A stretch of 64,000 nucleotides of DNA from Patescibacteria group bacterium (GTDB lineage: Bacteria; Patescibacteriota; Minisyncoccia; UBA6257; GWB1-50-10), in assembly GCA_023474215.1 (NCBI GenBank), contig JAMCYI010000006.1, forward strand, positions 65,452-129,451, written 5' to 3'. Positions within the stretch are counted from its first letter, which is position 1; each line of letters starts with the position of its first letter. The position numbers and the translations under genes are program-made. This document shows, in pieces, positions 1-64,000 of this stretch. Under the pieces are notes generated by a model. It had not been told where the DNA came from. It made no database searches and was given only the letters and a program-made list of their open reading frames with translations.

Positions 1-222
1 CGATTTCCTTTCCATCCGCCTTCGTCTTTTCCCGGATCTTCTTCAATGCTTGTTCTTCGATTTGCCGTACCCGTTCCCGCGTAATGCCTATCTCGTCGCC
101 GATCTCTTGGAGCGTTTCCGTTTTTCCGTTCTTCAAACCGAACCGGCCGACAACAATCCGCCGCTGTTTGGGTGGTAGAGTCAAAAGAATATCGTCAATG
201 ATGGCATTCACGCTTTTCATGA
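1..222 (-). CDS. sigma-70 region-4-like HTH protein, N-terminal part only (gene runs off the window start)
   Basis: Translating the minus strand from the ATG at 222 gives MKSVNAIIDDILLTLPPKQRRIVVGRFGL..TLQEIGDEIGITRERVRQIEEQALKKIREK. The LPP.QR..fyLrfG..lTl.EIg..lgiTrERVRQIE pattern is typical of sigma-70 region 4 / LuxR-type HTH. There is no stop before coordinate 1. The gene is not in the ORF track because it is truncated. Confidence 0.4.
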
Positions 223-266
223 ATTTATCGTAAAATCATTCTACCACAAGGTTAAAAAGTAGTCAA

Positions 267-1175
267 CTAGTCCTTCTTCTGCCACAGATACAGGAGCGGG
301 CTCGCAACAAATATGGAAGAGTAAGTACCGAAAATAGTGCCGATCAGTATCGTAAGGATGAAATAAAAGAGGGATTGCGGGCCGAATACGAGGAGTGCGA
401 TCAAGACCAGCATGAGCGTGAAGGACGTATTCACAGATCTCGCAAATGTTTCGCGGACACTGTAGTCGATGACCTCCGCAAGCGACGTCTTCTTTCCCCG
501 GGCAACCAAGAGATTTTCCCGAATTCGGTCGAAGACGACGATGGTATCGTGAACGGAAAAGCCCATAATGACCAAAAGCGCCACGATGAAATTGGTATCT
601 ATTTCAATGCCCCTGAAAAATCCGAGAAGCGCCAAAAAACCCGCCGGGATCGAAACGTCGTGAACGAGCGTCGCAAGCGTTATCAGTCCATATTTCCACG
701 ACTTGACCGGCTCCGAAACTTTCCGGAAGGCGTACGCGATGTAGAGGGAAATGCCGATCAAAACGAGGATGATGGCGGTCATTGATTTGTGCGCCAGCTC
801 GCTCCCCACCGTGGGGCCGATACTCGAAAAGTTTTCGTCGTTGAAGCTTCCGATCTTCGTCTTTAGAGCGTCGGCGTACTGCTGATGGCTTGCTTCGCTC
901 ATCTCCGGCGTTTCGATGTCGAACTGATTCGGACCGAGGCTCCTCACCGTCAACTCCGAAAGCCCCGCGGACGAAAGCACCGATTGCACCTCGGAAACCG
1001 AAACGTTTCCGCTTGTGAATGCAACTTGCCATTCGGTCCCCCCTGAAAGATCGATTCCCGGCTTCAAGCCGAGGAAAATGACGCACAGCCAACTCGCAAG
1101 GACAATGACCGCCGCGAACGACAAATAGTATTTTCTGTTTTCTACGACGTTCAAAAATTTCATTTTGGTGTTCAT
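267..1175 (-). CDS. secF: protein-export membrane protein SecF
   Basis: 302 aa with multiple TM segments. The SecF-family conserved regions are present (GIDFTGG-like, LHDVxI, FSVHDTIVVFDRIRE). It lies immediately downstream of secD with a 4-nt overlap. Confidence 0.9.
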   Translation of the reverse strand: MNTKMKFLNVVENRKYYLSFAAVIVLASWLCVIFLGLKPGIDLSGGTEWQVAFTSGNVSVSEVQSVLSSAGLSELTVRSLGPNQFDIETPEMSEASHQQYADALKTKIGSFNDENFSSIGPTVGSELAHKSMTAIILVLIGISLYIAYAFRKVSEPVKSWKYGLITLATLVHDVSIPAGFLALLGFFRGIEIDTNFIVALLVIMGFSVHDTIVVFDRIRENLLVARGKKTSLAEVIDYSVRETFARSVNTSFTLMLVLIALLVFGPQSLFYFILTILIGTIFGTYSSIFVASPLLYLWQKKD

Positions 1176-2476
1176 GCCAGTTGCTTCTTTTCGCGGCTTT
1201 CAAAAACCCTGAGGAGCGTTCGCGTGGTGGTTATGGCAGAGAACAAGCTCACGAGGACCCCGATAAAAAGAGACAAAGCGAAGCCCTGCACGAAACTCGA
1301 CGTAAAATAGTAAAGGACTGCCGACGTAATGAGAGTCGACACATTCGAATCCCGAATGGACGTCCATGCCCGCTTGAATCCTTCTTCGACCGCGGAAGCA
1401 TGGCTCAAACCGCGCTGGAGCTCCTCCTTCGTCCGTTCAAAAACCAAAACATTCGCATCGACAGCCATGCCGATGGACAAAATAAATCCAGCGATCCCCG
1501 ACAATGTCATCGTAACCGGCACGATCTTGAAAATGGCGAGCGTGACGCTCACGTAAATAAGAAGCGCTACCGAAGCAAAGATGCCGAGTTTCTTGTAATA
1601 AATAAGCATGAAGACCATGACCGCCAAGGTTCCCACGATGCCTGCCAAGATAGCCGTGTCGAGTGCATTTTTACCGAAATTGGAACTTATCGTTTGCTGA
1701 TTCACGAGCGTGATCGGAGCCGGAAGAGCACCGGCATTGAACCGCTCAACGAGCGTTTGAGCGGTTTGGACCGTGAAGTTTCCCGTTATTTCGGCTTTTC
1801 CGCCGGTTATCGTCTCCTGGACCACCGGCATTTCGATCAACTGATCGTCCAAAAATATCGCAATGGGCTTTCCGACATTCTTTGAGGTCAAATCCTGGAA
1901 CAGCGTTGCGCCTTGCGAATTGAATTCGATGTCCACTTGGGGCTGATTGGTCACCGAATTGAAAGACATTTGAGCTCCGACGACATACCTGCCATTCAAG
2001 CCAGTCGGAATGAATGCGAGATTTTGGCCGGCAAGAGTCGACGTCGAAGAAGTCGAGAGTGCGGCAGTCGATGTAGCCGGAATCTCTTGGACCTCCCGAA
2101 AATCCAAAAACGGCGTTGCGCCGATTTCTTTGATGGCTTGATTGACGTCCTTCACGCCCGCAAGTTCCACAACCAACCGTTCGCTGCTCCCTACGGTCTC
2201 GATGTAAACCTTTGGTTCGGAAACGCCGAAGAGGTTCACCCTCTTTTCAATGACATCGCGAAGGCCGTTCACAACGGACTGTTCGTCCGCCGCCGGAACT
2301 TTCGAGAGATCGATGTTGTACGTCAAAACGCTTCCTCCTGCCAAATCCAGACCGAGGTTCCAGGGCCGGAAGTTCGAGATCGTCCCCCAGAGCGGCTGAT
2401 AATCGAAAATGCCGGCAACGACTGCGATGACCACAATGATGAAAAGCAGCGTTTTTGGTTTCAGTTTCTGAAACAT
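1172..2476 (-). CDS. secD: protein-export membrane protein SecD
   Basis: 434 aa with an N-terminal TM segment, a large periplasmic domain and a C-terminal 6-TM block with SecD signatures (GLDLAGG, AGIAGFILSIGMAVDANVLVFER). Translationally coupled to secF. Confidence 0.9.
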   Translation of the reverse strand: MFQKLKPKTLLFIIVVIAVVAGIFDYQPLWGTISNFRPWNLGLDLAGGSVLTYNIDLSKVPAADEQSVVNGLRDVIEKRVNLFGVSEPKVYIETVGSSERLVVELAGVKDVNQAIKEIGATPFLDFREVQEIPATSTAALSTSSTSTLAGQNLAFIPTGLNGRYVVGAQMSFNSVTNQPQVDIEFNSQGATLFQDLTSKNVGKPIAIFLDDQLIEMPVVQETITGGKAEITGNFTVQTAQTLVERFNAGALPAPITLVNQQTISSNFGKNALDTAILAGIVGTLAVMVFMLIYYKKLGIFASVALLIYVSVTLAIFKIVPVTMTLSGIAGFILSIGMAVDANVLVFERTKEELQRGLSHASAVEEGFKRAWTSIRDSNVSTLITSAVLYYFTSSFVQGFALSLFIGVLVSLFSAITTTRTLLRVFESREKKQLA

Positions 2477-2501
2477 CGGATATAGTTTATAATGAAAGCG
2501 A

Positions 2502-3524
2502 ATGAAAAATCAACTGGTGACCCTCGTACTTTCCGAGGTTCCCAAGGCGGTGAGGGGGAAGGTTTTTAAATCCGAGACGCAAAAAAGCTCTCCGCACTAT
2601 TTCCCCTCGTCCGTTCCCCATTTGGTGACCGTCGGCGAAGAAAAGAAGAAGATCGACGGGAGCGAAGTAACCTTTTCGATCCTCGGCTATATTCCCTACA
2701 TTCTCGTCATTCAAGCATCGATTGAGCTCAAAAACATCTTCGATCGCGAGCAAACGAGCGATTGGGAAAAGAGGTTGTACGAGGAAAGCTACACGATCGT
2801 TAAAAAGTGGGGCGGCAGCGAAGACATGAGCGAAATGTATTCGATCTTCGAGATCTCGGGATACGTCGGCGATCCGGAACAATTCCTCGTCCATGCCTCG
2901 ACGATGGCCTCGCTCCTCAAATCGGAAACCATCAGCCTCGACCCAAAAGAGGTGGAATACACTCTTTCCGCGCAAATCAAATACGCCAAACACGACCTCT
3001 CGATCATCGACTGGGACGGCGCGTTCCTTTTTGACGTCGAAGGCGACTTCGGCTTGGCCGTGGAACTTTTAATGCTCGCCAATCTCCAGCTCCTCCGCCA
3101 TCGCATTCTCGACAAACGGTTGGACAACCAGCTTTTGAATATCCAAGACATCATGAAAAAACTCGGCGAAAAGAAATGGTTCTCCTCAACGAAGGCCGTT
3201 TCCGACGCAGCAAAGGATATCCTCGATCGGCGACTGACATGGATTTCGGCATTCGAGTCGCTCGAACGGGACATCAAGCTCATCGGCGAGTGGTACTCGG
3301 CGCGATTTTACGACCTTGCAAGCCGCAAGCTTAAGTTGAGCGATTGGCGAACGGACGTCAAGGAAAAACTGGACTCGCTCGAGGATATTTATTCCTCCCT
3401 TGTGGAAAATTTCTCGGTTTCAGCAAAAGATCGAGCCGAATGGGTGGAACTCATCGCATGGTTCGTGCTCCAGGTCGGCTGGTTCATCCTCATCATTCTC
3501 GAGTTCCTCTACTTTACGAAGTAA
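2502..3524 (+). CDS. hypothetical protein with a single C-terminal TM helix
   Basis: 340-aa ORF with an acidic soluble body and a C-terminal hydrophobic segment (WVELIAWFVLQVGWFILIILEFLYF). No motif recognised. Confidence 0.45.
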   Translation: MKNQLVTLVLSEVPKAVRGKVFKSETQKSSPHYFPSSVPHLVTVGEEKKKIDGSEVTFSILGYIPYILVIQASIELKNIFDREQTSDWEKRLYEESYTIVKKWGGSEDMSEMYSIFEISGYVGDPEQFLVHASTMASLLKSETISLDPKEVEYTLSAQIKYAKHDLSIIDWDGAFLFDVEGDFGLAVELLMLANLQLLRHRILDKRLDNQLLNIQDIMKKLGEKKWFSSTKAVSDAAKDILDRRLTWISAFESLERDIKLIGEWYSARFYDLASRKLKLSDWRTDVKEKLDSLEDIYSSLVENFSVSAKDRAEWVELIAWFVLQVGWFILIILEFLYFTK

Positions 3525-3612
3525 GCAGATATACTTAGAGATAAATAGAAATAGGTAGATATATAGTAGTTACAATCTATCTCTACCGCATATCTACGTA
3601 TATCCGCTCTAT
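3525..3612. repeat. AT-rich intergenic repeat (TAGATA / TATCCGCT motifs), copy A
   Basis: Convergent intergenic region full of tagata/atagata units. It ends with gtatatccgctctatc, which recurs as gtatccgctttatcc at 4580-4596. Confidence 0.4.
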
Positions 3613-4467
3613 CTAAAAAACCTTCACGAAGCGGAGCGGGTCGACGGAGACGCCGTTCACCTTGATCGAAATATGGAGATGATCGCCGGTCGAAAGTCCC
3701 GTGTCACCCACAAGGCCGATGACCGTCCCCTTCTTCACTTCTTGCCCCACGCTCGCCACGATCTTCGAAAGGTGCAGATACATCGAATAGATCCCCTCGC
3801 CGTGATCGACGACAACCATATTGCCATACGAGACCGTCGATGTCGCAAACCGTACAATGCCTGCTTGCATCGCGCCGACGGCGCTCCCGGCGGGCGATGC
3901 AAAGTCGGTACCAAGATGCCAAAATTCTTGGCTTCCCATCTTCCGCAAAATTCCGTACCAGTCGGTGATGTGCGTGTTATTCAAAAGAGGCAATCCGAAC
4001 GCGCCGGTGATATATGACTGCGGCGTCACGGCATTCAAGATCTTGTCGAGCGTCGCATTTTCGTCATTCAAGCTTTGAACGAGTTCGGTCGGCGTCATGC
4101 CGATTTGCGGCGGAACGGCGAAGGTTTCCACCGTTATTTTTTTCTTTAAAACATCGATCCACTTTACCCTTGTTGCGCCGTCAGCGAACGTAAGCGTTAT
4201 TTTTTGCCAACCGGTTTGCGCCGTGACCTTCAGCCCGATTGCCGCAATGTACCTTCCTCCGTACGGAAAGAAGTTCGCCGTTTCGCCCCCGAGCGTAGCG
4301 GTTTGCGGCGCGCTTGCGCTTCCCGAAACCGTGATCCGTACCGTATCGCCTTGGACAGGATATGCATTGGAAACGGAGATCGAAAGGACCGCAGCAGAAG
4401 AAAAAGAGGCAATAGAAAGGCCAAAAAGAAATGTCAAAGCGATGGTTATCCTCTTCATTACTTTCAT
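3613..4467 (-). CDS. M23 family metallopeptidase (LytM-like), secreted
   Basis: The C-terminal domain has the M23 hallmarks (HxxxD ... GDTGLSTGDHLHISIKVNG). An N-terminal signal peptide (MKVMKRITIALTFLFGLSIASFSSAA) is present. The track ORF starts earlier at 4518 with an unlikely leader, so the start was trimmed to the MKVMKR methionine, which is preceded by TATAAT. Confidence 0.8.
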   Translation of the reverse strand: MKVMKRITIALTFLFGLSIASFSSAAVLSISVSNAYPVQGDTVRITVSGSASAPQTATLGGETANFFPYGGRYIAAIGLKVTAQTGWQKITLTFADGATRVKWIDVLKKKITVETFAVPPQIGMTPTELVQSLNDENATLDKILNAVTPQSYITGAFGLPLLNNTHITDWYGILRKMGSQEFWHLGTDFASPAGSAVGAMQAGIVRFATSTVSYGNMVVVDHGEGIYSMYLHLSKIVASVGQEVKKGTVIGLVGDTGLSTGDHLHISIKVNGVSVDPLRFVKVF

Positions 4468-4492
4468 TATAAAAAACGAATACGGATATGAA

Positions 4493-4600
4493 TAGATAGG
4501 ACGGATACTGACGGACATTCACGGATATGAATAGATATAGTAGAGATACATCGGGAGTATCCGGAGATATCCGTATCTATCCGTAAGTATCCGCTTTATC
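4493..4600. repeat. AT-rich intergenic repeat (CGGATATGAATAGATA x2, TATCCG units), copy B
   Basis: acggatatgaatagata occurs twice in tandem. Several tatccg / cggata units and gatatagtagagatac are present, compared with gatatatagtagttac in copy A. The region lies between the tgt stop and the M23 peptidase start. Confidence 0.4.
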
Positions 4601-5885
4601 CTTTCATTTCCTCAAGATATTCTTCCTTCAATTCTTTCAATGTCCCCTCCATGATCGCTTTTCTGATTTTTGCCATAAGGTCGTTAAAAAACCAAACGTT
4701 GTGGATCGTTGCTAGCCTCCCTGCTTCTTGATCCTTTGCCTTGAAAAGATCATGCAACTCCTTGCGGGAAATCCCCCGCAAGCAGACGGGGCACAAACAA
4801 TCGTTTTCGATCTTTCCTTTATCTTCCGCATACTTTCCTTTTCGAACATCGAAACGACCCCCCTTCGTCCAGAGAGACCCGTGGCGCGCTTCTCTCGTCG
4901 GTATCACGCAATCGAACGTGTCGATCCCCCGTTCGACACCCGCAAAGATATCCTCGATGCGCCCGATGCCCAAGAGATGGCGCGGACGTCCTTCGGGGAG
5001 AAGCGGCGTCACCCAGTCGAGAACATCGAGCATTTCTTCCTTGCCGAACGATCCGCCGATGCCGAAACCATCGAATGCCATCGATCCCACGACCCGCGCA
5101 CTTTCTTTCCGCAGGTCCTCGAACTCACCTCCTTGGACGATACCGTAGAGCGCTTGATCTTCTCGCTTTTTCGCCGCAAGCGATCGCAGGGCCCACCGAT
5201 GCGTCCGCACCATGCTTCCTTTCGTATACTCGTAATCGTTCAAAGGCGACGTACATTCGTCGAACGCGAAGATGATATCGGCACCGAGCTTCTCCTGGAT
5301 GTGCATCGAGATCTCCGGATTCAGGAACCGCTCTTCTCCATCGTAAAAATAGACACCTTCTTCGGTTATCTTTACCAAGTTCCTATCGCTTCTTCCCGAA
5401 TGTACGTTATCTCTCGTCGCCGGTTGTTCTTCGGCTCCAGCGACCGAAGCCAACCTGCGCTCTCGCACCGTCGAATCCGCTTCGCGAATACCAAGCTCGA
5501 CGGTGCTCCGAGAGCTGCCTCGAGACAACATGCTTTCGGGAAACCTCTGCGCTATCTTTCCGATTTTGTGTTCCCGGCCGAAACCAAAACTGAAAACCTG
5601 GAAACCGCCGCTGTCGGTCATGAGCGGCCCTTGCCACTTCATTTTCGCATGGAGCCCTTCGAATACCTCGAGTTTGTCACCCAAACCTTTCCACATATGG
5701 TAGGTGTTCACGATGACGATCTGCGTCTTTGTTTCCGCGACGTCTTCGGAAGAGAGAGTTCGGACGGCAGCATTCGTGCCGACCATGGTATAGGCGGGCG
5801 TTTCGACGATACCGTGCGGCGTTTCAATGACGCCAACCCTCGCGCGGGAATCCTTGTCTTTTTTTACAATCTTGAAGCCGAACAT
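4596..5885 (-). CDS. tgt: queuine tRNA-ribosyltransferase
   Basis: Tgt motifs are present (DSGGFQ, and the zinc site CLCPVC...H near the C-terminus). It is about 55 aa longer than usual because of an R/S-rich insertion after DSGGFQVFSFG. Confidence 0.85.
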   Translation of the reverse strand: MFGFKIVKKDKDSRARVGVIETPHGIVETPAYTMVGTNAAVRTLSSEDVAETKTQIVIVNTYHMWKGLGDKLEVFEGLHAKMKWQGPLMTDSGGFQVFSFGFGREHKIGKIAQRFPESMLSRGSSRSTVELGIREADSTVRERRLASVAGAEEQPATRDNVHSGRSDRNLVKITEEGVYFYDGEERFLNPEISMHIQEKLGADIIFAFDECTSPLNDYEYTKGSMVRTHRWALRSLAAKKREDQALYGIVQGGEFEDLRKESARVVGSMAFDGFGIGGSFGKEEMLDVLDWVTPLLPEGRPRHLLGIGRIEDIFAGVERGIDTFDCVIPTREARHGSLWTKGGRFDVRKGKYAEDKGKIENDCLCPVCLRGISRKELHDLFKAKDQEAGRLATIHNVWFFNDLMAKIRKAIMEGTLKELKEEYLEEMKG

Positions 5886-5896
5886 AAAAAGAGAGG

Positions 5897-6030
5897 GTAA
5901 AAATCCTAATATCTAAATCCTAAATAAATCCCCATGACCAAATTTCCAAATTCAAAACGCGCGTTTTGGTCATTATGATTTTTGATTTTGATATTGTTTA
6001 GGATTTGGTGCTTAGGACTTAGGATTTCAT
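5897..6030. repeat. intergenic repeat element with tandem AAATCCTAA/TTAGGATTT units and an ATGACCAAA...TTTGGTCAT palindrome, copy L
   Basis: aaatcctaa occurs twice, ttaggatttg/cttaggacttaggatttcat follows, and the palindrome atgaccaaa...aaacgcgcgttt...tttggtcat lies between them. The last unit overlaps the stop codon of the FAD oxidase gene. Confidence 0.45.
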
Positions 6031-7665
6031 ATGACGCGCCGCGTATTGGAGCGTATCCCCCACTTTCTTCCCCGGATTGAAGATGCCGTCCGGATCAAAA
6101 ATCTTCTTCGCCTCCATAAAAAGCGAAACGATTTTTTCACCGTACATTTCTTTGAGGTACGGCGTCCGGATGATCCCGTCGTTATGCTCGGCGGTGATGG
6201 AACCGCCGTATTTGAAGATCAGTTGGTAAACCTGTTCCGTCACCTCCGGGATGATCTTCCGCGTTTCCGGATCGTCCATATGCACGAGCGGAATGATGTG
6301 GAAATTCCCGTTCCCCGGGTGGCCGGCGATGGTATAGACCAGTTTGTCCTTGTATTTGTCGAGGATCGCGTTCACTTGCGGCAATATTTCAGGCATATAT
6401 TTCGGCTCGACAATGATGTCGTCGATGAAGGCGGCGGCATCCATTCCCTTCACGTGGCTGTGGATTAAGGCGAAGCTTTGCCGGCGAATGGTCCAGTACT
6501 CTTCTGATTCGGCGTCGCTCTTCACATTCCGGACCAAGAGCTTGTATTTTGTGGCTGCCGCGACGATCTCCTGGGCTTTCCGCTCCAATTCTTTTTCGTC
6601 GTCGGCCGTGACGGAAACAAGAAGGATCATTTTCGGCATTCCTCCGGAGCGAAGGAGCATCCCGATCTCGGGAATGAACTCAAATATAAGCTTGAAGAGG
6701 CTGCCTTTCATGAGCCTCATTAAGGTCGGGAAAAAGCGAATCGCAAGACCCATCGTTTTGTCGTCGTACGATTCGATGCTTTCGGGTTTCAAGGCTAAAA
6801 GGTCGTTCACGAGATCCGGCACGGGATCGAGCGTTTTCGAAAAGATGACGACAAGCCGGGTGTATTTCGGCGCAGGGACCAAGCGGAGGCGGGCCGCCGT
6901 CAAAAGCCCGAAGGTCCCCTGCGACCCCACGATCACTTTCGTGATATCGAAGGTTTTTTTGTCCCACACGTTCCACAAATAGTAGCCGGCGGAGTTTTTA
7001 CTGACCTTCGGCTTCGCAGCTATGATCGTTTCATAGTTGTCGTTGATCAACTGATAAAGTTTTCGGTAAACATCGCCTTCGAAGCCTTGTTCCTTGAGCT
7101 TTGCTTCGAGTTTTTCCCCTGACAAGGGCTCGAGATAATGTTCTTTGCCGTCGGCGAGGACGATATGGAGTCCCTCGACGAAATTTTCCGTCTTGCCGTA
7201 TTGTAAAGTCAGTTCGCCGCCGGAATTGTTATTGACCATGCCCCCGAGGGCGCACAAATCCTTGGATGCCGGATATGCGGGATAAAGCAGATGCTTCGCC
7301 TGAAGTTGTTTCTCGAGGTCGCGGAAATAAACCCCCGGTTCCACGATGACATATTTCTCTTTTTCATTGATTTCCCGAATATGATTGAAGTACTTTGTGA
7401 ACTCCACAATCACCGATTCGTTCAGCGGTCCACCGGACATATCGGTCCCTGCGGAACGGCCGGTCACGGATATTTTTTCGCCTGCCTTCTTTTTCACCTC
7501 CGCGAATTGAACGAGCTTCTCGACATCTTCCTTGTCCTTCGGAAAGACGACGGTTTCCGGCCGTACATTGAAAATGGAATAATCATGGCTGTAATCGGAC
7601 AAGGTTTTCTCGTCCGCTATCACGTCGCCTTGTATGAGTTTTTTCAATTCTTCAGACAGGTTCAT
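6019..7665 (-). CDS. FAD-binding oxidoreductase (FAD-linked oxidase, PCMH-type FAD domain plus C-terminal oxidase domain)
   Basis: 548 aa. An N-terminal FAD-binding PCMH-like block (VTGRSAGTDMSGGPL) is followed by a large FAD-linked-oxidase C-terminal-like region. The precise substrate family cannot be assigned. Confidence 0.65.
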   Translation of the reverse strand: MNLSEELKKLIQGDVIADEKTLSDYSHDYSIFNVRPETVVFPKDKEDVEKLVQFAEVKKKAGEKISVTGRSAGTDMSGGPLNESVIVEFTKYFNHIREINEKEKYVIVEPGVYFRDLEKQLQAKHLLYPAYPASKDLCALGGMVNNNSGGELTLQYGKTENFVEGLHIVLADGKEHYLEPLSGEKLEAKLKEQGFEGDVYRKLYQLINDNYETIIAAKPKVSKNSAGYYLWNVWDKKTFDITKVIVGSQGTFGLLTAARLRLVPAPKYTRLVVIFSKTLDPVPDLVNDLLALKPESIESYDDKTMGLAIRFFPTLMRLMKGSLFKLIFEFIPEIGMLLRSGGMPKMILLVSVTADDEKELERKAQEIVAAATKYKLLVRNVKSDAESEEYWTIRRQSFALIHSHVKGMDAAAFIDDIIVEPKYMPEILPQVNAILDKYKDKLVYTIAGHPGNGNFHIIPLVHMDDPETRKIIPEVTEQVYQLIFKYGGSITAEHNDGIIRTPYLKEMYGEKIVSLFMEAKKIFDPDGIFNPGKKVGDTLQYAARHMKS

Positions 7666-7673
7666 ATAAATAA

Positions 7674-7772
7674 AATTCTAAATCTTAAACAATGACCGAA
7701 ATATACGTTTTGAATTTTGAGTTTGGACATTGGAATTTATTTAGAATTTAGGATTTCGAAATTAGGATTTCA
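7674..7772. repeat. intergenic repeat element with TTAGGATTT units, copy R
   Basis: aattctaaatcttaaa, aatgaccgaaa...tttggacatt and tttagaatttaggatttcgaaattaggatttcaag are present. The terminal ttaggatttca overlaps the stop of the bcp gene. The unit order is related to copy L. Confidence 0.45.
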
Positions 7773-8247
7773 AGACCTTCAGGTCCTTGATGACTTCCTC
7801 GGCGTGGATTTCCGGCTTCACATCCTCGTAGATCTTCGCGATCTTCCCCTGCGGATCGATCAAAAACGACGTACGAAGCGTTCCTTCATACTCGCGCCCC
7901 ATAAATTTCTTCTTTCCCCATACGCCGTACTTTCTCACCACTTCTTTCTTTTCATCCGCGAGGAGCGTGAAGGGCAACTGGTATTTTTCAGCAAACTTTC
8001 CGTGGCTCCTCACCGAATCGACGCTCACGCCGAGCACGTTCGCCTTGAGTTTTTTGAAGTCCGGAAAATAATCGCGGATTATGCATGCTTCTTTTGTGCA
8101 TCCCGGCGTATCGTCCTTCGGATAAAAGTACAAAAGAACCCATCCTCCGGCGTATGCGGAAAGCGAATGGAGCTTCCCTTTTTGATCCAAGAGCTCGAAA
8201 TCGGGGGCTTGTTCCCCTACCTGCGGTTTATTGTTCTTTTTCTTCAT
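7762..8247 (-). CDS. bcp: peroxiredoxin, Bcp type (thiol peroxidase)
   Basis: The Bcp pattern APDFELLDQKGK..LYFYPKDDTPGCTKEAC with its peroxidatic Cys is present. The track ORF reaches 8358, but the likely start is the MKKKNNKPQV methionine. Confidence 0.8.
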   Translation of the reverse strand: MKKKNNKPQVGEQAPDFELLDQKGKLHSLSAYAGGWVLLYFYPKDDTPGCTKEACIIRDYFPDFKKLKANVLGVSVDSVRSHGKFAEKYQLPFTLLADEKKEVVRKYGVWGKKKFMGREYEGTLRTSFLIDPQGKIAKIYEDVKPEIHAEEVIKDLKVLKS

Positions 8248-8744
8248 GGTTGTAAAATATCTTCGCTCCGACCGTTGATCGACAGAACGACGTTCTGAAC
8301 CGTCGGGAACTGCCGCAAGGTTTCGACGATTTGCCACCTCGTCATGGCAACCCGGCATGAACCGCCGATGCCCGCTTCGAGAGATTCATCGAAATCGGCA
8401 TACGCCGTCCCGCTTGCGATCCGGAGGCTTTTGAGCGCAACGCCCGAATTGATGTTCGTAAAGTATCCCGCTGCCCGCTCTTCATCAGTGGGCCCCTGAA
8501 GCAGTTCGTTCACCGCCGCTTGTCCCACGGCTTGAGTTTTCGGGACCGTGCGCACAACCGGGAATACCTCTTTGCAGGATACGTTCGGATCGAGATTACT
8601 GTTACCGAAAAACACTTTTACGACGGAGGTTTCCTTCATTGAGTCGGCGTCATCGGAAACGATATCGGCTGGCAAATTTGAAACCGCGACCGCGAGGGCA
8701 ACTGCCGCAAGTCCTGCCGCTCCGTACCAAACTTCCCTACGCAT
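8244..8744 (-). CDS. GerMN (Gmad2-like) domain lipoprotein/secreted protein
   Basis: Signal peptide followed by a single domain matching the GerMN pattern (VKVFFGNSNLDP..C..VFPVVRTV...AVNELLQGPT.EE..GYFT.I..G..L.SL.I..GTAYADF). The call rests on the pattern only. Confidence 0.5.
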   Translation of the reverse strand: MRREVWYGAAGLAAVALAVAVSNLPADIVSDDADSMKETSVVKVFFGNSNLDPNVSCKEVFPVVRTVPKTQAVGQAAVNELLQGPTDEERAAGYFTNINSGVALKSLRIASGTAYADFDESLEAGIGGSCRVAMTRWQIVETLRQFPTVQNVVLSINGRSEDILQP

Positions 8745-8991
8745 CCGCCTTCTTTTCTTCGGTTTTGAGGAGTCCCTGCCGTTTCATGGCCGGCCGGGAG
8801 AAGATGAAGATATAGAGAATTTCGAGGATGCCGATCGTATTCAAAACGAGGAGCACGATAAACCACCACTTTTGGGAAAGTTTTGCCGCGCGCCACAGCG
8901 CAACGCCTTTCCACGGAAGCACCCAAATAATAAGAGCGAGAACGATCCATCCGTTCGTCAAGCCTGCCGTGATATTTACCATGCTTCCATT
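8737..8991 (-). CDS. small two-TM membrane protein (DUF5652-like)
   Basis: Only the C-terminal ~85 aa of the 224-aa track ORF look protein-like (MVNITAGLTNGWIVLALIIWVLPWKGVALWRAAKLSQKWWFIVLLVLNTIGILEILYIF). The N-terminal part is low-complexity antisense to the neighbouring gene. TATAAT lies directly upstream of the internal ATG. Confidence 0.4.
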   Translation of the reverse strand, partial: NGSMVNITAGLTNGWIVLALIIWVLPWKGVALWRAAKLSQKWWFIVLLVLNTIGILEILYIFIFSRPAMKRQGLLKTEEKKADA

Positions 8992-9007
8992 ATACCACAA
9001 ACCCCTT

Positions 9008-10567
9008 ATGGTATATGATAAAGGTATGGAACACGGGCCCTGGAACCTCAACTGGGAAAAAGAAAGAGAAAACGAAGAAAGAAGGGAGAAGAAAAAGGAA
9101 AAGATCAATGAAGCATCGGAAGCCGAGTACGAGAAGCACAAGAACGAAGGAGAACAAAAAGACAAGGATCGATTCGACGAGATGATCGATGTTTGGGGCG
9201 CAAAGGCTGCCGGCGCGAAGGTACGAGGAGAAAAACTAGAAGTTCCAAAAGATACAGTGATCCCAAGAAGGATCACCGAGCGCGCCGAAGCGGCACTCTT
9301 CCTCGGGAACATCAGGAAACGCCTGAAGGCAGATCCGGAATGGGACAAGATACCCCGAAAGGAAGCTGCCTTCAATCTTTCAACATTCGGAAATATCATC
9401 GACTCCTTCAAAAATGCCGATATACCCCCTTATACAACAGAGAAGGCGCGGCAGGAATTCAGAGACCATTACGGTTTTTTCTATTTTTCCGGCAACGTCG
9501 GGTATTCCGAAAGGCATCATCGGTACGAGATTAGAAAACCGTCGGGACTCGGCTATGAAATCCAGCAGATCATGATAAAAGACGCGGGCTTTTCGATCGA
9601 TCCGGAAAACATCGGCTTCTTCGAACCGGGGAAGGAAGATGAAATTGCCGTCCCCAATTTGCGGAACGCGCTCGAAGTTTATTTCAACGAGCGGGATCAC
9701 TCTTCCATCGGTACGACGTGGTTCCTCTTCAAGAAACTGTGGGAAGGAGGGTTTTTCGAACGCTTTAACCCGAAGGAAAAAGCCGAAATGATGGGACTCG
9801 CCGTTTTTGCCGATCTCATCGAGAAGGGTAAGTGGCTCGACTTCGCGAAGATCGGCTTCTTCGACGACCGGGAAATCAATCTTTTCAAGATCAACCGGAA
9901 GTTGTCCAAAGAACAACTCAGAAACATCATGAACGATTTTTTGACCGGCGAGATGGACGACATGCCGCAGGATTTCGGAGCAATGAACCGAAGGGTCCAG
10001 GACATCATCGTCAAAAAGGCTTCGGCCCCCTTGAGCAAAGAATTCATCGAAAAGCGCGGGCTCCAAGAATTCGTCAACGGGCACATGAGGGAATCGCGGG
10101 AAGCCGAAGCATACCTCAAGTCCGGCAAAAATTCGTTCGGCAGCCGATTCGGAAAGGTGATCTTCGTCGAAGGGATGGGTGAAAAATTGCCCGCTCCCCT
10201 TCTCGCCATTGCAGAAGACGCTCCGCAAGACGAGCGGACCCGCCGGCCGTTGTGGAAAAAGATCAACGGATACTTCGAGGCCAACGAAGACCATCTCCTC
10301 GCTTACCTTCCCGTGAGGCATGCAAAAGGAGTTTTTGGGACCATCGCGGATCAAGCGAGAAAAAACGGCCTGAATCCGCAAACGAGCGAGATTTCAGGCT
10401 GGATAAAGCTTTTTATACCATTCCGCGGAAAAGAAGACGATCAGCTGATAAACCTCCTCAGGGAACAATTGCTCGGCATCGAACCGCGAGGACCAAGAAG
10501 AGGACAAGAAGAACGAAAACCTCCCCGAACAGGGAAGAAAAAAGAGAAGACTCTCGTCGAGCGATAA
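9008..10567 (+). CDS. hypothetical protein with a K/E-rich N-terminal region
   Basis: Long ORF. The start was set at MVYDKGMEHG, because the upstream track portion is antisense to the small membrane gene. It has a highly charged N-terminus (EKERENEERREKKKEK...) and a basic C-terminal tail. No motif recognised. Confidence 0.5.
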   Translation: MVYDKGMEHGPWNLNWEKERENEERREKKKEKINEASEAEYEKHKNEGEQKDKDRFDEMIDVWGAKAAGAKVRGEKLEVPKDTVIPRRITERAEAALFLGNIRKRLKADPEWDKIPRKEAAFNLSTFGNIIDSFKNADIPPYTTEKARQEFRDHYGFFYFSGNVGYSERHHRYEIRKPSGLGYEIQQIMIKDAGFSIDPENIGFFEPGKEDEIAVPNLRNALEVYFNERDHSSIGTTWFLFKKLWEGGFFERFNPKEKAEMMGLAVFADLIEKGKWLDFAKIGFFDDREINLFKINRKLSKEQLRNIMNDFLTGEMDDMPQDFGAMNRRVQDIIVKKASAPLSKEFIEKRGLQEFVNGHMRESREAEAYLKSGKNSFGSRFGKVIFVEGMGEKLPAPLLAIAEDAPQDERTRRPLWKKINGYFEANEDHLLAYLPVRHAKGVFGTIADQARKNGLNPQTSEISGWIKLFIPFRGKEDDQLINLLREQLLGIEPRGPRRGQEERKPPRTGKKKEKTLVER

Positions 10568-10687
10568 AAGTCTCGAGGATTTACCCCAACACGCGGGTAT
10601 ACCCGTAGTAAACGAGGGCGAACCCGACGATGGTAAAGACCCAAAATTCCATCCGTGACCACATGATGGGTTCTAGTATACGGATTT

Positions 10688-11932
10688 TTATTCATAATGC
10701 AATGCCTCGATCGGACTTTTCTTGGCGGCTTGGCGCGCAGGATAGAAACCGAAGACCAATCCGACCAAAATCGAGACACCGGCGCCGAGCATGACGGCGC
10801 CGAGGGGCAAGGCGAACGTCCATGCGACATTCAAAAGCCGGGCGATCACGAGGTATGCCCCGAACGTCACAAGTCCGCCGAGAATGATCCCCATGATGCC
10901 CCCGAGAAGCGTTAAGAGCGTTGCTTCGATTAAAAATTGCCGTAAAATGTCCGCGGTCGTCGCGCCGACGGCTTTCCGGAGGCCGATCTCCCGCGTTCGT
11001 TCGACGACCGATACGAGCATGATATTCATGATCCCGATCCCCCCCACAATGAGGGAAATGGAAGCAATTGCCGTGAGAAAAATGGTCATGACGGATGTGA
11101 TGTTTCCTAAAATGGAAAGGATATCGGCTTGCGTCTCGACCGTGAAATCGTCCTTCACCGGATCCGTGATGTGGTGAGTTTGCCTCAAGACCGTCTTCAC
11201 CCGCGATGTCACAAAACTGATGTCGTAAGAACTGTTCGCTTGTACGAGGATGTAATTGTAGTAGTTGATGCCCAAGAGCTGGTTTTGTGCGACGGTCACA
11301 GGAACCAAAACCATGTTGTTTTGATCGATCCCTCCCGGTCCCACCCCTTCGTCCGTCAAAACGCCCACCACTTGGAGCGGGATGTTTTGCACGCGAACGA
11401 ACTTTCCGACCGGGGTGACGCCGCTGAAGAGCGTCTTTGCAACGGTCGAACCGAGGATCACGACCCGATTCGAAGAATCGATGTCCGATTGATTGAACAT
11501 CCTTCCCGATGAAACACCGAAATTCCGCATGGGGAAGAATTCGGATGTCACTCCTTCATACGGGACCGACGTGTCATTGTTGCCGTACGCGACGGTCGCT
11601 TGCCCATTCACGATCGGCGCAACGGCCGTAATGGTCGGCTCCCGTTCGAGCGCCGTGACATCGCCCGCGACGAGGGTTTTAATCACGATCCCCCGTTCCG
11701 ATGCCGGAGCTGAAAACTTCGATCCGCCCGTACCGCCCGGTATGATGAAGATCAAATTGGAACCGACACCCTTCACCTGGTTCAAGATGTAATCCTGCGC
11801 CGATTGGCCGACGGACATCAAAATGATGACCGATGCAACGCCGATGACGATCCCCAAGATCGTAAGGAAGGAGCGCATTTTCGAATGCTCCACATTCCGA
11901 AGCGCCGTTTTGAATGCGTCATTAAATCTCAT
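10688..11932 (-). CDS. ABC transporter permease, FtsX/MacB family
   Basis: 414 aa with an N-terminal TM, a large periplasmic domain and a C-terminal FtsX-like 3-TM block. It overlaps the upstream ATPase gene by 4 nt. Confidence 0.8.
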
Positions 11933-12642
11933 TTGAAGAAATCGTCTATCTTCCGACGGTTGTGGACCGGCACATCGCTTTCGATCTCGCCGTCCTTGAG
12001 GCGGATCAGCCGCTCGGCGAATTCCGCCGTGTATGTTTCGTGGGTCACGAGGATCACCGTGTGCCCCCCGTCGTTCAAGCGCCGCAAAATCTCCATAACT
12101 TGGCCGCCCGATCTCGAATCAAGATTGCCGGTCGGCTCATCCGCAAAAATGACGTTCGGGTTATTAACGAGAGCTCGCGCGATCGCGACCCGCTGTTTTT
12201 GCCCTCCGGAAAGATTTCCTGCCACGACGCCGATCTTTTCCGAAAGGCCGACGGATTCGACTGCTTTCTCGACCTCTCTTTTTCTTTCATGCGGCGATAT
12301 GTTGTCATTATACAGAAGCGGCAATTCGACGTTTTCATAAACCGAAAGCTTCCCCAAAAGATTGAAATCTTGAAAGATAAACCCCATCTCATCGTTCCGT
12401 ATTTCCGCGAGTTCGAGATCGTTCAATTCTTCCATCACCTTCCCCATAAACGAATAAGAACCGGATGTCGGCCGGTCCAAAAATCCCAAGATATGGAGGA
12501 GTGTCGACTTCCCGGAACCCGATGGTCCCATGATCGCGACAAATTCTCCTTTTTGGATCTCGAACGAAACGCCGCGAAGCGCTTGCGTTTCTGATCCGTC
12601 ATCTTGATATACCTTTTTGAGATTTTTTACGGAGATCATCAA
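11929..12642 (-). CDS. ABC transporter ATP-binding protein (MacB/LolD-like)
   Basis: Walker A (GPSGSGKST), ABC signature ([15 protein letters not shown]) and Walker B ([11 protein letters not shown]) are all present. Confidence 0.9.
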
Positions 12643-12651
12643 AAACTAACT

Positions 12652-14217
12652 TTAGGGATTCAAGCCAACATTGAGAACCTGATCCCCTTCCGAAAGGCCG
12701 CTGGTAACCTCCGCATTCCCGTTTTGGTCCTGGATCCCGAGCGTGATCGGCACCTGCTCCTGCTTCCCGTTCACCATCTTCACGGCAAAGGTCCCTTGAT
12801 CGTTCTGAATGATCGCGAACTGGGGAACGATAAGTACATTGTCTTTCCTTTGCGTCTCAATGGTGAGGTTTGCCGTAAGGCCGCTCTTGAACCGCGGGTC
12901 AACGGCGTCGAAGTTAACCTTTACTTTATAGTTGGCAACGCCGTTCACGATGGTCTCGGCGGGGTCGATGGAGAGAAGATGTCCCGTGAACGTCTCCCCA
13001 GGAAGAGCGTCGAGCGTGATGCTTACCGGATCGCCGACTTTGAGCTTTGCGACATCCGATTCCGCGACGTATGCTTCGACTTCCAAGCTGTTGTTTCCGA
13101 TGATCGAGATGACGGTCTCTCCGGCGGTGGCAACTTCACCTTTCTTCGGCACGACGTTCGTCACCGTGCCGGCAACGGGCGACCGGAGAACGGTTTGACT
13201 GATTTGCGCTTGAATAAGCGACACTTGAGCTTTTGCTTGGGAAACGGCTGCTTCATCGGCCGCTATTTGGTCCGGCGTTGCGGGAGCTTGTTTCAAGGCC
13301 AGTTGCTTTTCGGCGACCGCAACCGCTGTTTGATCCGAATCCAGCGCACTTTCCGACGTGACGACGTCCCCGATCGCCGTCACAACTTCCGCCCTTCCCG
13401 ATGCAACATCTGTTTTCCACGTATCGAGGCTGGATGCCGAAACGCTTCCCGAAGGACTCACGAGATTCAGGGCCGACGCAACGTCCGCCAAGAAGTTTTG
13501 AATGTCGCCCAAATACCCCTTCGTCTCCTTGAGGATGGCAGGGAGATCGCTTGTCGCTGTGAGGCTGGAAAGCGAACTGTTCCACGCGCTGAAATCAGAC
13601 TCGATGCTCAATCGCTCCGACTGAATGTCCACTGCAAGCTGTTGGTTGGGTATCGAAAAGACGAGCTGCGGATTTGTCCGAGGATTCGTGAAAATTTGAT
13701 CGGCTTGGTTGTAAACCGCGTCATCGGCCTTCGTGGAAGCGTCTTGAACGGTCGAAACGACGTTCTTTTCCGCTCCAAGAAGGGCACTTTCGGCGTTCGA
13801 AACTTCGGCGAAAGAAACCGCGATATCCTGCGGCGTTGCGCCGTTTTGAAGGACGCCGAGATTCGCTTCGGCTTGTGCCACGCTTGCTTCGGCTTGCTGA
13901 AGCTCCGCTTGAAGTACGCTCGAATCCTCGGTCAAAAGGATGTCTCCCGCATTCACCGTATCCCCCGTCGCAACGTTGACCTTGGCGACGGTACCCGCTC
14001 CTTGAAACGACAAATCGACGTTTTCCGACGACGTGATGTCGCCGGTCACGACGACATCTTGCGTGATCGTCCCCGACTTCACCGTAATGAGATCGGCTGT
14101 TTGCTGTTTTTTGCCGCCGAAAACGAAAAAGGCAGCGACCGCAAGAACAACAACCGCGAGGATGATGTTCCGCGGTCGCTTGAAGAACCGGAAAAACCCC
14201 TTGATCTTATTTTTCAT
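12652..14217 (-). CDS. efflux transporter periplasmic adaptor (HlyD/MacA-like membrane fusion protein with a long coiled coil)
   Basis: N-terminal TM anchor, biotin-lipoyl-like segments, a very long Ala/Gln-rich coiled coil and a C-terminal beta-barrel-like region. It is the first gene of a three-gene operon with the ABC ATPase and permease. Confidence 0.7.
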   Translation of the reverse strand: MKNKIKGFFRFFKRPRNIILAVVVLAVAAFFVFGGKKQQTADLITVKSGTITQDVVVTGDITSSENVDLSFQGAGTVAKVNVATGDTVNAGDILLTEDSSVLQAELQQAEASVAQAEANLGVLQNGATPQDIAVSFAEVSNAESALLGAEKNVVSTVQDASTKADDAVYNQADQIFTNPRTNPQLVFSIPNQQLAVDIQSERLSIESDFSAWNSSLSSLTATSDLPAILKETKGYLGDIQNFLADVASALNLVSPSGSVSASSLDTWKTDVASGRAEVVTAIGDVVTSESALDSDQTAVAVAEKQLALKQAPATPDQIAADEAAVSQAKAQVSLIQAQISQTVLRSPVAGTVTNVVPKKGEVATAGETVISIIGNNSLEVEAYVAESDVAKLKVGDPVSITLDALPGETFTGHLLSIDPAETIVNGVANYKVKVNFDAVDPRFKSGLTANLTIETQRKDNVLIVPQFAIIQNDQGTFAVKMVNGKQEQVPITLGIQDQNGNAEVTSGLSEGDQVLNVGLNP

Positions 14218-14242
14218 ACGAAGTCCCCTCTATAGTACCATG

Positions 14243-14968
14243 TCACACAATTCCGTAAAAGAGATTGGTCCAAATTGGCAAGAGATTGAATATGAGCAGA
14301 ATTCCGATGAAGATCAAAAATAGGCCGGCAATGAAATAGATCGCATTCAAGTAGCGTTCGATCTTCGCCAAATAATCGGAAACATACGCAATGGTCAAGG
14401 CGACCAGAAAGAACGGCAAGCCGAGACCCAGAGAAAATACGCCGAGGAGCGCCGCGCTTCTCACGGCTTCGCCGGTTATTGCGGCCATCGTCATGATCGC
14501 CCCCAAAACGGGGCCGATGCACGGGGTCCACCCGAGGCCGAAGGTCGCGCCGAAGATAAAGGAACTTAAGGCATTCCCCGGTCTCAGCAATCGGCCAATG
14601 TTCAAGCGCCGTTCTTTATAGAGAAACGAAAGAAATTTGAATCGGCCCTCCGTCACCATAAAAAGACCGAAGAGCACGATCAAAATCCCGCCGATCCGGA
14701 GGAGGAGAAGCCGGTATCTCAAAAGCGGGATGCCGAGGAGCCCGAGGACCGATCCAAAAAGAACGAACACGAACGAAAATCCGAGGATTGCAAACACCGC
14801 GTTCCAAACGATTTTCAACTTCATCTTTTCCATCTTTTCCTTGTCGGCGAGATCCGCCATCGGCACGCCGCTTATGAACGCCAAAAAGGCCGGCACAAGC
14901 GGCAAGGTGCAAGGAGCGAGGAAGGTTACGACGCCGCCCGCAAATGCCGGTATGAGGAGCGGATCCAT
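14243..14968 (-). CDS. ccdA: cytochrome c-type biogenesis protein CcdA / DsbD-family thiol-disulfide transporter
   Basis: Polytopic membrane protein with the two conserved Cys motifs (FLAPCTLPLVP and GWTPCIGP). Confidence 0.8.
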   Translation of the reverse strand: MDPLLIPAFAGGVVTFLAPCTLPLVPAFLAFISGVPMADLADKEKMEKMKLKIVWNAVFAILGFSFVFVLFGSVLGLLGIPLLRYRLLLLRIGGILIVLFGLFMVTEGRFKFLSFLYKERRLNIGRLLRPGNALSSFIFGATFGLGWTPCIGPVLGAIMTMAAITGEAVRSAALLGVFSLGLGLPFFLVALTIAYVSDYLAKIERYLNAIYFIAGLFLIFIGILLIFNLLPIWTNLFYGIV

Positions 14969-14974
14969 AGAGAA

Positions 14975-15217
14975 CTATTTTATGTTCAAAAGCTTCGCAA
15001 GCGTTGCTTGATCGAAGCCGACGACGATCTGTCCGCCGACGTCGATCACCGGAACGCCGAGCTGGCCGGATTTTGTGACCATATCCTGGCGCGCTTGGAG
15101 ATCCTTTGCGACGTCCTTTTCAACATACTCCACGTTGTGCGAGCGGAAGAATGCTTTTGCCATCCGGCAGAACACGCACGTGGGGGTCGTATAAATGGTG
15201 ACGTTCGGGTTTTCCAT
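14975..15217 (-). CDS. glutaredoxin-like protein (NrdH/YruB family)
   Basis: 80 aa with CVFC at the thioredoxin-fold active-site position (IYTTPTCVFCRMAK) and the GVPVI..G motif. It sits directly upstream of ccdA. Confidence 0.7.
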   Translation of the reverse strand: MENPNVTIYTTPTCVFCRMAKAFFRSHNVEYVEKDVAKDLQARQDMVTKSGQLGVPVIDVGGQIVVGFDQATLAKLLNIK

Positions 15218-15331
15218 ACTCTACTATTTTACCAATATCCTTTTTCCTGTCAAAGGGCTTTCTGATTCTTGCTCGTTCATAGGTTCTCGGCCGCTAAAAG
15301 CCCCCCAGATTCCACTCTCGAGGTGTAAGAA

Positions 15332-15886
15332 TTAGCGTGGGTACTGATAATACCAACGCGGTGGATTTCCTTTATTCTGCTCTACTTGGTTCTGATAGAA
15401 ATTAATACCTGCAAAAAGAATTAATGAAACAATACCAAGTATCAGCAATGTTTTAGCGGCATTCCGCCTTTTGTTAGTTTCCCTATCATGCACTTGCACT
15501 TGAGGATCTTTGCTGGTATCCATTTTTTCGTCGATAACCATTTCATCCGTCCTTATGCTATTGCCACCGTTTACCCTCCACTGGTTTATCAAAACTTGGT
15601 TTCGGAGAGATGTTTTTACATTTGCCTCATGAGCAAGGAAGGTGCAAATAATTGCCGCAAGCAAAAACATCCAAGATAAAAGCAATATCCACCAATCTAT
15701 GGGTTTTTCTTTTAAAAAAGAAACAAAGGCTATAGATACTCCAAATGCACCTGTTCCCAACAGAAGAATTATGTTGTCCATCTGCCTCAGGGAATCTATC
15801 TTGAGCTGGTGATGCATCTGCCAATTTGAAACTGCAATCTCGTCCTTTCTCTTCCTCTCCTTCTCCTTTTCATCAGCGGTATCCAT
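15332..15886 (-). CDS. hypothetical membrane protein (3 predicted TM) in an AT-richer islet
   Basis: 184-aa ORF with a charged N-terminus (DTADEKEKERKRKDE) and hydrophobic segments. Local composition is visibly AT-richer than the flanks. Confidence 0.45.
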   Translation of the reverse strand: MDTADEKEKERKRKDEIAVSNWQMHHQLKIDSLRQMDNIILLLGTGAFGVSIAFVSFLKEKPIDWWILLLSWMFLLAAIICTFLAHEANVKTSLRNQVLINQWRVNGGNSIRTDEMVIDEKMDTSKDPQVQVHDRETNKRRNAAKTLLILGIVSLILFAGINFYQNQVEQNKGNPPRWYYQYPR

Positions 15887-16121
15887 CGCCCTCCATTATA
15901 CATCAAAACCAAGGAAGATCCGCTTTCTTTTGAGCGGGTTTTTGAGGCGAGGTTATAAATTCCCAAGCGAAGACACAGGAAATAGGAATTTATCGCTGTG
16001 TGAATCCCGACGGTTTCATTTATGAAACCAAGGTTGAGTTCGAAAATTCCGTTCATTTCCCAGGATAAGCGAGGAGAATTTACCCGAGCCGAAACTCACG
16101 CCCGCGAGAGAGAAGGCGGAT

Positions 16122-18134
16122 CTACCACTCCACGTCGATCCCCTCGTCCTCGTCGCTGTACCGTACCTCATCTTTCAAACCGTACCCCGACAGATCCTCA
16201 TGAGAGAGCGTCCCAAAGACGTTCGCCGGCTCTAAAAACCGCGAGATCCGGTTCCCGAGGTAGGCGCTCCGTCCGTCATCCAAGTGGAAGAAGAGATAGA
16301 GGCGCTCCTTGGCCCGCGTGACCGCCACGTAGAGCAACCTCCCCTCTTCTTCGATATCCTCGTCGAAATCCATCGATCGTTTCGAAGGCAGCGTCCCCTC
16401 GGAAACACCCAAGAGATATACCGTATTCCACTCGAGGCCCTTTGCCGAATGAATGGTCGAGAGCGTCAAAAACTCTTCCTCGTTTTCATCCCGGCCTTCC
16501 GGTATGTCGATCGAAAGATCGGCAAGGAACGCATCGAGCTCATGATACTCTTCCGCGAGATCCTTGATCGTCTCAAGGTCCTGGAGGCGCGCCGGCCAAT
16601 CGTCGAATTTTTCGCGGAAGATCGGCAAATAAAAATCCATGACCCGACCCAAAAGATCGAAGGGGTCGTTCTTCAAGCGGGATGCATCGGCAACCGCTTC
16701 TTTCAATCTCAAAACCTCCCCTGCATTCCTGCCGGCAAGCCCCGCTTGTTCGAGCATGGGGAGCGCTTCGTCGAGATTGCCCGCCTTTTCCATCTCCCCC
16801 CACAGCGTTTCGGCCGTCTTCTTGCCGACGCCCGGCAGAAGATTCAAGATCCTCCCCCAACTTATTTCGTCCTTGTGGTTCGCGATCACTTTCGCGAAGG
16901 CGAGAAAATCCTTTACATGCGCCGTCTCGTAAAACCGGAGGCCGCCGAATACCTTGTATGGGATCCTCATTTTTGAAAGCTCCGCTTGGAGCATGATCGA
17001 GACGTACGTCGACCGGAAAAGGACGGCTTGTTCCCGGAGCGGCACGCCTTGCGATGCGAGCGCGATGACCTTTTCGGCGATCCACTCCGTTTCATCGGCG
17101 ACAGTGCCGAAATAAAGAAACTTCGGCCGTTCTCCGGTCTTCCCTTTCGCGGACACGAGCTCTTTTTTGAACTTGTCCGCCATGTTCCGGAGAAGCTCAT
17201 TCGATAGATTAAGGATCGCTTGCGTCGAGCGGTAATTTTCCTCGAGTTTGATGAGTTTCGTCCCCGGGAAGTATTCCGGGAAATCCATGATGTTCTTGTG
17301 CGAAGCGCCGCGGAAACCGTAAATGCTCTGCGCATCGTCCCCGACCGCGAGGACGTTCCCCGTCCGCTTCCCCAAGAGGTGCGTCAGGTCTCCCTGCACG
17401 GGGTTCGTGTCCTGAAATTCGTCGACCATGACGTATTCGTACCGCGAAGCGATCTCCCCGCCGGTCTTTTGAAGCACCAAAAGATCCCGCGCATAAAGCA
17501 ACAGGTCGTCGAAATCGACATATCCGCTTTCCTTCTTCCGCAGCTGGTACCGCTCAAAAACGGCTTCGATTTCCGGCACGAAATCGGCAAGGTGGGAAAA
17601 GTACCGGCCGACGACATCCTCGAGATCTAATCCCTTGTTCGCCGAAAGGCTGAACATGCTTCTCAAGGTGTCTTTTTTGGGAAACGCTTCCTTTTTTTCC
17701 TTCACATTGAACGCGTTCAAGATCTTCCCGATGAGCTCTTCCGCATCGCCCTCGTCGAGAACGGAAAGCGTTTTCCGCAATCCAAGTTCGCTGCCATAGA
17801 TCCGAAGAAGTTTGTACGCGAACGAATGGAACGTGCCGCCGTCGACCGCTTCGCATCGCTTGTCGTGGGAAGCGGCCCGCGCAAGCATTTCCCTGGCGGC
17901 TCGCTTCGTAAACGTCAAAAGGAGGATCTTCCGCGGATCGACACCGGAGCGGATGAGATTCAAAACGCGATATTCAATGACGCGGGTTTTCCCCGAACCC
18001 GGCCCCGCGATCACGAGGACCGGCCCGTCTTTCGTTTCGACCGCTTCGCGCTGTTCGCGGTTCAAGTTCTTCAATATCTCGTTTTCCACAGCTTCACTAT
18101 ATATTTGTTGCAAAAGGAATACAATGAAAATCAT
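16122..18134 (-). CDS. ATP-dependent DNA helicase, UvrD/PcrA/Rep family
   Basis: Helicase motif I (AGPGSGKTRVI) and the following SF1 motifs are present, with a UvrD-like C-terminal domain. The start is uncertain (ATG at 18134, or possibly GTG near 18089), because the divergent ATPase gene begins at 18135. Confidence 0.85.
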   Translation of the reverse strand: MIFIVFLLQQIYSEAVENEILKNLNREQREAVETKDGPVLVIAGPGSGKTRVIEYRVLNLIRSGVDPRKILLLTFTKRAAREMLARAASHDKRCEAVDGGTFHSFAYKLLRIYGSELGLRKTLSVLDEGDAEELIGKILNAFNVKEKKEAFPKKDTLRSMFSLSANKGLDLEDVVGRYFSHLADFVPEIEAVFERYQLRKKESGYVDFDDLLLYARDLLVLQKTGGEIASRYEYVMVDEFQDTNPVQGDLTHLLGKRTGNVLAVGDDAQSIYGFRGASHKNIMDFPEYFPGTKLIKLEENYRSTQAILNLSNELLRNMADKFKKELVSAKGKTGERPKFLYFGTVADETEWIAEKVIALASQGVPLREQAVLFRSTYVSIMLQAELSKMRIPYKVFGGLRFYETAHVKDFLAFAKVIANHKDEISWGRILNLLPGVGKKTAETLWGEMEKAGNLDEALPMLEQAGLAGRNAGEVLRLKEAVADASRLKNDPFDLLGRVMDFYLPIFREKFDDWPARLQDLETIKDLAEEYHELDAFLADLSIDIPEGRDENEEEFLTLSTIHSAKGLEWNTVYLLGVSEGTLPSKRSMDFDEDIEEEGRLLYVAVTRAKERLYLFFHLDDGRSAYLGNRISRFLEPANVFGTLSHEDLSGYGLKDEVRYSDEDEGIDVEW

Positions 18135-20507
18135 ATGAGTACCGATATCACCGCAGGGGGTCTGACATCCGAAGAGATCAAGAAAAGGCTTGAACAATAT
18201 GGTCCGAACGAAATACCGGAGAAGAAGGTGAGTTTCTTCATGAAGATCGTGAAGTGGCTCGTGTCGCCGATCGCCTTGATGCTTCTCGCTGCGGCGCTGC
18301 TTTCCCTCGTGAGCGGGAAAACGTTCGATTTTTACTTCATCCTCTTCCTCATGATCCTGAATTTCACCATCGGGTTCTGGCAGGAAAATAAAGCCGACAA
18401 CGCCATCAAAAAACTCCGGGAAAGCCTGGCCATTCAGGTGAAAGTGCTCCGCGACGGAGCGTGGAGCTGGATCGATTCCCGGATGCTCGTTCCGGGAGAT
18501 TCCGTCCAGCTCATGGTCGGCGATATCATTCCCGCGGACGGCGACCTCACCGAAGCGAAAAACCTCACGGTAAATGAAGCGGTTTTGACCGGCGAATCAC
18601 TGCCGAAAGACAAGAGCATCAAGGACAAGGTTTATTCGGGGTCTTTCGTCGCGACCGGGTCGGCGACCATGACGGTGACCGCGACCGGCATCAAAACGAA
18701 TTTCGGGAAGACCATAACCCTCGTCGAGCGGGTGACGCGGCGGAGTATTCTCGAAAAAGATATTTTGACCATCTCCAAATTCCTCACTGTGATCGCACTC
18801 GTCGGCGTCGCCATCGTAACCATCGTCTTTCTCCTCCAGCACGCCACGTGGAGCGACATTATCGTTCTCGACCTAAGCCTCGTGATCGCCGGCATCCCGA
18901 TCAGCCTGCCGACCGTCATGACCCTCATCATCAGTTTGGGAGCCCTGGAGCTCGCGAAAAAGCACGCGATCGTGCGAAGATTGTCGGCTCTCGAAGATCT
19001 CGCGAACGTCAACATGCTCCTCACGGACAAGACCGGAACTTTGACCAACAACCAGATCACCGTCGCAAGCATTATAGGATACAACGGACGTGAAAAGGAC
19101 AACGTGGTCTACTATGCTTCCGCGGCAGCGCCGGAAGACACCAGAAGTTCCATCGACAACGCCGTTAACAAGAAGGCTGAAGTCATGGGAATGAAGAGAG
19201 ATTTTTCAATCCTTGAACTCACGCCCGCCGATTCTGAACGGAAACGTTCCACCGCTATCGCTTCTTTCCACGGCGTCAAAACCGTCGTTTCCGTCGGTGC
19301 TCCCCAAGTGATCGGGGCTCTCTGTGCGATGGACGATAAACTAAAGTCCCACTATGAAGCGGACGTGAACAGGGCGGCCGATGACGGGTACCGCGTTTTG
19401 GGCGTCGCCATCCGCGAAAACGGCACGGAAGAAAAAGACATGACGATGATCGGCATTCTCATGCTTGCCGATCCCCTGACCGACGATGCGGCGGATGTCA
19501 TCGGATTCTTAAGGGAGAATGGCATCGGCGTAAAAATGTTGACGGGTGATAACCTGGCTATCAGCCGTCGCACGGCCGCGGAACTTTCCCTGCAAGGCCA
19601 GGTTTTGACGCGCGACGAGGTGAATTGGAAATCGACCGATCCGGCGTACTTCGACGGCATCGGGGCCTTTTCACAAATCCTGCCGGAAGACAAATTCAAC
19701 CTCGCGAAACTCGCGGAGAAGAACGGCTACGTCATCGCCATGACCGGCGACGGCGTGAACGATCTCGGAGCGATCAAGGAAGCGAATGTTGGCATCGCGG
19801 TCAAAAACGCTGTCGATGCCCTGAAAAGCGCCGCCGACATTGTTCTCCTCTCGCCCGGCATCTCAGTCATCAGGGATGCGCTGGTAGAAGCGCGGAAGAT
19901 TTTTTCCCGTCTCTACAGTTACTCCATCTACCGCATTTCCGAAAGTTTTCGTCTCATCATCACGATCGTCATCCTCGGCATCATTTATAAAACCTATCCC
20001 CTGACTCCCATTCAATTGATTTTGATCGCGATCATGAACGATTTCCCGATTATTTCCCTCGCCTTCAACCGGGTTAAAAATTTCAGCCGCCCGGCGAAGA
20101 TAAAAGTTGCCGAGCGGTTCACGCTCGGAGCGCTTTACGGCATCACGGGGATATTCAACAGCTTAATCCTCTTCTTCGTCATGGACTACGTTCTCCATCT
20201 CGACTGGGCGGTTATCCAAACCGTCTTCTTCCTCAAGCTCATGATATCGGGACACATGCTGATCTACGTGGCCCACACCAAGGAACGCTGGTACAAATTC
20301 CTGCCGAGTTCGCAGGTTATCTGGGCAACGAGTTTAACGCAAATAGCCGCAAGCTTGATGGCCTGGATCGGTATCTTCATGAACGGAATTCCCCTCCTTT
20401 ACGTGGCGGGTGTCTGGATCTGGTGTTTCGCCTGGATGCAGGTAACCGAACTCGTGAAGATTGCCGACCAAAAACTCATCATCCCCCACTTCGAGGGTCG
20501 CTCCTAA
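18135..20507 (+). CDS. cation-transporting P-type ATPase (plasma-membrane H+/Mg2+-ATPase-like, P3-type)
   Basis: Phosphorylation site DKTGTLT, MTGDGVNDLGAIKEANVGIAV and about 10 TM segments. The start was set at MSTDITAGGLTSEEIKKRLEQYGPNEIPE, because the upstream track portion is antisense to the helicase. Confidence 0.85.
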   Translation: MSTDITAGGLTSEEIKKRLEQYGPNEIPEKKVSFFMKIVKWLVSPIALMLLAAALLSLVSGKTFDFYFILFLMILNFTIGFWQENKADNAIKKLRESLAIQVKVLRDGAWSWIDSRMLVPGDSVQLMVGDIIPADGDLTEAKNLTVNEAVLTGESLPKDKSIKDKVYSGSFVATGSATMTVTATGIKTNFGKTITLVERVTRRSILEKDILTISKFLTVIALVGVAIVTIVFLLQHATWSDIIVLDLSLVIAGIPISLPTVMTLIISLGALELAKKHAIVRRLSALEDLANVNMLLTDKTGTLTNNQITVASIIGYNGREKDNVVYYASAAAPEDTRSSIDNAVNKKAEVMGMKRDFSILELTPADSERKRSTAIASFHGVKTVVSVGAPQVIGALCAMDDKLKSHYEADVNRAADDGYRVLGVAIRENGTEEKDMTMIGILMLADPLTDDAADVIGFLRENGIGVKMLTGDNLAISRRTAAELSLQGQVLTRDEVNWKSTDPAYFDGIGAFSQILPEDKFNLAKLAEKNGYVIAMTGDGVNDLGAIKEANVGIAVKNAVDALKSAADIVLLSPGISVIRDALVEARKIFSRLYSYSIYRISESFRLIITIVILGIIYKTYPLTPIQLILIAIMNDFPIISLAFNRVKNFSRPAKIKVAERFTLGALYGITGIFNSLILFFVMDYVLHLDWAVIQTVFFLKLMISGHMLIYVAHTKERWYKFLPSSQVIWATSLTQIAASLMAWIGIFMNGIPLLYVAGVWIWCFAWMQVTELVKIADQKLIIPHFEGRS

Positions 20508-20550
20508 TCTCTCTTCACTAAATACCTCTCTTTCGATTCCGGAAGAGCAA

Positions 20551-20619
20551 GCCGGGCATTCCTGCGAAGGCTAAGACTTGGGCGTCGCCCCGGAGACAGC
20601 CTGAGCAGGAATGCCCGGC
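20551..20619. terminator. large perfect inverted repeat (15-bp arms GCCGGGCATTCCTGC / GCAGGAATGCCCGGC) between convergent genes
   Basis: The arms were read directly from the sequence. The ~40-nt spacer also contains an internal aggct...agcct pairing. It lies between the ends of the P-type ATPase and the DUF763 gene. Confidence 0.4.
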
Positions 20620-20622
20620 GAG

Positions 20623-21783
20623 CTATTGCTCTCTATCTTTTTCTAACTTATTCACTGCTTTCCTTTTCTCGTCCGGATTCCAGTGGGTTCGGGCGACGGC
20701 GCGTTTCAAGATCGCGATTGTTTCATCGTACGTCTTGGTATCCACCGGAAACGGCGTGCCATCCTTCCCGCCGTGCGCGAAGCTGTACCGCGCTGGATCT
20801 TCATAGGAGGGCTTCGCGCCGTAAATGATTTCACTGACGAGCGCCAAGGCACGGACCGTCTTCGGCCCGACGCCTTTCAGGGCAACCATCTTTTCGTAGT
20901 TTTCCGGGTTCACGTAGGCAACTTCCCTGAGAACTTTATCCAAATACTTATTCATCACGAAATCTTCTTTGACCATCGGATGATCGTAGAATTCTCCCCG
21001 GTCGAGATCGAGGAGCGTCAGCTGCTCCTTGCCGGACCGGACCGAGATCATGTTGGAATACCGGGAGAAATGTCTCCGGACAATGTTCACATCCTTCATG
21101 AGGGCGTTGTATCCGCCGCCCACGAGATCCACGGACATCCCGCGACTCCCGGAGCTGTTCTTTGAAACCATATTCAACACGTTCTTCCCGATGAATTTCG
21201 ATGAGATGCCCGAATGCGGCTCGCATACGAGGTCATGGACGTTTTCCGAAAACCAGTGGTATCGCCGCGCCGTCTGATTCGCCGTATTCATTCCCTGCTG
21301 GACGACCGTCCACGCTCCGTTCCGTGAAAATATGAAACTATGGTGATAGATCTGGAATCCGTCCTGAACGAGCGCACTATCAACCTTTGCGCTCATCTTC
21401 GAGTTGTAAACCAAAGCGTTGGTCTTTTTGTCGCTCATGCCGAGCTTCTCGCCCCATTCCAAAATCTCGTCCGGCGTCCGCCGCGAGGTTTTGCCCTTCC
21501 CGCCGCAGATGAATATCCCCAGTTCCCACTCTTCGCGGCGGATTGCTTCCTTCAAAGCGGCAGTCAGAATCGTCGTCAAACCCGACGCATTCCAGTCAAA
21601 TGCCAAAACGGTTCCGAGTGATTGGAACCACACAGGGTCGGCCATGCGCTTCACAAATTCGTCCGGCCCGTATTCATAGATCAAGATCCGCACGATGTCC
21701 CGTCCGAGCGCCACCATGCGCCGGAAAAGCCACGGAGGACATTTCCCTTCGTCGAGTGTGAATGTGGCGATGCCGCGTTTCAT
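20623..21783 (-). CDS. DUF763 domain-containing protein
   Basis: The N-terminal MKRGIATFTLDEGKCPPWLFRRM pattern matches my recollection of the DUF763 family. A C-terminal HhH-like segment (LKGVGPKTVRALALVSEIIYG) is present. The start was trimmed to the MKRG methionine. Confidence 0.5.
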   Translation of the reverse strand: MKRGIATFTLDEGKCPPWLFRRMVALGRDIVRILIYEYGPDEFVKRMADPVWFQSLGTVLAFDWNASGLTTILTAALKEAIRREEWELGIFICGGKGKTSRRTPDEILEWGEKLGMSDKKTNALVYNSKMSAKVDSALVQDGFQIYHHSFIFSRNGAWTVVQQGMNTANQTARRYHWFSENVHDLVCEPHSGISSKFIGKNVLNMVSKNSSGSRGMSVDLVGGGYNALMKDVNIVRRHFSRYSNMISVRSGKEQLTLLDLDRGEFYDHPMVKEDFVMNKYLDKVLREVAYVNPENYEKMVALKGVGPKTVRALALVSEIIYGAKPSYEDPARYSFAHGGKDGTPFPVDTKTYDETIAILKRAVARTHWNPDEKRKAVNKLEKDREQ

Positions 21784-21875
21784 CCCTCCATTATACCCCC
21801 TCCTCAAAAACTTTGGCCCCCCGCTCTCCTCGAATTTTTGAAGGAGAGCGGGGGGCCTTCAAATCTGTGGATAAT

Positions 21876-22505
21876 CTAGAAAAGCGAGGTTTGTTCTTCC
21901 TTATCTCCTGAAACTTCGGCGGATGACTTTCCCCTTCTTTGCCGCACAAGTTCGTCGTACTTTATAACGACCGCTTTCAAAGTTTTAAAACTTTTCTCCA
22001 AATCCCCCAAAACGGACGTCGATCGAAGCGCCGCCGCCGGATGATAAAGCGGGAGGAGGATCTTTTCACCCCACCAAAAGACCTTCCCTTGGTCCCGGGA
22101 TATCTTTCCGTCCGGCAGAAAATAGTTCATGGAAAATCTTCCGAGGGTCGCGATGATCTTGGGATCGACGGCGTCAATCTCTCTCGCCAAATACGGACGG
22201 TATGCTGAAAGCTCCTCGGGGAGCGGGTCGCGGTTTTCGGGGGGGCGTCGTTTCACGATATTCGTTATATAAACGTCCTCGCGCCGCATTCCGATATCGC
22301 CGATCAGCCGATCGAGAAGTTTTCCGGCTCGGCCGACGAAGGGCCTCCGTTCCCGATCTTCATAAAATCCGGGCGCTTCGCCGATGAACATGATCGCGGC
22401 ATCCGGACTCCCTTCGCCAAAAACCAGATTCGATTCCCGGAGAGGCACCGATTTATTCTCCTCGAGCTCTTTTTTTATTTCGGCCAGCGTTTTTTCTTTC
22501 TCCAT
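21876..22505 (-). CDS. uracil-DNA glycosylase, family 4
   Basis: GEGSPDAAIMFIGEAPGFYEDRERRPFVGRAGKLLD matches the family 4 UDG motif (GEAPG..ED..G.PFVG.AG.LL). Confidence 0.8.
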   Translation of the reverse strand: MEKEKTLAEIKKELEENKSVPLRESNLVFGEGSPDAAIMFIGEAPGFYEDRERRPFVGRAGKLLDRLIGDIGMRREDVYITNIVKRRPPENRDPLPEELSAYRPYLAREIDAVDPKIIATLGRFSMNYFLPDGKISRDQGKVFWWGEKILLPLYHPAAALRSTSVLGDLEKSFKTLKAVVIKYDELVRQRRGKSSAEVSGDKEEQTSLF

Positions 22506-22510
22506 ACGGC

Positions 22511-23854
22511 TTACCGTCCTCCCAAAATCTTTTTCACCGACGAGGCAACATGTTCGATGGCAACTTCGGTTTGCTTGTACGATTTGAGGTCTTTGATCGT
22601 TGCGGTTCCCGCCGAAGCTTCGCGTTCGCCGATCAAGACGGCGGCAGCATAGTTGTTTTTTACCGCAAACGCGAGCTGGCCCTTCAATGTCTTTTCTTTC
22701 CCGAGATATATTTCCGAAGGAATTCCGTTCTTGCGAAGCTCGTAAACCGCCCGCTCTGCAGCAGCAAGCGACCCTTCATCGAAATGCAACACGACCGCCC
22801 GCATATTTTTTCCGCTGCTGAAAGAAACCTCGAGCTTTTCCATTGCATATAACATCCGATCGACACCGACCGAGGCGCCAACCGCCGGGAGTCTTCCGCC
22901 GCCGAAATGCTCGACGAGATTGTCGTACCGCCCGCCCGAAAAGACGCTTCCAATCTCCGGCAAATCGGTTAAAATCGTTTCAAAAACGAAACCGGTGTAA
23001 TAAGCCAAACCCCTGACCGTCGCGAAATCGAACGCCCATTTGTCATCCGGTACTCCCAAAGAAGCGAGATGATCGATCAACGCTTCCATTTCCGCGAATC
23101 CTGCTTCCGCATCGTCGGTCGAAATGAGCGCGCGCGCCGACCGCAAAAGTTCGCGATTATTCGACGCTTTGATGCCGAAGAAATCCACGACACGGCGCGC
23201 TTCATTTTTCGAGAGAGCAGCGGCATTCTTCGAAGAAAGCTCCTTCAAGACGCCCTCTATGCCGATCTTGTCCCATTTATCCACGGTTCGAAGAACGGCA
23301 TCGAGTTTTCCCTTCGAAAACCCGACATAGTTCGGCAGTCCGCCAAGGATCTTCCGGTTGTTGATCTTGATCAAAAAGTTCTGGAATCCGAGCGATATCA
23401 TGACTTGATTCATGAGAGCCACGATTTCCGCGTCGGCCAAAAGACTCCCCGATCCCACGACATCGGCGTCGAACTGCAAAAATTCCCGAAATCGCCCCGC
23501 TTGTGCGCGTTCTCCTCGCCATACCTTGCCGATCTGATACCGCTTGAAAGGGAACGTTATTTCGTTCGGATACATCGAAACCACCCGCGCCAAAGGAACC
23601 GTGAGGTCAAATCTAAGCGCAAGGCTTTCGCTCTCGTCGCTCTTCTTGATCTTGAATATTTGCTTCTTGAACTCTGGATCTCCACCCGTCAGCGTTTGCT
23701 CTTCTTCCACTCCCGGCGTATCGAGCGGAACAAACCCAAAAAGCTCAAAATTCCTTTTTATTGCATCGAGCATTTCGCTTCTTTTTCTTTCCTCTTCAGG
23801 AAGATAATCCTTGAAGCCGGAAGGCAATTTTACTTTCTTTCGTTCCGCCATCAT
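22511..23854 (-). CDS. hisS: histidine--tRNA ligase
   Basis: Class II aaRS with HisRS signatures (GFKDYLP, RFREFLQFDADVVG, GGRYDNLVEHFGG, AVGASVGVDR) and a C-terminal anticodon-binding domain. Confidence 0.85.
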   Translation of the reverse strand: MMAERKKVKLPSGFKDYLPEEERKRSEMLDAIKRNFELFGFVPLDTPGVEEEQTLTGGDPEFKKQIFKIKKSDESESLALRFDLTVPLARVVSMYPNEITFPFKRYQIGKVWRGERAQAGRFREFLQFDADVVGSGSLLADAEIVALMNQVMISLGFQNFLIKINNRKILGGLPNYVGFSKGKLDAVLRTVDKWDKIGIEGVLKELSSKNAAALSKNEARRVVDFFGIKASNNRELLRSARALISTDDAEAGFAEMEALIDHLASLGVPDDKWAFDFATVRGLAYYTGFVFETILTDLPEIGSVFSGGRYDNLVEHFGGGRLPAVGASVGVDRMLYAMEKLEVSFSSGKNMRAVVLHFDEGSLAAAERAVYELRKNGIPSEIYLGKEKTLKGQLAFAVKNNYAAAVLIGEREASAGTATIKDLKSYKQTEVAIEHVASSVKKILGGR

Positions 23855-23959
23855 GGTTGTCTTTATACTACATTGTAACATTAAATACGGGCAAGCGTAT
23901 TCCCTTACAGACGGTGCACGGCATCGTCGAAGGTCGAAAAAAAAAATACGGAGAAAAAC

Positions 23960-24307
23960 ATGCCCGCAACGAAAAAACTTTTAGTCCTAGGGACCGGCAC
24001 CTTGATCACAGGATTGGTATTCAGTTCTTCTCTTGCATTTGCCGGAACATCGGCACCGAAACGTTCACGAATCGGCTTCACGTTCAACTCGACATCATCG
24101 GGCGTAACGCTCACGGCTGCAAGCAATACGAAAGCGTACCTCGTGACGACGACTCCCGACACGAGGATCCCCGCAAACCGCGGACCTCACACGCTCGCAA
24201 GCCTCAAGGATGCTCTCGGAGTTCGAACGTACCACAAAGAAAATCGCGAAGCAATCGCCGCTTCATCGACTCGGGCCGTGGTTTATCTGCCAAGGAGCAA
24301 ACTATAG
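23960..24307 (+). CDS. small secreted hypothetical protein
   Basis: 115 aa. GGAG lies 7 nt upstream of the ATG. The signal peptide MPATKKLLVLGTGTLITGLVFSSSLAFA is followed by a Ser/Thr-rich mature region. Confidence 0.4.
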   Translation: MPATKKLLVLGTGTLITGLVFSSSLAFAGTSAPKRSRIGFTFNSTSSGVTLTAASNTKAYLVTTTPDTRIPANRGPHTLASLKDALGVRTYHKENREAIAASSTRAVVYLPRSKL

Positions 24308-24366
24308 AGACCTATGACCATTCTGTCGCTCGCCTCCTGACCCCTTCCGCCAATCGGAAGGGGTTT

Positions 24367-25644
24367 TTAGATCCAACCGAACACGCTCGCAAGATAGGCA
24401 ACGGCGACCGCCAAAGCAAATACGAAGGTAAGTCCTCCAAAGACATTCGCGATGATCCCGTTCGTCTTTTCATGCATGATCGAACGATTGTTCGCAATCC
24501 GGAGAATGATGAAGACGATCGGCGGCGTGATGATCGTGTAAAACACCGCCGTATAGATCAAGGCGGCAATGGGATCGATCCGCAATACCGTCATGCAAAC
24601 GCCTGCAAGCGTCGAGAGAGCGATCACGAGATAGAAACTTTTTGCTTCCCGCCAGGTCTTGTTCATTCCTTCCCGCCAGTTGAATATTTCGGCAAGCATG
24701 TAGCCGATACTTCCCGCAAGGACCGGAACGGCCAGGAGGCCCGTGCCGACGATCCCGATGCTGAAAATAATGAACGCATAGGGACCGAGGAGCGGCCGCA
24801 GGACGCTCGAAGCCTCTTGGAACGTCGCGATGACCGCGGAGCCCTTCGCGACCGCCAATCCCCCCGCCGAAACGAGGATGAACCACGTAATGATCTCTGA
24901 AAAAACCATGCCGAGCGCCGTGTCGCGCCGCATGTGCTTCAATTCGTTCTTCGTGACGAGGAACCGCTTCAATTTCCTTTTTTCCTTTTCTTCATCCCGG
25001 TCTTCCACTTCCTCATCCGCCTGCCAGAAGAACAAATACGGCGAAATGGTCGTACCGAAGAAGGCGGCAACGAGCATGATAAAGTCCTTATCCGGCAGGA
25101 AAACGGGAACGAATGTCGCCCGAAAGACGCTTCCCCAATCGATATGGATGAAAAACGCCGTCGCAACGTAAAAGAAGAGCGACAACGTGAGCCATTTTAA
25201 AACGCTTGCAAATCGGGGATATGAAAGGAAGACCGTAAAAAAGAGGATCGCAAGCGCAGCGATGAGGACCCACAAGACGACGCCCAAAGGCACGAGTGTT
25301 TCAAGGACCGCTCCTAGGGCAAGGAGATCCGCACCGATGTTCATGGTTATGACGACGACGGAAATGACCGCGATGAAATAAAGGAGGGTCTTCGAATAGT
25401 GATCCTTGATGATGCGGACAAGACCGTGATCCGTGACATATCCGATGCGGCCCGCCATTTCCTGAACGGAAATCATGAACGGCAGCGCAAGAAACGCAAG
25501 CCATAGTATCTTGAAGCCGTACAAAAACCCCGACTGGAGATACGTCAAAATCCCCGACGGATCATCGTCGGCTGCGCCGGTTATGATCCCCGGCCCCACC
25601 TTGCTGCCGATGCTCTTTACCTTTTTGAAAAGAGAGAGCTTCAT
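24367..25644 (-). CDS. Nramp-family divalent metal cation transporter (MntH-like)
   Basis: 11-12 TM segments. The N-terminal GPGIITGAADDDPSG and MISVQEMAGRIG motifs are characteristic of Nramp/MntH. Confidence 0.75.
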   Translation of the reverse strand: MKLSLFKKVKSIGSKVGPGIITGAADDDPSGILTYLQSGFLYGFKILWLAFLALPFMISVQEMAGRIGYVTDHGLVRIIKDHYSKTLLYFIAVISVVVITMNIGADLLALGAVLETLVPLGVVLWVLIAALAILFFTVFLSYPRFASVLKWLTLSLFFYVATAFFIHIDWGSVFRATFVPVFLPDKDFIMLVAAFFGTTISPYLFFWQADEEVEDRDEEKEKRKLKRFLVTKNELKHMRRDTALGMVFSEIITWFILVSAGGLAVAKGSAVIATFQEASSVLRPLLGPYAFIIFSIGIVGTGLLAVPVLAGSIGYMLAEIFNWREGMNKTWREAKSFYLVIALSTLAGVCMTVLRIDPIAALIYTAVFYTIITPPIVFIILRIANNRSIMHEKTNGIIANVFGGLTFVFALAVAVAYLASVFGWI

Positions 25645-25663
25645 GGAAGGAGCGATCGCTCCG

Positions 25664-26185
25664 CTATCCTTGGGGTTGTACCGAGAGAAGTTCCACCTCG
25701 AACGTCAACGTCGCATTGGGAGGAATGACGCCCGAGACGCCGTTCGGTCCGTATGCCAAGCTGGGCGGGATGACCAATTTCCTTTTTCCTCCAACCTTCA
25801 TGCCGAGGACCCCCTCATCCCATCCCTTGATGACATGGCCGGCGCCCAAGAGAAAGGTGAAACCTTGATTCCCGTGGTTCGCCGATGCATCAAAGATCGT
25901 CCCGTCCGTAAGGCGGCCCACGTAGTTCACCGTCACCGTGTCCCCCGCGACCGCTTCCGTCCCCGTACCGACGACTTCGTCGGTGACCTGAAGGCCATCC
26001 GGCAAGTTTTGTGTTTCCATAGTAGTTGTTTGATCTTGACTCGTTTGATTCCCCGCAACCGACTGGTTTATTGTTACGGCACCCGGCGCATTTCCCTTCT
26101 TCCCGGCAAGAACGATGACAACGATCGCGATGACAATAATTCCGATCGCGCCGAGAGCGATGTTCTTCTTTTTATTAGTTTCCAT
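25664..26185 (-). CDS. FKBP-type peptidyl-prolyl cis-trans isomerase, membrane-anchored
   Basis: N-terminal TM anchor plus an FKBP domain (GDTVTVNYVGRLTDGTIFDAS...GFTFLLGAGHVIKGWDEGVLGMKVGGKRKLVIPP). Confidence 0.8.
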   Translation of the reverse strand: METNKKKNIALGAIGIIVIAIVVIVLAGKKGNAPGAVTINQSVAGNQTSQDQTTTMETQNLPDGLQVTDEVVGTGTEAVAGDTVTVNYVGRLTDGTIFDASANHGNQGFTFLLGAGHVIKGWDEGVLGMKVGGKRKLVIPPSLAYGPNGVSGVIPPNATLTFEVELLSVQPQG

Positions 26186-26186
26186 A

Positions 26187-26810
26187 TTACTTGATATTCA
26201 AAATTTGGGCGAGTTGCGGCTTGTCGAACCCGATGATGTAATCCGGTTCGGAATCTTCATATTGGATCTCTGTAACCGGCACCCCCATCTGGCCGGTCTT
26301 TTTGACCATATCTTCCCCCGCCGCGCGGTCGACATCAACCATGACGTTCTCGTAAGAAATCTTGTTTTCGTCGAGCCACGCCTTTTCCATCTTGCAGTAC
26401 GGGCAGGTGGTCGTTGAATAGACCTTGATCTTTGTCGGCTTCAAGTCGCCGGCACCGGCGCTAACGTTCACGATCTCTTTCATCTTCTTTTCGACATCCT
26501 CGGCGACGCGCGCTATTTCCATGTTTTGCGTGACGCCTCCGAGAAGCGATCCGCGGCCGGCGCCGACCATAACGTTCCCATCCTTTTCAAAAACGACGAT
26601 GACCGACGGCAAAAAGCCCACGACATTGTGGTCGGCGGCGATAACTGCACTGGTCCAATTTGCCTCGGAAACGTGGACTGCATATCCCTTCGGATCCTTC
26701 AATTCGACTTCGCCCAGAACCTTGAGCCCCGCCTTTTCGGCTGCTTTTTTGACGTTTTGAAGCGTCTCGGAGAGCCCGAATGTGCTCTTCCTGAAATAAG
26801 AAAAGGTCAT
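26187..26810 (-). CDS. DUF302 domain fused to a C-terminal glutaredoxin-like domain
   Basis: The N-terminal ~125 aa match the DUF302 pattern. The C-terminal ~80 aa are thioredoxin-fold with CPYC (VYSTTTCPYCKMEK) and GVPV, and are paralogous to the stand-alone glutaredoxin at 14975-15217 (both end ...IGFD.xxLAxxLNIK). Confidence 0.6.
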   Translation of the reverse strand: MTFSYFRKSTFGLSETLQNVKKAAEKAGLKVLGEVELKDPKGYAVHVSEANWTSAVIAADHNVVGFLPSVIVVFEKDGNVMVGAGRGSLLGGVTQNMEIARVAEDVEKKMKEIVNVSAGAGDLKPTKIKVYSTTTCPYCKMEKAWLDENKISYENVMVDVDRAAGEDMVKKTGQMGVPVTEIQYEDSEPDYIIGFDKPQLAQILNIK

Positions 26811-26857
26811 AGTGAAGCTATTTTACACCGGAGTCCTCTCCGAGCGCAACTGGTACT

Positions 26858-26898
26858 CTTTTAAAAAAGAAAGAGTTGCACGATTGTGTTGTGCAACT
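26858..26898 (-). terminator. rho-independent terminator-like hairpin
   Basis: GAGTTGCAC / GTGCAACTC 9-bp stem. On the minus strand it is followed by TTTCTTTTTTAAAAG, downstream of the 26952-27392 gene. Confidence 0.5.
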
Positions 26899-26951
26899 CC
26901 CCTTCTGATGCCTCCGCCGGATGTTTTCCGGCACAGAGAAACTTTTTTTCG

Positions 26952-27392
26952 TCACTTTGCCGCAGAAATCAGTGCGCCGTTCTGCATAGCCCTCCACCCT
27001 CTCCACGTTTTCAACCGATTCCGATGCCTTTTCCGATGACATTGACCGATGACATACTGGCCAATGAGATAGTTGGCGACCTCCGCGATCTTCGCCGGCG
27101 ACAAGCGTTCTCCCACTCGAAGCACGCCCTCAGAAGCCCGATAGGAAAACCGCGATCCTTTTATTTCTTCGATAAAAAGACCTTCCCTTACCCCGAGCTT
27201 GAGCGTAAACCCGAGCGTATCGCCGTCCCTCGTCACGACGGAACATTTTTGAATTCCGTTGTGATACGACACCTCAAGCGTTCTCCTGTTGTTGGGCTTT
27301 TTGGTTGGAAACGCGATTTCCCGGAGGATCCGTTCGCCTATTCCACCGGGCATGGCGGAAACGGTCTTTGTTGATCCCGATGCATTCAGCAT
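26952..27392 (-). CDS. hypothetical protein
   Basis: The start was set at MLNASGSTK, which has AAAGGAG 8 nt upstream. The track ORF extends further up to 27470. No motif recognised. Confidence 0.4.
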   Translation of the reverse strand: MLNASGSTKTVSAMPGGIGERILREIAFPTKKPNNRRTLEVSYHNGIQKCSVVTRDGDTLGFTLKLGVREGLFIEEIKGSRFSYRASEGVLRVGERLSPAKIAEVANYLIGQYVIGQCHRKRHRNRLKTWRGWRAMQNGALISAAK

Positions 27393-27507
27393 TGCTAACT
27401 CCTTTCTGATATATGAAATTATTTGAGTGCTTACCCAGGGTTCCGATTTTCGGGCCTGGGATATATCCACTTCTCATATGGACAGGTCCCGGACTCTAAA
27501 ATGAAGA

Positions 27508-27528
27508 ACCCCCGGCTTTCAGTCGGGG
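27508..27528. terminator. GC-rich hairpin (CCCCCG-gctttcagt-CGGGGG) flanked by T-runs on both strands
   Basis: Perfect 6-bp G/C stem. It is followed on the plus strand by ctttggattttcg and on the minus strand by ttcttcatttta. It sits within a ~570-bp gene-free stretch. Confidence 0.35.
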
Positions 27529-27600
27529 GCTTTGGATTTTCGATGTGGTCTCTTCTTACTTCATCGCAAAACGCAAAGTCCCCTTCCGAAGGAGGAGGCT

Positions 27601-27723
27601 CATGAAGACGAACGAAATCGAATTTTGCCTTCCGTTTTGCATTGTTTTTATGGTACGCCCCGAGAGAGGTATCGTCAAGGAGTTCTGTGGAAAACAAAAC
27701 TTTCAATTCTTCCTTCCTTCATA
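27601..27723 (+). CDS. possible 40-aa small ORF with a strong Shine-Dalgarno
   Basis: AAGGAGGAGG lies directly upstream of the ATG at 27601. It encodes MKTNEIEFCLPFCIVFMVRPERGIVKEFCGKQNFQFFLPS. It is too short for the ORF track and is speculative. Confidence 0.2.
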
Positions 27724-28037
27724 GGCCTCCGCATGTCAAAATAATCCTCCGCTCGCACGCTCCTCGCCACCCAACTCGCCTGTACGGGCGGGGGGGCCTG
27801 GCTCGGCACGCGGCTCGCTTCGGTTATTTTAGAGGACATACTCCGGCAATATTCACTCAGGAAGAATTGAAATTTCCCTTGGGAGTAAGAACTAAAGTGA
27901 CTTCGGGAATTTCTAATTTTATTAAACAAACCGTCTCGCAGGACGAGCGGGCATGGTTTCCGCGAAGCGGAAGAGCGAGTCCGAGAGCGAGCGGCCAAAC
28001 CTCGCTGGGGTTTGGCATAGCGTGTTTGCGTATAAAA

Positions 28038-29528
28038 TTAGGAATTCCTGAGGAAAATGATGTAGGCCTTGCCGTCCGTGAAGAAAGGTTCCGCTGCAAA
28101 ATTTTCCCCCATCATAGGGTGGACGAATTGCACCTTCGATTCGCTCGTAACGAGGCCCGATTGCAAAAGGTCGCTTGCTATATAATCGCGCTCCGTATCG
28201 ATGTCCGGGCTGATCTGGTGGTAAACCAAATAGCTGGTAAGTCCGCTGTCGAAACTCGCCGATGCGACCCACACCGGCTGACCGGCATAAAGAAACCTCG
28301 TTTGCCAAAACCTCGTGTGGTGCCGGACGATGAAGGTGCCGCCGACGTTCTTTTCGAAGGTTATGAGCTGAGGTTCGGCGTTCAAAAACGACGGTGAAGC
28401 TGGTGCCGCAGGGTACGGCTTTCCCTCGATCGCCGCAAGGCCGAGCTTTATGAAATTCGCCGTCGTCGGCGGGTCGGCAACGACCCATCCTTCGTTGAAG
28501 AAGGCTTGCTTCAAGCTCGCCTCGGATCCCACAACAATGAGGCTCATGGGTTCCATGGGGTCGCCGGCGATTGACTCCGAAAACTTCGGAAAACTGCTCT
28601 CAGCGACGAGACCTTCGATGCTCGACGTTGCGGAGACCACGACCGGGCTCGCAGGCAAAGGAGGAATTTTGTATTCGAGCGGATTGTTATTGTAAAAATA
28701 CACGATGAAGACGATTGCAAGCGCCAAAAGCCCCGCCGTTATCTGATAGATGGATCGTTTTTGAAAAACTGGGACCTTATCCATCGGCCTCTTACCCTCC
28801 AATTCTTTCATGAGGAAGGCGGAAAGGACTGCGATCGCAAGACCGAGCGTCCAGCCGCCCAAAACGTCTGACGTCCAATGGACGCCCAAATAAATCCGCG
28901 AAAGGCCGACGTTCAAGGGAATGAATATCGCAAGGAACCACCAAAACGCTTTTGCGGACTTTTTTTCCACCATTCTCGAAATGAGATAGCAGCCGAATCC
29001 GTAAAAGACGACCGAACCGACCGAATGTCCGCTCGGGAACGAGAAGCCGCTGCGGGGCACGAGCGCATACCAAAGGCTCGGGCGCGGACGCGCGATGATA
29101 AGTTTCATGACGGCGTACGAGACCTCGCCGAAAAGGAGAGTGAAGGCGGAAAAAAGCGCTTCCCTTTTCTTCCCCAGCATGAGAAAGAGGAGGACGAGAA
29201 CCACCGCAAGGACAAGGACGCCCTGAACGTCGCCGAGGTCGGTGAAGAGCAAAAAATACTTGGCGAATGACAGGTTCCTGAAGGTATACAAGAAGTTGGT
29301 AATGCTCTGGTCAAGCGCCGCAGATTCGCGGGAAACGACATCGAAGGCTATTTCAAGAAAAACAAAGAAGAGGACTAAGCTTGAGAGCAACCCGCCCGTA
29401 AACCGCCGGCCGTAAGGTTTGCTTTTCGAAAAGCGCTTTCCGAGGAACGCCGCGAGCGCGGGATGCTTCTTTTCAAATCTCTTCAAGGTCGGGTTTTCTT
29501 CCAACCACTCTTTCATATCCTCTTTCAT
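28038..29528 (-). CDS. PAP2-family phosphatase fused to a C-terminal LssY_C-like domain
   Basis: Multi-TM N-terminal half with PAP2 motifs (KLIIARPRP, SFPSGHS, SRIYLGVHWTSDV), then a ~280-aa extracytoplasmic region matching the LssY C-terminal pattern. Confidence 0.65.
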   Translation of the reverse strand: MKEDMKEWLEENPTLKRFEKKHPALAAFLGKRFSKSKPYGRRFTGGLLSSLVLFFVFLEIAFDVVSRESAALDQSITNFLYTFRNLSFAKYFLLFTDLGDVQGVLVLAVVLVLLFLMLGKKREALFSAFTLLFGEVSYAVMKLIIARPRPSLWYALVPRSGFSFPSGHSVGSVVFYGFGCYLISRMVEKKSAKAFWWFLAIFIPLNVGLSRIYLGVHWTSDVLGGWTLGLAIAVLSAFLMKELEGKRPMDKVPVFQKRSIYQITAGLLALAIVFIVYFYNNNPLEYKIPPLPASPVVVSATSSIEGLVAESSFPKFSESIAGDPMEPMSLIVVGSEASLKQAFFNEGWVVADPPTTANFIKLGLAAIEGKPYPAAPASPSFLNAEPQLITFEKNVGGTFIVRHHTRFWQTRFLYAGQPVWVASASFDSGLTSYLVYHQISPDIDTERDYIASDLLQSGLVTSESKVQFVHPMMGENFAAEPFFTDGKAYIIFLRNS

Positions 29529-29554
29529 GGCGTTCTGATATTATAAAAGAACCC

Positions 29555-30721
29555 ATGGAAACTGAAAACCGGAACCGAAGGACGATCTTGGTTTTTGCGG
29601 CAGCATCGTTCTTGAATGACATCGGCCATTACCTCATTACCGTCATTTGGCCGATATTCTTGACGAGCGTTCTCGGCGCTTCGACCACCTTTTTGGGTCT
29701 CGTCGACGGCTTGGGTGACGCCTTGGCCTCGATTTCCCAAGCTTTATCGGGAATGGCTTCCGACCGGATCAAAAAACGGAAGGTTTTCATTTGGGCCGGC
29801 TACCTTGCCGCATCGCTCGGCCGAGTCATTTACTTCATGTCCCAAACAACATGGCAGCTCATACCGGGAAAGATTTTGGACCGCGGCGGCAAGATGAGGG
29901 ATGCGCCGCGCGATGCAGCCGTGGCGGATATCAAAAAACACGGCTCCCGCGCCACCGCTTTCGGCATGCTTCGGGCAGCCGACCGGGTCGGTGCGCTTCT
30001 CGGCCTCATGACATCGGCGATCCTCATCGGCTACTTCACCTATCGGCAGCTTTTCCTTTTGGCTGCCGTGCCTTCGCTTATTGGCTCCCTCCTCATTCTT
30101 TTTCTCATCAAGGATTCGCACGGCGCGGATGAGCAGCATCCTTTTTCGCTTTCCCTTCGTTCAGTGAACCGCGATTTAAAGCTCTTGATCCTTGCTTCGC
30201 TCATCTTCACGCTCGGCACGTTTTCTGATTCCTTTTACATCCTTGTCACGAAGACGAGTGGCTTTCCCGTCGAAACGGTGACCTTTCTCTATGCTGCATT
30301 CCTCGTTACGGCGGCTGCCTCCGCCGTGCCGTTCGGCAAACTCGCCGACCGCAGGAACCGCCGTTCGGTGATCATGATTTCTTATCTCTTCTTCATCATC
30401 ACCAATCTTCTCTTCGCTGCTTCGCATTCCCTCATTGGATTTCTCGCCGCTTTCTTTTGCTACGGGCTTTTTTACGGAGCGTACCGAGGAAATATCAAGA
30501 CCCTCGTCGCGGATCTTTCGCCGCAGGGCGTTCGGGCAAGCTCTTTGGGGACCTTCGGCATGCTCGTGGGTCTTGTGGGACTCCCCGCTTCGCTCATGGC
30601 CGGGTTTTTATGGCAAGCGGTTGATCCGAGAATACCGTTCGTCCTTTCAATATTCTTGAGCTTTATCTCCCTCGTTCTCCTTTCTTTCGTTCGGGAAAGG
30701 GCGGAAAAAGCGGATGCTTAA
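29555..30721 (+). CDS. MFS transporter
   Basis: 388 aa, about 12 TM, with MFS-like loop motifs. Its 3' end overlaps the convergent VKOR gene by about 75 nt. Confidence 0.8.
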   Translation: METENRNRRTILVFAAASFLNDIGHYLITVIWPIFLTSVLGASTTFLGLVDGLGDALASISQALSGMASDRIKKRKVFIWAGYLAASLGRVIYFMSQTTWQLIPGKILDRGGKMRDAPRDAAVADIKKHGSRATAFGMLRAADRVGALLGLMTSAILIGYFTYRQLFLLAAVPSLIGSLLILFLIKDSHGADEQHPFSLSLRSVNRDLKLLILASLIFTLGTFSDSFYILVTKTSGFPVETVTFLYAAFLVTAAASAVPFGKLADRRNRRSVIMISYLFFIITNLLFAASHSLIGFLAAFFCYGLFYGAYRGNIKTLVADLSPQGVRASSLGTFGMLVGLVGLPASLMAGFLWQAVDPRIPFVLSIFLSFISLVLLSFVRERAEKADA

Positions 30722-31141
30722 AAGGAAAACGATCGTCGTTATCGCAGCCGAGGTCATGCAGTAAAGGCAAATCGAGTCAAGGACGAAAAGTTGGATAGAA
30801 ACCAAACCGAGGGAAATAAGGAAGCCGGCAGTCGATAAGACGGCGACGACCTTCATCGATCGTTCGTTTTTTCGATCGAGTGAAAAAACCGAAAGGAGAA
30901 CCATCGCCAAATAGTACGCCGCCCCGAAAAGGGCGAGCGGAACGCCGAAGACGGTCGAGTAAACGCTTGTTGTCACTTTCTCGCAGCCGTTCACGATGGA
31001 ACACGGGAGCGGGATTGCAAAGTAATGACTGACCGTAAGATAGGAAGCGTCGATAAATCCCAACGCCGCACAAACGAGGATTGCGACGACGATCTTATTG
31101 ACCGCCGAGGGACTGCTGGATGATTTGTTTGAAAGCGTCAT
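30647..31141 (-). CDS. vitamin K epoxide reductase (VKOR) family protein
   Basis: 4-5 TM with the loop cysteine pair (CSIVNGCEK) and CXXC in the last TM (CLYCMTSAA). Immediately downstream of, and overlapping, the DsbA-like gene. Confidence 0.7.
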   Translation of the reverse strand: MTLSNKSSSSPSAVNKIVVAILVCAALGFIDASYLTVSHYFAIPLPCSIVNGCEKVTTSVYSTVFGVPLALFGAAYYLAMVLLSVFSLDRKNERSMKVVAVLSTAGFLISLGLVSIQLFVLDSICLYCMTSAAITTIVFLLSIRFFRPFPNERKENEGDKAQEY

Positions 31142-31769
31142 AGCTCGTCGGATTTTGTATGATTTTTCCGTTCACAATGAACGTCGGCGTATACGTCAAC
31201 CCCATCTTCAAATCGTTTTCGTAATCCCCTTGGATTTTCGAGGTTGTCGTCGCCGAATTCATATCCGCACTGAATTGGCCGGCATTCAACCCCAATTGTG
31301 AAGCGTATGTTTCGAACGTTTTCTCCGCATCCGCGGGGCTTTCGCCGGACCACGTATTTTGATTTTGGAAGAGCAGGTCGTGCATCTGCCAGAACTTGCC
31401 TTGCGCTCCGGCTGCTTCCGCGGCGGCGGCGGACAGCGCCGCATTCGGATGGATCGTTTCAAGCGGGAAATAGCGGTATGCAAAATATATCTTTCCGTTG
31501 AAATCTTTCATCAACTGATTGAGAACCGGCGCATAAACTGCGCACACCGGGCACTCAAAGTCGCCGTACTCGATGAGCGTAGTCGTTGCGTTCGGATCCC
31601 CTTCCGTCCAATCCGACGACGCTATCGGCGGAATAAGGCCGATCCCCGCTTGGGCGCCTCCTTGATTCGTCGGCGAAGTCTTTGCAAGTTCGATAAGTCC
31701 GTATACGACGCCGACGACCGCTATGATGACGATCCCCCAGGTCAATACGCTTTTTGATTTCATGTTCAT
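31095..31769 (-). CDS. DsbA-like thiol:disulfide oxidoreductase, membrane-anchored
   Basis: N-terminal TM plus a thioredoxin fold with CPVC (TLIEYGDFECPVCAVYAP). Confidence 0.75.
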   Translation of the reverse strand: MNMKSKSVLTWGIVIIAVVGVVYGLIELAKTSPTNQGGAQAGIGLIPPIASSDWTEGDPNATTTLIEYGDFECPVCAVYAPVLNQLMKDFNGKIYFAYRYFPLETIHPNAALSAAAAEAAGAQGKFWQMHDLLFQNQNTWSGESPADAEKTFETYASQLGLNAGQFSADMNSATTTSKIQGDYENDLKMGLTYTPTFIVNGKIIQNPTSYDAFKQIIQQSLGGQ

Positions 31770-31857
31770 TTATCATACCTTCGTCGAAGGAAAAAGAAAA
31801 GCTAAAGACAAATCCCGCCGGCCTATGGACCGGCGGGACTCTCCTTCGCGTGCCGAA

Positions 31858-32082
31858 TTACGCACCCTTCTTCCCGAGGGCGGCCCAAACCGAGAGCACC
31901 GCAACAATGATACCGCCTATCAGATAATAGGTTTCGGACATGGAAGACGTGAGGGCCATGATCACGATGATCACGCCGACAATGAAGTTAACCCACTGTT
32001 TCCACATATTTTTATTTGAGAGCCTACTTGCGTAGGATCCAGAATCGGCCTTTCTTTTATTATACATCATAGCGATATACAA
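31858..32082 (-). CDS. small 2-TM membrane protein
   Basis: 74 aa with two hydrophobic helices (WVNFIVGVIIVIMALTS...YYLIGGIIVAVLSVWAALG). The start is ambiguous. Confidence 0.35.
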   Translation of the reverse strand: MYIAMMYNKRKADSGSYASRLSNKNMWKQWVNFIVGVIIVIMALTSSMSETYYLIGGIIVAVLSVWAALGKKGA

Positions 32083-32093
32083 TGAGAGGAACC

Positions 32094-32342
32094 ATGCTCG
32101 AAGAACTTATTGCAAGCTCCCGGCTTCCTTACACGGATAAAAGCGTGTGGATAGAATTCATACTTCCCCACTTGACCAGCGAACAGAAACTCATGTTCTT
32201 CGAGGAGTTGAATTTTTCGTCGTATGCCCTCGAAAATTACACTGAAAGCTTCAAACTCAAGAAGCGCCTCGCGAGCGACGATCCGAAGGCGTTCAAAAAT
32301 TTGGTCAAAGAAGAACTCGAAGAAATCGCCGCAAAACAATGA
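32094..32342 (+). CDS. hypothetical small protein
   Basis: About 82 aa (MLEELIASSRLPYTDKSVWIEFILPHLTSEQK...). It overlaps the next gene by ATGA, so the two are probably co-translated. Confidence 0.4.
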   Translation: MLEELIASSRLPYTDKSVWIEFILPHLTSEQKLMFFEELNFSSYALENYTESFKLKKRLASDDPKAFKNLVKEELEEIAAKQ

Positions 32343-33283
32343 AATTCGAAGTGATGCACTCTCACGAAAACCGGATGGAGTCGAGGGAAATGACCCCTCA
32401 AGAACTCAGCGCGTACGCCGAAGCGATGGAGAGCAACACAATCCGGACCATCCGGAAAGAAAAAAACGAAAAGACGAGAAATAAAATGTTCCGAAAGCTC
32501 GCTTTGTGGGGTACTCTCACCATGCTCGCTATCGCAGCTCCGGAAGTAAAAGCCCAAGACAAAACAGCTATTTCCGACTCGACGAAGATCGAGAGAATAG
32601 CCGATCAAAGGGAACGCCTTGAAAAGGCCCTCAAGCACAATGAATACCCGGTGGATCCGGCGATCTTGGAAGTTTTTTACCGGGCCATGACCACGAACCA
32701 GGCGGTGGCACGCGAGGAGCTGAGACAGGAAGGGATGGAGCCAGCCGGAGGATTTTTGAAAAAGAATTTTCTTGACGCGCCCGAACGGCTCAAAAATTTC
32801 AAAGGCGGCCTCGAAAAGCTGGGCCTCCCGGAAGGAACCGTGGATAGCCTCGCGAAGATCTTCGCGTCAAAGGATGTCATTGTTCTCAACAATGATCTTT
32901 TCAAGAATGAGCAAAAATTCAAGGAAGTTCTCCTTCACGAGCGGATTCACGAAGCCATGAACGACCTCAGAACAGAGGACCTCGACAGTTTGAAGGCGGG
33001 TTACGAAGACGTGATCAACCATGCGTCGATACCCGTGAATCCCGATTCCAATTTCGGATTATCCGAGGAATCATTCCTCCAAGATAAGATGGATACGGCG
33101 AATGTCGGATCGTACGGCTGGTACACCGTCCTCGCCACCATGAATTGGGATGAGTTCTATCCTTATCTCGCGAACGGCAAATTCGTCCCCCGCGTCGAAG
33201 AGGAGGTCGAGAAGGCCCATCCGAGTGCCTACCGCATATTCAAGAAAATGGAAGAAGGAGCAAAAGTCGAAATACCAAAATAA
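32339..33283 (+). CDS. hypothetical membrane-anchored protein with an HExxH motif
   Basis: 314 aa. It has a signal-anchor (LALWGTLTMLAIAAP) and the motif LLHERIHEAMN. No family recognised. Confidence 0.5.
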   Translation: MKFEVMHSHENRMESREMTPQELSAYAEAMESNTIRTIRKEKNEKTRNKMFRKLALWGTLTMLAIAAPEVKAQDKTAISDSTKIERIADQRERLEKALKHNEYPVDPAILEVFYRAMTTNQAVAREELRQEGMEPAGGFLKKNFLDAPERLKNFKGGLEKLGLPEGTVDSLAKIFASKDVIVLNNDLFKNEQKFKEVLLHERIHEAMNDLRTEDLDSLKAGYEDVINHASIPVNPDSNFGLSEESFLQDKMDTANVGSYGWYTVLATMNWDEFYPYLANGKFVPRVEEEVEKAHPSAYRIFKKMEEGAKVEIPK

Positions 33284-33287
33284 TTTC

Positions 33288-33866
33288 ATGAACACTTTAT
33301 CTATTGAGAAGTCGAAAACGGCGCTCGTCGTCGTCGATCTCCAAAAAGGGATCGTCGGAGGGCAAACGGCGCCTTATGCTGCGGGCGACGTCGTAAAAAA
33401 CGCCGCGGCTATCGCTGACGCGTTCCGCGCGAACGGCATGCCGGTTTTTCTCGTTCGCGTCACACCGTCTCCCGACGGCAAAGACGCGCTTCACCCGGCA
33501 GCCGACGCGCCCATGACGCCGCCTTCGTCGCGCGGGGCCGACTGGGCCGAGATCGTTCCCGAAGTGGGGCCAAAGGCCGGCGACTTCGTCATTACCAAGC
33601 ATCAATGGGGAGCCTTTTACGGCACCGAGCTCGATCTTGAACTCCGGCGGCGCGGCATTTCGACCATCGTTCTCTGCGGCATCTCGACGAATATCGGCGT
33701 CGAATCGACGGCGCGGTTCGCCTATGAATACGGCTACGACCAAATCTTTGCCGAGGACGCTTCGGCTGCCAGATCACCCGAAGAACATACCGCAACGATG
33801 ACAAAAATTTTTCCCCGCATCGGTCTCGTCCGAAAGACCGATGAAATCCTCGACGCACTCCGGTAG
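33288..33866 (+). CDS. isochorismatase-family cysteine hydrolase
   Basis: TALVVVDLQKGIV, ITKHQWGAFYGTELD and TIVLCGISTNIGVESTAR give the Asp/Lys/Cys catalytic-triad pattern. The start was trimmed to MNTLSIEK. Confidence 0.75.
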   Translation: MNTLSIEKSKTALVVVDLQKGIVGGQTAPYAAGDVVKNAAAIADAFRANGMPVFLVRVTPSPDGKDALHPAADAPMTPPSSRGADWAEIVPEVGPKAGDFVITKHQWGAFYGTELDLELRRRGISTIVLCGISTNIGVESTARFAYEYGYDQIFAEDASAARSPEEHTATMTKIFPRIGLVRKTDEILDALR

Positions 33867-33930
33867 ACACGAATCCATAAAAATCAAAGCCGTTCAAGTG
33901 ACATTGAACGGCTTTTTGTTCTTTTACCCC

Positions 33931-34419
33931 CTAAGGTTTTCCGGTTTTTCCAACGAAGATATCCCCCATTGACGACCGCACCATTTTGAACGTACGGTCG
34001 GTCTTCTTCACAAACCAGCTTTCCGGCGGAACGGCGATCTTCAAGAAAAACACTTCTGCCGTCCCTTCGACGTCCGCCACGACAAGCGAGTCGTTCGTCG
34101 TCGGCACCGCAATCATTTGCGCCCGAACGATTTGATACTCCCTTTCGGGTACCAGAAAATCGCTGTTGTTCCGTAAATCATTCAACCTTCCGTTTTCTTG
34201 GTTTTCATCCAAGAGTAAGTTCCCAATGGGGAACATCACGAGGATGAAAATGAAGATGAAGATCGAACCGGCGACGAGCGATGGCAGCGGTCGAGAGGGT
34301 ATTTCTTCGCCCATCTTCTTGGAATATTCGTCCGCTATCCCCTTTAAGGCCCACCCGAGCGTGACCCCTAAAAGAGAACAAGGAACAATAAGGGAAATGA
34401 GAACTTGATTCTCAAACAT
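33931..34419 (-). CDS. hypothetical membrane protein
   Basis: 162 aa with two N-terminal TM segments and a soluble C-terminal domain. No motif recognised. Confidence 0.45.
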   Translation of the reverse strand: MFENQVLISLIVPCSLLGVTLGWALKGIADEYSKKMGEEIPSRPLPSLVAGSIFIFIFILVMFPIGNLLLDENQENGRLNDLRNNSDFLVPEREYQIVRAQMIAVPTTNDSLVVADVEGTAEVFFLKIAVPPESWFVKKTDRTFKMVRSSMGDIFVGKTGKP

Positions 34420-34474
34420 ATGACACCTCCAGTTTTTTTGTACTGGAGTTCATGGTAATCGAATCCCCACTTTT

Positions 34475-35236
34475 TTAAAAGAGGTGAAGGAAAGGACTCA
34501 CGGGACTCACGATGGAAGAAAGAGCGTCCCACGGGATCGTCGTTGTTGCCGATCCCGAAGCATACGGGCCCACTTGGTATTCTTGAAAATGCAGAATGAG
34601 CGCATGCGGCGTTATATTAAATACTTCGAAATTTGCAGGGTCCGCCGCCAATCCCCCGCTTTGGGTGATATATTCCGACGTTGAAAAGTACGTGCCGTTT
34701 TTGATCTGATCCGCGATATCGTTCGCGGCGTAATCAGCAATGACATTCAAATAATCGGCCCCGGGAATGAAAAGATCGCTCAAGGCAATGTTCTTTCCTC
34801 GGGAAAGATCGAAGTTGACGGATATCATGGCGTCCGACGGGTGCGCCATGCCGACCAGAAAGCTTTCGGTAGAAAAGAGGACGCTGACGAAATCCGTCGA
34901 GGTCGCAACAACCGCTCCCTGCATGGTAAGCGTGCTTGTTCCGCCGGCAACGGCAACTTCGCTCAAATTTTGTTTAAAACCGTTTTCTTCATTTTGAACG
35001 ATCCCTGTTACGTATGCATTGAATGCGGCTGCATTCGTCCCTTTTTCGATTTCGGGATACGATCCGCTGATCGAGTATCCGGGCCCTTCTTCGTTGATCG
35101 ATCTCGTAACGATCACGGGTCCCGCGACCGGTTCTTGTTTCACGGGTGCGGCAAAAAATCCGTCGTACGCGATCGCTCCAATCGCAACGACCGCTACGAC
35201 GACACCGACGGTTGTTCGAAGTGTTTTCGGTTTCAT
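34475..35236 (-). CDS. DUF4163/DUF3298 (RsiV/PdaC-like) domain protein, membrane-anchored
   Basis: N-terminal TM; YSISGSYPEI...FNAYV (DUF4163-like) and ...HFQEYQVGPYASG...IPW (DUF3298-like). Confidence 0.5.
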   Translation of the reverse strand: MKPKTLRTTVGVVVAVVAIGAIAYDGFFAAPVKQEPVAGPVIVTRSINEEGPGYSISGSYPEIEKGTNAAAFNAYVTGIVQNEENGFKQNLSEVAVAGGTSTLTMQGAVVATSTDFVSVLFSTESFLVGMAHPSDAMISVNFDLSRGKNIALSDLFIPGADYLNVIADYAANDIADQIKNGTYFSTSEYITQSGGLAADPANFEVFNITPHALILHFQEYQVGPYASGSATTTIPWDALSSIVSPVSPFLHLF

Positions 35237-36348
35237 CGTCCGGTGAGCCGCTGATACTCCGATAAAAACCTTTCAAAGGTGGCCGACCAAGACATGCCGT
35301 GCGCCGATCGCACTGCCGTATCTTTCATTTTTTGCCGTGCATCGGGATGATCGAGGAGGAAATTCACTTTTTCTGAAAAATCGCGGGCATCCTTCGGCCG
35401 AGCAAGAAAACCATCCTCGCCGTTCCGGACTACCGATTTCGACCCTCCTTCGTCGGCAACCACCGGGATCACCCCCGAAGCCATCGCTTCAAGTGTGACA
35501 CTGCCGAACGTTTCGGTCGTCGACGGAAAGAGAAAAACATCCGAAGAAGCGTATGCACGCGAAAGCTCGGAACCTTCCAAACGACCCGTAAAAACCGCGC
35601 CGGGCATAAGAGCCTCAAGTCCCTTGCGCGCCGGTCCGTCCCCCACGACAACCATCCTGAAATCCCGTCGCTTTTCCTTGAGAAGCACATAGGCTGCCGA
35701 AAGCGTCCTTAAATCCTTCTCCCATGTGAGGCGACAAACGCAAAGGACCATCGAAGACGCTTCTCCGTGGAGGGTATCTTGGCGCCACAGATCGGAACGG
35801 AAGCGCGGATTGAATCGCTCGAGGTCGACCCCCCATCCTATAGTTACGATGTTCCGTATGCCATGCTTCTTGAGATCCAAGGCAACGACATCCGACTGCG
35901 TTGTGACGACGGCGACACGGTTATAGAGGCTCCTTAAAAGAAACCACACGAACTTGTCCAAAAAGCCGAGATGATAGTATGAAAGGTACTTGGGAAAATC
36001 GGTATGGTGGGTTGCAACGACCGGCAACGTGCGTTTCTTCGCATATTTGAGCGCCGACCATGCACCCGTATCCGGACTGTGGATATGGAGGATGTCCGGG
36101 TGAAAGGCATCCAACTCCTTTTCGAAACTCCGTTCCCCGCACACCGGAAAGCGGTACTCGGGATAGAGAGGGAACTTCATCGAAGGGACTACGATGGTCG
36201 GTACCGGCACGCTTTCAGGATCCGCCGTCCACCCCGTGACGATGACGCTTTCGATCCCGCGCCGCTTGGCTTCCCGAACAAGATCGAGGAGGACCCGGAC
36301 GGCTCCGTCTTGTTTTTTGATCGTTGCTATAAAAAAGGCTATTCTCAC
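35233..36348 (-). CDS. glycosyltransferase family 4 (GT-B)
   Basis: N-terminal MRIAFF...GGAVRVLLDL and a C-terminal E..FG.V.LEAMASG.P.V motif. Confidence 0.8.
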   Translation of the reverse strand: MRIAFFIATIKKQDGAVRVLLDLVREAKRRGIESVIVTGWTADPESVPVPTIVVPSMKFPLYPEYRFPVCGERSFEKELDAFHPDILHIHSPDTGAWSALKYAKKRTLPVVATHHTDFPKYLSYYHLGFLDKFVWFLLRSLYNRVAVVTTQSDVVALDLKKHGIRNIVTIGWGVDLERFNPRFRSDLWRQDTLHGEASSMVLCVCRLTWEKDLRTLSAAYVLLKEKRRDFRMVVVGDGPARKGLEALMPGAVFTGRLEGSELSRAYASSDVFLFPSTTETFGSVTLEAMASGVIPVVADEGGSKSVVRNGEDGFLARPKDARDFSEKVNFLLDHPDARQKMKDTAVRSAHGMSWSATFERFLSEYQRLTGR

Positions 36349-36398
36349 CTCCCCATCTTATCATTTGACGCACCTTTCTCACAACTTATAATGAGGTT

Positions 36399-37928
36399 AT
36401 GTTGAGGAAATTCGAAGAATTTGGGAAGCCGGAAGCGCCCAACGAAGGGGAGAAAGCCGAAAAAATCGAACGAAAGGAACAGCCGGAAGAAAAAAAGGAA
36501 ACAACTCCGCGATCAGAGGAAAGACGCTCTGAAAGGGAAGCTTCTCCCGAAAGCAAAGAGAAAAATCTTGAATCGACGCTGGGACTTCTTCAAGCGACGA
36601 GGTTTCCCAAAGAAAGAATGGGCGGCATCATCCCCGTTTCACCGGAAGATCGGAAAATCCTCCGAACGGAGGTCGAACATTCCCTGAAAAATCTCGATGC
36701 GTGCTACCAAAGCAATTTCGGCATATTTCCGACCGGCGATCCGGATGACAATTTTTATAACACGTTGTGGCTGCGGGATCTTGCCCACGCCGGAGGTAAC
36801 TTTTTTGCCGAAAACAACGACACAGCGGTCATCGACTCCCTGGAAACCGCTTTCTTGTATCAAAAGGAAGACGGCTCGCTCCCTTACCGCATCGAACGGA
36901 AACATTTTCTTGCTGAGCATGTCGTGCGGGCGCTTTCCGGCTTCAAGTTGAGCTGGCTTAAAAAAATCGGCATCGATCTCGTCACTCGAAAAAGGGAAAA
37001 ACCGATCTACGAAGGCGAACAAGGGGGCAACGCCGACGACACCATACCGACCGTCACGATCACGACCGGCGAACTTTTCATACACTCCTCGAAGGGAAGG
37101 GACTTCATTAAAAGCCGCTTTGGATCGATAGAAAAAGCGATGCAACAGTTCTTGTCGAGGACCGATCCCGCGGACGGACTCGAGATTTCGCGCACGTCGA
37201 ACCCCGACTGGGCCGACAGCCTCATCCGCGGAGGAAAAAAGATCAGTACCGTGAATATTTGGCAGGCGCGCGCGCTTCAAATGATGCGGTTCATGTCCAC
37301 TAGTTTGGATCGTCCGGACCGTGCCGCCTTTTATGGGGAACGGTATCTCAAAGTGAAGAACGGCATCATGGAGAAGCTTTATGATGCGGAGCACCACTAC
37401 TTCAGGAGCGCCGAAGGGGAATCTCGCATCGATGCCGCTGCATCGATTTTCGGTTCGCTCTACATCCTGCCGGTCCAAGAAGCGGTCAAGGTTGAGGAAA
37501 CTATGGACGCTTATCTCCGCAGCAATTCCGGATTGAGGAATTTTTATCCTCCGTATCCCAAGAACAGGGTGTACCCCATTTTGAGACTGATCGGCATGGG
37601 CGGATATCACAACCAGGGCGTTTGGCCGTGGCTCACCGCCCAAAACATACAAGTGAAGATCAGAATAGCCCTCGAGCACGAGGATACCGCAATACGGGAG
37701 CAATATAAAAAGGAGGCGGTCGAGGATCTCGTCGATGTCGCCAAACTCTTCGAAGATGCCGGCGGAGCATATGAAGTGTTCGATCCGGATACCAGAAAGC
37801 CGGCAACGTGGCTCCGAACCTTGTTTCGCAGGTATGAAATGCCCAAGAATCTTATGGGTAACCTTGCGGCTTTCCAAAGCGCGTACCACCAATTGAAGAA
37901 GTTGGGGTGGCTGGAAGACGAAGCGTAG
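36399..37928 (+). CDS. six-hairpin glycosidase, amylo-alpha-1,6-glucosidase (GDE_C)-like, with a K/E-rich N-terminal extension
   Basis: NTLWLRDLAHA and GYHNQGVWPWLTAQN resemble the GDE_C / GH63-like (alpha/alpha)6 family. Diverging from the GT4 gene. Confidence 0.45.
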   Translation: MLRKFEEFGKPEAPNEGEKAEKIERKEQPEEKKETTPRSEERRSEREASPESKEKNLESTLGLLQATRFPKERMGGIIPVSPEDRKILRTEVEHSLKNLDACYQSNFGIFPTGDPDDNFYNTLWLRDLAHAGGNFFAENNDTAVIDSLETAFLYQKEDGSLPYRIERKHFLAEHVVRALSGFKLSWLKKIGIDLVTRKREKPIYEGEQGGNADDTIPTVTITTGELFIHSSKGRDFIKSRFGSIEKAMQQFLSRTDPADGLEISRTSNPDWADSLIRGGKKISTVNIWQARALQMMRFMSTSLDRPDRAAFYGERYLKVKNGIMEKLYDAEHHYFRSAEGESRIDAAASIFGSLYILPVQEAVKVEETMDAYLRSNSGLRNFYPPYPKNRVYPILRLIGMGGYHNQGVWPWLTAQNIQVKIRIALEHEDTAIREQYKKEAVEDLVDVAKLFEDAGGAYEVFDPDTRKPATWLRTLFRRYEMPKNLMGNLAAFQSAYHQLKKLGWLEDEA

Positions 37929-37931
37929 CCG

Positions 37932-38543
37932 CTATTGTCCTTCCACCTTCGTATCCTCCGCAATGCGGTGGGATATTTTTCGTGAAACCAAATAAACGAC
38001 CACAATAAGGAGACCGACGGAAAACAACGCATCCCTGACGCCTAAGATGGTTCCGCTTACATACTGATACGCTTTGCCGGAAAAGAAGCCGAAGAGCGTA
38101 AAAAAAAGAACCTGGGGAAGGGATATGAGAAACGACATCTTTATGAAGCGACGCACGTCCACCCGCAAAGCGCCGACCAGTATCAACCCGGGAACGGGAA
38201 TGACGGGAGAAAGCTTGAAGAAGAGGAGGGCTTTTCCCGTATGCCGGTGAATGACCGATTCGAATCTTTTCAGCCTTTCCTCCGTCAAACCGACGAAATG
38301 CCCGTAGCGCTCGGCGAGCGGGCGGCCTCCGAAATAGCCAACCGCATACGCTATCATATCGGCAACCAGATCCCCCGCGAGTGCTATAAGGAGGATGAGC
38401 GGCAGACTGAAATAGCCGAGTGCCGCTGCTACCCCCGCTGCGGCATTCACCAAAGGCCCCTCAAGCAAAGCAGCGAGGAAAAATAAAAAATAGCCGTGGG
38501 CGATCACCCAGGGCACCAAAGCGGTGAAAGATAAACCTTGCAT
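37932..38543 (-). CDS. DedA-family membrane protein (VTT domain)
   Basis: HGYFLFFLAALLEGPLV...GYFSLPLILLIALAGDLVADMIAYAVGYFGG matches the DedA pattern. Confidence 0.8.
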   Translation of the reverse strand: MQGLSFTALVPWVIAHGYFLFFLAALLEGPLVNAAAGVAAALGYFSLPLILLIALAGDLVADMIAYAVGYFGGRPLAERYGHFVGLTEERLKRFESVIHRHTGKALLFFKLSPVIPVPGLILVGALRVDVRRFIKMSFLISLPQVLFFTLFGFFSGKAYQYVSGTILGVRDALFSVGLLIVVVYLVSRKISHRIAEDTKVEGQ

Positions 38544-38580
38544 GATGGTTCTATTGTAATATACTTGCGAGTAACACGCT

Positions 38581-39807
38581 ATGCTCGATACTCACTCATT
38601 CGTTTTCGGCGTCAGCATTTCGGCGGTGCAAACGGAAGAAAATCCGCAAAACGACTGGAAAGGGCTCACGGCCCACGACGGATCCGTGATGAATAAAAAC
38701 ATAGAACACCTCGCGCGATGGAAAGACGATTATGCCTTGGTAAAAGATTTGGGCGTCGACGTTTTCAGGACGTCCGTCGATTGGGCAAGACTGCAACCCG
38801 CACCGTTTGCCCCCCTCGATCAAGCTGCCGCGGCTTCTTACCATCGGATGTTTTCTTTCTTAAAAGAAAACGGCATTGCATTGGTGCTCACCTTGCATCA
38901 TTTTGCGAACCCGGTATGGTTCGACGATATGGGCGGCTGGGAAAAAAGGAAAAATATCGGCGCTTTCCTTGATTTCGCAGAAAAGGCAGTGGCGGAATTC
39001 GGCCGCTATGCATCCCACATTATCACGATCAATGAGATAACGACGTATGTTTCTTTGACCGAGATCGAAGCCTTCCTGTACCCGAAGAAAAAAAATTCCA
39101 TCATCGGATCTTATCAAACCATTCGGGTGATGGCACAAGCACACCGTGAAGCATACCGGGCATTGAAAGAGCGGTACCCCGACCTCCAAATCGGATTTTC
39201 GGAAGTGGCGCGGCCGACCGCTTCAAAAAACGGCCGCGTGGACGAATTGATCGTCGCTGCCATCGGCGGCTTTGTCGCCAACACATACATTTGGAACCGG
39301 CTTATGCCGCAGGCGGATTTTATCGGCATAAACTACTACGGCACTTTGGCATTCGACTTTACAAAAAAGACCGATCCGGTCGGTTACCGAAAAGGCAAAG
39401 AACACGACGACCTCTTTGAAATGAACCCCGAACTTTTGGTGCCGCTCGCCGAGCGCCTTCATAAAAAATACGGCGGACTCCCCGTTTATATCATCGAAAA
39501 TGGAACCTGCACGGACGATGATACGTTAAGGAGAAAAAATCTCATAGCCCATCTCGATGCCATCTTCGAAGCGAGAAAAAAAGGCGACGCATTCATCAAG
39601 GGGTATATCCATTGGAGCATCCTCGACAACTTCGAACTCAACCGGGGCACGAGCTATCATTACGGCCTTGTTGCCGTCAATCCCCTGACCATGGAACGGA
39701 AACCGAAGGAAAGCTATTATCTTTACCAAAACGAAATACAAAAAAGGAGGTCTTCCTCGCGGGAGTCAAATTTACAAAAAAACAACCCCGGCACAATCGA
39801 AGGTTGA
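38581..39807 (+). CDS. glycoside hydrolase family 1 (beta-glucosidase-like)
   Basis: The N-terminal FVFGVSISAVQTE, the acid/base region TINEI and the nucleophile region YIIENG match the GH1 positions. Confidence 0.7.
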   Translation: MLDTHSFVFGVSISAVQTEENPQNDWKGLTAHDGSVMNKNIEHLARWKDDYALVKDLGVDVFRTSVDWARLQPAPFAPLDQAAAASYHRMFSFLKENGIALVLTLHHFANPVWFDDMGGWEKRKNIGAFLDFAEKAVAEFGRYASHIITINEITTYVSLTEIEAFLYPKKKNSIIGSYQTIRVMAQAHREAYRALKERYPDLQIGFSEVARPTASKNGRVDELIVAAIGGFVANTYIWNRLMPQADFIGINYYGTLAFDFTKKTDPVGYRKGKEHDDLFEMNPELLVPLAERLHKKYGGLPVYIIENGTCTDDDTLRRKNLIAHLDAIFEARKKGDAFIKGYIHWSILDNFELNRGTSYHYGLVAVNPLTMERKPKESYYLYQNEIQKRRSSSRESNLQKNNPGTIEG

Positions 39808-39936
39808 CGTGACGGGGTTTTAGAAAACCTCGCGAACGATTTGGAAGGAGTCCTCCTCGTTCAGTGTGAAACCGTTTTCCGGTTTCTTCATCCCCTCTTG
39901 GAGGGGAAATATTCTTCGGTTGTGCTGGTACTGATA

Positions 39937-40560
39937 TTATTGTACGTCTTTCCGGAAATATCGCACAATGCGAGTTATCCACATCCTTGTCGGCAGGCCT
40001 TTTTCCTTTGCCGCCGCCACCGCGCAACAAAAGCAAGCAATGAGCATCGAGACGATCCATCCAGCAAACACCTCGGCAAAGAGCGCATCTTCACGCTTTT
40101 CCACCTCGCGAATCGATCGTCCCACCATGACGAATCCGCCGCTGTATTTTGTGACAACAACCGCATCCCGGACCCCCTTTTCCGGCTGCCACGTGAAGCG
40201 ATCCTCGCCCTTCGACCGGACGTAATCAAGAACGCCGGGCGGCAAGGCAGGCATTCCGCCCCGTAAGTATCCCGATGAGCCGATCGGCTGGCCAGCATCG
40301 TCAAAAACAGTCGTAAAAACGGACAAGCTCGTTGCAATATCGATGCGCGTCGGAAGAATGACCGATTGAAACGCACCGCCGTTATCCAAACTTGCCGCGG
40401 CATCCTCGGCGATTTGAATCTGCGGATCGTTCGCCGACTGCCGATAATCCTGCTGAACCGCCGCATACATCGTCAAAAAAACAATGCTTACAAGAGCGAA
40501 CACGCAAAGGCATATCACAAGGTTCTTGTATTTCACGAAAGGTCCCATTACGGGGTTCAT
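39937..40560 (-). CDS. hypothetical membrane protein (N- and C-terminal TM)
   Basis: The start was trimmed to MNPVMGPFVKYKNLVICLCVFALVSIVFL. The periplasmic middle domain has no recognised motif. Confidence 0.4.
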   Translation of the reverse strand: MNPVMGPFVKYKNLVICLCVFALVSIVFLTMYAAVQQDYRQSANDPQIQIAEDAAASLDNGGAFQSVILPTRIDIATSLSVFTTVFDDAGQPIGSSGYLRGGMPALPPGVLDYVRSKGEDRFTWQPEKGVRDAVVVTKYSGGFVMVGRSIREVEKREDALFAEVFAGWIVSMLIACFCCAVAAAKEKGLPTRMWITRIVRYFRKDVQ

Positions 40561-40645
40561 TATCCTCCAAGAACCGTAAAAATGTAAACCCCTCCCAAGT
40601 TTCCCGCAGAAACTTGGGAGGGTAATCCACATTCTGTATCCTTAA

Positions 40646-41338
40646 CTATTTTGCAGGGATCGAAACGTCGCGCACGATTTGGGCCGTAATGGTACTGCTC
40701 GAGGCAATACCCCACACCCGGACGTTATCGTTCACTTGAATGCTCGAGAGTGGCATAGCAACCCACGTTCGATTCACCACTTCGGCGCCGGAGGCGACGT
40801 TTACGGCATATGCCGTCCCATGGGCGGTGAACGTAAATGAACTTCCGCTCACATTCGAGGCAACGCCTACATAATCCCGCGGACGGGCGGCATTTCTGAT
40901 CTGCCGCGCTTCCTGGACGTTCTGTTTCACCTCGGCATTTACGGCATTCCGATACGTCCAATCGCGGACGAGATCTGCATTGACCGTCCAAAGAGAACCT
41001 TCTGCAACCGTCCCTTCGACGCCTACGAAATCACCCGCTTTGAACTGTGTGATGTCGTTACCGGCGGACGAGGGAAGAACTTTCGCGGACGATCCGATAT
41101 CGACCGTCCACGTCCCGCCCCAGCTTTGTACCGTCATAACGCCGCTTGAGACTGAGGCAATGGTCCCTCGAAGAAGGACTTTTCCGTTTTTGTTCACCTG
41201 GAGGATCATCGGCTGCGTTTCCGTCGAAGTCCCCATCGTTGGAGCAGTCGTCGTGGCCGTTTGGGCGCTTGCTACAATACCAGCGGCAAGGAGAGCGACT
41301 GCCACCCCGACACCGGCCCCTAGAGTTAGTTTTTTCAT
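40646..41338 (-). CDS. secreted protein with two tandem beta-rich repeat domains (DUF5666-like)
   Basis: Signal peptide. Two internally similar modules (GTIASVSSGVMTVQSWGGTWTVDIGSSAKVL / GVASNVSGSSFTFTAHGTAYAVNVASGAEVV). Confidence 0.4.
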   Translation of the reverse strand: MKKLTLGAGVGVAVALLAAGIVASAQTATTTAPTMGTSTETQPMILQVNKNGKVLLRGTIASVSSGVMTVQSWGGTWTVDIGSSAKVLPSSAGNDITQFKAGDFVGVEGTVAEGSLWTVNADLVRDWTYRNAVNAEVKQNVQEARQIRNAARPRDYVGVASNVSGSSFTFTAHGTAYAVNVASGAEVVNRTWVAMPLSSIQVNDNVRVWGIASSSTITAQIVRDVSIPAK

Positions 41339-41425
41339 GAAAAAACGAAAATTACGACCTTTAATAAAACTCCTCTCGAATGTACTTTTGGGAGAGGTTC
41401 TAAAGAATACGCATCGACGTCTCCT

Positions 41426-42268
41426 TTGTTACAACGTGATACAATGCTAGAATCCATGCAATTGACCGATCGACAAATCAAGGCATTTCAAAGGAGAATT
41501 CTCGGTTTCTACCGCAAACGCGGGCGCGATCTTCCATGGCGGAAGAGGATTTCGCCGTATCGGATCGTCGTTTCGGAATTCATGCTTCAGCAGACGCAAG
41601 TAGGGCGGGTTATGGACCGTTATCCCCGCTTCCTCGCCCGTTTCCCCGACTGGCAGACGCTCGCCAAAGCTTCGCCGCGAGAGGTCCTTTCCGTATGGCA
41701 GGGTCTCGGCTACAACCGCCGCGCCCTTCATCTCCAAAGAACGGCGCGGAAGGTTGTCGGGAAATACGGCGGACGGCTCCCCCGGGACCCGGATGAACTC
41801 TCGGAACTTCCGGGGATCGGAAAGGCGACCGCGGGGGCAATTCTTGCGTATGCCTACAATCTTCCCATTCCCTTCATTGAAACTAACATCCGGCGAACGT
41901 TCATTGATGCTTTCTTTAAAAACAAAAAAACGGTGAGCGACCGCGACATTTTGCCGCTCGTGGATCTTACGCTCGACCGCAAAAGCCCACGTCAATGGTA
42001 CTCCGCCCTCATGGATTATGGATCCATGCTCGGCGCAAACAAAGGGAATCCGAACCACAAGAGTACGCGCTACGCGAAGCAGACCCGCTTCGAGGGATCG
42101 CGGCGACAAATCCGCGGACGGATCATCAAAACGCTCCTCGCCGCCCCCCGAACAGCCGGCGAACTTTCACGGATAGTCGGCGAGCCGAAAATTGAGCTTG
42201 TACCGATCCTTAGCGAACTTATCCGCGAAGGATTCATACGGCAACGCGGAGAGCGCTACCGCATCTAG
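41426..42268 (+). CDS. HhH-GPD DNA glycosylase, MutY/A-G-specific adenine glycosylase-like, apparently lacking the 4Fe-4S cysteine cluster
   Basis: FYRKRGRDLPWR, VSEFMLQQTQV, LPGIGKATAGAILAYAYN. The C-terminal part has no Cys-x6-Cys-x2-Cys-x5-Cys pattern. Confidence 0.65.
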   Translation: MLQRDTMLESMQLTDRQIKAFQRRILGFYRKRGRDLPWRKRISPYRIVVSEFMLQQTQVGRVMDRYPRFLARFPDWQTLAKASPREVLSVWQGLGYNRRALHLQRTARKVVGKYGGRLPRDPDELSELPGIGKATAGAILAYAYNLPIPFIETNIRRTFIDAFFKNKKTVSDRDILPLVDLTLDRKSPRQWYSALMDYGSMLGANKGNPNHKSTRYAKQTRFEGSRRQIRGRIIKTLLAAPRTAGELSRIVGEPKIELVPILSELIREGFIRQRGERYRI

Positions 42269-42270
42269 AC

Positions 42271-43749
42271 CTAGTCGAACATCGCGACCTCGCCTTTTGC
42301 CTTCGTTTCGTGTGGCAACTTGATCAAGAGTGCCGTGAACGATCCGAGAAGGATGACGATGCCGGCGGCTATAAAAACCGCGGCATACCCTGCAACTTCC
42401 GCTTTCAAGGTAATGAGACCGATGAATTCTTGGAGGTTCTGCGGATTCACGATCCGAAGGAAACTGTTTTGAGCGATTGCAAAGACATTGGCGTTCGTCG
42501 CGTTGTCGAGTACCGTGCTGAAAACGGCGATGCCGAACGCGCCCGCAATATTCCGGACGAGTGCGAGGATAGCCGACGCTTCCCCCACTTCCCGCTCCGG
42601 CACCGAGCTTGCCACGATATTCGTCCGTTGAGCCATACCGAACCCCAAGCCGAAGGACATGACGCTCATAGGCACCATGATGGCAAGCGCTCCCCACCGC
42701 GGATCGATCCCGCCGAACATAAAAAACGCGATTGATGCAATGATCGTTCCCCAAAAAATGACATAGCGGGACTGCACTTTCCCGACGAGCTTGCCTCCTA
42801 AGGCAGCCGCCCCCATGAGAAAAACGGCCATGGGAATAAAAAGGTAGCCGGTTTTCGTCGCATCGTACCCGAGGAATGTTTCGGCAAAAATGGGGATCAA
42901 AAAGACGCTTCCCATCATAGCCATAAAAACAATGAACGTATTGAGAAGCGAAAAGACGAACGCCTTGATTTTGAAAAATTTCAAATCGACGATCGGTTCG
43001 GTTTCGTGGTGTTCGATCACAATGAAAAGTCCCATGAAAATAAGAAATGCGGCGTAGGATATGACGCTTCCCGCCGACAACCATCCCCACGTTTGCCCTC
43101 GATCGAGGACCAAGGTGAGCGCAAAAAGCGCAGCACCCAACGCCGACGCTCCCCACCAGTCAAAATGCGTCTGCCGTTTTTCTCCCACGGATTCTTTAAT
43201 GAACGTGAGCGCGAGAAAGAGGCCGATGATTCCGAGCGGAATGTTCACAAAAAAGACCGCCCGCCAATTGAAATTATCGATCAAGGGTCCTCCCATGAGC
43301 GGGCCGAATACCGACGCAACGGCAAAAGCGGCCGACCAAAGCCCCAAAGCTTCGGCGCGCTCTTTTTGATTGGTGAAGGTAACGGCAAGGATCGCCATGG
43401 CCGTCGGATAATCGGCGGAGACGGCAAACCCTTGAATGATCCGGAAAACGACCATCGAGGTCAGATTCCAAGCGACCGCGCAAAGGCCGGACGCAATGAT
43501 GAAGCCGATGAAACCGATGAGATAGATTTTCTTTCTGCCAGCGACATCGCCGAGCTTCCCCCAAATAGGGACGAAGATCGCATTCGCTAAGATATAAGCG
43601 GTCGATATCCAAGCGGCTGCCGAAACGGAAATGGAAAAATCGCCGATAATTTTCGGAAGCGCCAAATTGACCACCGTTTGATCCAAGCGCCCCAAAAAGG
43701 TGCCGAAAATGACCGTTCCCAGGACCCACCACCTGAACTTATCGTCCAT
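42271..43749 (-). CDS. MFS transporter, DHA2 (EmrB/QacA) drug:H+ antiporter family
   Basis: 14 predicted TM. The N-terminal LDQTVVNLALPKI...GKLGDVAGRKK pattern is present. Confidence 0.8.
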   Translation of the reverse strand: MDDKFRWWVLGTVIFGTFLGRLDQTVVNLALPKIIGDFSISVSAAAWISTAYILANAIFVPIWGKLGDVAGRKKIYLIGFIGFIIASGLCAVAWNLTSMVVFRIIQGFAVSADYPTAMAILAVTFTNQKERAEALGLWSAAFAVASVFGPLMGGPLIDNFNWRAVFFVNIPLGIIGLFLALTFIKESVGEKRQTHFDWWGASALGAALFALTLVLDRGQTWGWLSAGSVISYAAFLIFMGLFIVIEHHETEPIVDLKFFKIKAFVFSLLNTFIVFMAMMGSVFLIPIFAETFLGYDATKTGYLFIPMAVFLMGAAALGGKLVGKVQSRYVIFWGTIIASIAFFMFGGIDPRWGALAIMVPMSVMSFGLGFGMAQRTNIVASSVPEREVGEASAILALVRNIAGAFGIAVFSTVLDNATNANVFAIAQNSFLRIVNPQNLQEFIGLITLKAEVAGYAAVFIAAGIVILLGSFTALLIKLPHETKAKGEVAMFD

Positions 43750-44393
43750 TATTGTTTAAACACCCAAATCCTCGCTGACATGCCGTTCTTGAGCTCCGGA
43801 TATTCTTCGGCATCGAATTTTATTTTGATATCGAATTCATTGGTCGGCCGCTGACTTGAAATGTCGAATACCACGTCGCTTTGCCGGGAGGTCGGCGAAA
43901 CTTCGGAAACGACGCCTTTGAAAGTCTTCCCGCCGAACGCATCGACGGTGAAGGTTGCCGGGTCGCCCACTTGGACATTCACGAGCCCCTTATTCTCGTC
44001 GAGATGTCCCACAACCCTCAATTCGGCCGGATCGATCATGGAAGCCACCGTCCCCTGCCCCGTCAGAACGTTCACAAACGAGCCGATGTTCCGATCGACG
44101 GAAACGATTTCGCCGCTCACTTTCGCCTTCACAATCTCATCCCCAACGCGCGCGACCGGAGTACCGGCGGCGACTTCATCGCCGACGTTCACGAAGACTT
44201 GCTCAAGAATGCCCGAATTGACGGGGCTGAGATCGATCAAGGGCGCTTCGATGACCGACTGATCGATATAGACCGTCTTCGAAGCGACATACCAATATGT
44301 CAGGCTGCCCACAACCATAAGGGCGATGACGATCACTCCGATGATAAGGGTGGTTTTCCTCCCTTTCCGTTCAATGATATTTTTTTCTTCCAT
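43749..44393 (-). CDS. HlyD-family secretion protein, short EmrA-like adaptor without a coiled coil
   Basis: N-terminal TM, lipoyl-like hairpin (VNVGDEVAAGTPVARV) and beta-barrel segments. Its start overlaps the stop of the MFS gene. Confidence 0.6.
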   Translation of the reverse strand: MEEKNIIERKGRKTTLIIGVIVIALMVVGSLTYWYVASKTVYIDQSVIEAPLIDLSPVNSGILEQVFVNVGDEVAAGTPVARVGDEIVKAKVSGEIVSVDRNIGSFVNVLTGQGTVASMIDPAELRVVGHLDENKGLVNVQVGDPATFTVDAFGGKTFKGVVSEVSPTSRQSDVVFDISSQRPTNEFDIKIKFDAEEYPELKNGMSARIWVFKQ

Positions 44394-44397
44394 GAAA

Positions 44398-45918
44398 TTA
44401 AAAATTGACGACTTGTTCGCCCGCCGACACGCCGGAAACGATTTCCGTCATGCCGTCATTGCCGGTCAAGCCGGTCACAACTTCCCGCTTTTCCGTTCCC
44501 GGTCCGCTTTTTACGAGAATGAAAGAATGATTATTGTCCGAAAGAATAAGCCGCGTGGGAACCTCAAGGACGTTCGCACGGCTCGCCGCCACGATGTGCG
44601 CGGTTCCCGTCATGCCGTCCTTGATCCGATCATCATTCCCCGTAAAGTGAAGTGTCACCTCATATGCCGGCGCGCCATTCACTTCCGTCTCCGCGGCGGC
44701 AAGGGCGGTCACCGTTGCCGGAAACGTGACGCCGGAACCGTATGCGTCGAGCGTCACCGCAGCTTGATCGCCGACGGCAAGCTTTGCCACGTCGTTCTCC
44801 GAGGCATAAGCTTCCATTTTCATACCGTTCGGATTGGTGATCGTTGCAACGGGAGTGCCGGCTGAAACGACTTCACCCACCGTCATGTTCAGGTTACTGA
44901 TCGATCCCGCAAATGGCGCCCGAAGCACCGCATGATTCAAGGCGACTTCGGCGCTCGCCGCGGCCGCTTGTGCTTGAAGCACCACCGCTTTCTCCGCTGC
45001 AATGTCTTCCGGCGTTGAACCGGCCTTGGCAAGTGCAAGTGTATTTCCTGCAGCGGTGAATGCCGCATTTGCAGTCGAAAGAGCGGTATCTGCGCCCGTT
45101 ATTTCCGATCGCGCTGCGATGATATCTGTTTTATACGACGCAAGCGTCGAGGCGGTCGCGGTACCGCTCGGGACGGCGCTCTCGACCGCAAGGGCGATGT
45201 TGTTCAAATACGATTCTATGCTTTGGAGCGACGCGGAAGCGATTTGATATTCTTCCGCTTCATTCGAGCTCGTGGCATTTTGAGCGATGTACCAATTACC
45301 AAGAATGGCCGTCATGTGCTGTCGTTCCGCTTCAATATCGACGACGAGCTGGGCATCGGGTGCAGTAACCAAAAAGACGGGGTTTGTGCTCATGGGATTG
45401 GAAAAAAGATTGTCCGTTTGATTCCGCACGGCGTCGTCCGCAGCGACGTACGCGCTTTCAAGGGCTGCCGCAAGGGACGATTCGGCGCTTGTGAGCGCTC
45501 CTTCGTCGAGTGTGATTTGTTCCGGCCTCGTTCCGTTTTCCATGCCGCTCAATTTCGCTTCGGCCGCAGCGAGTGCTGCATTCGCCTGCTCCACAGCCGC
45601 TTCAAGGGATGATTGGTCAAGCTCGGCCAGAACAGCGCCAGCCGCAACCGTCGCCCCTTCTTCGACGGGAACAGCCGCCACTCGGCCTGATTCCTGAAAC
45701 GAAAGACTGGCATTGTGGTCGGCGCTCACGTTTCCTGTCACGTCGACCGATTCCGTAAGATCGCCCCGGGCGACCGTGTATGCGCGAAACGACGGCGCTC
45801 CGCTCGAAGCGACGTAAAAATAGATCACAGCCGCGATCACGAGGAGGGCGGCAACGATGAAAAAATTTCTCAACCTTCCAAAAAGTCCTTTCAAGCGTTG
45901 CATGATGGTCGAAGTCAT
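44398..45918 (-). CDS. HlyD/MacA-like periplasmic adaptor with a long Ala-rich coiled coil
   Basis: Architecture paralogous to 12652-14217: TM, lipoyl segment, a coiled coil of roughly 200 aa and a C-terminal barrel. Confidence 0.65.
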   Translation of the reverse strand: MTSTIMQRLKGLFGRLRNFFIVAALLVIAAVIYFYVASSGAPSFRAYTVARGDLTESVDVTGNVSADHNASLSFQESGRVAAVPVEEGATVAAGAVLAELDQSSLEAAVEQANAALAAAEAKLSGMENGTRPEQITLDEGALTSAESSLAAALESAYVAADDAVRNQTDNLFSNPMSTNPVFLVTAPDAQLVVDIEAERQHMTAILGNWYIAQNATSSNEAEEYQIASASLQSIESYLNNIALAVESAVPSGTATASTLASYKTDIIAARSEITGADTALSTANAAFTAAGNTLALAKAGSTPEDIAAEKAVVLQAQAAAASAEVALNHAVLRAPFAGSISNLNMTVGEVVSAGTPVATITNPNGMKMEAYASENDVAKLAVGDQAAVTLDAYGSGVTFPATVTALAAAETEVNGAPAYEVTLHFTGNDDRIKDGMTGTAHIVAASRANVLEVPTRLILSDNNHSFILVKSGPGTEKREVVTGLTGNDGMTEIVSGVSAGEQVVNF

Positions 45919-45978
45919 TCCGTATACTACCGTCTTCCGTGTTTTCCGGTCAAGGGTTCATTATGGTAATATCAAAAA

Positions 45979-46293
45979 ATGAAAAAGGAGCTCCCATTTG
46001 GCGAAAGGGTCTATCGAGCGACCCAAAAGATACCAAAAGGCAAGGTTGCGACCTACGGCGATCTCGCGCGGCTTGCGGGGAATCCCCGCGCTGCCCGCGC
46101 CGTGGGACACTTCATGAAAGTGAATCCCGGGGCACCGATCGTCCCCTGCCATCGCGTCGTCGCCTCGAACGGAGCTTTGACCGGCTATTCGGCCGAAGGA
46201 GGATTGAAGAAAAAAGAAAAGATGCTCCGCAAGGAAGGAGTGATATTCCGCGGCAACCGCGTGGATCTCCGTCGATCGCGCTGGAAAAAATAG
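45979..46293 (+). CDS. methylated-DNA--protein-cysteine methyltransferase, DNA-binding/active-site domain only
   Basis: 104 aa with IPKGKVATYGDLA and the active-site PCHRVV. Confidence 0.8.
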   Translation: MKKELPFGERVYRATQKIPKGKVATYGDLARLAGNPRAARAVGHFMKVNPGAPIVPCHRVVASNGALTGYSAEGGLKKKEKMLRKEGVIFRGNRVDLRRSRWKK

Positions 46294-46297
46294 CTTC

Positions 46298-46666
46298 CTA
46301 TTTTTTCGGATACCGACGTTCGTTCGTTCGATACCCCGTATCGGACGACCAAAGAAGAAATAGCTTTTTCTTGAATCCTCCTTTCAAGTCGTACGCTTTC
46401 TTCCGTGCCGATTCGATTTTCGACCGCGAAATCCTCTTTACCTTTTTTACTTCTTCGATGACGTCGATGATATCGGCGAGTTCCGAAGCAAGCTCTTCCT
46501 TGGTCTTCGCATGCAAGAGGCCGGTTGCTTCTTCGCCGACCTTCTTCAAAAGTTCTCTTTCAAACTCCTTTTGGCCGAGTTTTTCGACCTCATACGCTCC
46601 GCCGTTCCTTGTGATCTTCTCGGGGATCCGATCGCGTATGAGTTTGTTGTAATAAATCTTCTTCAT
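46298..46666 (-). CDS. MazG-like all-alpha nucleoside triphosphate pyrophosphohydrolase (small, PRA-PH-like)
   Basis: The YNKLIRDRIPE opening and the EELADIIDVI acidic helix are typical of the small house-cleaning NTP-PPase family. Confidence 0.55.
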   Translation of the reverse strand: MKKIYYNKLIRDRIPEKITRNGGAYEVEKLGQKEFERELLKKVGEEATGLLHAKTKEELASELADIIDVIEEVKKVKRISRSKIESARKKAYDLKGGFKKKLFLLWSSDTGYRTNERRYPKK

Positions 46667-46672
46667 GGGAGC

Positions 46673-47392
46673 TTAGTATTCATTTACGGTATACGACCTT
46701 TCCGAAAACGTGTAGCGGCTTGCCGCAACAAGATCCAAAAGATCCGCAATATCGTAAAAGATATTCCCCTTCAGAACATCGCGCTCGCCGACCCATGCGT
46801 TCTTTCCCCCGGAAAATTCGGTCACGAGATCGCCCGCAGGATTCAAAGCCGCAAAGATAAAGAAGTTCTTGTCTTCTAAAAGACCGCCGTCTTTCGAAAA
46901 AATGCGTTCGTGATAAACCGCTTTTGGCTCGCATTCGGCCGAGAGACCCGTTTCCTCCTCGAGCTCCCGCCTTGCTGTTTCAGCAATCGATTCGCCGATC
47001 TTCACTTTGCCGGTAATAAAACCGCGGAAACCGAAGAACGGCTCTTTTCTCCGTTCTTGCATAAGATATTCTTTTTTACCGCCGTTTTCCCTCGTTGCAA
47101 TGACAAGAACGCCGATCTTTGCCTGGTGTTCGAACTTGACCACCGGCCCGGAATCGATATCGAAGCGATTTGCGTATTCCTTCCCTCTTACCGTCAATTG
47201 GTAAAGCCCTTCGCCGGTCTTTTCCGCGATTCCTTGTTCCATAAGCTGCCGCAAGTGGAAAGTAAATTGGTCCGTCGATATGTTGGCGGTATTGAGCTCG
47301 GAAAAACGGGCTTTTTTCTTCAAAAGCAGTTCTTTGAGGATGGAAGCTTGAATTTCGTGGATGTCTTTCGTCATAGGATGAATTGTATGCAT
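46673..47392 (-). CDS. NUDIX hydrolase with an N-terminal winged-helix domain
   Basis: Nudix box GKVKIGESIAETARRELEEETGL. The N-terminal ~90 aa are wHTH-like (ILKELLLKKKARFSELN...). Confidence 0.75.
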   Translation of the reverse strand: MHTIHPMTKDIHEIQASILKELLLKKKARFSELNTANISTDQFTFHLRQLMEQGIAEKTGEGLYQLTVRGKEYANRFDIDSGPVVKFEHQAKIGVLVIATRENGGKKEYLMQERRKEPFFGFRGFITGKVKIGESIAETARRELEEETGLSAECEPKAVYHERIFSKDGGLLEDKNFFIFAALNPAGDLVTEFSGGKNAWVGERDVLKGNIFYDIADLLDLVAASRYTFSERSYTVNEY

Positions 47393-47416
47393 CGGAAATC
47401 CTTTGTCCAGTGAAGT

Positions 47417-47547
47417 CCCCTACACCTATCGGAGAGTGCAACGAAATACCCCCTTCAAACAATAGGGGAAATAGGGAGGGGGGGACAAACGACAATGGGA
47501 AATCAAAAGCATTGGGTAATGGGAATGCTCTCCGATAGGTGTGGGGA
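47417..47547. repeat. long inverted repeat (about 19-bp arms) around a ~90-nt G-rich loop, in an intergenic region
   Basis: CCCCTACACCTATCGGAGAG ... CTCTCCGATAGGTGTGGGG were read from the sequence. The stem extends through gagtgca/tgctc. The loop contains ggggaaatagggaggggggga. Confidence 0.4.
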
Positions 47548-47730
47548 TGAAGCCGGCTTCAGGAATGGTATAGTGAAAGTATAAGAAAAACACCGTCGTT
47601 CCGCGAAAAAGGGTGTGCGATTCCGCGGCAACCGCGTCGATTGTACTCGTCATGATTTGATTTGTTTCCCCAGAAATCCGACTGCATCTCCTAGTTCGTT
47701 CAGTATGCCACTTGAAAAAAACGATGTTAA

Positions 47731-49017
47731 TTACACGCTTTGCTCCAACAATCGGTCGGCGGTTTTCTTCCACCTCGACAGCGGTTCGTGAGTAAAAACC
47801 GCGATTGCTTTCTGAGTGGAATATCCGGCTTTCTTTAATTTCCCGAAACTTTCGATCCCTTCCTTGAGAAGCTTATGATATTCGGTAACATACACCTCCC
47901 CTATATCCTTATCGAGCAGTTTTTTAAAATCCTCCGAGCTCTTTCCTAATTTACCCGGCAATTCATCGTACACCCATCGTTCCGTCGCAAGACGTACCTG
48001 GTCGTTAAAATATTCGTAAAGCCCTCCCATTGCTTCCGACTTCGTCAGCGACGAGTAAATCTTTTGAGGATCTACTCCCTCAGCGCAATAAGCTAAGATT
48101 TCATTCGACGCTTGATAATCAATATCCTGTCGACTGAATCTGAGAAAGTGCTTCAGGGCAAGTTCTTTCTCCTCGTCGGTTCTCGCATGCTCAAGCCTTC
48201 CATCAATCAGAACTCTTTCGATTTTTTTACTAAAGAATGCCCACAAAGCATGTTGTTCTTCATGTTTTTGAGTACCCTTTGAATTGATGTATTCCTTTAC
48301 CGCAAATCCCCGCCAGCCTGATTTTTCGGCGATGATCGCCCCCTCTAAGTCGGGAATAAGTGAAGTGCTCACATGTGCGCCTCCGCTCCTGTCCGCGTTT
48401 TCCCGATCCGATGGTTGAATGTCTTCTTTCCCTTTCTTCAAAAATTTCTGGCTGCAAATGCGGGTGTAATCGTCCAGATTCTCGCACCGTACATAGAGTG
48501 TCACCGGCCCCTCGATAATTTCAACCTTCCCTTCGGGATCCCCGCCGAACAAGACCTTGAACAGCTCGCGGTCTTTGGGATATCGCTGCCGGATTTCCCT
48601 GACCTTTGCGTGCCTGAATTCGTAGAGATCCATAAGCAACTCCGACATTTCTTCCTGGTCTTGAGTCATGCCGTATCGCGATCCGAATTCCTTGATCGAC
48701 CGCAGGAGATCGTCCTTCGGTATATCGGGGTTTTTCTCGATTACGGCGATGGCGGCGGCCTGAACCGCCGCAAGGCCCTCAATGCGCCTCTTCAGTTTTT
48801 CCTTGAATCTACCGACCAATAACTCCCGGTATTCCTTGGGAGCATCTTTGATGTTCTGCAGCTCGGCGGTTATCTTGACCGCTTCCTCGTCATACATCGG
48901 AAAGATTTCCTCAGTACTTTTTTCCCACGCGATCTCGCCCCGCATGGCCTTTTCAACCGCAGTCTCGAGCGGACCTTCAATTTTTGGTTGTTGAAAAGAT
49001 ATTTTCTCCGGATTCAT
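47731..49017 (-). CDS. hypothetical protein (AT-richer islet), HExxH motif
   Basis: 428 aa and acidic. It starts MNPEKIS... and contains KHEEQHALWAFF. No family recognised. Confidence 0.5.
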   Translation of the reverse strand: MNPEKISFQQPKIEGPLETAVEKAMRGEIAWEKSTEEIFPMYDEEAVKITAELQNIKDAPKEYRELLVGRFKEKLKRRIEGLAAVQAAAIAVIEKNPDIPKDDLLRSIKEFGSRYGMTQDQEEMSELLMDLYEFRHAKVREIRQRYPKDRELFKVLFGGDPEGKVEIIEGPVTLYVRCENLDDYTRICSQKFLKKGKEDIQPSDRENADRSGGAHVSTSLIPDLEGAIIAEKSGWRGFAVKEYINSKGTQKHEEQHALWAFFSKKIERVLIDGRLEHARTDEEKELALKHFLRFSRQDIDYQASNEILAYCAEGVDPQKIYSSLTKSEAMGGLYEYFNDQVRLATERWVYDELPGKLGKSSEDFKKLLDKDIGEVYVTEYHKLLKEGIESFGKLKKAGYSTQKAIAVFTHEPLSRWKKTADRLLEQSV

Positions 49018-49047
49018 GGGGATATTCTAACACCGAGGCAAAGTGGG

Positions 49048-50829
49048 TCAATCCGCATCGCGGAATCCACCCGCCTGGATGTTCCAAAGTTTCCGATAAA
49101 GACCTCCCCGCTTCAAGAGATCCTGGTGCGTTCCCTCGGCCGCCATTTTGCCGTTCTCAATGACGACGATCCGGTCCATTTTCATAATAGTCGAAAGGCG
49201 GTGCGCGATAACGATGACGGTCTTTCCTTCCATGAGCGTTCGGAGCGCGTCCTGAATGAGAGCTTCCGATTCGGAATCCAGGCTCGATGTCGCTTCGTCG
49301 AGCACGAGAATGGGCGCATCCTTCAAGATCGCGCGCGCGATTGCGACACGCTGGCGCTCTCCTCCCGAGAGTTTCACGCCCCGCTCGCCGACAAAGGTTT
49401 GATATCCTTCCGTGAGCGTTCCGATAAACTCGTCGCAGTGAGCTTTTCTCGATGCTTCAATGACTTCCTCATCGGTCGCCCCGCGCCTCCCGTAGCGGAT
49501 ATTCTCCATGAGCGTCCGGTGGAAGAGGATCGGTTCCTGCGGCACGAATGCGATCGCATTCCTTAAACTTTCCTGGCTAACCTCCGCGATGTTTTGGCCG
49601 TCTATCTCAATTGCCCCTTTCGAAACGTCATAGAGACGGAGGAGAATCTTCGTGATGGTGGTCTTCCCCGCGCCCGATGGCCCCACGAGCGCGAGCTTTT
49701 CACCACCCCTGACCGTGAGATTGAAGCGCCGGAGGATCGGCCGGTCTTCGGAGAAGTAGAAATCGACATCTTTGAACTGAATTTTACAATCCGCCGTCGC
49801 GAGCGGACGGGCGCCGGGACGATCCTGGATGTCATGCGGGGTCTTCAAAATTTCAACCATCTCCACAGCGTCCGCGAACGCGTCGTAGAACCTCCGAAGC
49901 TCCCGGTTCAAACCGTTCAACTGGCCGAAGAGACCGAGGAGATAGCTTTGGATGAGCACGAAGTCACCGATCGTGATGAGCCCCCGCTCCCAGAACATCA
50001 CCGCGCCGTAGATGAGGCCGATGTTGATGCCTACCATGAGAATCCCCTGGATAGACCAGATGAGTTCATCGGCGCCCCACGAGCGCATGGTCGCCTTGCG
50101 CCAGAGATCGACGACGCCGTGGAAAAGCCCCCGTTCGTGGTCGTACCCCGAAAAGAGCGTGACGGTGTTTTGGTTCGATACGGCATCAGAAAGCGCCCCG
50201 ACCATCTTGCTGTCCGCCTCCGCCCGCGATACGCGGAGCGGCTGCCTCAAACGCGCGACGAAGATCTGAAACGCGATGAAGCAGACGACCCAGATGCCGA
50301 GTGCAATCCCGAGGACATGGTTTCTGAGAAAGAGGATGCCGACCGCCCCGACCGTGAAGAACGTCGTCGGGAAAAACTGGCCCATGATGCTATCCATCAT
50401 CGACTCGAAGGCGGCCGCGAACTTGCTCACGCGGCGCGTCAAAGTGCCGCTGAAGCGCGAAATGAAAAAATGATATGAGTGCCTGATGAGGTAATCGAAT
50501 GCCGACACGTAGAGGTCGGCCATGACCCGCGATTCAAGATGGATAATGGCGTAGGTTTGCGTCCGGCGGAACGCCCAGCTCACAACGGAAATGACTGCGA
50601 TCACAACGACCAACATCAAGAGCTGGTCGATCACCGCCGACGTTCTGACACCCGCGGCGAGAATATTGAAAAGCTGCCGCATGTAGAGCGGCGAAGTCAG
50701 ATCGGCAACCTGAACGCCGATAGCGCCGAAAAATACGAGCGCAAAGAGCCAGAGATGGCGCCGCACGCCATCCTGATACGCCCGAAATATGTCCCCCGCC
50801 TTCACGGGTTTTTGCGCATCGACCCCCAT
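49048..50829 (-). CDS. ABC exporter, fused permease and ATP-binding protein (MsbA-like)
   Basis: 6-TM N-terminal domain followed by an NBD with Walker A GPSGAGKTT, signature [14 protein letters not shown] and Walker B ILVLDEATSSLD. Confidence 0.85.
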   Translation of the reverse strand: MGVDAQKPVKAGDIFRAYQDGVRRHLWLFALVFFGAIGVQVADLTSPLYMRQLFNILAAGVRTSAVIDQLLMLVVVIAVISVVSWAFRRTQTYAIIHLESRVMADLYVSAFDYLIRHSYHFFISRFSGTLTRRVSKFAAAFESMMDSIMGQFFPTTFFTVGAVGILFLRNHVLGIALGIWVVCFIAFQIFVARLRQPLRVSRAEADSKMVGALSDAVSNQNTVTLFSGYDHERGLFHGVVDLWRKATMRSWGADELIWSIQGILMVGINIGLIYGAVMFWERGLITIGDFVLIQSYLLGLFGQLNGLNRELRRFYDAFADAVEMVEILKTPHDIQDRPGARPLATADCKIQFKDVDFYFSEDRPILRRFNLTVRGGEKLALVGPSGAGKTTITKILLRLYDVSKGAIEIDGQNIAEVSQESLRNAIAFVPQEPILFHRTLMENIRYGRRGATDEEVIEASRKAHCDEFIGTLTEGYQTFVGERGVKLSGGERQRVAIARAILKDAPILVLDEATSSLDSESEALIQDALRTLMEGKTVIVIAHRLSTIMKMDRIVVIENGKMAAEGTHQDLLKRGGLYRKLWNIQAGGFRDAD

Positions 50830-50869
50830 GAGAATAAGAAGATAATATCAGATTTGTTAGAATTACTCC

Positions 50870-51217
50870 ATGGACTCTATCCACATAACCGACCTGCTGT
50901 TCCATGGCAAGCACGGCGTCGGGGGCGACGAACGCAACGTCGAGCAGGAATTCTCGATCGAGGTGAGTCTGGGATTCGAAACCTCCCGAGCCGGCGCAAG
51001 CGATCGGCTCGCCGACACCGTTGACTACGGCGCTATCCGCGACACAATCCGCGAAGTGATCGAAGGACCCAGCCGGTATCTCATCGAAGCTCTGGCCGAA
51101 GACATCGCGAAGAGAATCCTCGAAGATAAACGGATACGATCGGCCGAGATCACCATTAAAAAAACCGCCGTTTGGAAGAACGGCGTCCCGAGCGTGACGA
51201 TCACGAGGGGCAATTGA
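50870..51217 (+). CDS. folB: dihydroneopterin aldolase
   Basis: 115 aa. I..L.F.G.HGV..DER..EQEF.I.V.L, with a conserved E/K pattern of FolB. Confidence 0.7.
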   Translation: MDSIHITDLLFHGKHGVGGDERNVEQEFSIEVSLGFETSRAGASDRLADTVDYGAIRDTIREVIEGPSRYLIEALAEDIAKRILEDKRIRSAEITIKKTAVWKNGVPSVTITRGN

Positions 51218-51292
51218 GTCCGACTGGCGGTTGTGGTATGACTAGAGGAGAACTTTTACTGATTTTGCAACGAACTAAAACCGGAGGTGTGT

Positions 51293-51952
51293 ATGGCAAT
51301 GCTTGCGGGACTTCTCTTGCTTTTCATCGTTCCCGGCAATCACGGAGCAACACATAAGTCCGACAGTACGGTCATTGAGGGGGTATATCAAGTCCAAATC
51401 ACCGAACTTCCCGATGTTCCGAAATTCCTCTCGGGATTCTTCGGCAAAGTGGCTCAATTTCTCGATCTTGCCCCCGATAAGTTAGACTACCGCGAAACGG
51501 TGCTTGGCCAACCGGAAACAGATGATTTTCGGATCGAACTCAAAGACCAAACGGGCCGGCAGTGGATCCATTTTTCCTCGGACACTGCGCTGTCATCCTT
51601 CATTGACCCGCCGGAATTCCGTACCGGTACGCTCCCGAAGGCCAAGCTGAAACCCGACGCTATTCGCTTCATTGTTGGCATCCGCGATTTCTTCATACGA
51701 GATCGGGGCTCTTTCTTCCACGGCCGATTCGTGCTGTGGGGTGATACAGTCGATTTCTATTCGACCCGGGATTCGCTTCGGCCGCTCCTCTATCGGTTCT
51801 CAAGTTTCAATCGAAAAGGCAAGCTTGTCATGAAAGGAGTGGTCTTGCGTGGCAGTCGCGATGGATTTGTCATCTATCCCTGGACCAGCCTTTACTTGTA
51901 CAAAGAAGAAACTGGGCTCATCTTGGAATTAAAGAGTCTCGAAATTAAGTAA
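51293..51952 (+). CDS. secreted hypothetical protein
   Basis: GGAGG lies upstream of ATGGCAATG. The signal peptide MAMLAGLLLLFIVPGNHG is followed by a ~200-aa domain of unknown function. A strong terminator follows. Confidence 0.5.
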   Translation: MAMLAGLLLLFIVPGNHGATHKSDSTVIEGVYQVQITELPDVPKFLSGFFGKVAQFLDLAPDKLDYRETVLGQPETDDFRIELKDQTGRQWIHFSSDTALSSFIDPPEFRTGTLPKAKLKPDAIRFIVGIRDFFIRDRGSFFHGRFVLWGDTVDFYSTRDSLRPLLYRFSSFNRKGKLVMKGVVLRGSRDGFVIYPWTSLYLYKEETGLILELKSLEIK

Positions 51953-51956
51953 AGAA

Positions 51957-51991
51957 CGGGAACCTTCCCTCGAAGGTTCCCGCTTTGTTTT
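51957..51991 (+). terminator. rho-independent terminator
   Basis: CGGGAACCTT-ccctcg-AAGGTTCCCG perfect 10-bp stem followed by CTTTGTTTT. Confidence 0.55.
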
Positions 51992-52064
51992 AACTTTGCT
52001 CTCCCACTGCTGCTCCCACGAAGGCTTAAAAGGTGGACGGTAAACAATCTATCAGAGGCGAAAA

Positions 52065-53267
52065 CTATTTTATAAGAACCTTGCGGTCTCGGTACTTTTT
52101 GCTTTCGAGGTCCTTCACATATCGTGTGTATGCCTCCTCGATTCTTTTGGCTTCCACGGGCATTATTTTCGCCATTTCCTGGAGATTATGTCTCCCACTT
52201 TTCGCTTCGGAGAGAACCTTCAGGAGTTCGTTATAACAACCCGCTTTCGTCATGATACTCACGGTGGCTGGATAGGTTTTTATAAATTCTTCCACGGAAA
52301 GATTCTTGTCTTCAACGAAGTTTTTCCAGTCATTTCTTAGTCGATGAGTTTCGTCGGTATACTTTTCCAGCTCCCAGGCATCTTCTTTTTTCCATTCAGG
52401 GTTTATCTCTTTCAGTGTTATTTCTCCTTTCCTATCTGCAGGAAGATACTTACTTAAAAATTCTTCGATGGGTATGTAGCCAACGGCCACTTCATACGGC
52501 GGCTTCCCCGTTTTCATGAACTCGTCGAACCGGCTCTTGCTGATATTCCCATTTTGGTCAATGAATTGCGACCACAGACCGTTGCCGTTGAACTGATTTT
52601 CAAGCGTCTTCACTTTTTTGAACCCGAGCCGTTCCGCGGCGGGAAGGGAAAGAAGCCATGATTCGCCGATGATTCCCCGCGCTTCGGGATATTTTTGGGG
52701 AATCATTTCGGCAAGTTTGGTAAACGATGCACCGATCTCGGTGAGTAGCGATTTTTCCGGACCGCTTTCATAAAAAGCAGGGAAATGAATTGCTAAAAAT
52801 TCCTCTTCTGGACCGAATCCTGCTTCCTCCATACGGCGGTTTTCATGCGTCCCCGACTCCGTTCTAATGACTCCGATCGTCGTATCATTTTCCGTCATCC
52901 TTTCGATTTCGGTTGGTTCCTCCTTTTTAAGATTGGCGTAGACGTCGAAGACATACTGGGTTATCAACTCCTCTCTCTTTTCTCGATCCGGCGTTTCCCG
53001 ATATATCCTATTTATTTCGTTCTCAATGGAAGTGGCAAAAGCTAACTTTTTGTCCGCCTCTTCACCTTCATGAACGTTTCGATATCTGTCCCGGAGACGT
53101 CTCATGATGGGGGTATATTCGTAAAGGACGTGGCTGAAATTCCCCTCACCCCTATAGTACGAATCGGCAAAATGGACTTCGAGAGCGGTTAAACGCTTTG
53201 CAAGTTCTGCTTCGCGATCTGCCTGGTTTTCTGTTTCTATGGATTGGGTTATCCGCTCTGGATTCAT
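52065..53267 (-). CDS. hypothetical protein (AT-richer islet), possible GNAT-like segment
   Basis: About 400 aa. The start was set at MNPERITQ (the track starts 6 codons earlier). Acidic. The segment ARGIIGESWLLSLPAAERLGFKKV weakly resembles the GNAT motif. It lies upstream of the intron-containing tRNA. Confidence 0.45.
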   Translation of the reverse strand: MNPERITQSIETENQADREAELAKRLTALEVHFADSYYRGEGNFSHVLYEYTPIMRRLRDRYRNVHEGEEADKKLAFATSIENEINRIYRETPDREKREELITQYVFDVYANLKKEEPTEIERMTENDTTIGVIRTESGTHENRRMEEAGFGPEEEFLAIHFPAFYESGPEKSLLTEIGASFTKLAEMIPQKYPEARGIIGESWLLSLPAAERLGFKKVKTLENQFNGNGLWSQFIDQNGNISKSRFDEFMKTGKPPYEVAVGYIPIEEFLSKYLPADRKGEITLKEINPEWKKEDAWELEKYTDETHRLRNDWKNFVEDKNLSVEEFIKTYPATVSIMTKAGCYNELLKVLSEAKSGRHNLQEMAKIMPVEAKRIEEAYTRYVKDLESKKYRDRKVLIK

Positions 53268-53427
53268 GCCCTCATTCTCAACCATCCGGGGGCATTTTTC
53301 AACCTCAAGTTATAGAATCGCCAGTTCGATTTCCTAACGGGGCATCCCGCTCCACGTCCTAGCGGGGTGTATGAGCAAGGTAGCAAAAATCAGGCCTTCT
53401 CGGTCCGCACGATAAAAAATACCTCAG

Positions 53428-53691
53428 CTCCGCGGGCAGGACTCGAACCTGCAACCATCTCCTTACAGTTCTCCTTCTGTTACCAAAAGGTCTGGACTAT
53501 CTCATGTCCCCGGGGGGGGACTCGGGTATATAGTCTCTACACATTTATCCCGCCGTTCCCAGCGAAAATTTAGCTCGGGATTGTCCGCCTGCCGGCGGAG
53601 TTCCCCGAATTAGCCCGATTTTCATTCATGCATTGCTGCATGAAGCTGCCTTACTTGACAGGGAGCCGCTCTACCATTGAGCTACCGCGGA
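53428..53691 (-). tRNA. tRNA-Asn(GUU) interrupted by a group I intron in the anticodon loop
   Basis: The 5' exon is UCCGCGGUAGCUCAAUGGUAGAGCGGCUCCCUGU and the 3' exon is UAAGGAGAUGGUUGCAGGUUCGAGUCCUGCCCGCGGAG. The acceptor stem has 7 perfect pairs (U1:A72, G73). The spliced anticodon loop is CUGUUAA, and the T-loop is UUCGAGU. The CCA end is not encoded. Confidence 0.7.
53466..53657 (-). other. group I self-splicing intron (tRNA-type, about 192 nt) inserted between anticodon-loop positions 35 and 36
   Basis: P1 is formed by exon CUGU pairing with the internal guide GCAG 9 nt into the intron, with U.G at the splice site. The intron ends with G. The conserved core elements are present in the correct order: P AAUUCGGGGAA, Q AAUCCCGAGC, R UAGAGACUA, S GAUAGUCC. 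Confidence 0.7.
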
Positions 53692-53785
53692 GCTGAAGTA
53701 TCTTTCACAAAACAACTGAAGTGCATTATAAGTTGCATTTCTCTTCTTTTCAAGTATAAAATAGGATGAGATAAGTTTCCGGAAA

Positions 53786-53858
53786 GCCCCTATAGCTCAG
53801 TTGGTAGAGCACCTGCCTTTTAAGCAGTGGGTCGCAGGTTCGAATCCTGCTGGGGGCA
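53786..53858 (+). tRNA. tRNA-Lys(UUU)
   Basis: GCCCCUA-UA-GCUC-AGUUGGUA-GAGC-A-CCUGC-CUUUUAA-GCAGU-GGGUC-GCAGG-UUCGAAU-CCUGC-UGGGGGC-A. It is near-identical in the D and T arms to canonical bacterial tRNA-Lys, with discriminator A73. Confidence 0.85.
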
Positions 53859-53910
53859 CAAACGAGAATTTTTAATTTCCAATTTTTAATTTTTAAACAT
53901 AGAATGGGGG

Positions 53911-54231
53911 TTGGGAAAAATGGAGAGCAAGAAATTTCAGCGCACCAGAGAAGATTTTACCTGCGAAAAGTGCGGGGTTGCTGTCCGAGGGAACGGATAC
54001 ACCAATCATTGCCCGCAGTGTCTCTGGAGCAAACATGTCGATATATTCCCCGGCGATCGCCGAGAAATGTGCCGGGGCCTTATGGAACCCATCGCCACTG
54101 AGAAAAAAGGTAAGGAATATATTGTTCTCCATCGCTGCATCGAATGCGGATTTGAGAGAAAAAACAAGATCGCGGATGGCGATAATTTCGATACCGCCAA
54201 AGAAATAACGGCAAAGGGTTACAATGTATAA
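53911..54231 (+). CDS. RNHCP domain zinc-ribbon protein
   Basis: CEKCG ... NGYTNHCPQCLWSKHVD ... CIECG. Multiple CxxC pairs and the (R/T)NHCP signature are present. Confidence 0.5.
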   Translation: MGKMESKKFQRTREDFTCEKCGVAVRGNGYTNHCPQCLWSKHVDIFPGDRREMCRGLMEPIATEKKGKEYIVLHRCIECGFERKNKIADGDNFDTAKEITAKGYNV

Positions 54232-55111
54232 CATGCAAAAACAGTACCTCAATCGCGCACGGAATGAACTGACCGAACATTTGGTGTATGGCAAACTCGC
54301 GCTTCGCGAGAAAAAACCGGAAAACCGCGAACTTCTCCGAAAGCTTTCCATACAGGAAAAGGCGCACTATGAATTTTGGCAATCGCTCATCTCCGACATC
54401 GAAGTAAAGCCGTATTTTGCAAGTCTTCACTTGATCCCGCTCTTGCGATCGGTTTTGGGCGTCACGTTCACGACGAAATTCCTGGAAACACACGAGAAGA
54501 ACTCCATTGCGATCTACGAGGGAATGCTCGCCACAATGCCCGCTGAACGCCAGGAACACTTGAAAGCGATCATCGAAGAAGAAAGAACGCACGAACAATC
54601 GCTCATCGGTGAATTGAAAGAGCAGCGGGTTTCGTATATCGGCTTCATTGCACTGGGGCTCGCCGATGCGATCGTCGAGATCACCGGTGTCCACGCCGGT
54701 TTCCTCGGCGTCACCCGCTCGACCTTGATCGCCGGTATTTCGGGGACCATCGTAGGCTTTTCAGCCGCAATATCGATGGGATCGGCGGCATATCTTCAAG
54801 CAAAACAAGATCCGGAGAAATCGGCGATCATTTCCGCCTTCGTCACGGCTTTCTCATATTTCGGGTCTGTCATCCTCCTTGCGCTCCCCTACTTCCTCAT
54901 TCGTGACATGATCTCCGCATTCGCCATCTCAACGTCAGTCGGCATCGTACTCCTCGCAATGTTCACGTTTTACACTTCCGTCGTCTTCGACCGGAAATTC
55001 ATCCGTGAATTCGGCGAAGCGGCAATTCTCATGCTTTCGACGGCAGTCGCTTCGTTCATCTTGGGTGACGTGATCGGCGGCGTCTTCCACATCGGCGCGT
55101 CGAGTTTCTAA
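54224..55111 (+). CDS. VIT1/CCC1-family iron/manganese transporter with an N-terminal ferritin-like domain
   Basis: N-terminal rubrerythrin/ferritin-like helices (EHLVYGKLA..E..HYEFW...EE..HE) followed by a 5-TM VIT1-like C-terminal half. Confidence 0.65.
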   Translation: MYNMQKQYLNRARNELTEHLVYGKLALREKKPENRELLRKLSIQEKAHYEFWQSLISDIEVKPYFASLHLIPLLRSVLGVTFTTKFLETHEKNSIAIYEGMLATMPAERQEHLKAIIEEERTHEQSLIGELKEQRVSYIGFIALGLADAIVEITGVHAGFLGVTRSTLIAGISGTIVGFSAAISMGSAAYLQAKQDPEKSAIISAFVTAFSYFGSVILLALPYFLIRDMISAFAISTSVGIVLLAMFTFYTSVVFDRKFIREFGEAAILMLSTAVASFILGDVIGGVFHIGASSF

Positions 55112-55133
55112 GGAAGTTTTTTGCATATCAAAA

Positions 55134-55160
55134 ACCCGGACAAACACGTCCGGGCTTTTC
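55134..55160 (+). terminator. rho-independent terminator (bidirectional)
   Basis: CCCGGAC-aaacac-GTCCGGG stem with CTTTTCTCTCTCC after it and an A-run before it. Confidence 0.55.
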
Positions 55161-55190
55161 TCTCTCCATTTATCTCTATTCCTATCCGTT

Positions 55191-57434
55191 CTATACCGAA
55201 ATCTCGCACGTACCTCCGACGCACGCAAGCTCTTTTGCACCTTGCGTTTCGTCTTCCCGTTCATAGAGAAGGATTTGGGAAAAATCGACTTGCGGGAATG
55301 CAGAAACCAACTCGTCGTACCGCCCCTTGGAAATTTCCTCATACGGCGCGAGCTGGTATACGAAGTCCTCCCGGGGCAAGAACGAAAGCCCTCCCAGCAT
55401 GTCCCAATTCTTATAAAGCCAATCCGCCACTTCGACCCATTCGTTTTCACCGACGGAAATAGTGACCGACGGATTATGCTCGGTGTAATTTTCCTTAACC
55501 ATCTTCCAATATTCGAGCTGCTCGATGGCGGAAAGGTCGTTCTTCACGATCGATTGGTCCGGCGCTTTCACCGGAAATTCAAGGACATATGTCGTCGCAT
55601 TTTCACTCGACTGGCCAACTTCGGGATGAAACGGGATCTTTTGATCGCGGAGCATCTTGAACAAGCTGTCTGTCGCGGAAATGCGTATCCGTCGGATATA
55701 GTACTGTGCGTGCCGCGGATGGAGACCTGATGCGGCATCGACGAGTTGTGATACCGTCCCGGAGGGCTTTACGCACGTGACGGACGCCGACTGATTGATG
55801 CCGAATTTCTTTGCATAGACCTTGTTGGTCTCAACCGCCATTTCTTTCAGCCTCCGAAGCGTCGAGGCGTTCCGAACGGCCGGCGAGTCCCACTGACCGG
55901 TGATCGAGACGCCGAGAAGCCGTTCTTCATCGCAATTTTTCTTCCATTCGGGAGAAAGGTACTTAAAATTGGTCAACGTCGATTGATAGGTACCCAAAAT
56001 GGCCGCGAGGCGCGCCTTTTTCAGCAACGTTTCCTCGGTATCCTCGAAACGAGCGACGATTTCCGATAAATTACAGAATTCCTTCGATCGAAGGACTATT
56101 TCGCCGCATGGATTGGTTCCCGACGTCGGATAATGGGCTTTGAAGTTCTTCCAGCGCCGCTCGGGCATTTGCCGCTCGAGGCCTCCCCTGTTGAAAATGC
56201 CCCGTTCGCCGCTGCCGCTCTTCGTAAGGGATAGCCATTCCTCGAGGAAGGTGGCAGCCGAAGGTTTTTCATTGTAAACGGCCGAATTGTTCGCCATTGC
56301 TCGCTGCGGTTCCGTAAGATAGAACTGCCCAAACTTCGCCGTCTGCATGTCCTTATCATCCAAATCGGAAAGCGATATAAGCGCTGTGCGCCGCACGCCG
56401 CCCATCACGACCACTTCCCCGATTTTGCAAACAATATCATGAACGTCCAAAGTCGACAGCCGTCGTCCTTGCTTTGCAAGTATTTTTCTCCGCGCGAATT
56501 CAAGGACGGAACGCAAGGGATCCGGGCCTGAACTTCGACCGCCCATGGTCTTTAAGCGAGCGCCCTGCGGTCGTATCTTTGAAAAATCAAAATCAATATC
56601 TTTGCCGTCAAACCATGTTTCAAGCCCCAAGACCAAAGCGTCGGACCAACCTTCCTTGCTGTCATCAATCACGTGCACCGGAATCTTTTCACCGCTCTGC
56701 CGTTTGATCAAAGGGAGCTCCTCCACATTTTGATGTTCGACGGAAAATCCGACGCCCGCTCCGCACATCGAAAGGTACATGATCTCGCCGAAGTCGCGCG
56801 GGCTGGACGGCGCGACGAACGAGCAGTTGTATGCCGTGACGTTCGTCACTTCCGCAGCATGTCCCGCGCCCCACAGGAGGCGCATCGACGGCATAACGTC
56901 CTGTCGGAGGATCGCTTGCTTCAATTCTTCATACTCCTCGTCGGTCAATTTATTTCCCAAATTCTTTTTCATGAAGCCCACATACCGCTCAACGGTTTCG
57001 ATCCACGTTTCGCGGCGGCCTTCTTGATCGAGCCAGCGTGAGTAAGATCGATAATAAATGAATTCGCCCAAAGGATTTCGGAAATATTTTTTACTTTCGC
57101 GAGCGAGGTCATGCACATAGTCGGGAATCGCCTTTTTCGATTCCCTGAGCTTTGCCCGCTCTTCGCGGTACAAAATATATGCCTTCGCCGTCTGCAAAAA
57201 GTCGGCAGCCATCAATTCTTCTTCGACGGTGTCTTGTATTTCCTCGATGCCGAGGACATGATCGGAAGAAAACTTCTTTCCGAGCGAACGCACGACTTTT
57301 TCCGAGACGTTTGCGGCTTCTTTTTCGCTCCCTTCTCCGGTCGCCTTCATCGCTTTCGCGATTGCGCGCGCTATTCGTTCCTCATCAAAGGGAACAACTT
57401 GACCTTCTCGCTTCCGAACCGACGTGAATGACAT
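55191..57434 (-). CDS. ribonucleotide reductase, likely class II (adenosylcobalamin-dependent, NrdJ-like), with an N-terminal ATP-cone
   Basis: ATP-cone (VRKREGQVVPFDEERIARAIAKA) and active-site NPCGEI. C-terminal Cys-rich tail (CVGGTCEISV). 747 aa. Assignment to class I versus class II is not certain from sequence alone. Confidence 0.6.
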   Translation of the reverse strand: MSFTSVRKREGQVVPFDEERIARAIAKAMKATGEGSEKEAANVSEKVVRSLGKKFSSDHVLGIEEIQDTVEEELMAADFLQTAKAYILYREERAKLRESKKAIPDYVHDLARESKKYFRNPLGEFIYYRSYSRWLDQEGRRETWIETVERYVGFMKKNLGNKLTDEEYEELKQAILRQDVMPSMRLLWGAGHAAEVTNVTAYNCSFVAPSSPRDFGEIMYLSMCGAGVGFSVEHQNVEELPLIKRQSGEKIPVHVIDDSKEGWSDALVLGLETWFDGKDIDFDFSKIRPQGARLKTMGGRSSGPDPLRSVLEFARRKILAKQGRRLSTLDVHDIVCKIGEVVVMGGVRRTALISLSDLDDKDMQTAKFGQFYLTEPQRAMANNSAVYNEKPSAATFLEEWLSLTKSGSGERGIFNRGGLERQMPERRWKNFKAHYPTSGTNPCGEIVLRSKEFCNLSEIVARFEDTEETLLKKARLAAILGTYQSTLTNFKYLSPEWKKNCDEERLLGVSITGQWDSPAVRNASTLRRLKEMAVETNKVYAKKFGINQSASVTCVKPSGTVSQLVDAASGLHPRHAQYYIRRIRISATDSLFKMLRDQKIPFHPEVGQSSENATTYVLEFPVKAPDQSIVKNDLSAIEQLEYWKMVKENYTEHNPSVTISVGENEWVEVADWLYKNWDMLGGLSFLPREDFVYQLAPYEEISKGRYDELVSAFPQVDFSQILLYEREDETQGAKELACVGGTCEISV

Positions 57435-57545
57435 GATGGTTGAAAAAAATAAAATTTGGACCGACTTTTTTAAAACTTTTTTCGAGGTACCAATAATTTT
57501 AAACCCGTTCCGGAACCCCCAGAAGTGGATAACTCGAAAAATTGA

Positions 57546-57568
57546 AAATCCGCCTCATCGGCGGATTT
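57546..57568 (-). terminator. rho-independent terminator (bidirectional) downstream of ftsZ
   Basis: AAATCCGCC-tcat-GGCGGATTT perfect stem, with T-runs on both strands. Confidence 0.5.
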
Positions 57569-57598
57569 TTCAGCTCAAAATTTGACGAAGGAGCGAGT

Positions 57599-58834
57599 TT
57601 ATTTCTTCTTTTTTCTGAGGAATGCGGGTATTTCCCACGGTTCCTGTTTTTCCATCTTATTTCCTTTCGCCGGACGTTCTGGTTCTTCCGCTTCCACTTC
57701 GATGATCGCTTCGACGCTCGCTTGTTTTTTCGATTCTTCTCCCTTCTTACCTTGATTTTCTCCGGTCTTCGGTTCGTTCACCATAAAGAGATTCGGTACG
57801 GCACGTTTTTCGGAAAACATCCCGTTGAAACCGGTTGCAATGACGGTCACCTTGATCGCCTTATCCTTCAATGTCCGATCGTGGTATGCCCCAAAAATAA
57901 CCTTTGCTCCCGAATCAAGATTCGCGGATATCGCCTTTGCAATATCGTTGATCTCGGACATTTTCAAGTCTCTCGTACCAGCGATCGAAAAGAGCACTCC
58001 CTTTGCGCCGTCGAGGGTCACTTCGAGAAGCGGCGAGTTGATGGCGGATCCGACGGCTTTGATTCCGCGATCCGGCCCCGTCGCCGTCCCGATGCCGATC
58101 AGGGTCGTGCCGGCTTCCTTGAGAATCGATTTAATGTCCGCGAAGTCGACATTGATGATCCCCGGCATATTGATGAGTTCCGAGAGAGCTCTCACCGCTT
58201 GTTTCAAAACATCGTCGATGTATGAGAACGCTTTCGTGACCGGCGTATCTTTCTGAATGACGGTAAAAATGCGATCGTTCGGGATCACGACCAGCGAATC
58301 GACTTTTTCTCTCAGTCGATTGATACCGTCCTGCGCGATCGTCATCCGTTGCGTTCCTTCGAATGAGAATGGCTTCGTGACGACTGCCAAGGTCAATATT
58401 CCCTTTTCTCTCGCGATCTCCGCGATCACCGGCGTTGCACCGGTTCCCGTTCCGCCGCCCATCCCAGCCGCCAAAAAGACGATGTCGGCACCTTCGAGGA
58501 CCTCACCGATCTCCGATCGGTTTTCTTCGGCGGCTTGTTTCCCTATTTCCGGATTCATGCCGGCCCCCAAACCCCGCGTCAAAGCTTTCCCGATGTAGAG
58601 CTTCTTATGCGCCAGCGTATAATCCAAATCCTGCTTGTCGGTGTTCACGGCAACGAACTCGACGCCGCGCGGGCGTTCTCCCATCATCATTCGCGTTACG
58701 ACATTCCCGCCGCAACCGCCGACACCGACCACCTTGATCTTCGTAATGCCGTCCATTTTTTTAACCTTTGTTTCTCTCGGCACGCTCGTTTTTTTCTTCG
58801 CGGACCTCCTCCCCTTCCTTATTGCTTTAGCCAT
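57599..58834 (-). CDS. ftsZ: cell division protein FtsZ
   Basis: GVGGCGGNVV and AGMGGGTGTGATPVIA are present, with the conserved C-terminal peptide EIPAFLRKK. There is a basic N-terminal extension of about 26 aa. Confidence 0.9.
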   Translation of the reverse strand: MAKAIRKGRRSAKKKTSVPRETKVKKMDGITKIKVVGVGGCGGNVVTRMMMGERPRGVEFVAVNTDKQDLDYTLAHKKLYIGKALTRGLGAGMNPEIGKQAAEENRSEIGEVLEGADIVFLAAGMGGGTGTGATPVIAEIAREKGILTLAVVTKPFSFEGTQRMTIAQDGINRLREKVDSLVVIPNDRIFTVIQKDTPVTKAFSYIDDVLKQAVRALSELINMPGIINVDFADIKSILKEAGTTLIGIGTATGPDRGIKAVGSAINSPLLEVTLDGAKGVLFSIAGTRDLKMSEINDIAKAISANLDSGAKVIFGAYHDRTLKDKAIKVTVIATGFNGMFSEKRAVPNLFMVNEPKTGENQGKKGEESKKQASVEAIIEVEAEEPERPAKGNKMEKQEPWEIPAFLRKKKK

Positions 58835-58835
58835 A

Positions 58836-60053
58836 TTACGGAAGTAAATTCCTCAAGAAATCTTTGATTGACCTTATTTTTTGGATCGGCCTCGTGTTTT
58901 CTTCCGAGGATTTAAGCATTAAACCGACTGCAACCGCGAATTCCGGGTCGTCGATCATTTCTTTGTGGGCCGGGTTCAGAATTTCAAACCGTGAGAGGTT
59001 CGGAAACCCGACTTGAGCTGGCAACCTCATTTCCCCGCGGAGCATTTCATCCATCTTGTACAACTTGACTCCCCCGCCGGTCGCTACCACCCCTCCCGGA
59101 AGCTGCACGTTTCGGCCGATCGCCTTGATTTCATTATTTATTAAATCGAGCATTTCCGCAACTCTCACCTCGATGATCTCGGTCATGAATTTTCTCGACA
59201 CTTCGCCTTCACTTTTGCCATCGACGTCGGCGAGCTTGATAACATCCCGTTTTCCGACCCCCGAAGCCGTTGCCGAACTGTAACTCACTTTCAACTTCTC
59301 AGCGAGATCGATGGGAATTTTGAGACCGATTGCAATATCGTTCGTGATATACGAAGATCCGATGGGAATCGTCTTTGCGTGGAGGATTTTTCCTTCCTCA
59401 AAAACGGCGATGTTCGTCGTTCCAAAACCGAAGTCGATGAGGAGCACGCCCAAATTTTTTTGTTTTTTTGAAAGGACGGCTTCCGCCGCGGCGAGCGGAC
59501 TGAATACCAACCCGCCGATCGAAACATCGATCGAATCGAACAATTTCACCAACGGACTTATTTGAGATGAAACGCCTTCAATGATCAAGGTTTCCACTTC
59601 CAAGCGATTGCCCGGCATGCCCAAAGGATCCAAAATATCCCCAATGTCATCGACAAAATACTCTTTGATGATATTGTGAAGAACGAACGAATTGGGGCTT
59701 GCTTTGAAAGCGAGTGATAATTGATTTACCTTTTCGATGTCTTCGCTTCGTATCTCCCGCTGCACGTTCGAAATGGCGACCGCACCTCTCGAGGGACGCG
59801 GCTTGACGTGCTCGCTTTGGACGTTCACAAAAACATTTTCAGCCGCCCTCTTGTACATTTTTTGAACATCTTCGAAGAGTCTTCCCAATGCGTCGGCTGC
59901 TTCTTCAAAATCGACGAGCACTCCCTTCCGAAAACCCGCCGACGGCTGTTTAAAAACCGACACGACGGACAATAATCCGTCTTTTTTTTCTTCGGCGACG
60001 ATGCCCTTAAACTCCGAGGACCCTACGTCGAGGCTGGTTAAGATTTTTGGCAT
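58836..60053 (-). CDS. ftsA: cell division protein FtsA
   Basis: Actin-like ATPase fold motifs (LDVGSS.., DFGFGTTNIAVF, VVATGGGV). Immediately upstream of ftsZ. Confidence 0.85.
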   Translation of the reverse strand: MPKILTSLDVGSSEFKGIVAEEKKDGLLSVVSVFKQPSAGFRKGVLVDFEEAADALGRLFEDVQKMYKRAAENVFVNVQSEHVKPRPSRGAVAISNVQREIRSEDIEKVNQLSLAFKASPNSFVLHNIIKEYFVDDIGDILDPLGMPGNRLEVETLIIEGVSSQISPLVKLFDSIDVSIGGLVFSPLAAAEAVLSKKQKNLGVLLIDFGFGTTNIAVFEEGKILHAKTIPIGSSYITNDIAIGLKIPIDLAEKLKVSYSSATASGVGKRDVIKLADVDGKSEGEVSRKFMTEIIEVRVAEMLDLINNEIKAIGRNVQLPGGVVATGGGVKLYKMDEMLRGEMRLPAQVGFPNLSRFEILNPAHKEMIDDPEFAVAVGLMLKSSEENTRPIQKIRSIKDFLRNLLP

Positions 60054-60475
60054 AGTTGATTCCAGATTTTCCGCTCCAAGTTATTCATTATTATACTCTC
60101 TTTTGCACCTTCGTGGGTATACCCCAAAAGGTGGAGAATTCCATGAACCACCAAAAACCCAAGCTCGTCCCCTTTTTTCTCCGCCCAGTCGGGAGCCAGG
60201 AACAATTCCCCGATGAACCGGGTTCGACCAAGATCGGGCCGCGGTACCGAAAAAGGAACTTCAAAGCTCAAAACATTGGTCGGCTTCGGTTTTCCCCGAT
60301 ACTTCCGATTGATGGATTTCATCGTCGCGTCCGACACGAGGAAGATCTCGAGCGAAATTCCCCGCTTCCGAAGCTTCTGTAACGAACAAAGAGCCGTCCG
60401 CTGGAGAGCTCTTTCGAACTTTTTAAATTTCTTTTTCTCAGAAAAGACGGGGGCAATCGAGGCGGACATGAACAT
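60038..60475 (-). CDS. ybeY: rRNA maturation RNase YbeY
   Basis: The HGILHLLGYTHE zinc-binding motif is present. Confidence 0.85.
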   Translation of the reverse strand: MFMSASIAPVFSEKKKFKKFERALQRTALCSLQKLRKRGISLEIFLVSDATMKSINRKYRGKPKPTNVLSFEVPFSVPRPDLGRTRFIGELFLAPDWAEKKGDELGFLVVHGILHLLGYTHEGAKESIIMNNLERKIWNQLCQKS

Positions 60476-60937
60476 TCAGGAACTTAATTTTTCCTTGACC
60501 AACTGCCCTACCCGTGAAGCCTCTGCACCTCCTTTGGCGCGTTTCATTACTTCGCCCATCACCTTGCCGAAATCCTTCGGTCCGGCAGGTCGGACACTCA
60601 CAATCGCTTCCTCGACGATTTTTTCCAGGTCAGCATCGGACATTTCGGGCGGCAAATACGATCGAATGCACTCCAACTCTTTCTTTTCTTTCTCCGCCAA
60701 ATCACTTCTTCCACCCTTCTCGTAAACCTCAAACGATTCGCGCCTTTTCTTGGCTTCTTTTTTTAACACCTCCTCAACTTCTTCGTCGGTAAGCTTTTCT
60801 CCGAGGCCCTTTCCCCTCTTTTCAATCTCCCTCGTTTGAATGCTCGAAAGGAGAAACCGAAGCGTGCCAACTTTGAAGTCGTCCCTTGATCTCATTGCTT
60901 CCTTCAGGTCTCCGCTTATCCGTTCTTTGAGTTCCAT
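60476..60937 (-). CDS. GatB/YqeY domain protein
   Basis: 153 aa, with K/E-rich all-alpha YqeY pattern (LKEAMRSRD...LRFLLSSIQTREIEK). Confidence 0.8.
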   Translation of the reverse strand: MELKERISGDLKEAMRSRDDFKVGTLRFLLSSIQTREIEKRGKGLGEKLTDEEVEEVLKKEAKKRRESFEVYEKGGRSDLAEKEKKELECIRSYLPPEMSDADLEKIVEEAIVSVRPAGPKDFGKVMGEVMKRAKGGAEASRVGQLVKEKLSS

Positions 60938-60941
60938 GTTC

Positions 60942-61160
60942 CTATTTTGCGGAATATCCGAGTTTCCTCATTTTCTTCACTTGGCGGGCTTTTGCGCTCT
61001 TATAGACCGCCGATAATTTTCTCTTTCTCCGATTCACGGGGCGGCTCGAGCTCTTCCTTTTTCTTACCTCCTTCAAAACGCCGCTCTGCTGGACCCGCTT
61101 ATTGAATCGATACAAGAACGAGCCCGTACTCTCATTTTTCCTTCTTTTAACTTCTATCAT
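60942..61160 (-). CDS. rpsU: 30S ribosomal protein S21
   Basis: 72 aa and highly basic. V.RRKNES...FLYRFNKRV...G.L.E.R.R....P...RKRK matches the bS21 pattern. Confidence 0.8.
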   Translation of the reverse strand: MIEVKRRKNESTGSFLYRFNKRVQQSGVLKEVRKRKSSSRPVNRRKRKLSAVYKSAKARQVKKMRKLGYSAK

Positions 61161-61201
61161 TTTTGTTTTTACTTTTTATATTGTTTTATTTTTACGACCC
61201 T

Positions 61202-61612
61202 TTACTTCACCGTCAAAATTTTCATCCTTATTTCTTCCAAGCCTTCGCGTGGCGGATTATTGACCACAGAATGAACCGATCCTCCGCCGTCATCGTTCCA
61301 TCGCGGCATGATATGGATATGCAAATGATCGACGGTTTGCCCGGAAACGCGACCGTGATTCACGCCGATCGTAAAACCATCCGGCTGGAGCGCTTTTTGA
61401 AGAAGACTTGTGACTTTTTTCACCGCAGCAAAAACCGGTTCCACCGCCTCGGGCGGAAGATCCAAAATGTTCTCGGCGTGTACTTTCGGGATCACCATCG
61501 TGTGCCCCGGCGAACGGGGGTGAATGTCCAAAATGCCAAGTGTCGCGTCGTCCTCATAAATGATGGAGGCCGGAATTTCCTTGCTGGCTATCTTACAAAA
61601 AAGGCAATCCAT
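61202..61612 (-). CDS. HIT-family (histidine triad) protein
   Basis: CLFCKI opening and HLHIHIMPR histidine triad. Confidence 0.85.
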   Translation of the reverse strand: MDCLFCKIASKEIPASIIYEDDATLGILDIHPRSPGHTMVIPKVHAENILDLPPEAVEPVFAAVKKVTSLLQKALQPDGFTIGVNHGRVSGQTVDHLHIHIMPRWNDDGGGSVHSVVNNPPREGLEEIRMKILTVK

Positions 61613-61615
61613 ACC

Positions 61616-62899
61616 CTATTCATTATTGAGCCTTTTCTTCACTTCTTCAACCAGCTTGTCGACGAGGATCGTTTCCTGGATGCCGGAGGTCATATCCCGC
61701 AGAATCACGGTACCGTCAAAAACTTCCTTTTGTCCCAAGAGGAGCGCCAGTTTGATGCCCATCCGTTCGGCGGTCTTTATTTGAGCTTTCAGCGTTTTCT
61801 TACCTACCATTTCGACGACAGCAACGCCGGAGAGCCGAAGTTTGTTCATAAGCTTCAAGGCACCCTTCTTTGCTTGATCGCCGATGACCAAAAAGAAAAC
61901 CTTCGGCTTTGACTTGAAGCGCGGTTCCACATTTTGCCGCTTCATCGCTTCCATGACCCGCTCGACCCCAACATTCGCCCCGACGGCCGGAATTTGCCGT
62001 TTGAATACCGCTTCGGAAAGATAATCGTACCGGCAACCGAATGCCAAGGGGTACGGCATTTCAGGCGTACGGAATTCGAATGTCGTCCGATTATTGAGAT
62101 CGCCCGTCGAAACCATGTTCGGATCCGGCTCGTAGGGTATGCCGTTGTCTTCTACGAGTTCGAGCACCGATTTCAAATGATTGTTACAGCTTTGACAAAG
62201 GTAATCGAAAATGATCGGCCCTTCCAACCGGATCGCCTTGCACTTTTCTTCATTGCACGAAAGCAGCAAAAAGGGATTGATCTCAAAATTCCTGGCGCAA
62301 GTTTTGCAAACATCTTTTAATCTTCCCCGATAATAATTCTGCAGTTTATGCTTGAAGATCCCGTGGCACGTATGACAGCCCGAACTTCCGATCTTCAGAA
62401 CGACGTTCGCGAGCCTCAAACTCTTAAAAAAGTCGTAGAGAGCGATGATGATTTCCCCGTCGTATATCGGGTCCGCTTCGCCGATCACCTGAAATCCGAA
62501 TTGATGGAACTGCCGCAGGAAATATTCATCCGTCTGAACGTCGCGAAAGACTGGACCGAAATAAAAGACTTTGAGCGGATATGCAAAGTACGCCAATTTA
62601 TTATCGATGAAGCTCCGGAGAACGGACTCCCGAAAACTGAACCGAAGTGCAGCTTTCATCTTTCCCGCTTTCAACGGAAAGAGTTCACGCTCGAGGACGT
62701 CCCGATCGCTGCCGAATGCGTTCTCGAAAATTTCATATCGCTCCACGGCGGAAAGCCCCATAAAATTGAAGTCGTGGAGTTCGCTTACCGCCTTGCCGGT
62801 TTCAAGAAGCTGCCGCCAATACGCTTGATTCCTCGGCAGGATATCCGGCATTCCTGCGATTCCCCATACCGCTTCATGACTTTTTGGTTTTTGTTTCAT
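61616..62899 (-). CDS. histidine--tRNA ligase paralog with a Cys-rich insertion
   Basis: HisRS-family motifs (GMPDILP, FRDVQTDEYFLRQFHQFGFQVIG, GCRYDYL...PAVGANVGVER) plus an anticodon-binding C-terminal domain. It has an inserted segment carrying about 10 Cys/His (GCHTCH...CKTC...C..EKC...CQSC), suggestive of zinc binding. The two HisRS copies are clearly divergent from each other. Confidence 0.6.
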   Translation of the reverse strand: MKQKPKSHEAVWGIAGMPDILPRNQAYWRQLLETGKAVSELHDFNFMGLSAVERYEIFENAFGSDRDVLERELFPLKAGKMKAALRFSFRESVLRSFIDNKLAYFAYPLKVFYFGPVFRDVQTDEYFLRQFHQFGFQVIGEADPIYDGEIIIALYDFFKSLRLANVVLKIGSSGCHTCHGIFKHKLQNYYRGRLKDVCKTCARNFEINPFLLLSCNEEKCKAIRLEGPIIFDYLCQSCNNHLKSVLELVEDNGIPYEPDPNMVSTGDLNNRTTFEFRTPEMPYPLAFGCRYDYLSEAVFKRQIPAVGANVGVERVMEAMKRQNVEPRFKSKPKVFFLVIGDQAKKGALKLMNKLRLSGVAVVEMVGKKTLKAQIKTAERMGIKLALLLGQKEVFDGTVILRDMTSGIQETILVDKLVEEVKKRLNNE

Positions 62900-62908
62900 G
62901 CGTGTCTC

Positions 62909-63472
62909 TTATCCGGCAGTCGTCGACGTACCGTATGCCGGCGCGCCGAATGCAGCGATATCTTGAAAAGGCCACAAGCGGAGCCGCACGACCCCCACGA
63001 TATCGCTCGACGGCACCGGCCCCCAACTCCTCGAGTCGTAACTATAGTTCCGGTTGTCACCCATGACAAAATACTCGTTGGAGCCCAAGGTTTCGGTGAA
63101 GTTTTGGCTCACATTCATGGGTTGGTCGATGTACGGCTCGTTCAACACGAGATGCTCGCTTTGATCCGTTACCATGACACGCCCATCCTTGATGGTCACC
63201 GTCTCCCCCGGAAGCCCGATAACCCGCTTAATGAAATACTCAGCCGGGTCTTTGGGGTAGCGGAGAACGATCACTTCTCCCCGTTCGGGGGTCCGGAAAT
63301 GATATGTCAGTTCGTCGACCAAGAGATAATCACCGTTCTGAAACGTGGGCACCATGCTTGATCCCGAAACGAGGAAGGGCTGGGCGACGAACGCCCTGAC
63401 CAAAATCACAGCCGCGACGGCTATGGCTATGGTTTCGAGCATCTCGACGATTGACCAGAACACTTTTCGCAT
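62909..63472 (-). CDS. lepB: signal peptidase I
   Basis: N-terminal TM; catalytic Ser region VSGSSMVPTF and the downstream Lys box (VIGLPGETV); GDNRNYSYDSR. Confidence 0.8.
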   Translation of the reverse strand: MRKVFWSIVEMLETIAIAVAAVILVRAFVAQPFLVSGSSMVPTFQNGDYLLVDELTYHFRTPERGEVIVLRYPKDPAEYFIKRVIGLPGETVTIKDGRVMVTDQSEHLVLNEPYIDQPMNVSQNFTETLGSNEYFVMGDNRNYSYDSRSWGPVPSSDIVGVVRLRLWPFQDIAAFGAPAYGTSTTAG

Positions 63473-63494
63473 CGTTGATGTATAATTTTATGCA

Positions 63495-64000
63495 ATGAAC
63501 GACAAAATTGCAACTTTGAGAATCATCGTCGGTTTGGGAAACCCGGCTGCCGAATACCGAGGAACATACCACAATGCGGGGCACTTGTTGCTTGATTTCC
63601 TTGCCGGCAACGAGACCGAGTGGAAAAAGGCGGACCTCTTCCGGTATGTACGACAAGGCGACCTCATTCTCGCGAAGACTGACGTCTTCATGAACGAGTC
63701 GGGAAAAGCAACAAAGAAGATTCTCTCGTATTTCAAACTGAAACCAGATGCGATGACGATTGCACATGATGATTCGGACCTCGTGATCGGGGAATACAAA
63801 ATTCAATTCGGCCGAGGTCCCGCCGGACACCGCGGCGTAGCATCCATTCTTTCGGTCCTCAAAACGAAAGATTTCAGAAGAATCCGCATCGGAGTACGCC
63901 GACCGCAAGAACGATCAAGAAAAAAAGCCGGTGATTTCGTATTGAAAAAGATAGGAGCGAGCGAGCTCAAAATTCTCGACGGCGTTTTTCGAGCGATTAC
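63495..64000 (+). CDS. pth: peptidyl-tRNA hydrolase (N-terminal about 168 aa; continues past the window end)
   Basis: RIIVGLGNPAAEYRGTYHNAGH and DDSDL..G match the Pth signature. TATAAT lies 9 nt upstream of the ATG. There is no stop before 64000. Confidence 0.8.
   Translation, partial: MNDKIATLRIIVGLGNPAAEYRGTYHNAGHLLLDFLAGNETEWKKADLFRYVRQGDLILAKTDVFMNESGKATKKILSYFKLKPDAMTIAHDDSDLVIGEYKIQFGRGPAGHRGVASILSVLKTKDFRRIRIGVRRPQERSRKKAGDFVLKKIGASELKILDGVFRAI

Follow-up and report, generated by a model that had tools for sequence, protein, structure and literature searches.

What are the two large, AT-rich genes that lie near a tRNA pair in the genome of this tiny, uncultured member of the Patescibacteria (CPR), are they related to each other and how did they come to be there? 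An earlier note on the window (the whole 64,000-nucleotide stretch analysed here) had proposed a horizontally acquired or fast-evolving paralogous family next to an integration hotspot. We instead see A and B as accessory genes that are unrelated to each other and fill variable slots of a neighbourhood that is otherwise conserved, with the cassette that carries A having been exchanged and low GC being intrinsic to the genes, a reading to which we assign a probability of roughly 75%. The features around A are as follows.

47426 to 50856, no strand: segment 1, consisting of the MGMT' relic spacer, gene A and the ABC exporter gene; absent from relative L012
47525 to 47614, plus strand: MGMT' relic (second MGMT, DNA_binding_1), reduced to the promoter and the opening codons, its start codon gone
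47731 to 49017, minus strand: protein A, 428 aa, putative zinc metallohydrolase with an HExxH...E signature
49024 to 49051, minus strand: promoter-like site of A, TTGACC-16-TAGAAT
49048 to 50829, minus strand: ABC exporter half-transporter, 593 aa (Pfam ABC_membrane and ABC_tran)
50870 to 51217, plus strand: FolB (dihydroneopterin aldolase), a conserved backbone gene

We compared gene maps of the window and four relatives (L012, L011, L013 and L005), all on metagenome-assembled contigs, in which binning or assembly errors may affect any of the comparisons, and the conserved order reads FtsA-FtsZ-RNR-VIT1-RNHCP-tRNA-Lys/tRNA-Asn ... FolB ... NUDIX-MGMT. The closest relative, L012 (RNR 99% and FtsA 99.5% amino-acid identity; 4-fold-site difference ~0.08), cleanly lacks both 47426-50856 and 51995-53653 and, with them, A, the ABC gene, B and a tRNA intron. 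With boundaries taken from blastn of the window against L012, segment 1 corresponds to just 22 bp there, between flanks that align at 95-96% identity. FolB, only 76% identical to its L012 counterpart while its neighbours reach 97-98%, is probably the right-hand edge of an exchanged segment.

The ABC exporter gene accompanies A in the window and in L005 (92% amino-acid identity), and is absent from L012 and L011. The MGMT' relic beside A likewise matches the L005 arrangement: it is 89% identical to L005 11906-11995 and 83.5% to L013 6658-6742, stretches in which an intact MGMT' gene has its 5' end. Between the window and L005, differences at 4-fold sites amount to 0.266 for ABC and 0.243 for A (n = 426 sites), about half of those in the core genes RNR (0.50), FtsZ (0.455), VIT1 (0.49) and MGMT (0.52; n = 637). 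In principle, lower synonymous divergence of ABC and A could also reflect constraint rather than transfer. Moreover, the window cassette is nearer to L005 (86-87% at the nucleotide level) than to L013 (77%), whereas the window core is nearer to L013. Because its closest copy thus sits in the more distant lineage, we infer that the cassette was exchanged, presumably by recombination, rather than inherited strictly vertically; A would have arrived, or stayed, jointly with the upstream ABC exporter as a cassette of ~3.4-3.8 kb.

Vertical inheritance followed by differential loss has to be weighed against this, a scenario in which ABC-A, MGMT' and B were ancestral and independently deleted, low GC reflects weak selection and no horizontal input took place. 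It can draw on L013, where A survives in truncated form (233 aa) along with 180 bp of ABC and a complete MGMT', and on the window itself, which keeps the MGMT' relic; the A-family copies at the two other loci examined, each in the same conserved neighbourhood, are AT-richer than the genes around them, and neither A nor B is flanked by an integrase, a transposase or an att repeat. Loss alone is at odds, however, with the halved synonymous divergence of ABC-A (0.24-0.27 against 0.46-0.52 for the four core genes) and with its greater nearness to L005, as well as with B being missing from its slot in all four relatives with the region assembled (4/4) and with L011, whose core is 94-98% identical and whose A-family gene is only 62% identical and in a different slot. 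To our minds, a history of losses only is unlikely. Differential loss from a richer ancestor nevertheless explains much of the presence/absence pattern, L013 with its decayed ABC-A remnant and full MGMT' being a case in point.

Further along the window lie B and the tRNA pair.

51287 to 51952, plus strand: 221-aa protein whose N-terminus is hydrophobic and signal-peptide-like
51955 to 51984, no strand: GC-rich hairpin with an 11-13 bp stem and T-runs on both strands, terminator-like
51995 to 53653, no strand: segment 2, with gene B and, from tRNA-Asn, the intron and 3' exon; absent from L012
52065 to 53267, minus strand: protein B, 400 aa when counted from Met7 of an ORF that runs to 53285, rare family
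53274 to 53302, minus strand: weak promoter-like site of B, TTGAAA-17-GAGAAT
53427 to 53691, minus strand: tRNA-Asn(GUU) with a group I intron (Rfam RF00028, 63.3 bits)
about 53466 to 53657, minus strand: the 192-nt group I intron, between anticodon-loop positions 35 and 36
53786 to 53859, plus strand: tRNA-Lys(UUU), divergent from tRNA-Asn

Both tRNA genes, including the intron in tRNA-Asn, are thus where they had been reported. Alignment with tRNA-Asn of L012 and L011, neither of which has the intron, places the junction at CTGT/intron/TAAGG; ARAGORN -i detects the interrupted gene but labels it Thr(tgt). Group I introns in anticodon loops of bacterial tRNAs occur in cyanobacterial tRNA-Leu(UAA) and tRNA-fMet, in tRNA-Ile of Azoarcus and in tRNA-Arg of Agrobacterium. 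The present intron resembles these in being small, ORF-less, placed in the anticodon loop and sporadic among close relatives, and differs from them in its host, tRNA-Asn(GUU) of a Patescibacteria genome, for which we found no report in the literature searched.

B lies 160 nt downstream of tRNA-Asn and is co-oriented with it. Contrary to the earlier note, A does not adjoin the tRNA pair: ABC, FolB, the 221-aa gene and B lie in between, over a distance of 4.4 kb. In the slot that follows tRNA-Asn, every relative examined has different cargo, with B in the window, an A-family gene (62% identity) in L011 and a GIY-YIG nuclease ORF in L005, and the tRNA pair of L012 is inverted relative to the window. 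Together with the halved divergence of the cassette, this variation supports the part of the earlier proposal that sees the islets as acquired or variable. The 221-aa gene, separated from the convergent gene B by the terminator-like hairpin, is syntenic in all relatives yet hypervariable (97% identity in L012, 41-45% in L011, L013 and L005).

Could a classical tRNA-targeting island, an integrase-bearing element that has since lost its integrase, have delivered A and/or B at the 3' end of tRNA-Asn or tRNA-Lys? Apart from the position of B, this idea gains from metagenomic A-family loci, in 7/44 of which a tRNA in the same orientation lies no more than 500 bp upstream (seven different tRNAs) versus 5/177 control ORFs (Fisher p = 0.003), the controls being crude ORF calls from the same loci, which tempers the comparison. 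Of these tRNA-near loci, L098 encodes a tyrosine recombinase in the second gene downstream and L041 has a Y1 transposase, and in L005 the 3' end of tRNA-Lys is present in two additional partial copies. Against it, the stretch from MGMT to RNR in the window encodes no integrase and the earlier note saw none elsewhere, no direct repeat of the tRNA 3' end (att) flanks A or B, and A is not tRNA-adjacent here. The slot does resemble tRNA-linked islets and hypervariable slots in that cargo varies between near-identical genomes at one tRNA-side position and is AT-richer than the backbone; in contrast to such islets, it shows neither integrase nor att duplication, has a single-gene cargo and an AT bias that goes with gene families rather than marking foreign origin. 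We therefore consider a tRNA island improbable, a little more so than loss alone.

As for base composition, the enrichment in AT is modest; the background is not GC-rich as had been stated (window mean 51.6%), and three AT-richer islets fare differently against same-size windows: 15300-15900 stands out (z = -3.3), while 47700-49020 (z = -1.5) falls in the 8% tail and hence inside the variance. For 51290-53330 z is -2.0, for the B gene alone -2.35, and equally low GC occurs elsewhere in the window (~6750-8400 and 60000-61900). In six of six loci examined, genes of the A and B families exceed their neighbours in AT (GC3 z -1.9 to -3.4), a comparison that includes two genomes of 33-34% GC for B. 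Since this bias follows both families in all six loci, their lower GC is intrinsic rather than a mark of recent transfer, and probably stems from K/E-rich composition and weak codon selection.

This leaves the idea of a single, fast-evolving family of effector-like paralogues that would take in A, B and perhaps a third, MNPVMG protein and be recognisable by MNPE(K/R)I and PxDRE. Its observations are literally correct: on the minus strand, the 428-aa ORF of A starts with MNPEKISFQ and MNPERITQS begins at Met7 (53267) of the 406-aa ORF 52065-53285; both proteins are acidic (net charge -8 for A, -14 for B) and, in AlphaFold2 models, mostly helical with one central beta-sheet domain each. The common N-terminus, though, amounts to five identities and one K/R match in six residues, and family A is hypervariable there (MNSEKI in the 87% orthologue, with every more distant member differing), residues 1-42 of A being disordered in the model. 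PxDRE segments, too, are present in both proteins, but at non-equivalent, unalignable positions: A has PKDRE at residue 147, within a conserved 'YPDDxxLF' block, and PSDRE at 202, whereas PDRE of B (at residue 99) sits in a helix without conservation among distant homologues. The MNPVMG protein exists (Met25 of the minus-strand ORF 39937-40632), yet is a syntenic membrane protein (95% in L012) without BLASTP similarity to A or B. With pairwise BLASTP of A and B returning only a 7-residue N-terminal match (E ~ 1), a profile comparison by hhalign (39 sequences for A, 9 for B) a probability of 0.16%, and predicted folds that differ (a GNAT-like core in B; an HExxH helix domain without Foldseek match in A), the one-family idea is refuted at sequence, profile and fold level and hardly credible, A and B are unrelated, and the agreement of their first six codons in MNPE(K/R)I is coincidental.

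What, then, are A and B as two unrelated accessory genes? Their description, and that of the 221-aa protein, as uncharacterised holds, none of the three matching a curated family in Pfam, NCBIfam, PHROGs or PADLOC (nor does A match PDB sequences). From promoter-like sites, A and B each appear to have their own promoter; the -10 box of B ends 6 nt before the Met7 ATG, and that of A ends 6 nt before its ATG, which suggests a leaderless A transcript.

Family B comprises 11 proteins among 5.8e9 searched, with Met7 as the invariant start column. Its model (AF2 pLDDT 82) has an N-terminal helical domain, a central GNAT-like fold (~135-295) and a C-terminal helical domain, and the best 50 Foldseek matches in the PDB are almost all GNAT-fold proteins, with weak E-values and low TM-scores (0.2-0.5). 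Closest are the two-domain N-acyltransferase 4MFZ, solved with decanoyl-CoA (E 2.5e-3, the best; prob 0.98; 302 aligned columns, approximately its entire 319-residue chain), and the small GNAT enzymes and toxins 7BYY (prob 0.99), FeeM (2G0B) and AAC(6'). Unlike these, B matches no Pfam GNAT or Acetyltransf model, displays no Q/RxxGxG/A CoA-binding motif recognisable on inspection, adds a ~110-residue C-terminal helical domain and, in contrast to GNAT toxins, has no antitoxin-like neighbour. B is a putative acyl-CoA-dependent acyltransferase.

Family A is far larger, with 39 homologues from a word-index search and 1,496 cluster representatives (clusters at 50% identity) at E<=1e-3 in an exhaustive hmmsearch. 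D183, H252, E253 and H256 are invariant (170/170 members), and E306 (169/170), Y334 (165/170) and W416 (166/170) nearly so. The AF2 model (pLDDT 82) places a four-strand sheet (165-232) before the HExxH helix (246-276), followed by helix 297-312 with E306. Gluzincins such as thermolysin (M4), neprilysin (M13) and ACE (M2) combine HExxH with a downstream Glu ligand. A resembles them in that HExxH starts a long helix after a beta-sheet, in a Glu 50 residues downstream whose 'E-I-L-A-Y' context recalls the gluzincin ExxA(D) motif, and in the near-invariant Tyr. It differs in matching no zincin by sequence profile or Foldseek (nothing significant in PDB or BFVD, no curated zincin model), in its size (~380 aa) and mostly helical build with an extra helix between the HExxH and Glu helices, in carrying D183 and W416, and in lacking a signal peptide. 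With no such match, the assignment derives from motif conservation and secondary-structure order only; given the conserved HExxH...E signature, A is probably a zincin-type (gluzincin-like), zinc-dependent metallohydrolase. It represents a ~380-residue domain on its own; the domain is also found within giant proteins, among them P0073 (3,039 aa), which has GDSL-lipase and C39-like peptidase domains as well, and the family is widespread, belonging to Patescibacteria/CPR wherever the source names an organism.

Reading genes A and B as variable or acquired islets is supported for both by comparative evidence and not by their dip in GC. The features on which the comparison turns are these:

47525-47614: decayed copy of MGMT', a second MGMT-type gene (promoter and first codons, ATG lost)
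47731-49017, minus strand: protein A, 428 aa, starting MNPEKISFQ
49048-50829, minus strand: ABC, the exporter gene adjoining A
51287-51952, plus strand: o221, an ORF of 221 aa
52065-53285, minus strand: ORF of protein B, 406 aa, with MNPERITQS at Met7 (400 aa from there, 52065-53267)
53427-53691, minus strand: tRNA-Asn(GUU), interrupted between anticodon-loop positions 35 and 36 by a group I intron of 192 nt that has no ORF
53786-53859: tRNA-Lys(UUU)

Both protein genes thus lie on the minus strand with the N-termini that the earlier note had read, and its calls of a tRNA pair and of an intron-containing tRNA-Asn were correct. NCBI lists A and B as M1413_01555 and M1413_01535, each a 'hypothetical protein, Patescibacteria group bacterium'. 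The neighbouring VIT1 gene served as probe to retrieve the corresponding region of related genomes, in which we then located the genes, the tRNAs and any members of the two families.

Table. Gene order at the locus, with protein identities and four-fold synonymous differences of relatives to the window.
Window: MGMT, o122, NUDIX, (MGMT' relic), A, ABC, FolB, o221, B, tRNA-Asn (intron), tRNA-Lys, RNHCP, VIT1, RNR, FtsZ, FtsA
L012 (closest; RNR 99%, FtsA 99.5% aa; 0.07-0.09): MGMT, o122, NUDIX, FolB, o221, tRNA-Lys, tRNA-Asn (no intron, pair inverted), RNHCP, VIT1 ...
L011 (FtsA 98%; about 0.3): ... NUDIX, FolB, o221, A-family gene (62% to A), tRNA-Asn (no intron), tRNA-Lys ...
L013 (RNR 96%; about 0.3-0.36): ... 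NUDIX, MGMT', truncated A (233 aa) with 180 bp of ABC, FolB, o221, tRNA-Asn (intron) ...
L005 (RNR 92%; about 0.5): MGMT', CSD, A (87%), ABC (92%), FolB, o221, GIY-YIG ORF, tRNA-Asn (intron), tRNA-Lys plus two partial tRNA-Lys 3' copies

Both genes are missing from relatives at this very locus: B from L012, L011, L013 and L005, and A together with ABC from L012 and L011. The closest relative, L012, is without A, ABC, B and the intron, the missing DNA corresponding by blastn to window positions 47426-50856 and 51995-53653 with flanks that are 95-96% identical. According to the relatives' gene maps, the slot directly downstream of tRNA-Asn holds B, an A-family gene, a GIY-YIG gene (L005, ORF 6325-6783 after the intron-containing tRNA-Asn; Pfam E 2.6e-10) or nothing, and the ABC-A cassette at the NUDIX-FolB junction is either present or absent. 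No remnant of B was detected in the relatives' slots (tblastn, E<=10), and a conserved ABC-A pairing was not seen in three unrelated A loci. The o221 gene, whose product has a hydrophobic, signal-peptide-like N-terminus, is syntenic in all relatives and hypervariable. It is 97% identical to its L012 counterpart and 41-45% to those of L011, L013 and L005, whose neighbouring genes stand at 73-98%; such divergence is consistent with a surface protein under diversifying selection or subject to allele replacement. In kind, the overall result is ordinary, namely accessory genes in hypervariable slots.

The notion that A and B, perhaps together with a membrane protein starting MNPVMG, form one paralogous family did not survive, since we found no pairwise, profile or fold likeness between A and B. 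BLASTP aligned nothing beyond seven N-terminal residues, those with MNPE(K/R)I (best E 0.7-1), and when profiles built from 39 A and 9 B sequences were compared, hhalign returned a probability of 0.16% (E 0.37). The N-terminal stretch of ~42 residues is hypervariable across family A and disordered in the model of A, whose 87% orthologue begins MNSEKI; in family B, MNxExI is retained in five close members only. The PxDRE-type segments do exist but in different contexts: PKDRE (A residue 147) is inside a conserved block, 'YPDDxxLF', and PDRE (B residue 99) is in a helix that is not conserved among distant B homologues. The predicted folds differ as well, with a GNAT-like core in B and, in A, no GNAT match and another order of secondary-structure elements. 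The third MNP protein exists, too, at Met25 of the minus-strand ORF 39937-40632, but pairwise BLASTP found no similarity to A or B. Both A and B are acidic as claimed (net charge -8 and -14, respectively). The literal observations of the earlier note were mostly correct and its family interpretation was wrong; the claim of a shared effector family should not be propagated.

What, then, are the two proteins? For A, a word-index search gave 39 homologues, the named ones from Patescibacteria, Jorgensenbacteria or unclassified 'bacterium' MAGs, and when 1.84 billion cluster representatives were searched exhaustively with hmmsearch, 1,496 matched at E<=1e-3, 850 of them even at E<=1e-30, a family size of about 1,500 when counted as clusters at 50% identity. 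A has no credible family match in Pfam, NCBIfam, PHROGs or PADLOC. The label PF26854, precomputed for the homologue P0011, was dropped as our own Pfam scan did not reproduce it. When 170 members were aligned to the family HMM, D183, H252, E253 and H256 were present in 170/170, E306 in 169/170, W416 in 166/170 and Y334 in 165/170. The AlphaFold2 model of A (pLDDT 82) places a four-strand sheet (165-232) ahead of a long helix (246-276) and a further helix (297-312). The invariant HExxH that characterises zincins is HEEQH in A (H252, E253, H256) and sits at the start of the long helix; E306, in 'DEILAY' on helix 297-312, is a candidate third metal ligand, judged from residue conservation and the secondary structure of the model. 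The same element order and candidate ligand pattern are found in gluzincin metallohydrolases, which makes a gluzincin-type function the most likely one for A. No curated zincin profile or solved zincin structure matched A, Foldseek of its model against PDB and BFVD returned nothing significant, and PDB sequence searches with the A and B profiles gave coiled-coil or repeat noise only. Going by conserved residues and the order of its secondary-structure elements, A is likely a zincin-like hydrolase, a function that we regard as putative. The A domain is also embedded in giant proteins encoded elsewhere than in the window, for example P0073 (3,039 aa; A domain at residues 2129-2516), which in addition carries GDSL-lipase and Peptidase_C39_2 (C39-like peptidase) domains; several other members of 1,000-2,400 aa are without recognisable additional domains.

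The B family is far smaller, with 11 members only among 5.8 billion proteins. Its true start in the window is 53267, since Met7 is an invariant start column in the family and a -10-like GAGAAT ends 6 nt upstream. The model of B (pLDDT 82) shows N-terminal helical, central alpha/beta (about residues 135-295) and C-terminal helical domains. The top 50 Foldseek matches in PDB are almost all GNAT-fold proteins (probability up to 0.99), the best being 4mfz, an acyltransferase of two domains (302 aligned columns; E 2.5e-3, probability 0.98), with GNAT toxins (7byy), FeeM and AAC(6') coming next. B matches no acetyltransferase model in Pfam or NCBIfam and no credible family in PHROGs or PADLOC. Inspection of the family alignment showed that the Q/RxxGxG/A pyrophosphate-binding motif after strand beta4 is absent, the conserved motifs being G-x-S-W-L at a strand end and then A-x-R-L-G-F, with no GxG/A. 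Judged by its model, B is GNAT-like in fold, its likely acyltransferase chemistry being putative. NCBI annotates a paralogue, P0042 (M1413_01275; 76-78% identity), in this MAG at a distance of 43 protein accessions. In the shared context of P0042 and its orthologues, (MGMT)-B-HAD precedes arrayed proteins of 550-590 aa, behind which come CutA1, a TraG/VirD4-like ATPase and DUF8128. This main orthologue block was seen at L001, L007 and L121, and the arrayed 550-590-aa proteins are paralogous and without Pfam match. Distant B homologues (28-32% identity) occur among core genes, either after SecA or between an M14 peptidase and PheT.

With regard to how the slots are filled, B does resemble the cargo of a tRNA-targeting integrative island in that it lies directly 3' of a tRNA gene and is absent from close relatives. 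The locus differs from such an island, however, in lacking an integrase and an att-type repeat. The ORFs from 45979 to 57434, all accounted for, include no integrase, recombinase or transposase, and no copy of the tRNA 3' end in direct orientation marks the distal border, 51200-54000 showing short chance repeats only. Moreover, placement beside the tRNAs holds for B only, which follows tRNA-Asn at 160 nt and in the same orientation; A is 4.4 kb away. Across 63 non-redundant metagenomic loci of family A, 44 of them assessable, a co-oriented tRNA lies within 500 bp upstream in 7/44 as against 5/177 control ORFs (OR 6.5, Fisher one-sided p = 0.003), an enrichment that is a lead and not a result because the controls were drawn from these very loci by crude ORF calling; for tRNAs within 500 bp on either side there is a weak trend (OR 1.9, p = 0.08). 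The upstream tRNAs (L041, L043, L044, L045, L073, L080, L098) are of seven different species and come as close as 3-56 nt. L098 has a tyrosine recombinase two genes downstream of its A-family gene, L041 a Y1 transposase, and in L042 (Jorgensenbacteria) the A-family copy adjoins TraG-like and DUF8128 genes. A 2025 survey describes VirD4-like coupling proteins as abundant in Patescibacteria and mostly unlinked to virB4, with no mention of the A or B families (PMC12102498).

Exchange between relatives accounts better for the A cassette. Four-fold-site differences between the window and L005 are 0.50 (RNR), 0.455 (FtsZ), 0.49 (VIT1) and 0.52 (MGMT) in the core versus 0.266 (ABC, n = 282) and 0.243 (A, n = 144) in the cassette. 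In nucleotide identity the window cassette is closer to L005 (86-87%) than to L013 (77%), reversing the core relationship. The decayed MGMT' copy follows the L005 arrangement, MGMT' being intact in L005 and L013, and FolB is 76% identical to that of L012 amid neighbours at 97-98%. Based on these data, an L005-like segment (MGMT' fragment, A, ABC, FolB) was probably imported by recombination into an L012-like backbone. The remnant in L013 shows that decay and loss also operate.

The intron follows a comparable pattern, being present in the window, L005, L013 and L014 and not in the closest relatives, L012 and L011, nor in L015. It matches Rfam RF00028 at 53473-53671 on the minus strand (63.3 bits, gathering score 50), and alignment with the relatives' intron-less copies sets the exon junction at CTGT/intron/TAAGG. 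Bar compensatory changes in the acceptor stem, the spliced tRNA-Asn(GTT) equals the intron-less sequence of L012 and L011. Default ARAGORN overlooks the gene and with -i miscalls it tRNA-Thr(tgt); given its anticodon, GTT, it is tRNA-Asn. The literature searched contained no report of a group I intron in a bacterial tRNA-Asn or of the A and B families in Patescibacteria. In L012 the divergent tRNA-Asn/tRNA-Lys pair lies inverted as a whole (window 53654-53864, L012 9411-9598), and between the 3' halves of these tRNAs there is an inverted similarity of 83% over 30 nt (53436-53465 and 53821-53850). The two extra partial tRNA-Lys 3' copies of L005 (5490-5735, beside tRNA-Lys) look like footprints of past insertions.

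As for composition, the 'GC-rich background' against which the islets had been set is an overstatement, the window mean being 51.6%. Compared with same-size windows, the three stretches described as AT-richer have z = -3.3 (15300-15900), z = -1.5 (47700-49020, in the 8% tail) and z = -2.0 (51290-53330; the B gene alone, z = -2.35), and comparable dips occur at about 6750-8400 and 60000-61900. GC3 is 0.60-0.70 in a typical gene, 0.55 in A, 0.50 in B and 0.42 in the 184-aa ORF. The latter (15332-15886, minus strand, between UvrD helicase and glutaredoxin genes) is the lowest-GC gene in the window (GC 0.40), and its product has hydrophobic stretches resembling about three membrane-spanning segments; neither it nor o221 has a credible family in Pfam, NCBIfam, PHROGs or PADLOC. 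At all loci examined (A in L005 and L011, of the same conserved neighbourhood; B in L001, L007, L008 and L010, the last two 33-34% GC), A- and B-family genes fall below their neighbours in GC and GC3 (GC3 z -1.9 to -3.4). The dip is therefore unusable as evidence of recent acquisition, and in these genomes it can be a lasting trait of a gene family.

The DNA upstream of A and of B is unrelated, apart from the geometry of the -10 box, which ends 6 nt before either ATG, and identical M-N-P-E codons. A shared upstream module was rejected, as the same promoter geometry recurs at many genes of the window. With A, B and many other first genes a -10-like hexamer ends 5-8 nt before the start codon, leaving no room for a Shine-Dalgarno sequence (e.g. 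at 2502, 8828, 15886, 36399, 45979, 47374, 49017, 50870, 53267, 53911 and 54233). From the position of these hexamers, this suggests that the A and B transcripts are independent and leaderless, and leaderless transcripts seem common in this genome.

Taken together, a joint reading, to which we would give roughly one chance in five, sees family A as an undescribed, widespread zincin-like hydrolase domain, its source-named members all from Patescibacteria/CPR, without Pfam model or detected structural relative, which travels as mobile cargo and may be a host- or competitor-directed effector of these episymbionts, with B as a second, rarer cargo in the same slots. The one feature of wider interest is family A itself, which is large, has a clean HExxH...E signature without a curated model and merits both such a model and a biochemical test. 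The locus, for its part, documents gene-level flux between near-identical Patescibacteria genomes at tRNA-Asn/tRNA-Lys, with single genes as cargo, exchange of a cassette and an intron gained or lost.

Follow-up and report, generated by a model that had tools for sequence, protein, structure and literature searches.

The number of bacterial tRNA classes known to be interrupted by an intron was raised by Williams from the four classical ones to 21 (Williams 2020, bioRxiv 10.1101/2020.01.27.920355). The asparagine class of that catalog is cited by Nakagawa et al. as 'Asn.4Ug' and is, as they note, called 'Thr.2Ug' by tFind on occasion (PMC13011429). In 95 complete genomes of Patescibacteria, these authors described 15 Asn(GUU) and 3 Asp(GUC) genes that carry introns between positions 35 and 36 of the tRNA (Nakagawa et al., mSystems 2026, PMC13011429). 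Their wider survey of 4,934 complete genomes revealed 28 insertions at this site, 19 of them in Patescibacteria and the remaining ones in Cyanobacteriota, Nitrospirota, Bacillota_A, Bipolaricaulota and Pseudomonadota (PMC13011429). Both the Asn(GUU) and the Asp(GUC) introns of Patescibacteria self-splice precisely in vitro, the replacement of omega-G by C blocks exon ligation, and each of the two Patescibacteria genomes used for these assays has the interrupted gene as its sole copy (PMC13011429). ARAGORN and tFind often miscall such 35/36 genes as Thr(UGU) or Ala(UGC) genes with an intron at 33/34 (PMC13011429). According to the same report, group I introns occur in about 40% of Patescibacteria genomes, the Asn 35/36 introns of Nitrospirota are of subgroup IA1, and nearly all of the Patescibacteria tRNA introns are of subgroup IA (PMC13011429), which is defined by its P7.1/P7.2 elements.

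Here, we analyze a stretch of 64,000 nucleotides of Patescibacteria DNA (hereafter, the window) in which, with high probability, a tRNA-Asn(GUU) gene is interrupted at position 35/36 by a compact group I intron of 192 nt that we infer to be self-splicing. A preliminary description of the locus had considered such an insertion to be uncommon and perhaps undescribed. This claim of novelty fails because tRNA-Asn 35/36 introns had already been cataloged (Williams 2020) and shown to self-splice (PMC13011429), and at least 120 loci with this intron lineage, in many phyla, were found in the present work. The feature is thus a further example of a described kind that has been validated in vitro, in the phylum where it is commonest.

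The locus has in common with the Asn(GUU) 35/36 introns of Patescibacteria the host tRNA, the insertion site, the U(-1)/omega-G boundaries, the GCAG guide, the phylum and the miscall as Thr(UGU) at 33/34, and their homologous core reads GCAGCUUC-P2-GAAAA..AAUUCnGGGAA..AAUCCnGAGC..GnAGAGACUA..GAGAUAGUCC. The validated Asn intron (GCA_016700035.1) is, however, 234 nt long and has P7.1/P7.2, whereas the window copy has 192 nt and neither element; their aligned identity is 52%. The tRNA-Asp(GUC) 35/36 introns of Microgenomatia (GCA_001029755.1 and GCA_030583725.1; 196 and 184 nt) have the same compact form, in which P7 leads straight into P3' (GAGACUAUAUACC). Their aligned identity with the window intron is 62-68%, and they share with it CUAAUUC, GAGCUAAAU...UAAAUGUG, the GCAG guide and the 35/36 site, but their host tRNA is Asp instead of Asn. 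A single guide fits both hosts because both exons end in CUGU. The Asp intron of GCA_001029755.1, which is compact and has 62% aligned identity with the window intron, self-splices in vitro (PMC13011429). Since the window copy is without P7.1/P7.2, the argument for its activity draws on this compact Asp intron, and not on an equally compact Asn one. The window copy extends to tRNA-Asn a compact form, without these elements, that had until now been published for tRNA-Asp.

More distant similarities connect the window intron to the IC3 introns of the Azoarcus pre-tRNA-Ile and of the cyanobacterial tRNA-Leu and tRNA-fMet genes. These too are small (~200 nt), lie in the anticodon loop of a bacterial tRNA, are self-splicing (as the window copy presumably is), have no P5abc and carry GNRA tetraloops on P2 and P9. 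They differ in their sites (33/34, 34/35 and 36/37), their host tRNAs and their lineage. The GUGUAGAGACUA motif is common to the window intron and the Azoarcus intron. The same motif is present in the IC3 rows of Table S5 of Nakagawa et al., who assign the 35/36 introns of Asn and Asp genes to subgroup IA and not to IC (PMC13011429). An assignment of the window intron to IC3, for which its small size and Azoarcus-like motifs were considered, is unsupported by homology because its relatives are those published as IA. The P7.1/P7.2 elements that characterize subgroup IA are nonetheless absent between P7 and P3' in the window intron, which, judged by sequence homology, is a member of this lineage and structurally a reduced form of it.

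The split tRNA-Asn(GUU) gene

Computation establishes the two exons, the splice junction, the helices of the intron and its place among the group I introns. All lie on the minus strand. Exon 1 (tRNA positions 1-35; 53658..53691; 34 nt) has the sequence UCCGCGG-UA-GCUC-AAUGGUA-GAGC-G-GCUCC-CUGU and supplies the 5' strand of the acceptor, the D arm, the 5' strand of the anticodon stem and the loop bases CUGU that end in U35. Exon 2 (positions 36-73; 53428..53465; 38 nt), UAA-GGAGA-UGGUU-GCAGG-UUCGAGU-CCUGC-CCGCGGA-G, extends from U36, A37 and A38 through the 3' strand of the anticodon stem, the variable loop, the T arm and the 3' strand of the acceptor to the discriminator base G73. The group I intron between them (53466..53657; 192 nt) is free of ORFs, begins with CAAGUAAG-GCAG and ends with AACUG, with its omega-G at 53466. 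The two tRNA halves and the intervening sequence of 192 nt had been recognized in the preliminary description, and every element that it listed is present on the minus strand at the expected place.

Joining of the exons produces a tRNA-Asn(GUU) with the anticodon loop CUGUUAA, split between positions 35 and 36, and ARAGORN calls the spliced sequence a tRNA-Asn(gtt) of 73 nt. The U1-A72 pair of the acceptor stem and the discriminator G73 follow the pattern of bacterial tRNA-Asn, the bacterial tRNA-Thr having G1-C72 instead; G73 and the anticodon are identity elements of the tRNA-Asn of E. coli. A metagenome scan with the predicted spliced junction (GGCTCCCTGTTAAGGAGATGG) gave at least 120 matches, and in five of those listed (L141, L147, L148, L169 and L190) an uninterrupted gene equals the predicted spliced tRNA at 72/72 positions. 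ARAGORN identifies all five as tRNA-Asn(gtt), and one such gene scores 70.0 bits with the Rfam tRNA model. The initial identification of the gene as tRNA-Asn(GUU) with U1:A72 and G73 is thus upheld both by the ARAGORN call on the spliced sequence and by these uninterrupted homologs. In the anticodon stem, G27 and A43 are mismatched, as they are in the 72/72-identical uninterrupted genes. CCA is not encoded, since the gene runs on as ...GGAG-CUGAGG.

Because the sequence reads ...CUGU|C...CUG|UAAGG, two registers of the junction each restore a loop of 7 nt. Only the 35/36 register combines such a loop with an exon-terminal U and an intron-terminal G, and it is the sole solution that the junction mapper finds for the window gene. 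This register obeys the group I rules, with U35 at the end of the exon wobble-paired to the first G of the GCAG guide and a G at the end of the intron. Both features had been pointed out beforehand, and both are there: the guide occupies intron positions 9-12, its G9 forms the U-G wobble with U35 at the 5' splice site, and the intron-final G is at 53466.

In its default mode, ARAGORN reports a tRNA-Lys but not the split gene, which a default tRNA finder therefore misses. This tRNA-Lys(UUU) gene (53786-53858, plus strand) is oriented divergently relative to the split gene and is the only other Rfam match in the 64-kb window. Upstream of the split gene there is a promoter-like site, TTGAAA-17 nt-TATAAT (53725..53753, minus strand), with 11/12 consensus matches and a -10 hexamer that ends 34 nt from the 5' end of the tRNA. 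Sites of such quality number 3 in the region versus 0.6 expected from shuffles and, to judge from its agreement with the consensus, this one probably serves as the promoter of the split gene. Other genes of the window code for FtsZ, FtsA, a class II RNR, FolB and an ABC transporter, and the FtsZ, FtsA and RNR proteins bear the NCBI label '[Patescibacteria group bacterium]'.

The intron core and its covariation

The preliminary description had proposed that the intron be compared with the Rfam group I model and be folded to look for the pairings from P3 to P9. The model (RF00028) matches the minus strand from 53671 to 53473 over its full length (model positions 1-253) at 63.3 bits (E = 1.1e-13; gathering score, 50), and the same match is present in five other assemblies of the species. 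All helices of the group I core (P4-P6; P3-P7-P8-P9 with the P3/P7 pseudoknot) were located in the window. They were drawn by hand and their coordinates were then verified. When the intron is folded by itself, its minimum free energy (MFE) structure contains P2, P4, P5, P6a, P8 and P9 (z = -4.70), and none of the shuffled sequences folds equally well.

P1 (53646..53661), as read from the sequence, pairs the exon bases CUGU (53661-53658) with the GCAG guide (53649-53646) across a loop of 8 nt and is only 4 bp long. A longer P1 taken from the cmscan alignment (GGCUCCCUG with AAGGCAGCU) was rejected; it contains two mismatches and has no U-G wobble at the splice site. By eye, no convincing P10 pairing of the 3' exon (UAAGG) with the guide region was found, either in the window intron or in its Nitrospirota counterparts. 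P2 (53625..53644) is a hairpin, UUCAUGCA-GCAA-UGCAUGAA, with a GNRA loop, and in the family both partners are altered at five of its pairs. The 5' strand of P3 (53614..53618, UCGGG) pairs with CCCGA (53522..53526), which follows P7: the strand ending ..GACUAU, 3 nt and then P3', with no P7.1/P7.2 hairpins between them.

The P4-P5 domain (53575..53608) consists of P4, UCGGGG (53608-53603) with UCCCGA (53580-53575), and P5, UCCGCC-GGCA-GGCGGA (53599-53584), which is without a P5abc extension. P4 is formed by AAUUCGGGGAA with AAUCCCGAGC, the P and Q elements. The adjoining segment (53541..53574) contains P6, GC with GU, and the hairpin P6a, UUUCGCUG-GGAA-CGGCGGGA. The P6 pairing of the cmscan alignment does not fit the window, and the two invariant closing pairs together with the P6a of the MFE fold were retained instead; in the 113 aligned introns among the matches listed, the closing pairs of P6 are invariant and the length of P6a varies. 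P7 is formed by GUAGAGACUAU with AGAUAGUCC, the R and S elements, its 5' strand GACUAU (53530..53535) lying inside the conserved GUAGAGACUA ('R') and its 3' strand being AUAGUC ('S'; 53495..53500). We presume that it is the guanosine-binding helix, the role that P7 has in group I introns generally. P8 (53506..53521) is the hairpin GUCCCC-CCCC-GGGGAC, five of whose six pairs change on both sides. Finally, P9.0 and P9 occupy 53467..53493; P9.0, AG (53493-53492) with CU (53468-53467), encloses P9, CCUUUUG-GUAA-CAGAAGG (53490-53473), and presents the omega-G at 53466.

To place this core in its family, a degenerate pattern, GCAGCTTC N{14,44} AATTCNGGGAA N{10,40} AATCCNGAGC, was made from motifs common with the published Asn introns. 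It matches the window once and 0 of 100 shuffles, and in the species-representative genomes of GTDB it detects at least 120 loci. An in-silico splicing screen (exon ends TGT, tRNA of 71-77 nt, 600 nt searched upstream) then recovered a tRNA-Asn(GUU) split at 35/36 in 113/121 loci among the matches listed, the rest being cut off by the ends of the loci; the lineage is therefore specific to tRNA-Asn. A looser version of the screen (90 nt upstream) was discarded, as it was too permissive through odd cloverleaves that ARAGORN accepts and it missed large P1-loop insertions. The exon end UGU is imposed by the mapper, and the GCAG guide, present in 113/113 of the aligned introns among the matches listed, by the search pattern.

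The cores of these 113 introns were aligned with MAFFT, blind to structure, the helices of the window were projected onto the alignment, and the pairs were counted; all figures that follow concern the 113 introns among the matches listed. Standard pairs fill 85.6% of the cells versus 69.5% in column shuffles (0/500 of which reach the observed value), and the fraction falls to 31-49% when the partners are slid by 1-3 columns. The covariation score is 0.454, as against 0.144 in the shuffles. P3 is paired in 99.1% of cases with compensatory changes at 5/5 pairs, and there are such changes at 2/2 pairs of P9.0 and at 6/7 of P9; many double changes occur in P2, P8, P9 and P9.0. P4 is 100% paired, and at its one free position A-U is found in 69 introns, G-C in 44 and a mispair in 0. 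Four pairs of P7 are essentially invariant. P7 and most of P4 are thus fixed, and the fixed pairs of P4 are uninformative either way because the search pattern partly fixed them. All the nucleotides that are invariant in the family are present in the window intron, and every core helix is intact.

A complete catalytic core had been claimed at the outset, and the located helices and their covariation bear this out. One detail has to be amended, for the preliminary description spoke of a P3/P7 pairing between the Q and R elements; in fact, P pairs with Q (as P4) and R pairs with S (as P7), which leaves the observation itself unaffected.

Close relatives, proposed splicing and alternative readings

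The ORF of 406 aa that adjoins the tRNA encodes a protein found in identical form on GCA_027423645.1, an assembly not named in the consulted part of the supplement text of Nakagawa et al., and on several metagenome contigs. In alignment, the intergenic DNA of three such close matches (L001, L004 and L005) is indistinguishable from that of the window. Two others (L002 and L003) differ from it at three positions of the intron, all in loops (two in the P1 loop and one in L2), and the L2 change, GCAA to GUAA, keeps the GNRA loop. A further locus, L164, is syntenic with the window, with the same gene order and orientation and a class II RNR whose protein is 72% identical, and it has, in the corresponding position, a tRNA-Asn gene without an intron. 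Close relatives therefore differ in whether the intron occupies this homologous site.

The catalysis, the promoter and the end-processing steps of the window copy are what we infer in the following scheme. Transcription would probably be driven by the near-consensus site whose -10 hexamer ends 34 nt before the tRNA, and the intron would then fold into its P1-P9 core. In P1, the last four bases of the exon, CUGU, would pair with GCAG so that the U35 wobble marks the 5' splice site, and a free guanosine held in P7 would attack this site. Subsequently G192, the omega-G, presented by the 2-bp P9.0, would take the place of the free guanosine in the G site. The 3'-OH of U35 would attack after G192 and join the exons in the loop CUGUUAA. 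RNase P, 3' trimming and the addition of CCA would complete the tRNA.

Such an intron could splice in this manner and yet be something other than a neutral selfish remnant, if it were kept for regulation, tying the supply of tRNA-Asn to GTP/Mg2+ levels or to the growth state. A regulatory role in the genome-reduced Patescibacteria is a speculation raised by Nakagawa et al. (PMC13011429), and both the persistence of the window intron without an endonuclease and the frequency of group I introns in this phylum (about 40% of genomes, according to their report) are compatible with it. Nothing in the sequence requires such a role, however, and close relatives, including the syntenic one, live without the intron, which is therefore dispensable. 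Moreover, endonuclease-free introns are expected to persist under slow neutral loss too. For these reasons we regard a regulatory function as improbable.

Even less probable is that the intron is a decayed relic that no longer splices, in a dead tRNA gene, with a functional tRNA-Asn gene elsewhere in the genome. Decay would agree with its being among the two shortest of the 114 mapped introns among the matches listed, with its want of an ORF and with the absence of two hairpins found in most of its relatives among the matches listed. Against this, the core helices are intact with every family-invariant nucleotide kept, the exons are identical to those of live-looking uninterrupted genes, the strain variants have changed loop bases only, and a near-consensus promoter-like site precedes the gene. 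In addition, splicing in vitro has been shown for an intron with this compact architecture, and the intron-bearing gene is the sole copy in the two Patescibacteria genomes that were assayed (PMC13011429). Only a minimal probability can be given to the weakest alternative, a tRNA-Thr(UGU) gene with its intron at 33/34 and its junction shifted by 2 nt: it is what ARAGORN calls in its intron mode (-i: tRNA-Thr(tgt), UGU, 192-nt intron at 33/34, 'tccct-Intron-tgtaa') and it too gives a 7-nt loop, CUUGUAA, but the shifted intron would start with GUCAAG and end with C instead of G, its exon end CCCU would have no pairing with GCAG that gives a U-G wobble, U1-A72 and G73 are the signature of bacterial tRNA-Asn, the Asn junction is matched 72/72 by the five uninterrupted genes among the metagenome matches listed, and the same Thr(UGU) miscall has been documented and then disproved by sequencing of the spliced product (PMC13011429).

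The preferred reading, a tRNA-Asn gene with an intron that probably splices itself, has a consequence for annotation. The only tRNA-Asn gene of the window is hidden from default tRNA finders, as had been anticipated when the locus was first described, and is labeled Thr by intron-aware ones. This would falsely lower the estimated completeness of the MAG and would suggest that an essential tRNA is missing, a point already in print in 2026. The practical lesson, likewise already published, is that the junction of such genes needs to be checked against intronless homologs.

The lineage across genomes

The record titles of the loci detected by the core pattern name, among the matches listed, Patescibacteria, Nitrospirota, Acidobacteriota, Elusimicrobia, Omnitrophota, Aminicenantes and 'Deltaproteobacteria', as well as Stahlbacteria, Binatia, Methylomirabilota, Planctomycetes, Gemmatimonadota and others. 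With at least 120 species representatives in many phyla, the lineage is far more widely distributed among MAGs than could be seen from the survey of complete genomes. Among the matches listed, the U1-A72 pair is present in 108/108 of the bacterial-labeled copies, and ARAGORN in its intron mode finds no gene in ~40% of the loci and miscalls others as Thr, Asp or Tyr, so that by itself it could not serve to map the family. The introns among the matches listed are 179-596 nt long (median 272). In most of them, two additional hairpins (alignment columns ~234-323), corresponding to P7.1/P7.2, separate P7 from P3'; the window intron and about 15 others are without these hairpins.

Insertions of >250 nt in the P1 loop are found in 40/114 copies among the matches listed, and 34/40 of these contain an ORF of at least 60 aa. 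Three P1-loop ORFs of ~100 aa were compared with Pfam: one exceeds the cut-offs for the HNH families PF01844 and PF13391, one has a weak match to PF01844 below the cut-off and one has no match. These results agree with the report by Nakagawa et al. that introns of the Asn 35/36 type contain HNH homing endonucleases (PMC13011429). The window intron is part of this mobile, tRNA-Asn-specific lineage, in many copies of which the P1 loop holds a gene for an HNH homing endonuclease, but it encodes none itself, its 192 nt leaving no room for an ORF. Because it is without an endonuclease, it is probably a stranded copy that is inherited vertically.

The closest intron-bearing relatives among the genome matches listed are L029, from a Patescibacteria MAG, and L052, from a Candidatus Yanofskybacteria MAG. 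Their tRNAs are 97% identical to that of the window and their intron cores 73-75% identical, and within the 8-kb loci no synteny with the window was found for either. A neighbor-joining tree of the introns among the matches listed, a crude one (172 columns, no bootstrap), puts the window together with L029, L052 and L098; three copies from Omnitrophota join next, followed by a set that includes archaeal-labeled copies. We would tentatively place the window intron in a minimal sub-lineage of the Asn/Asp 35/36 family, with a core of about 170-190 nt and no P7.1/P7.2, whose next relatives beyond Patescibacteria and Omnitrophota may include six introns from DPANN, although a position taken from so crude a tree is somewhat doubtful.

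Apart from BHB introns, which are spliced by proteins, archaeal tRNA genes are not known to have introns, and in the literature searched we found no report of a group I intron lineage in an archaeal-type tRNA-Asn. The 39 archaeal group I introns of Nawrocki et al. (2018) are all in rRNA genes, and one case in a Pacearchaeota tRNA was dismissed as mis-binning by Williams (bioRxiv 10.1101/2020.01.27.920355). Our comparison of the sequences suggests that the DPANN copies may be genuine archaeal tRNA genes that carry a self-splicing intron. If they are genuine, group I introns would occur in archaeal tRNA genes, and transfer between episymbionts with common habitats would likely have been mediated by the HNH endonuclease.

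The six loci from DPANN-labeled MAGs (L009, L027, L047, L063, L082 and L113, among the at least 120 genome matches listed) have tRNA-Asn exons that start with G1 and end with C72-G73, as is the archaeal pattern. The 9-kb contig of L027 encodes an MCM protein (E = 2e-209), a TATA-box-binding protein (E = 5e-61) and the universal archaeal KH-domain protein arCOG04150 (150 bits versus a cut-off of 114). In L009, an arCOG04150-like gene adjoins the tRNA.

Intron copies on contigs labelled as archaeal

Among the matches listed, the group I intron lineage inserted between positions 35 and 36 of tRNA-Asn is also present on six contigs of metagenome-assembled genomes (MAGs) labelled as DPANN archaea, namely as Pacearchaeota, Woesearchaeota or Nanoarchaeota. 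The intron cores lie at L009:1990-2176, L027:102-294, L047:2771-2956, L063:1059-1240, L082:5601-5773 and L113:5495-5681, each on a genome contig. On all six contigs the intron is hosted by an archaeal-type tRNA-Asn with a G1-C72 pair, whereas among the matches listed every one of the 108 bacterial copies has U1-A72. Further genes on the L027 contig are those for MCM, TBP and the universal archaeal KH protein. All published archaeal group I introns are located in rRNA genes (PMC6125680), and a case similar to that of the DPANN tRNA introns was attributed to mis-binning (Williams 2020).

Insertions in the P1 loop and further family members

The P1 loop carries an insertion of approximately 300-340 nt in 40 of the 114 mapped members of this intron family (for example, L014, L016, L027, L047, L075, L098 and L120), and the hosts of these insertions are both bacterial and archaeal. 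Within 34 of the 40 there is an ORF with a length of 60 aa or more, and a conserved C-terminal motif, CxxLCANCHRE, is common to the P1-loop ORFs. When three such ORFs of about 100 aa were scanned against Pfam, one matched HNH endonuclease families above the cut-off, one gave a weak match and the third had no Pfam match. Such ORF-containing insertions fit a mobile intron lineage; the intron in the window has neither the insertion nor the ORF.

On a 7.3-Mb contig of a Candidatus Vecturithrix MAG, two family intron cores occur on the same strand (L094:4787-5383), their starts about 350 nt apart and the gap between them about 110 nt; the tRNA-Asn gene with its intron seems to have been duplicated in tandem here. 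A 265-nt Asn 35/36 intron of the family lies on a contig from a MAG entitled 'Klebsiella pneumoniae' (L053, CAMBFS010000088.1); this gene is most likely not from Klebsiella, and the bin is probably mislabelled or contaminated.

The P8 hairpin and the surroundings of the tRNA genes

At the top of P8 (53506-53521, minus strand), the window's intron has eight consecutive C residues (GUCCCCCCCCGGGGAC; 53510-53517, minus strand), whereas the P8 loop of its relatives is ordinary. The length of this run is equal in all six independent assemblies and hence it is not an assembly artefact.

Two strain variants (L002 and L003) are near-identical to the window in alignments across the tRNA-Lys/tRNA-Asn region. 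Just past the 3' end of tRNA-Lys (53786-53858, plus strand), at about 53860-53900, where the aligned window segment stops, they no longer resemble L001 and L004, the two contigs in agreement with the window elsewhere. Gene positions in L002 and L003 are also offset from those in L001 by about 137 nt. These differences point to a breakpoint, from recombination or an indel, adjoining the tRNA-Lys gene.

Three sizeable ORFs near the tRNA had no Pfam match at E <= 0.001: those of 428 aa (47731-49017, minus strand), 221 aa (51287-51952, plus strand) and 406 aa (52065-53285, minus strand). The last is directly downstream of tRNA-Asn, and its protein is encoded, exactly identical, on at least 12 contigs.
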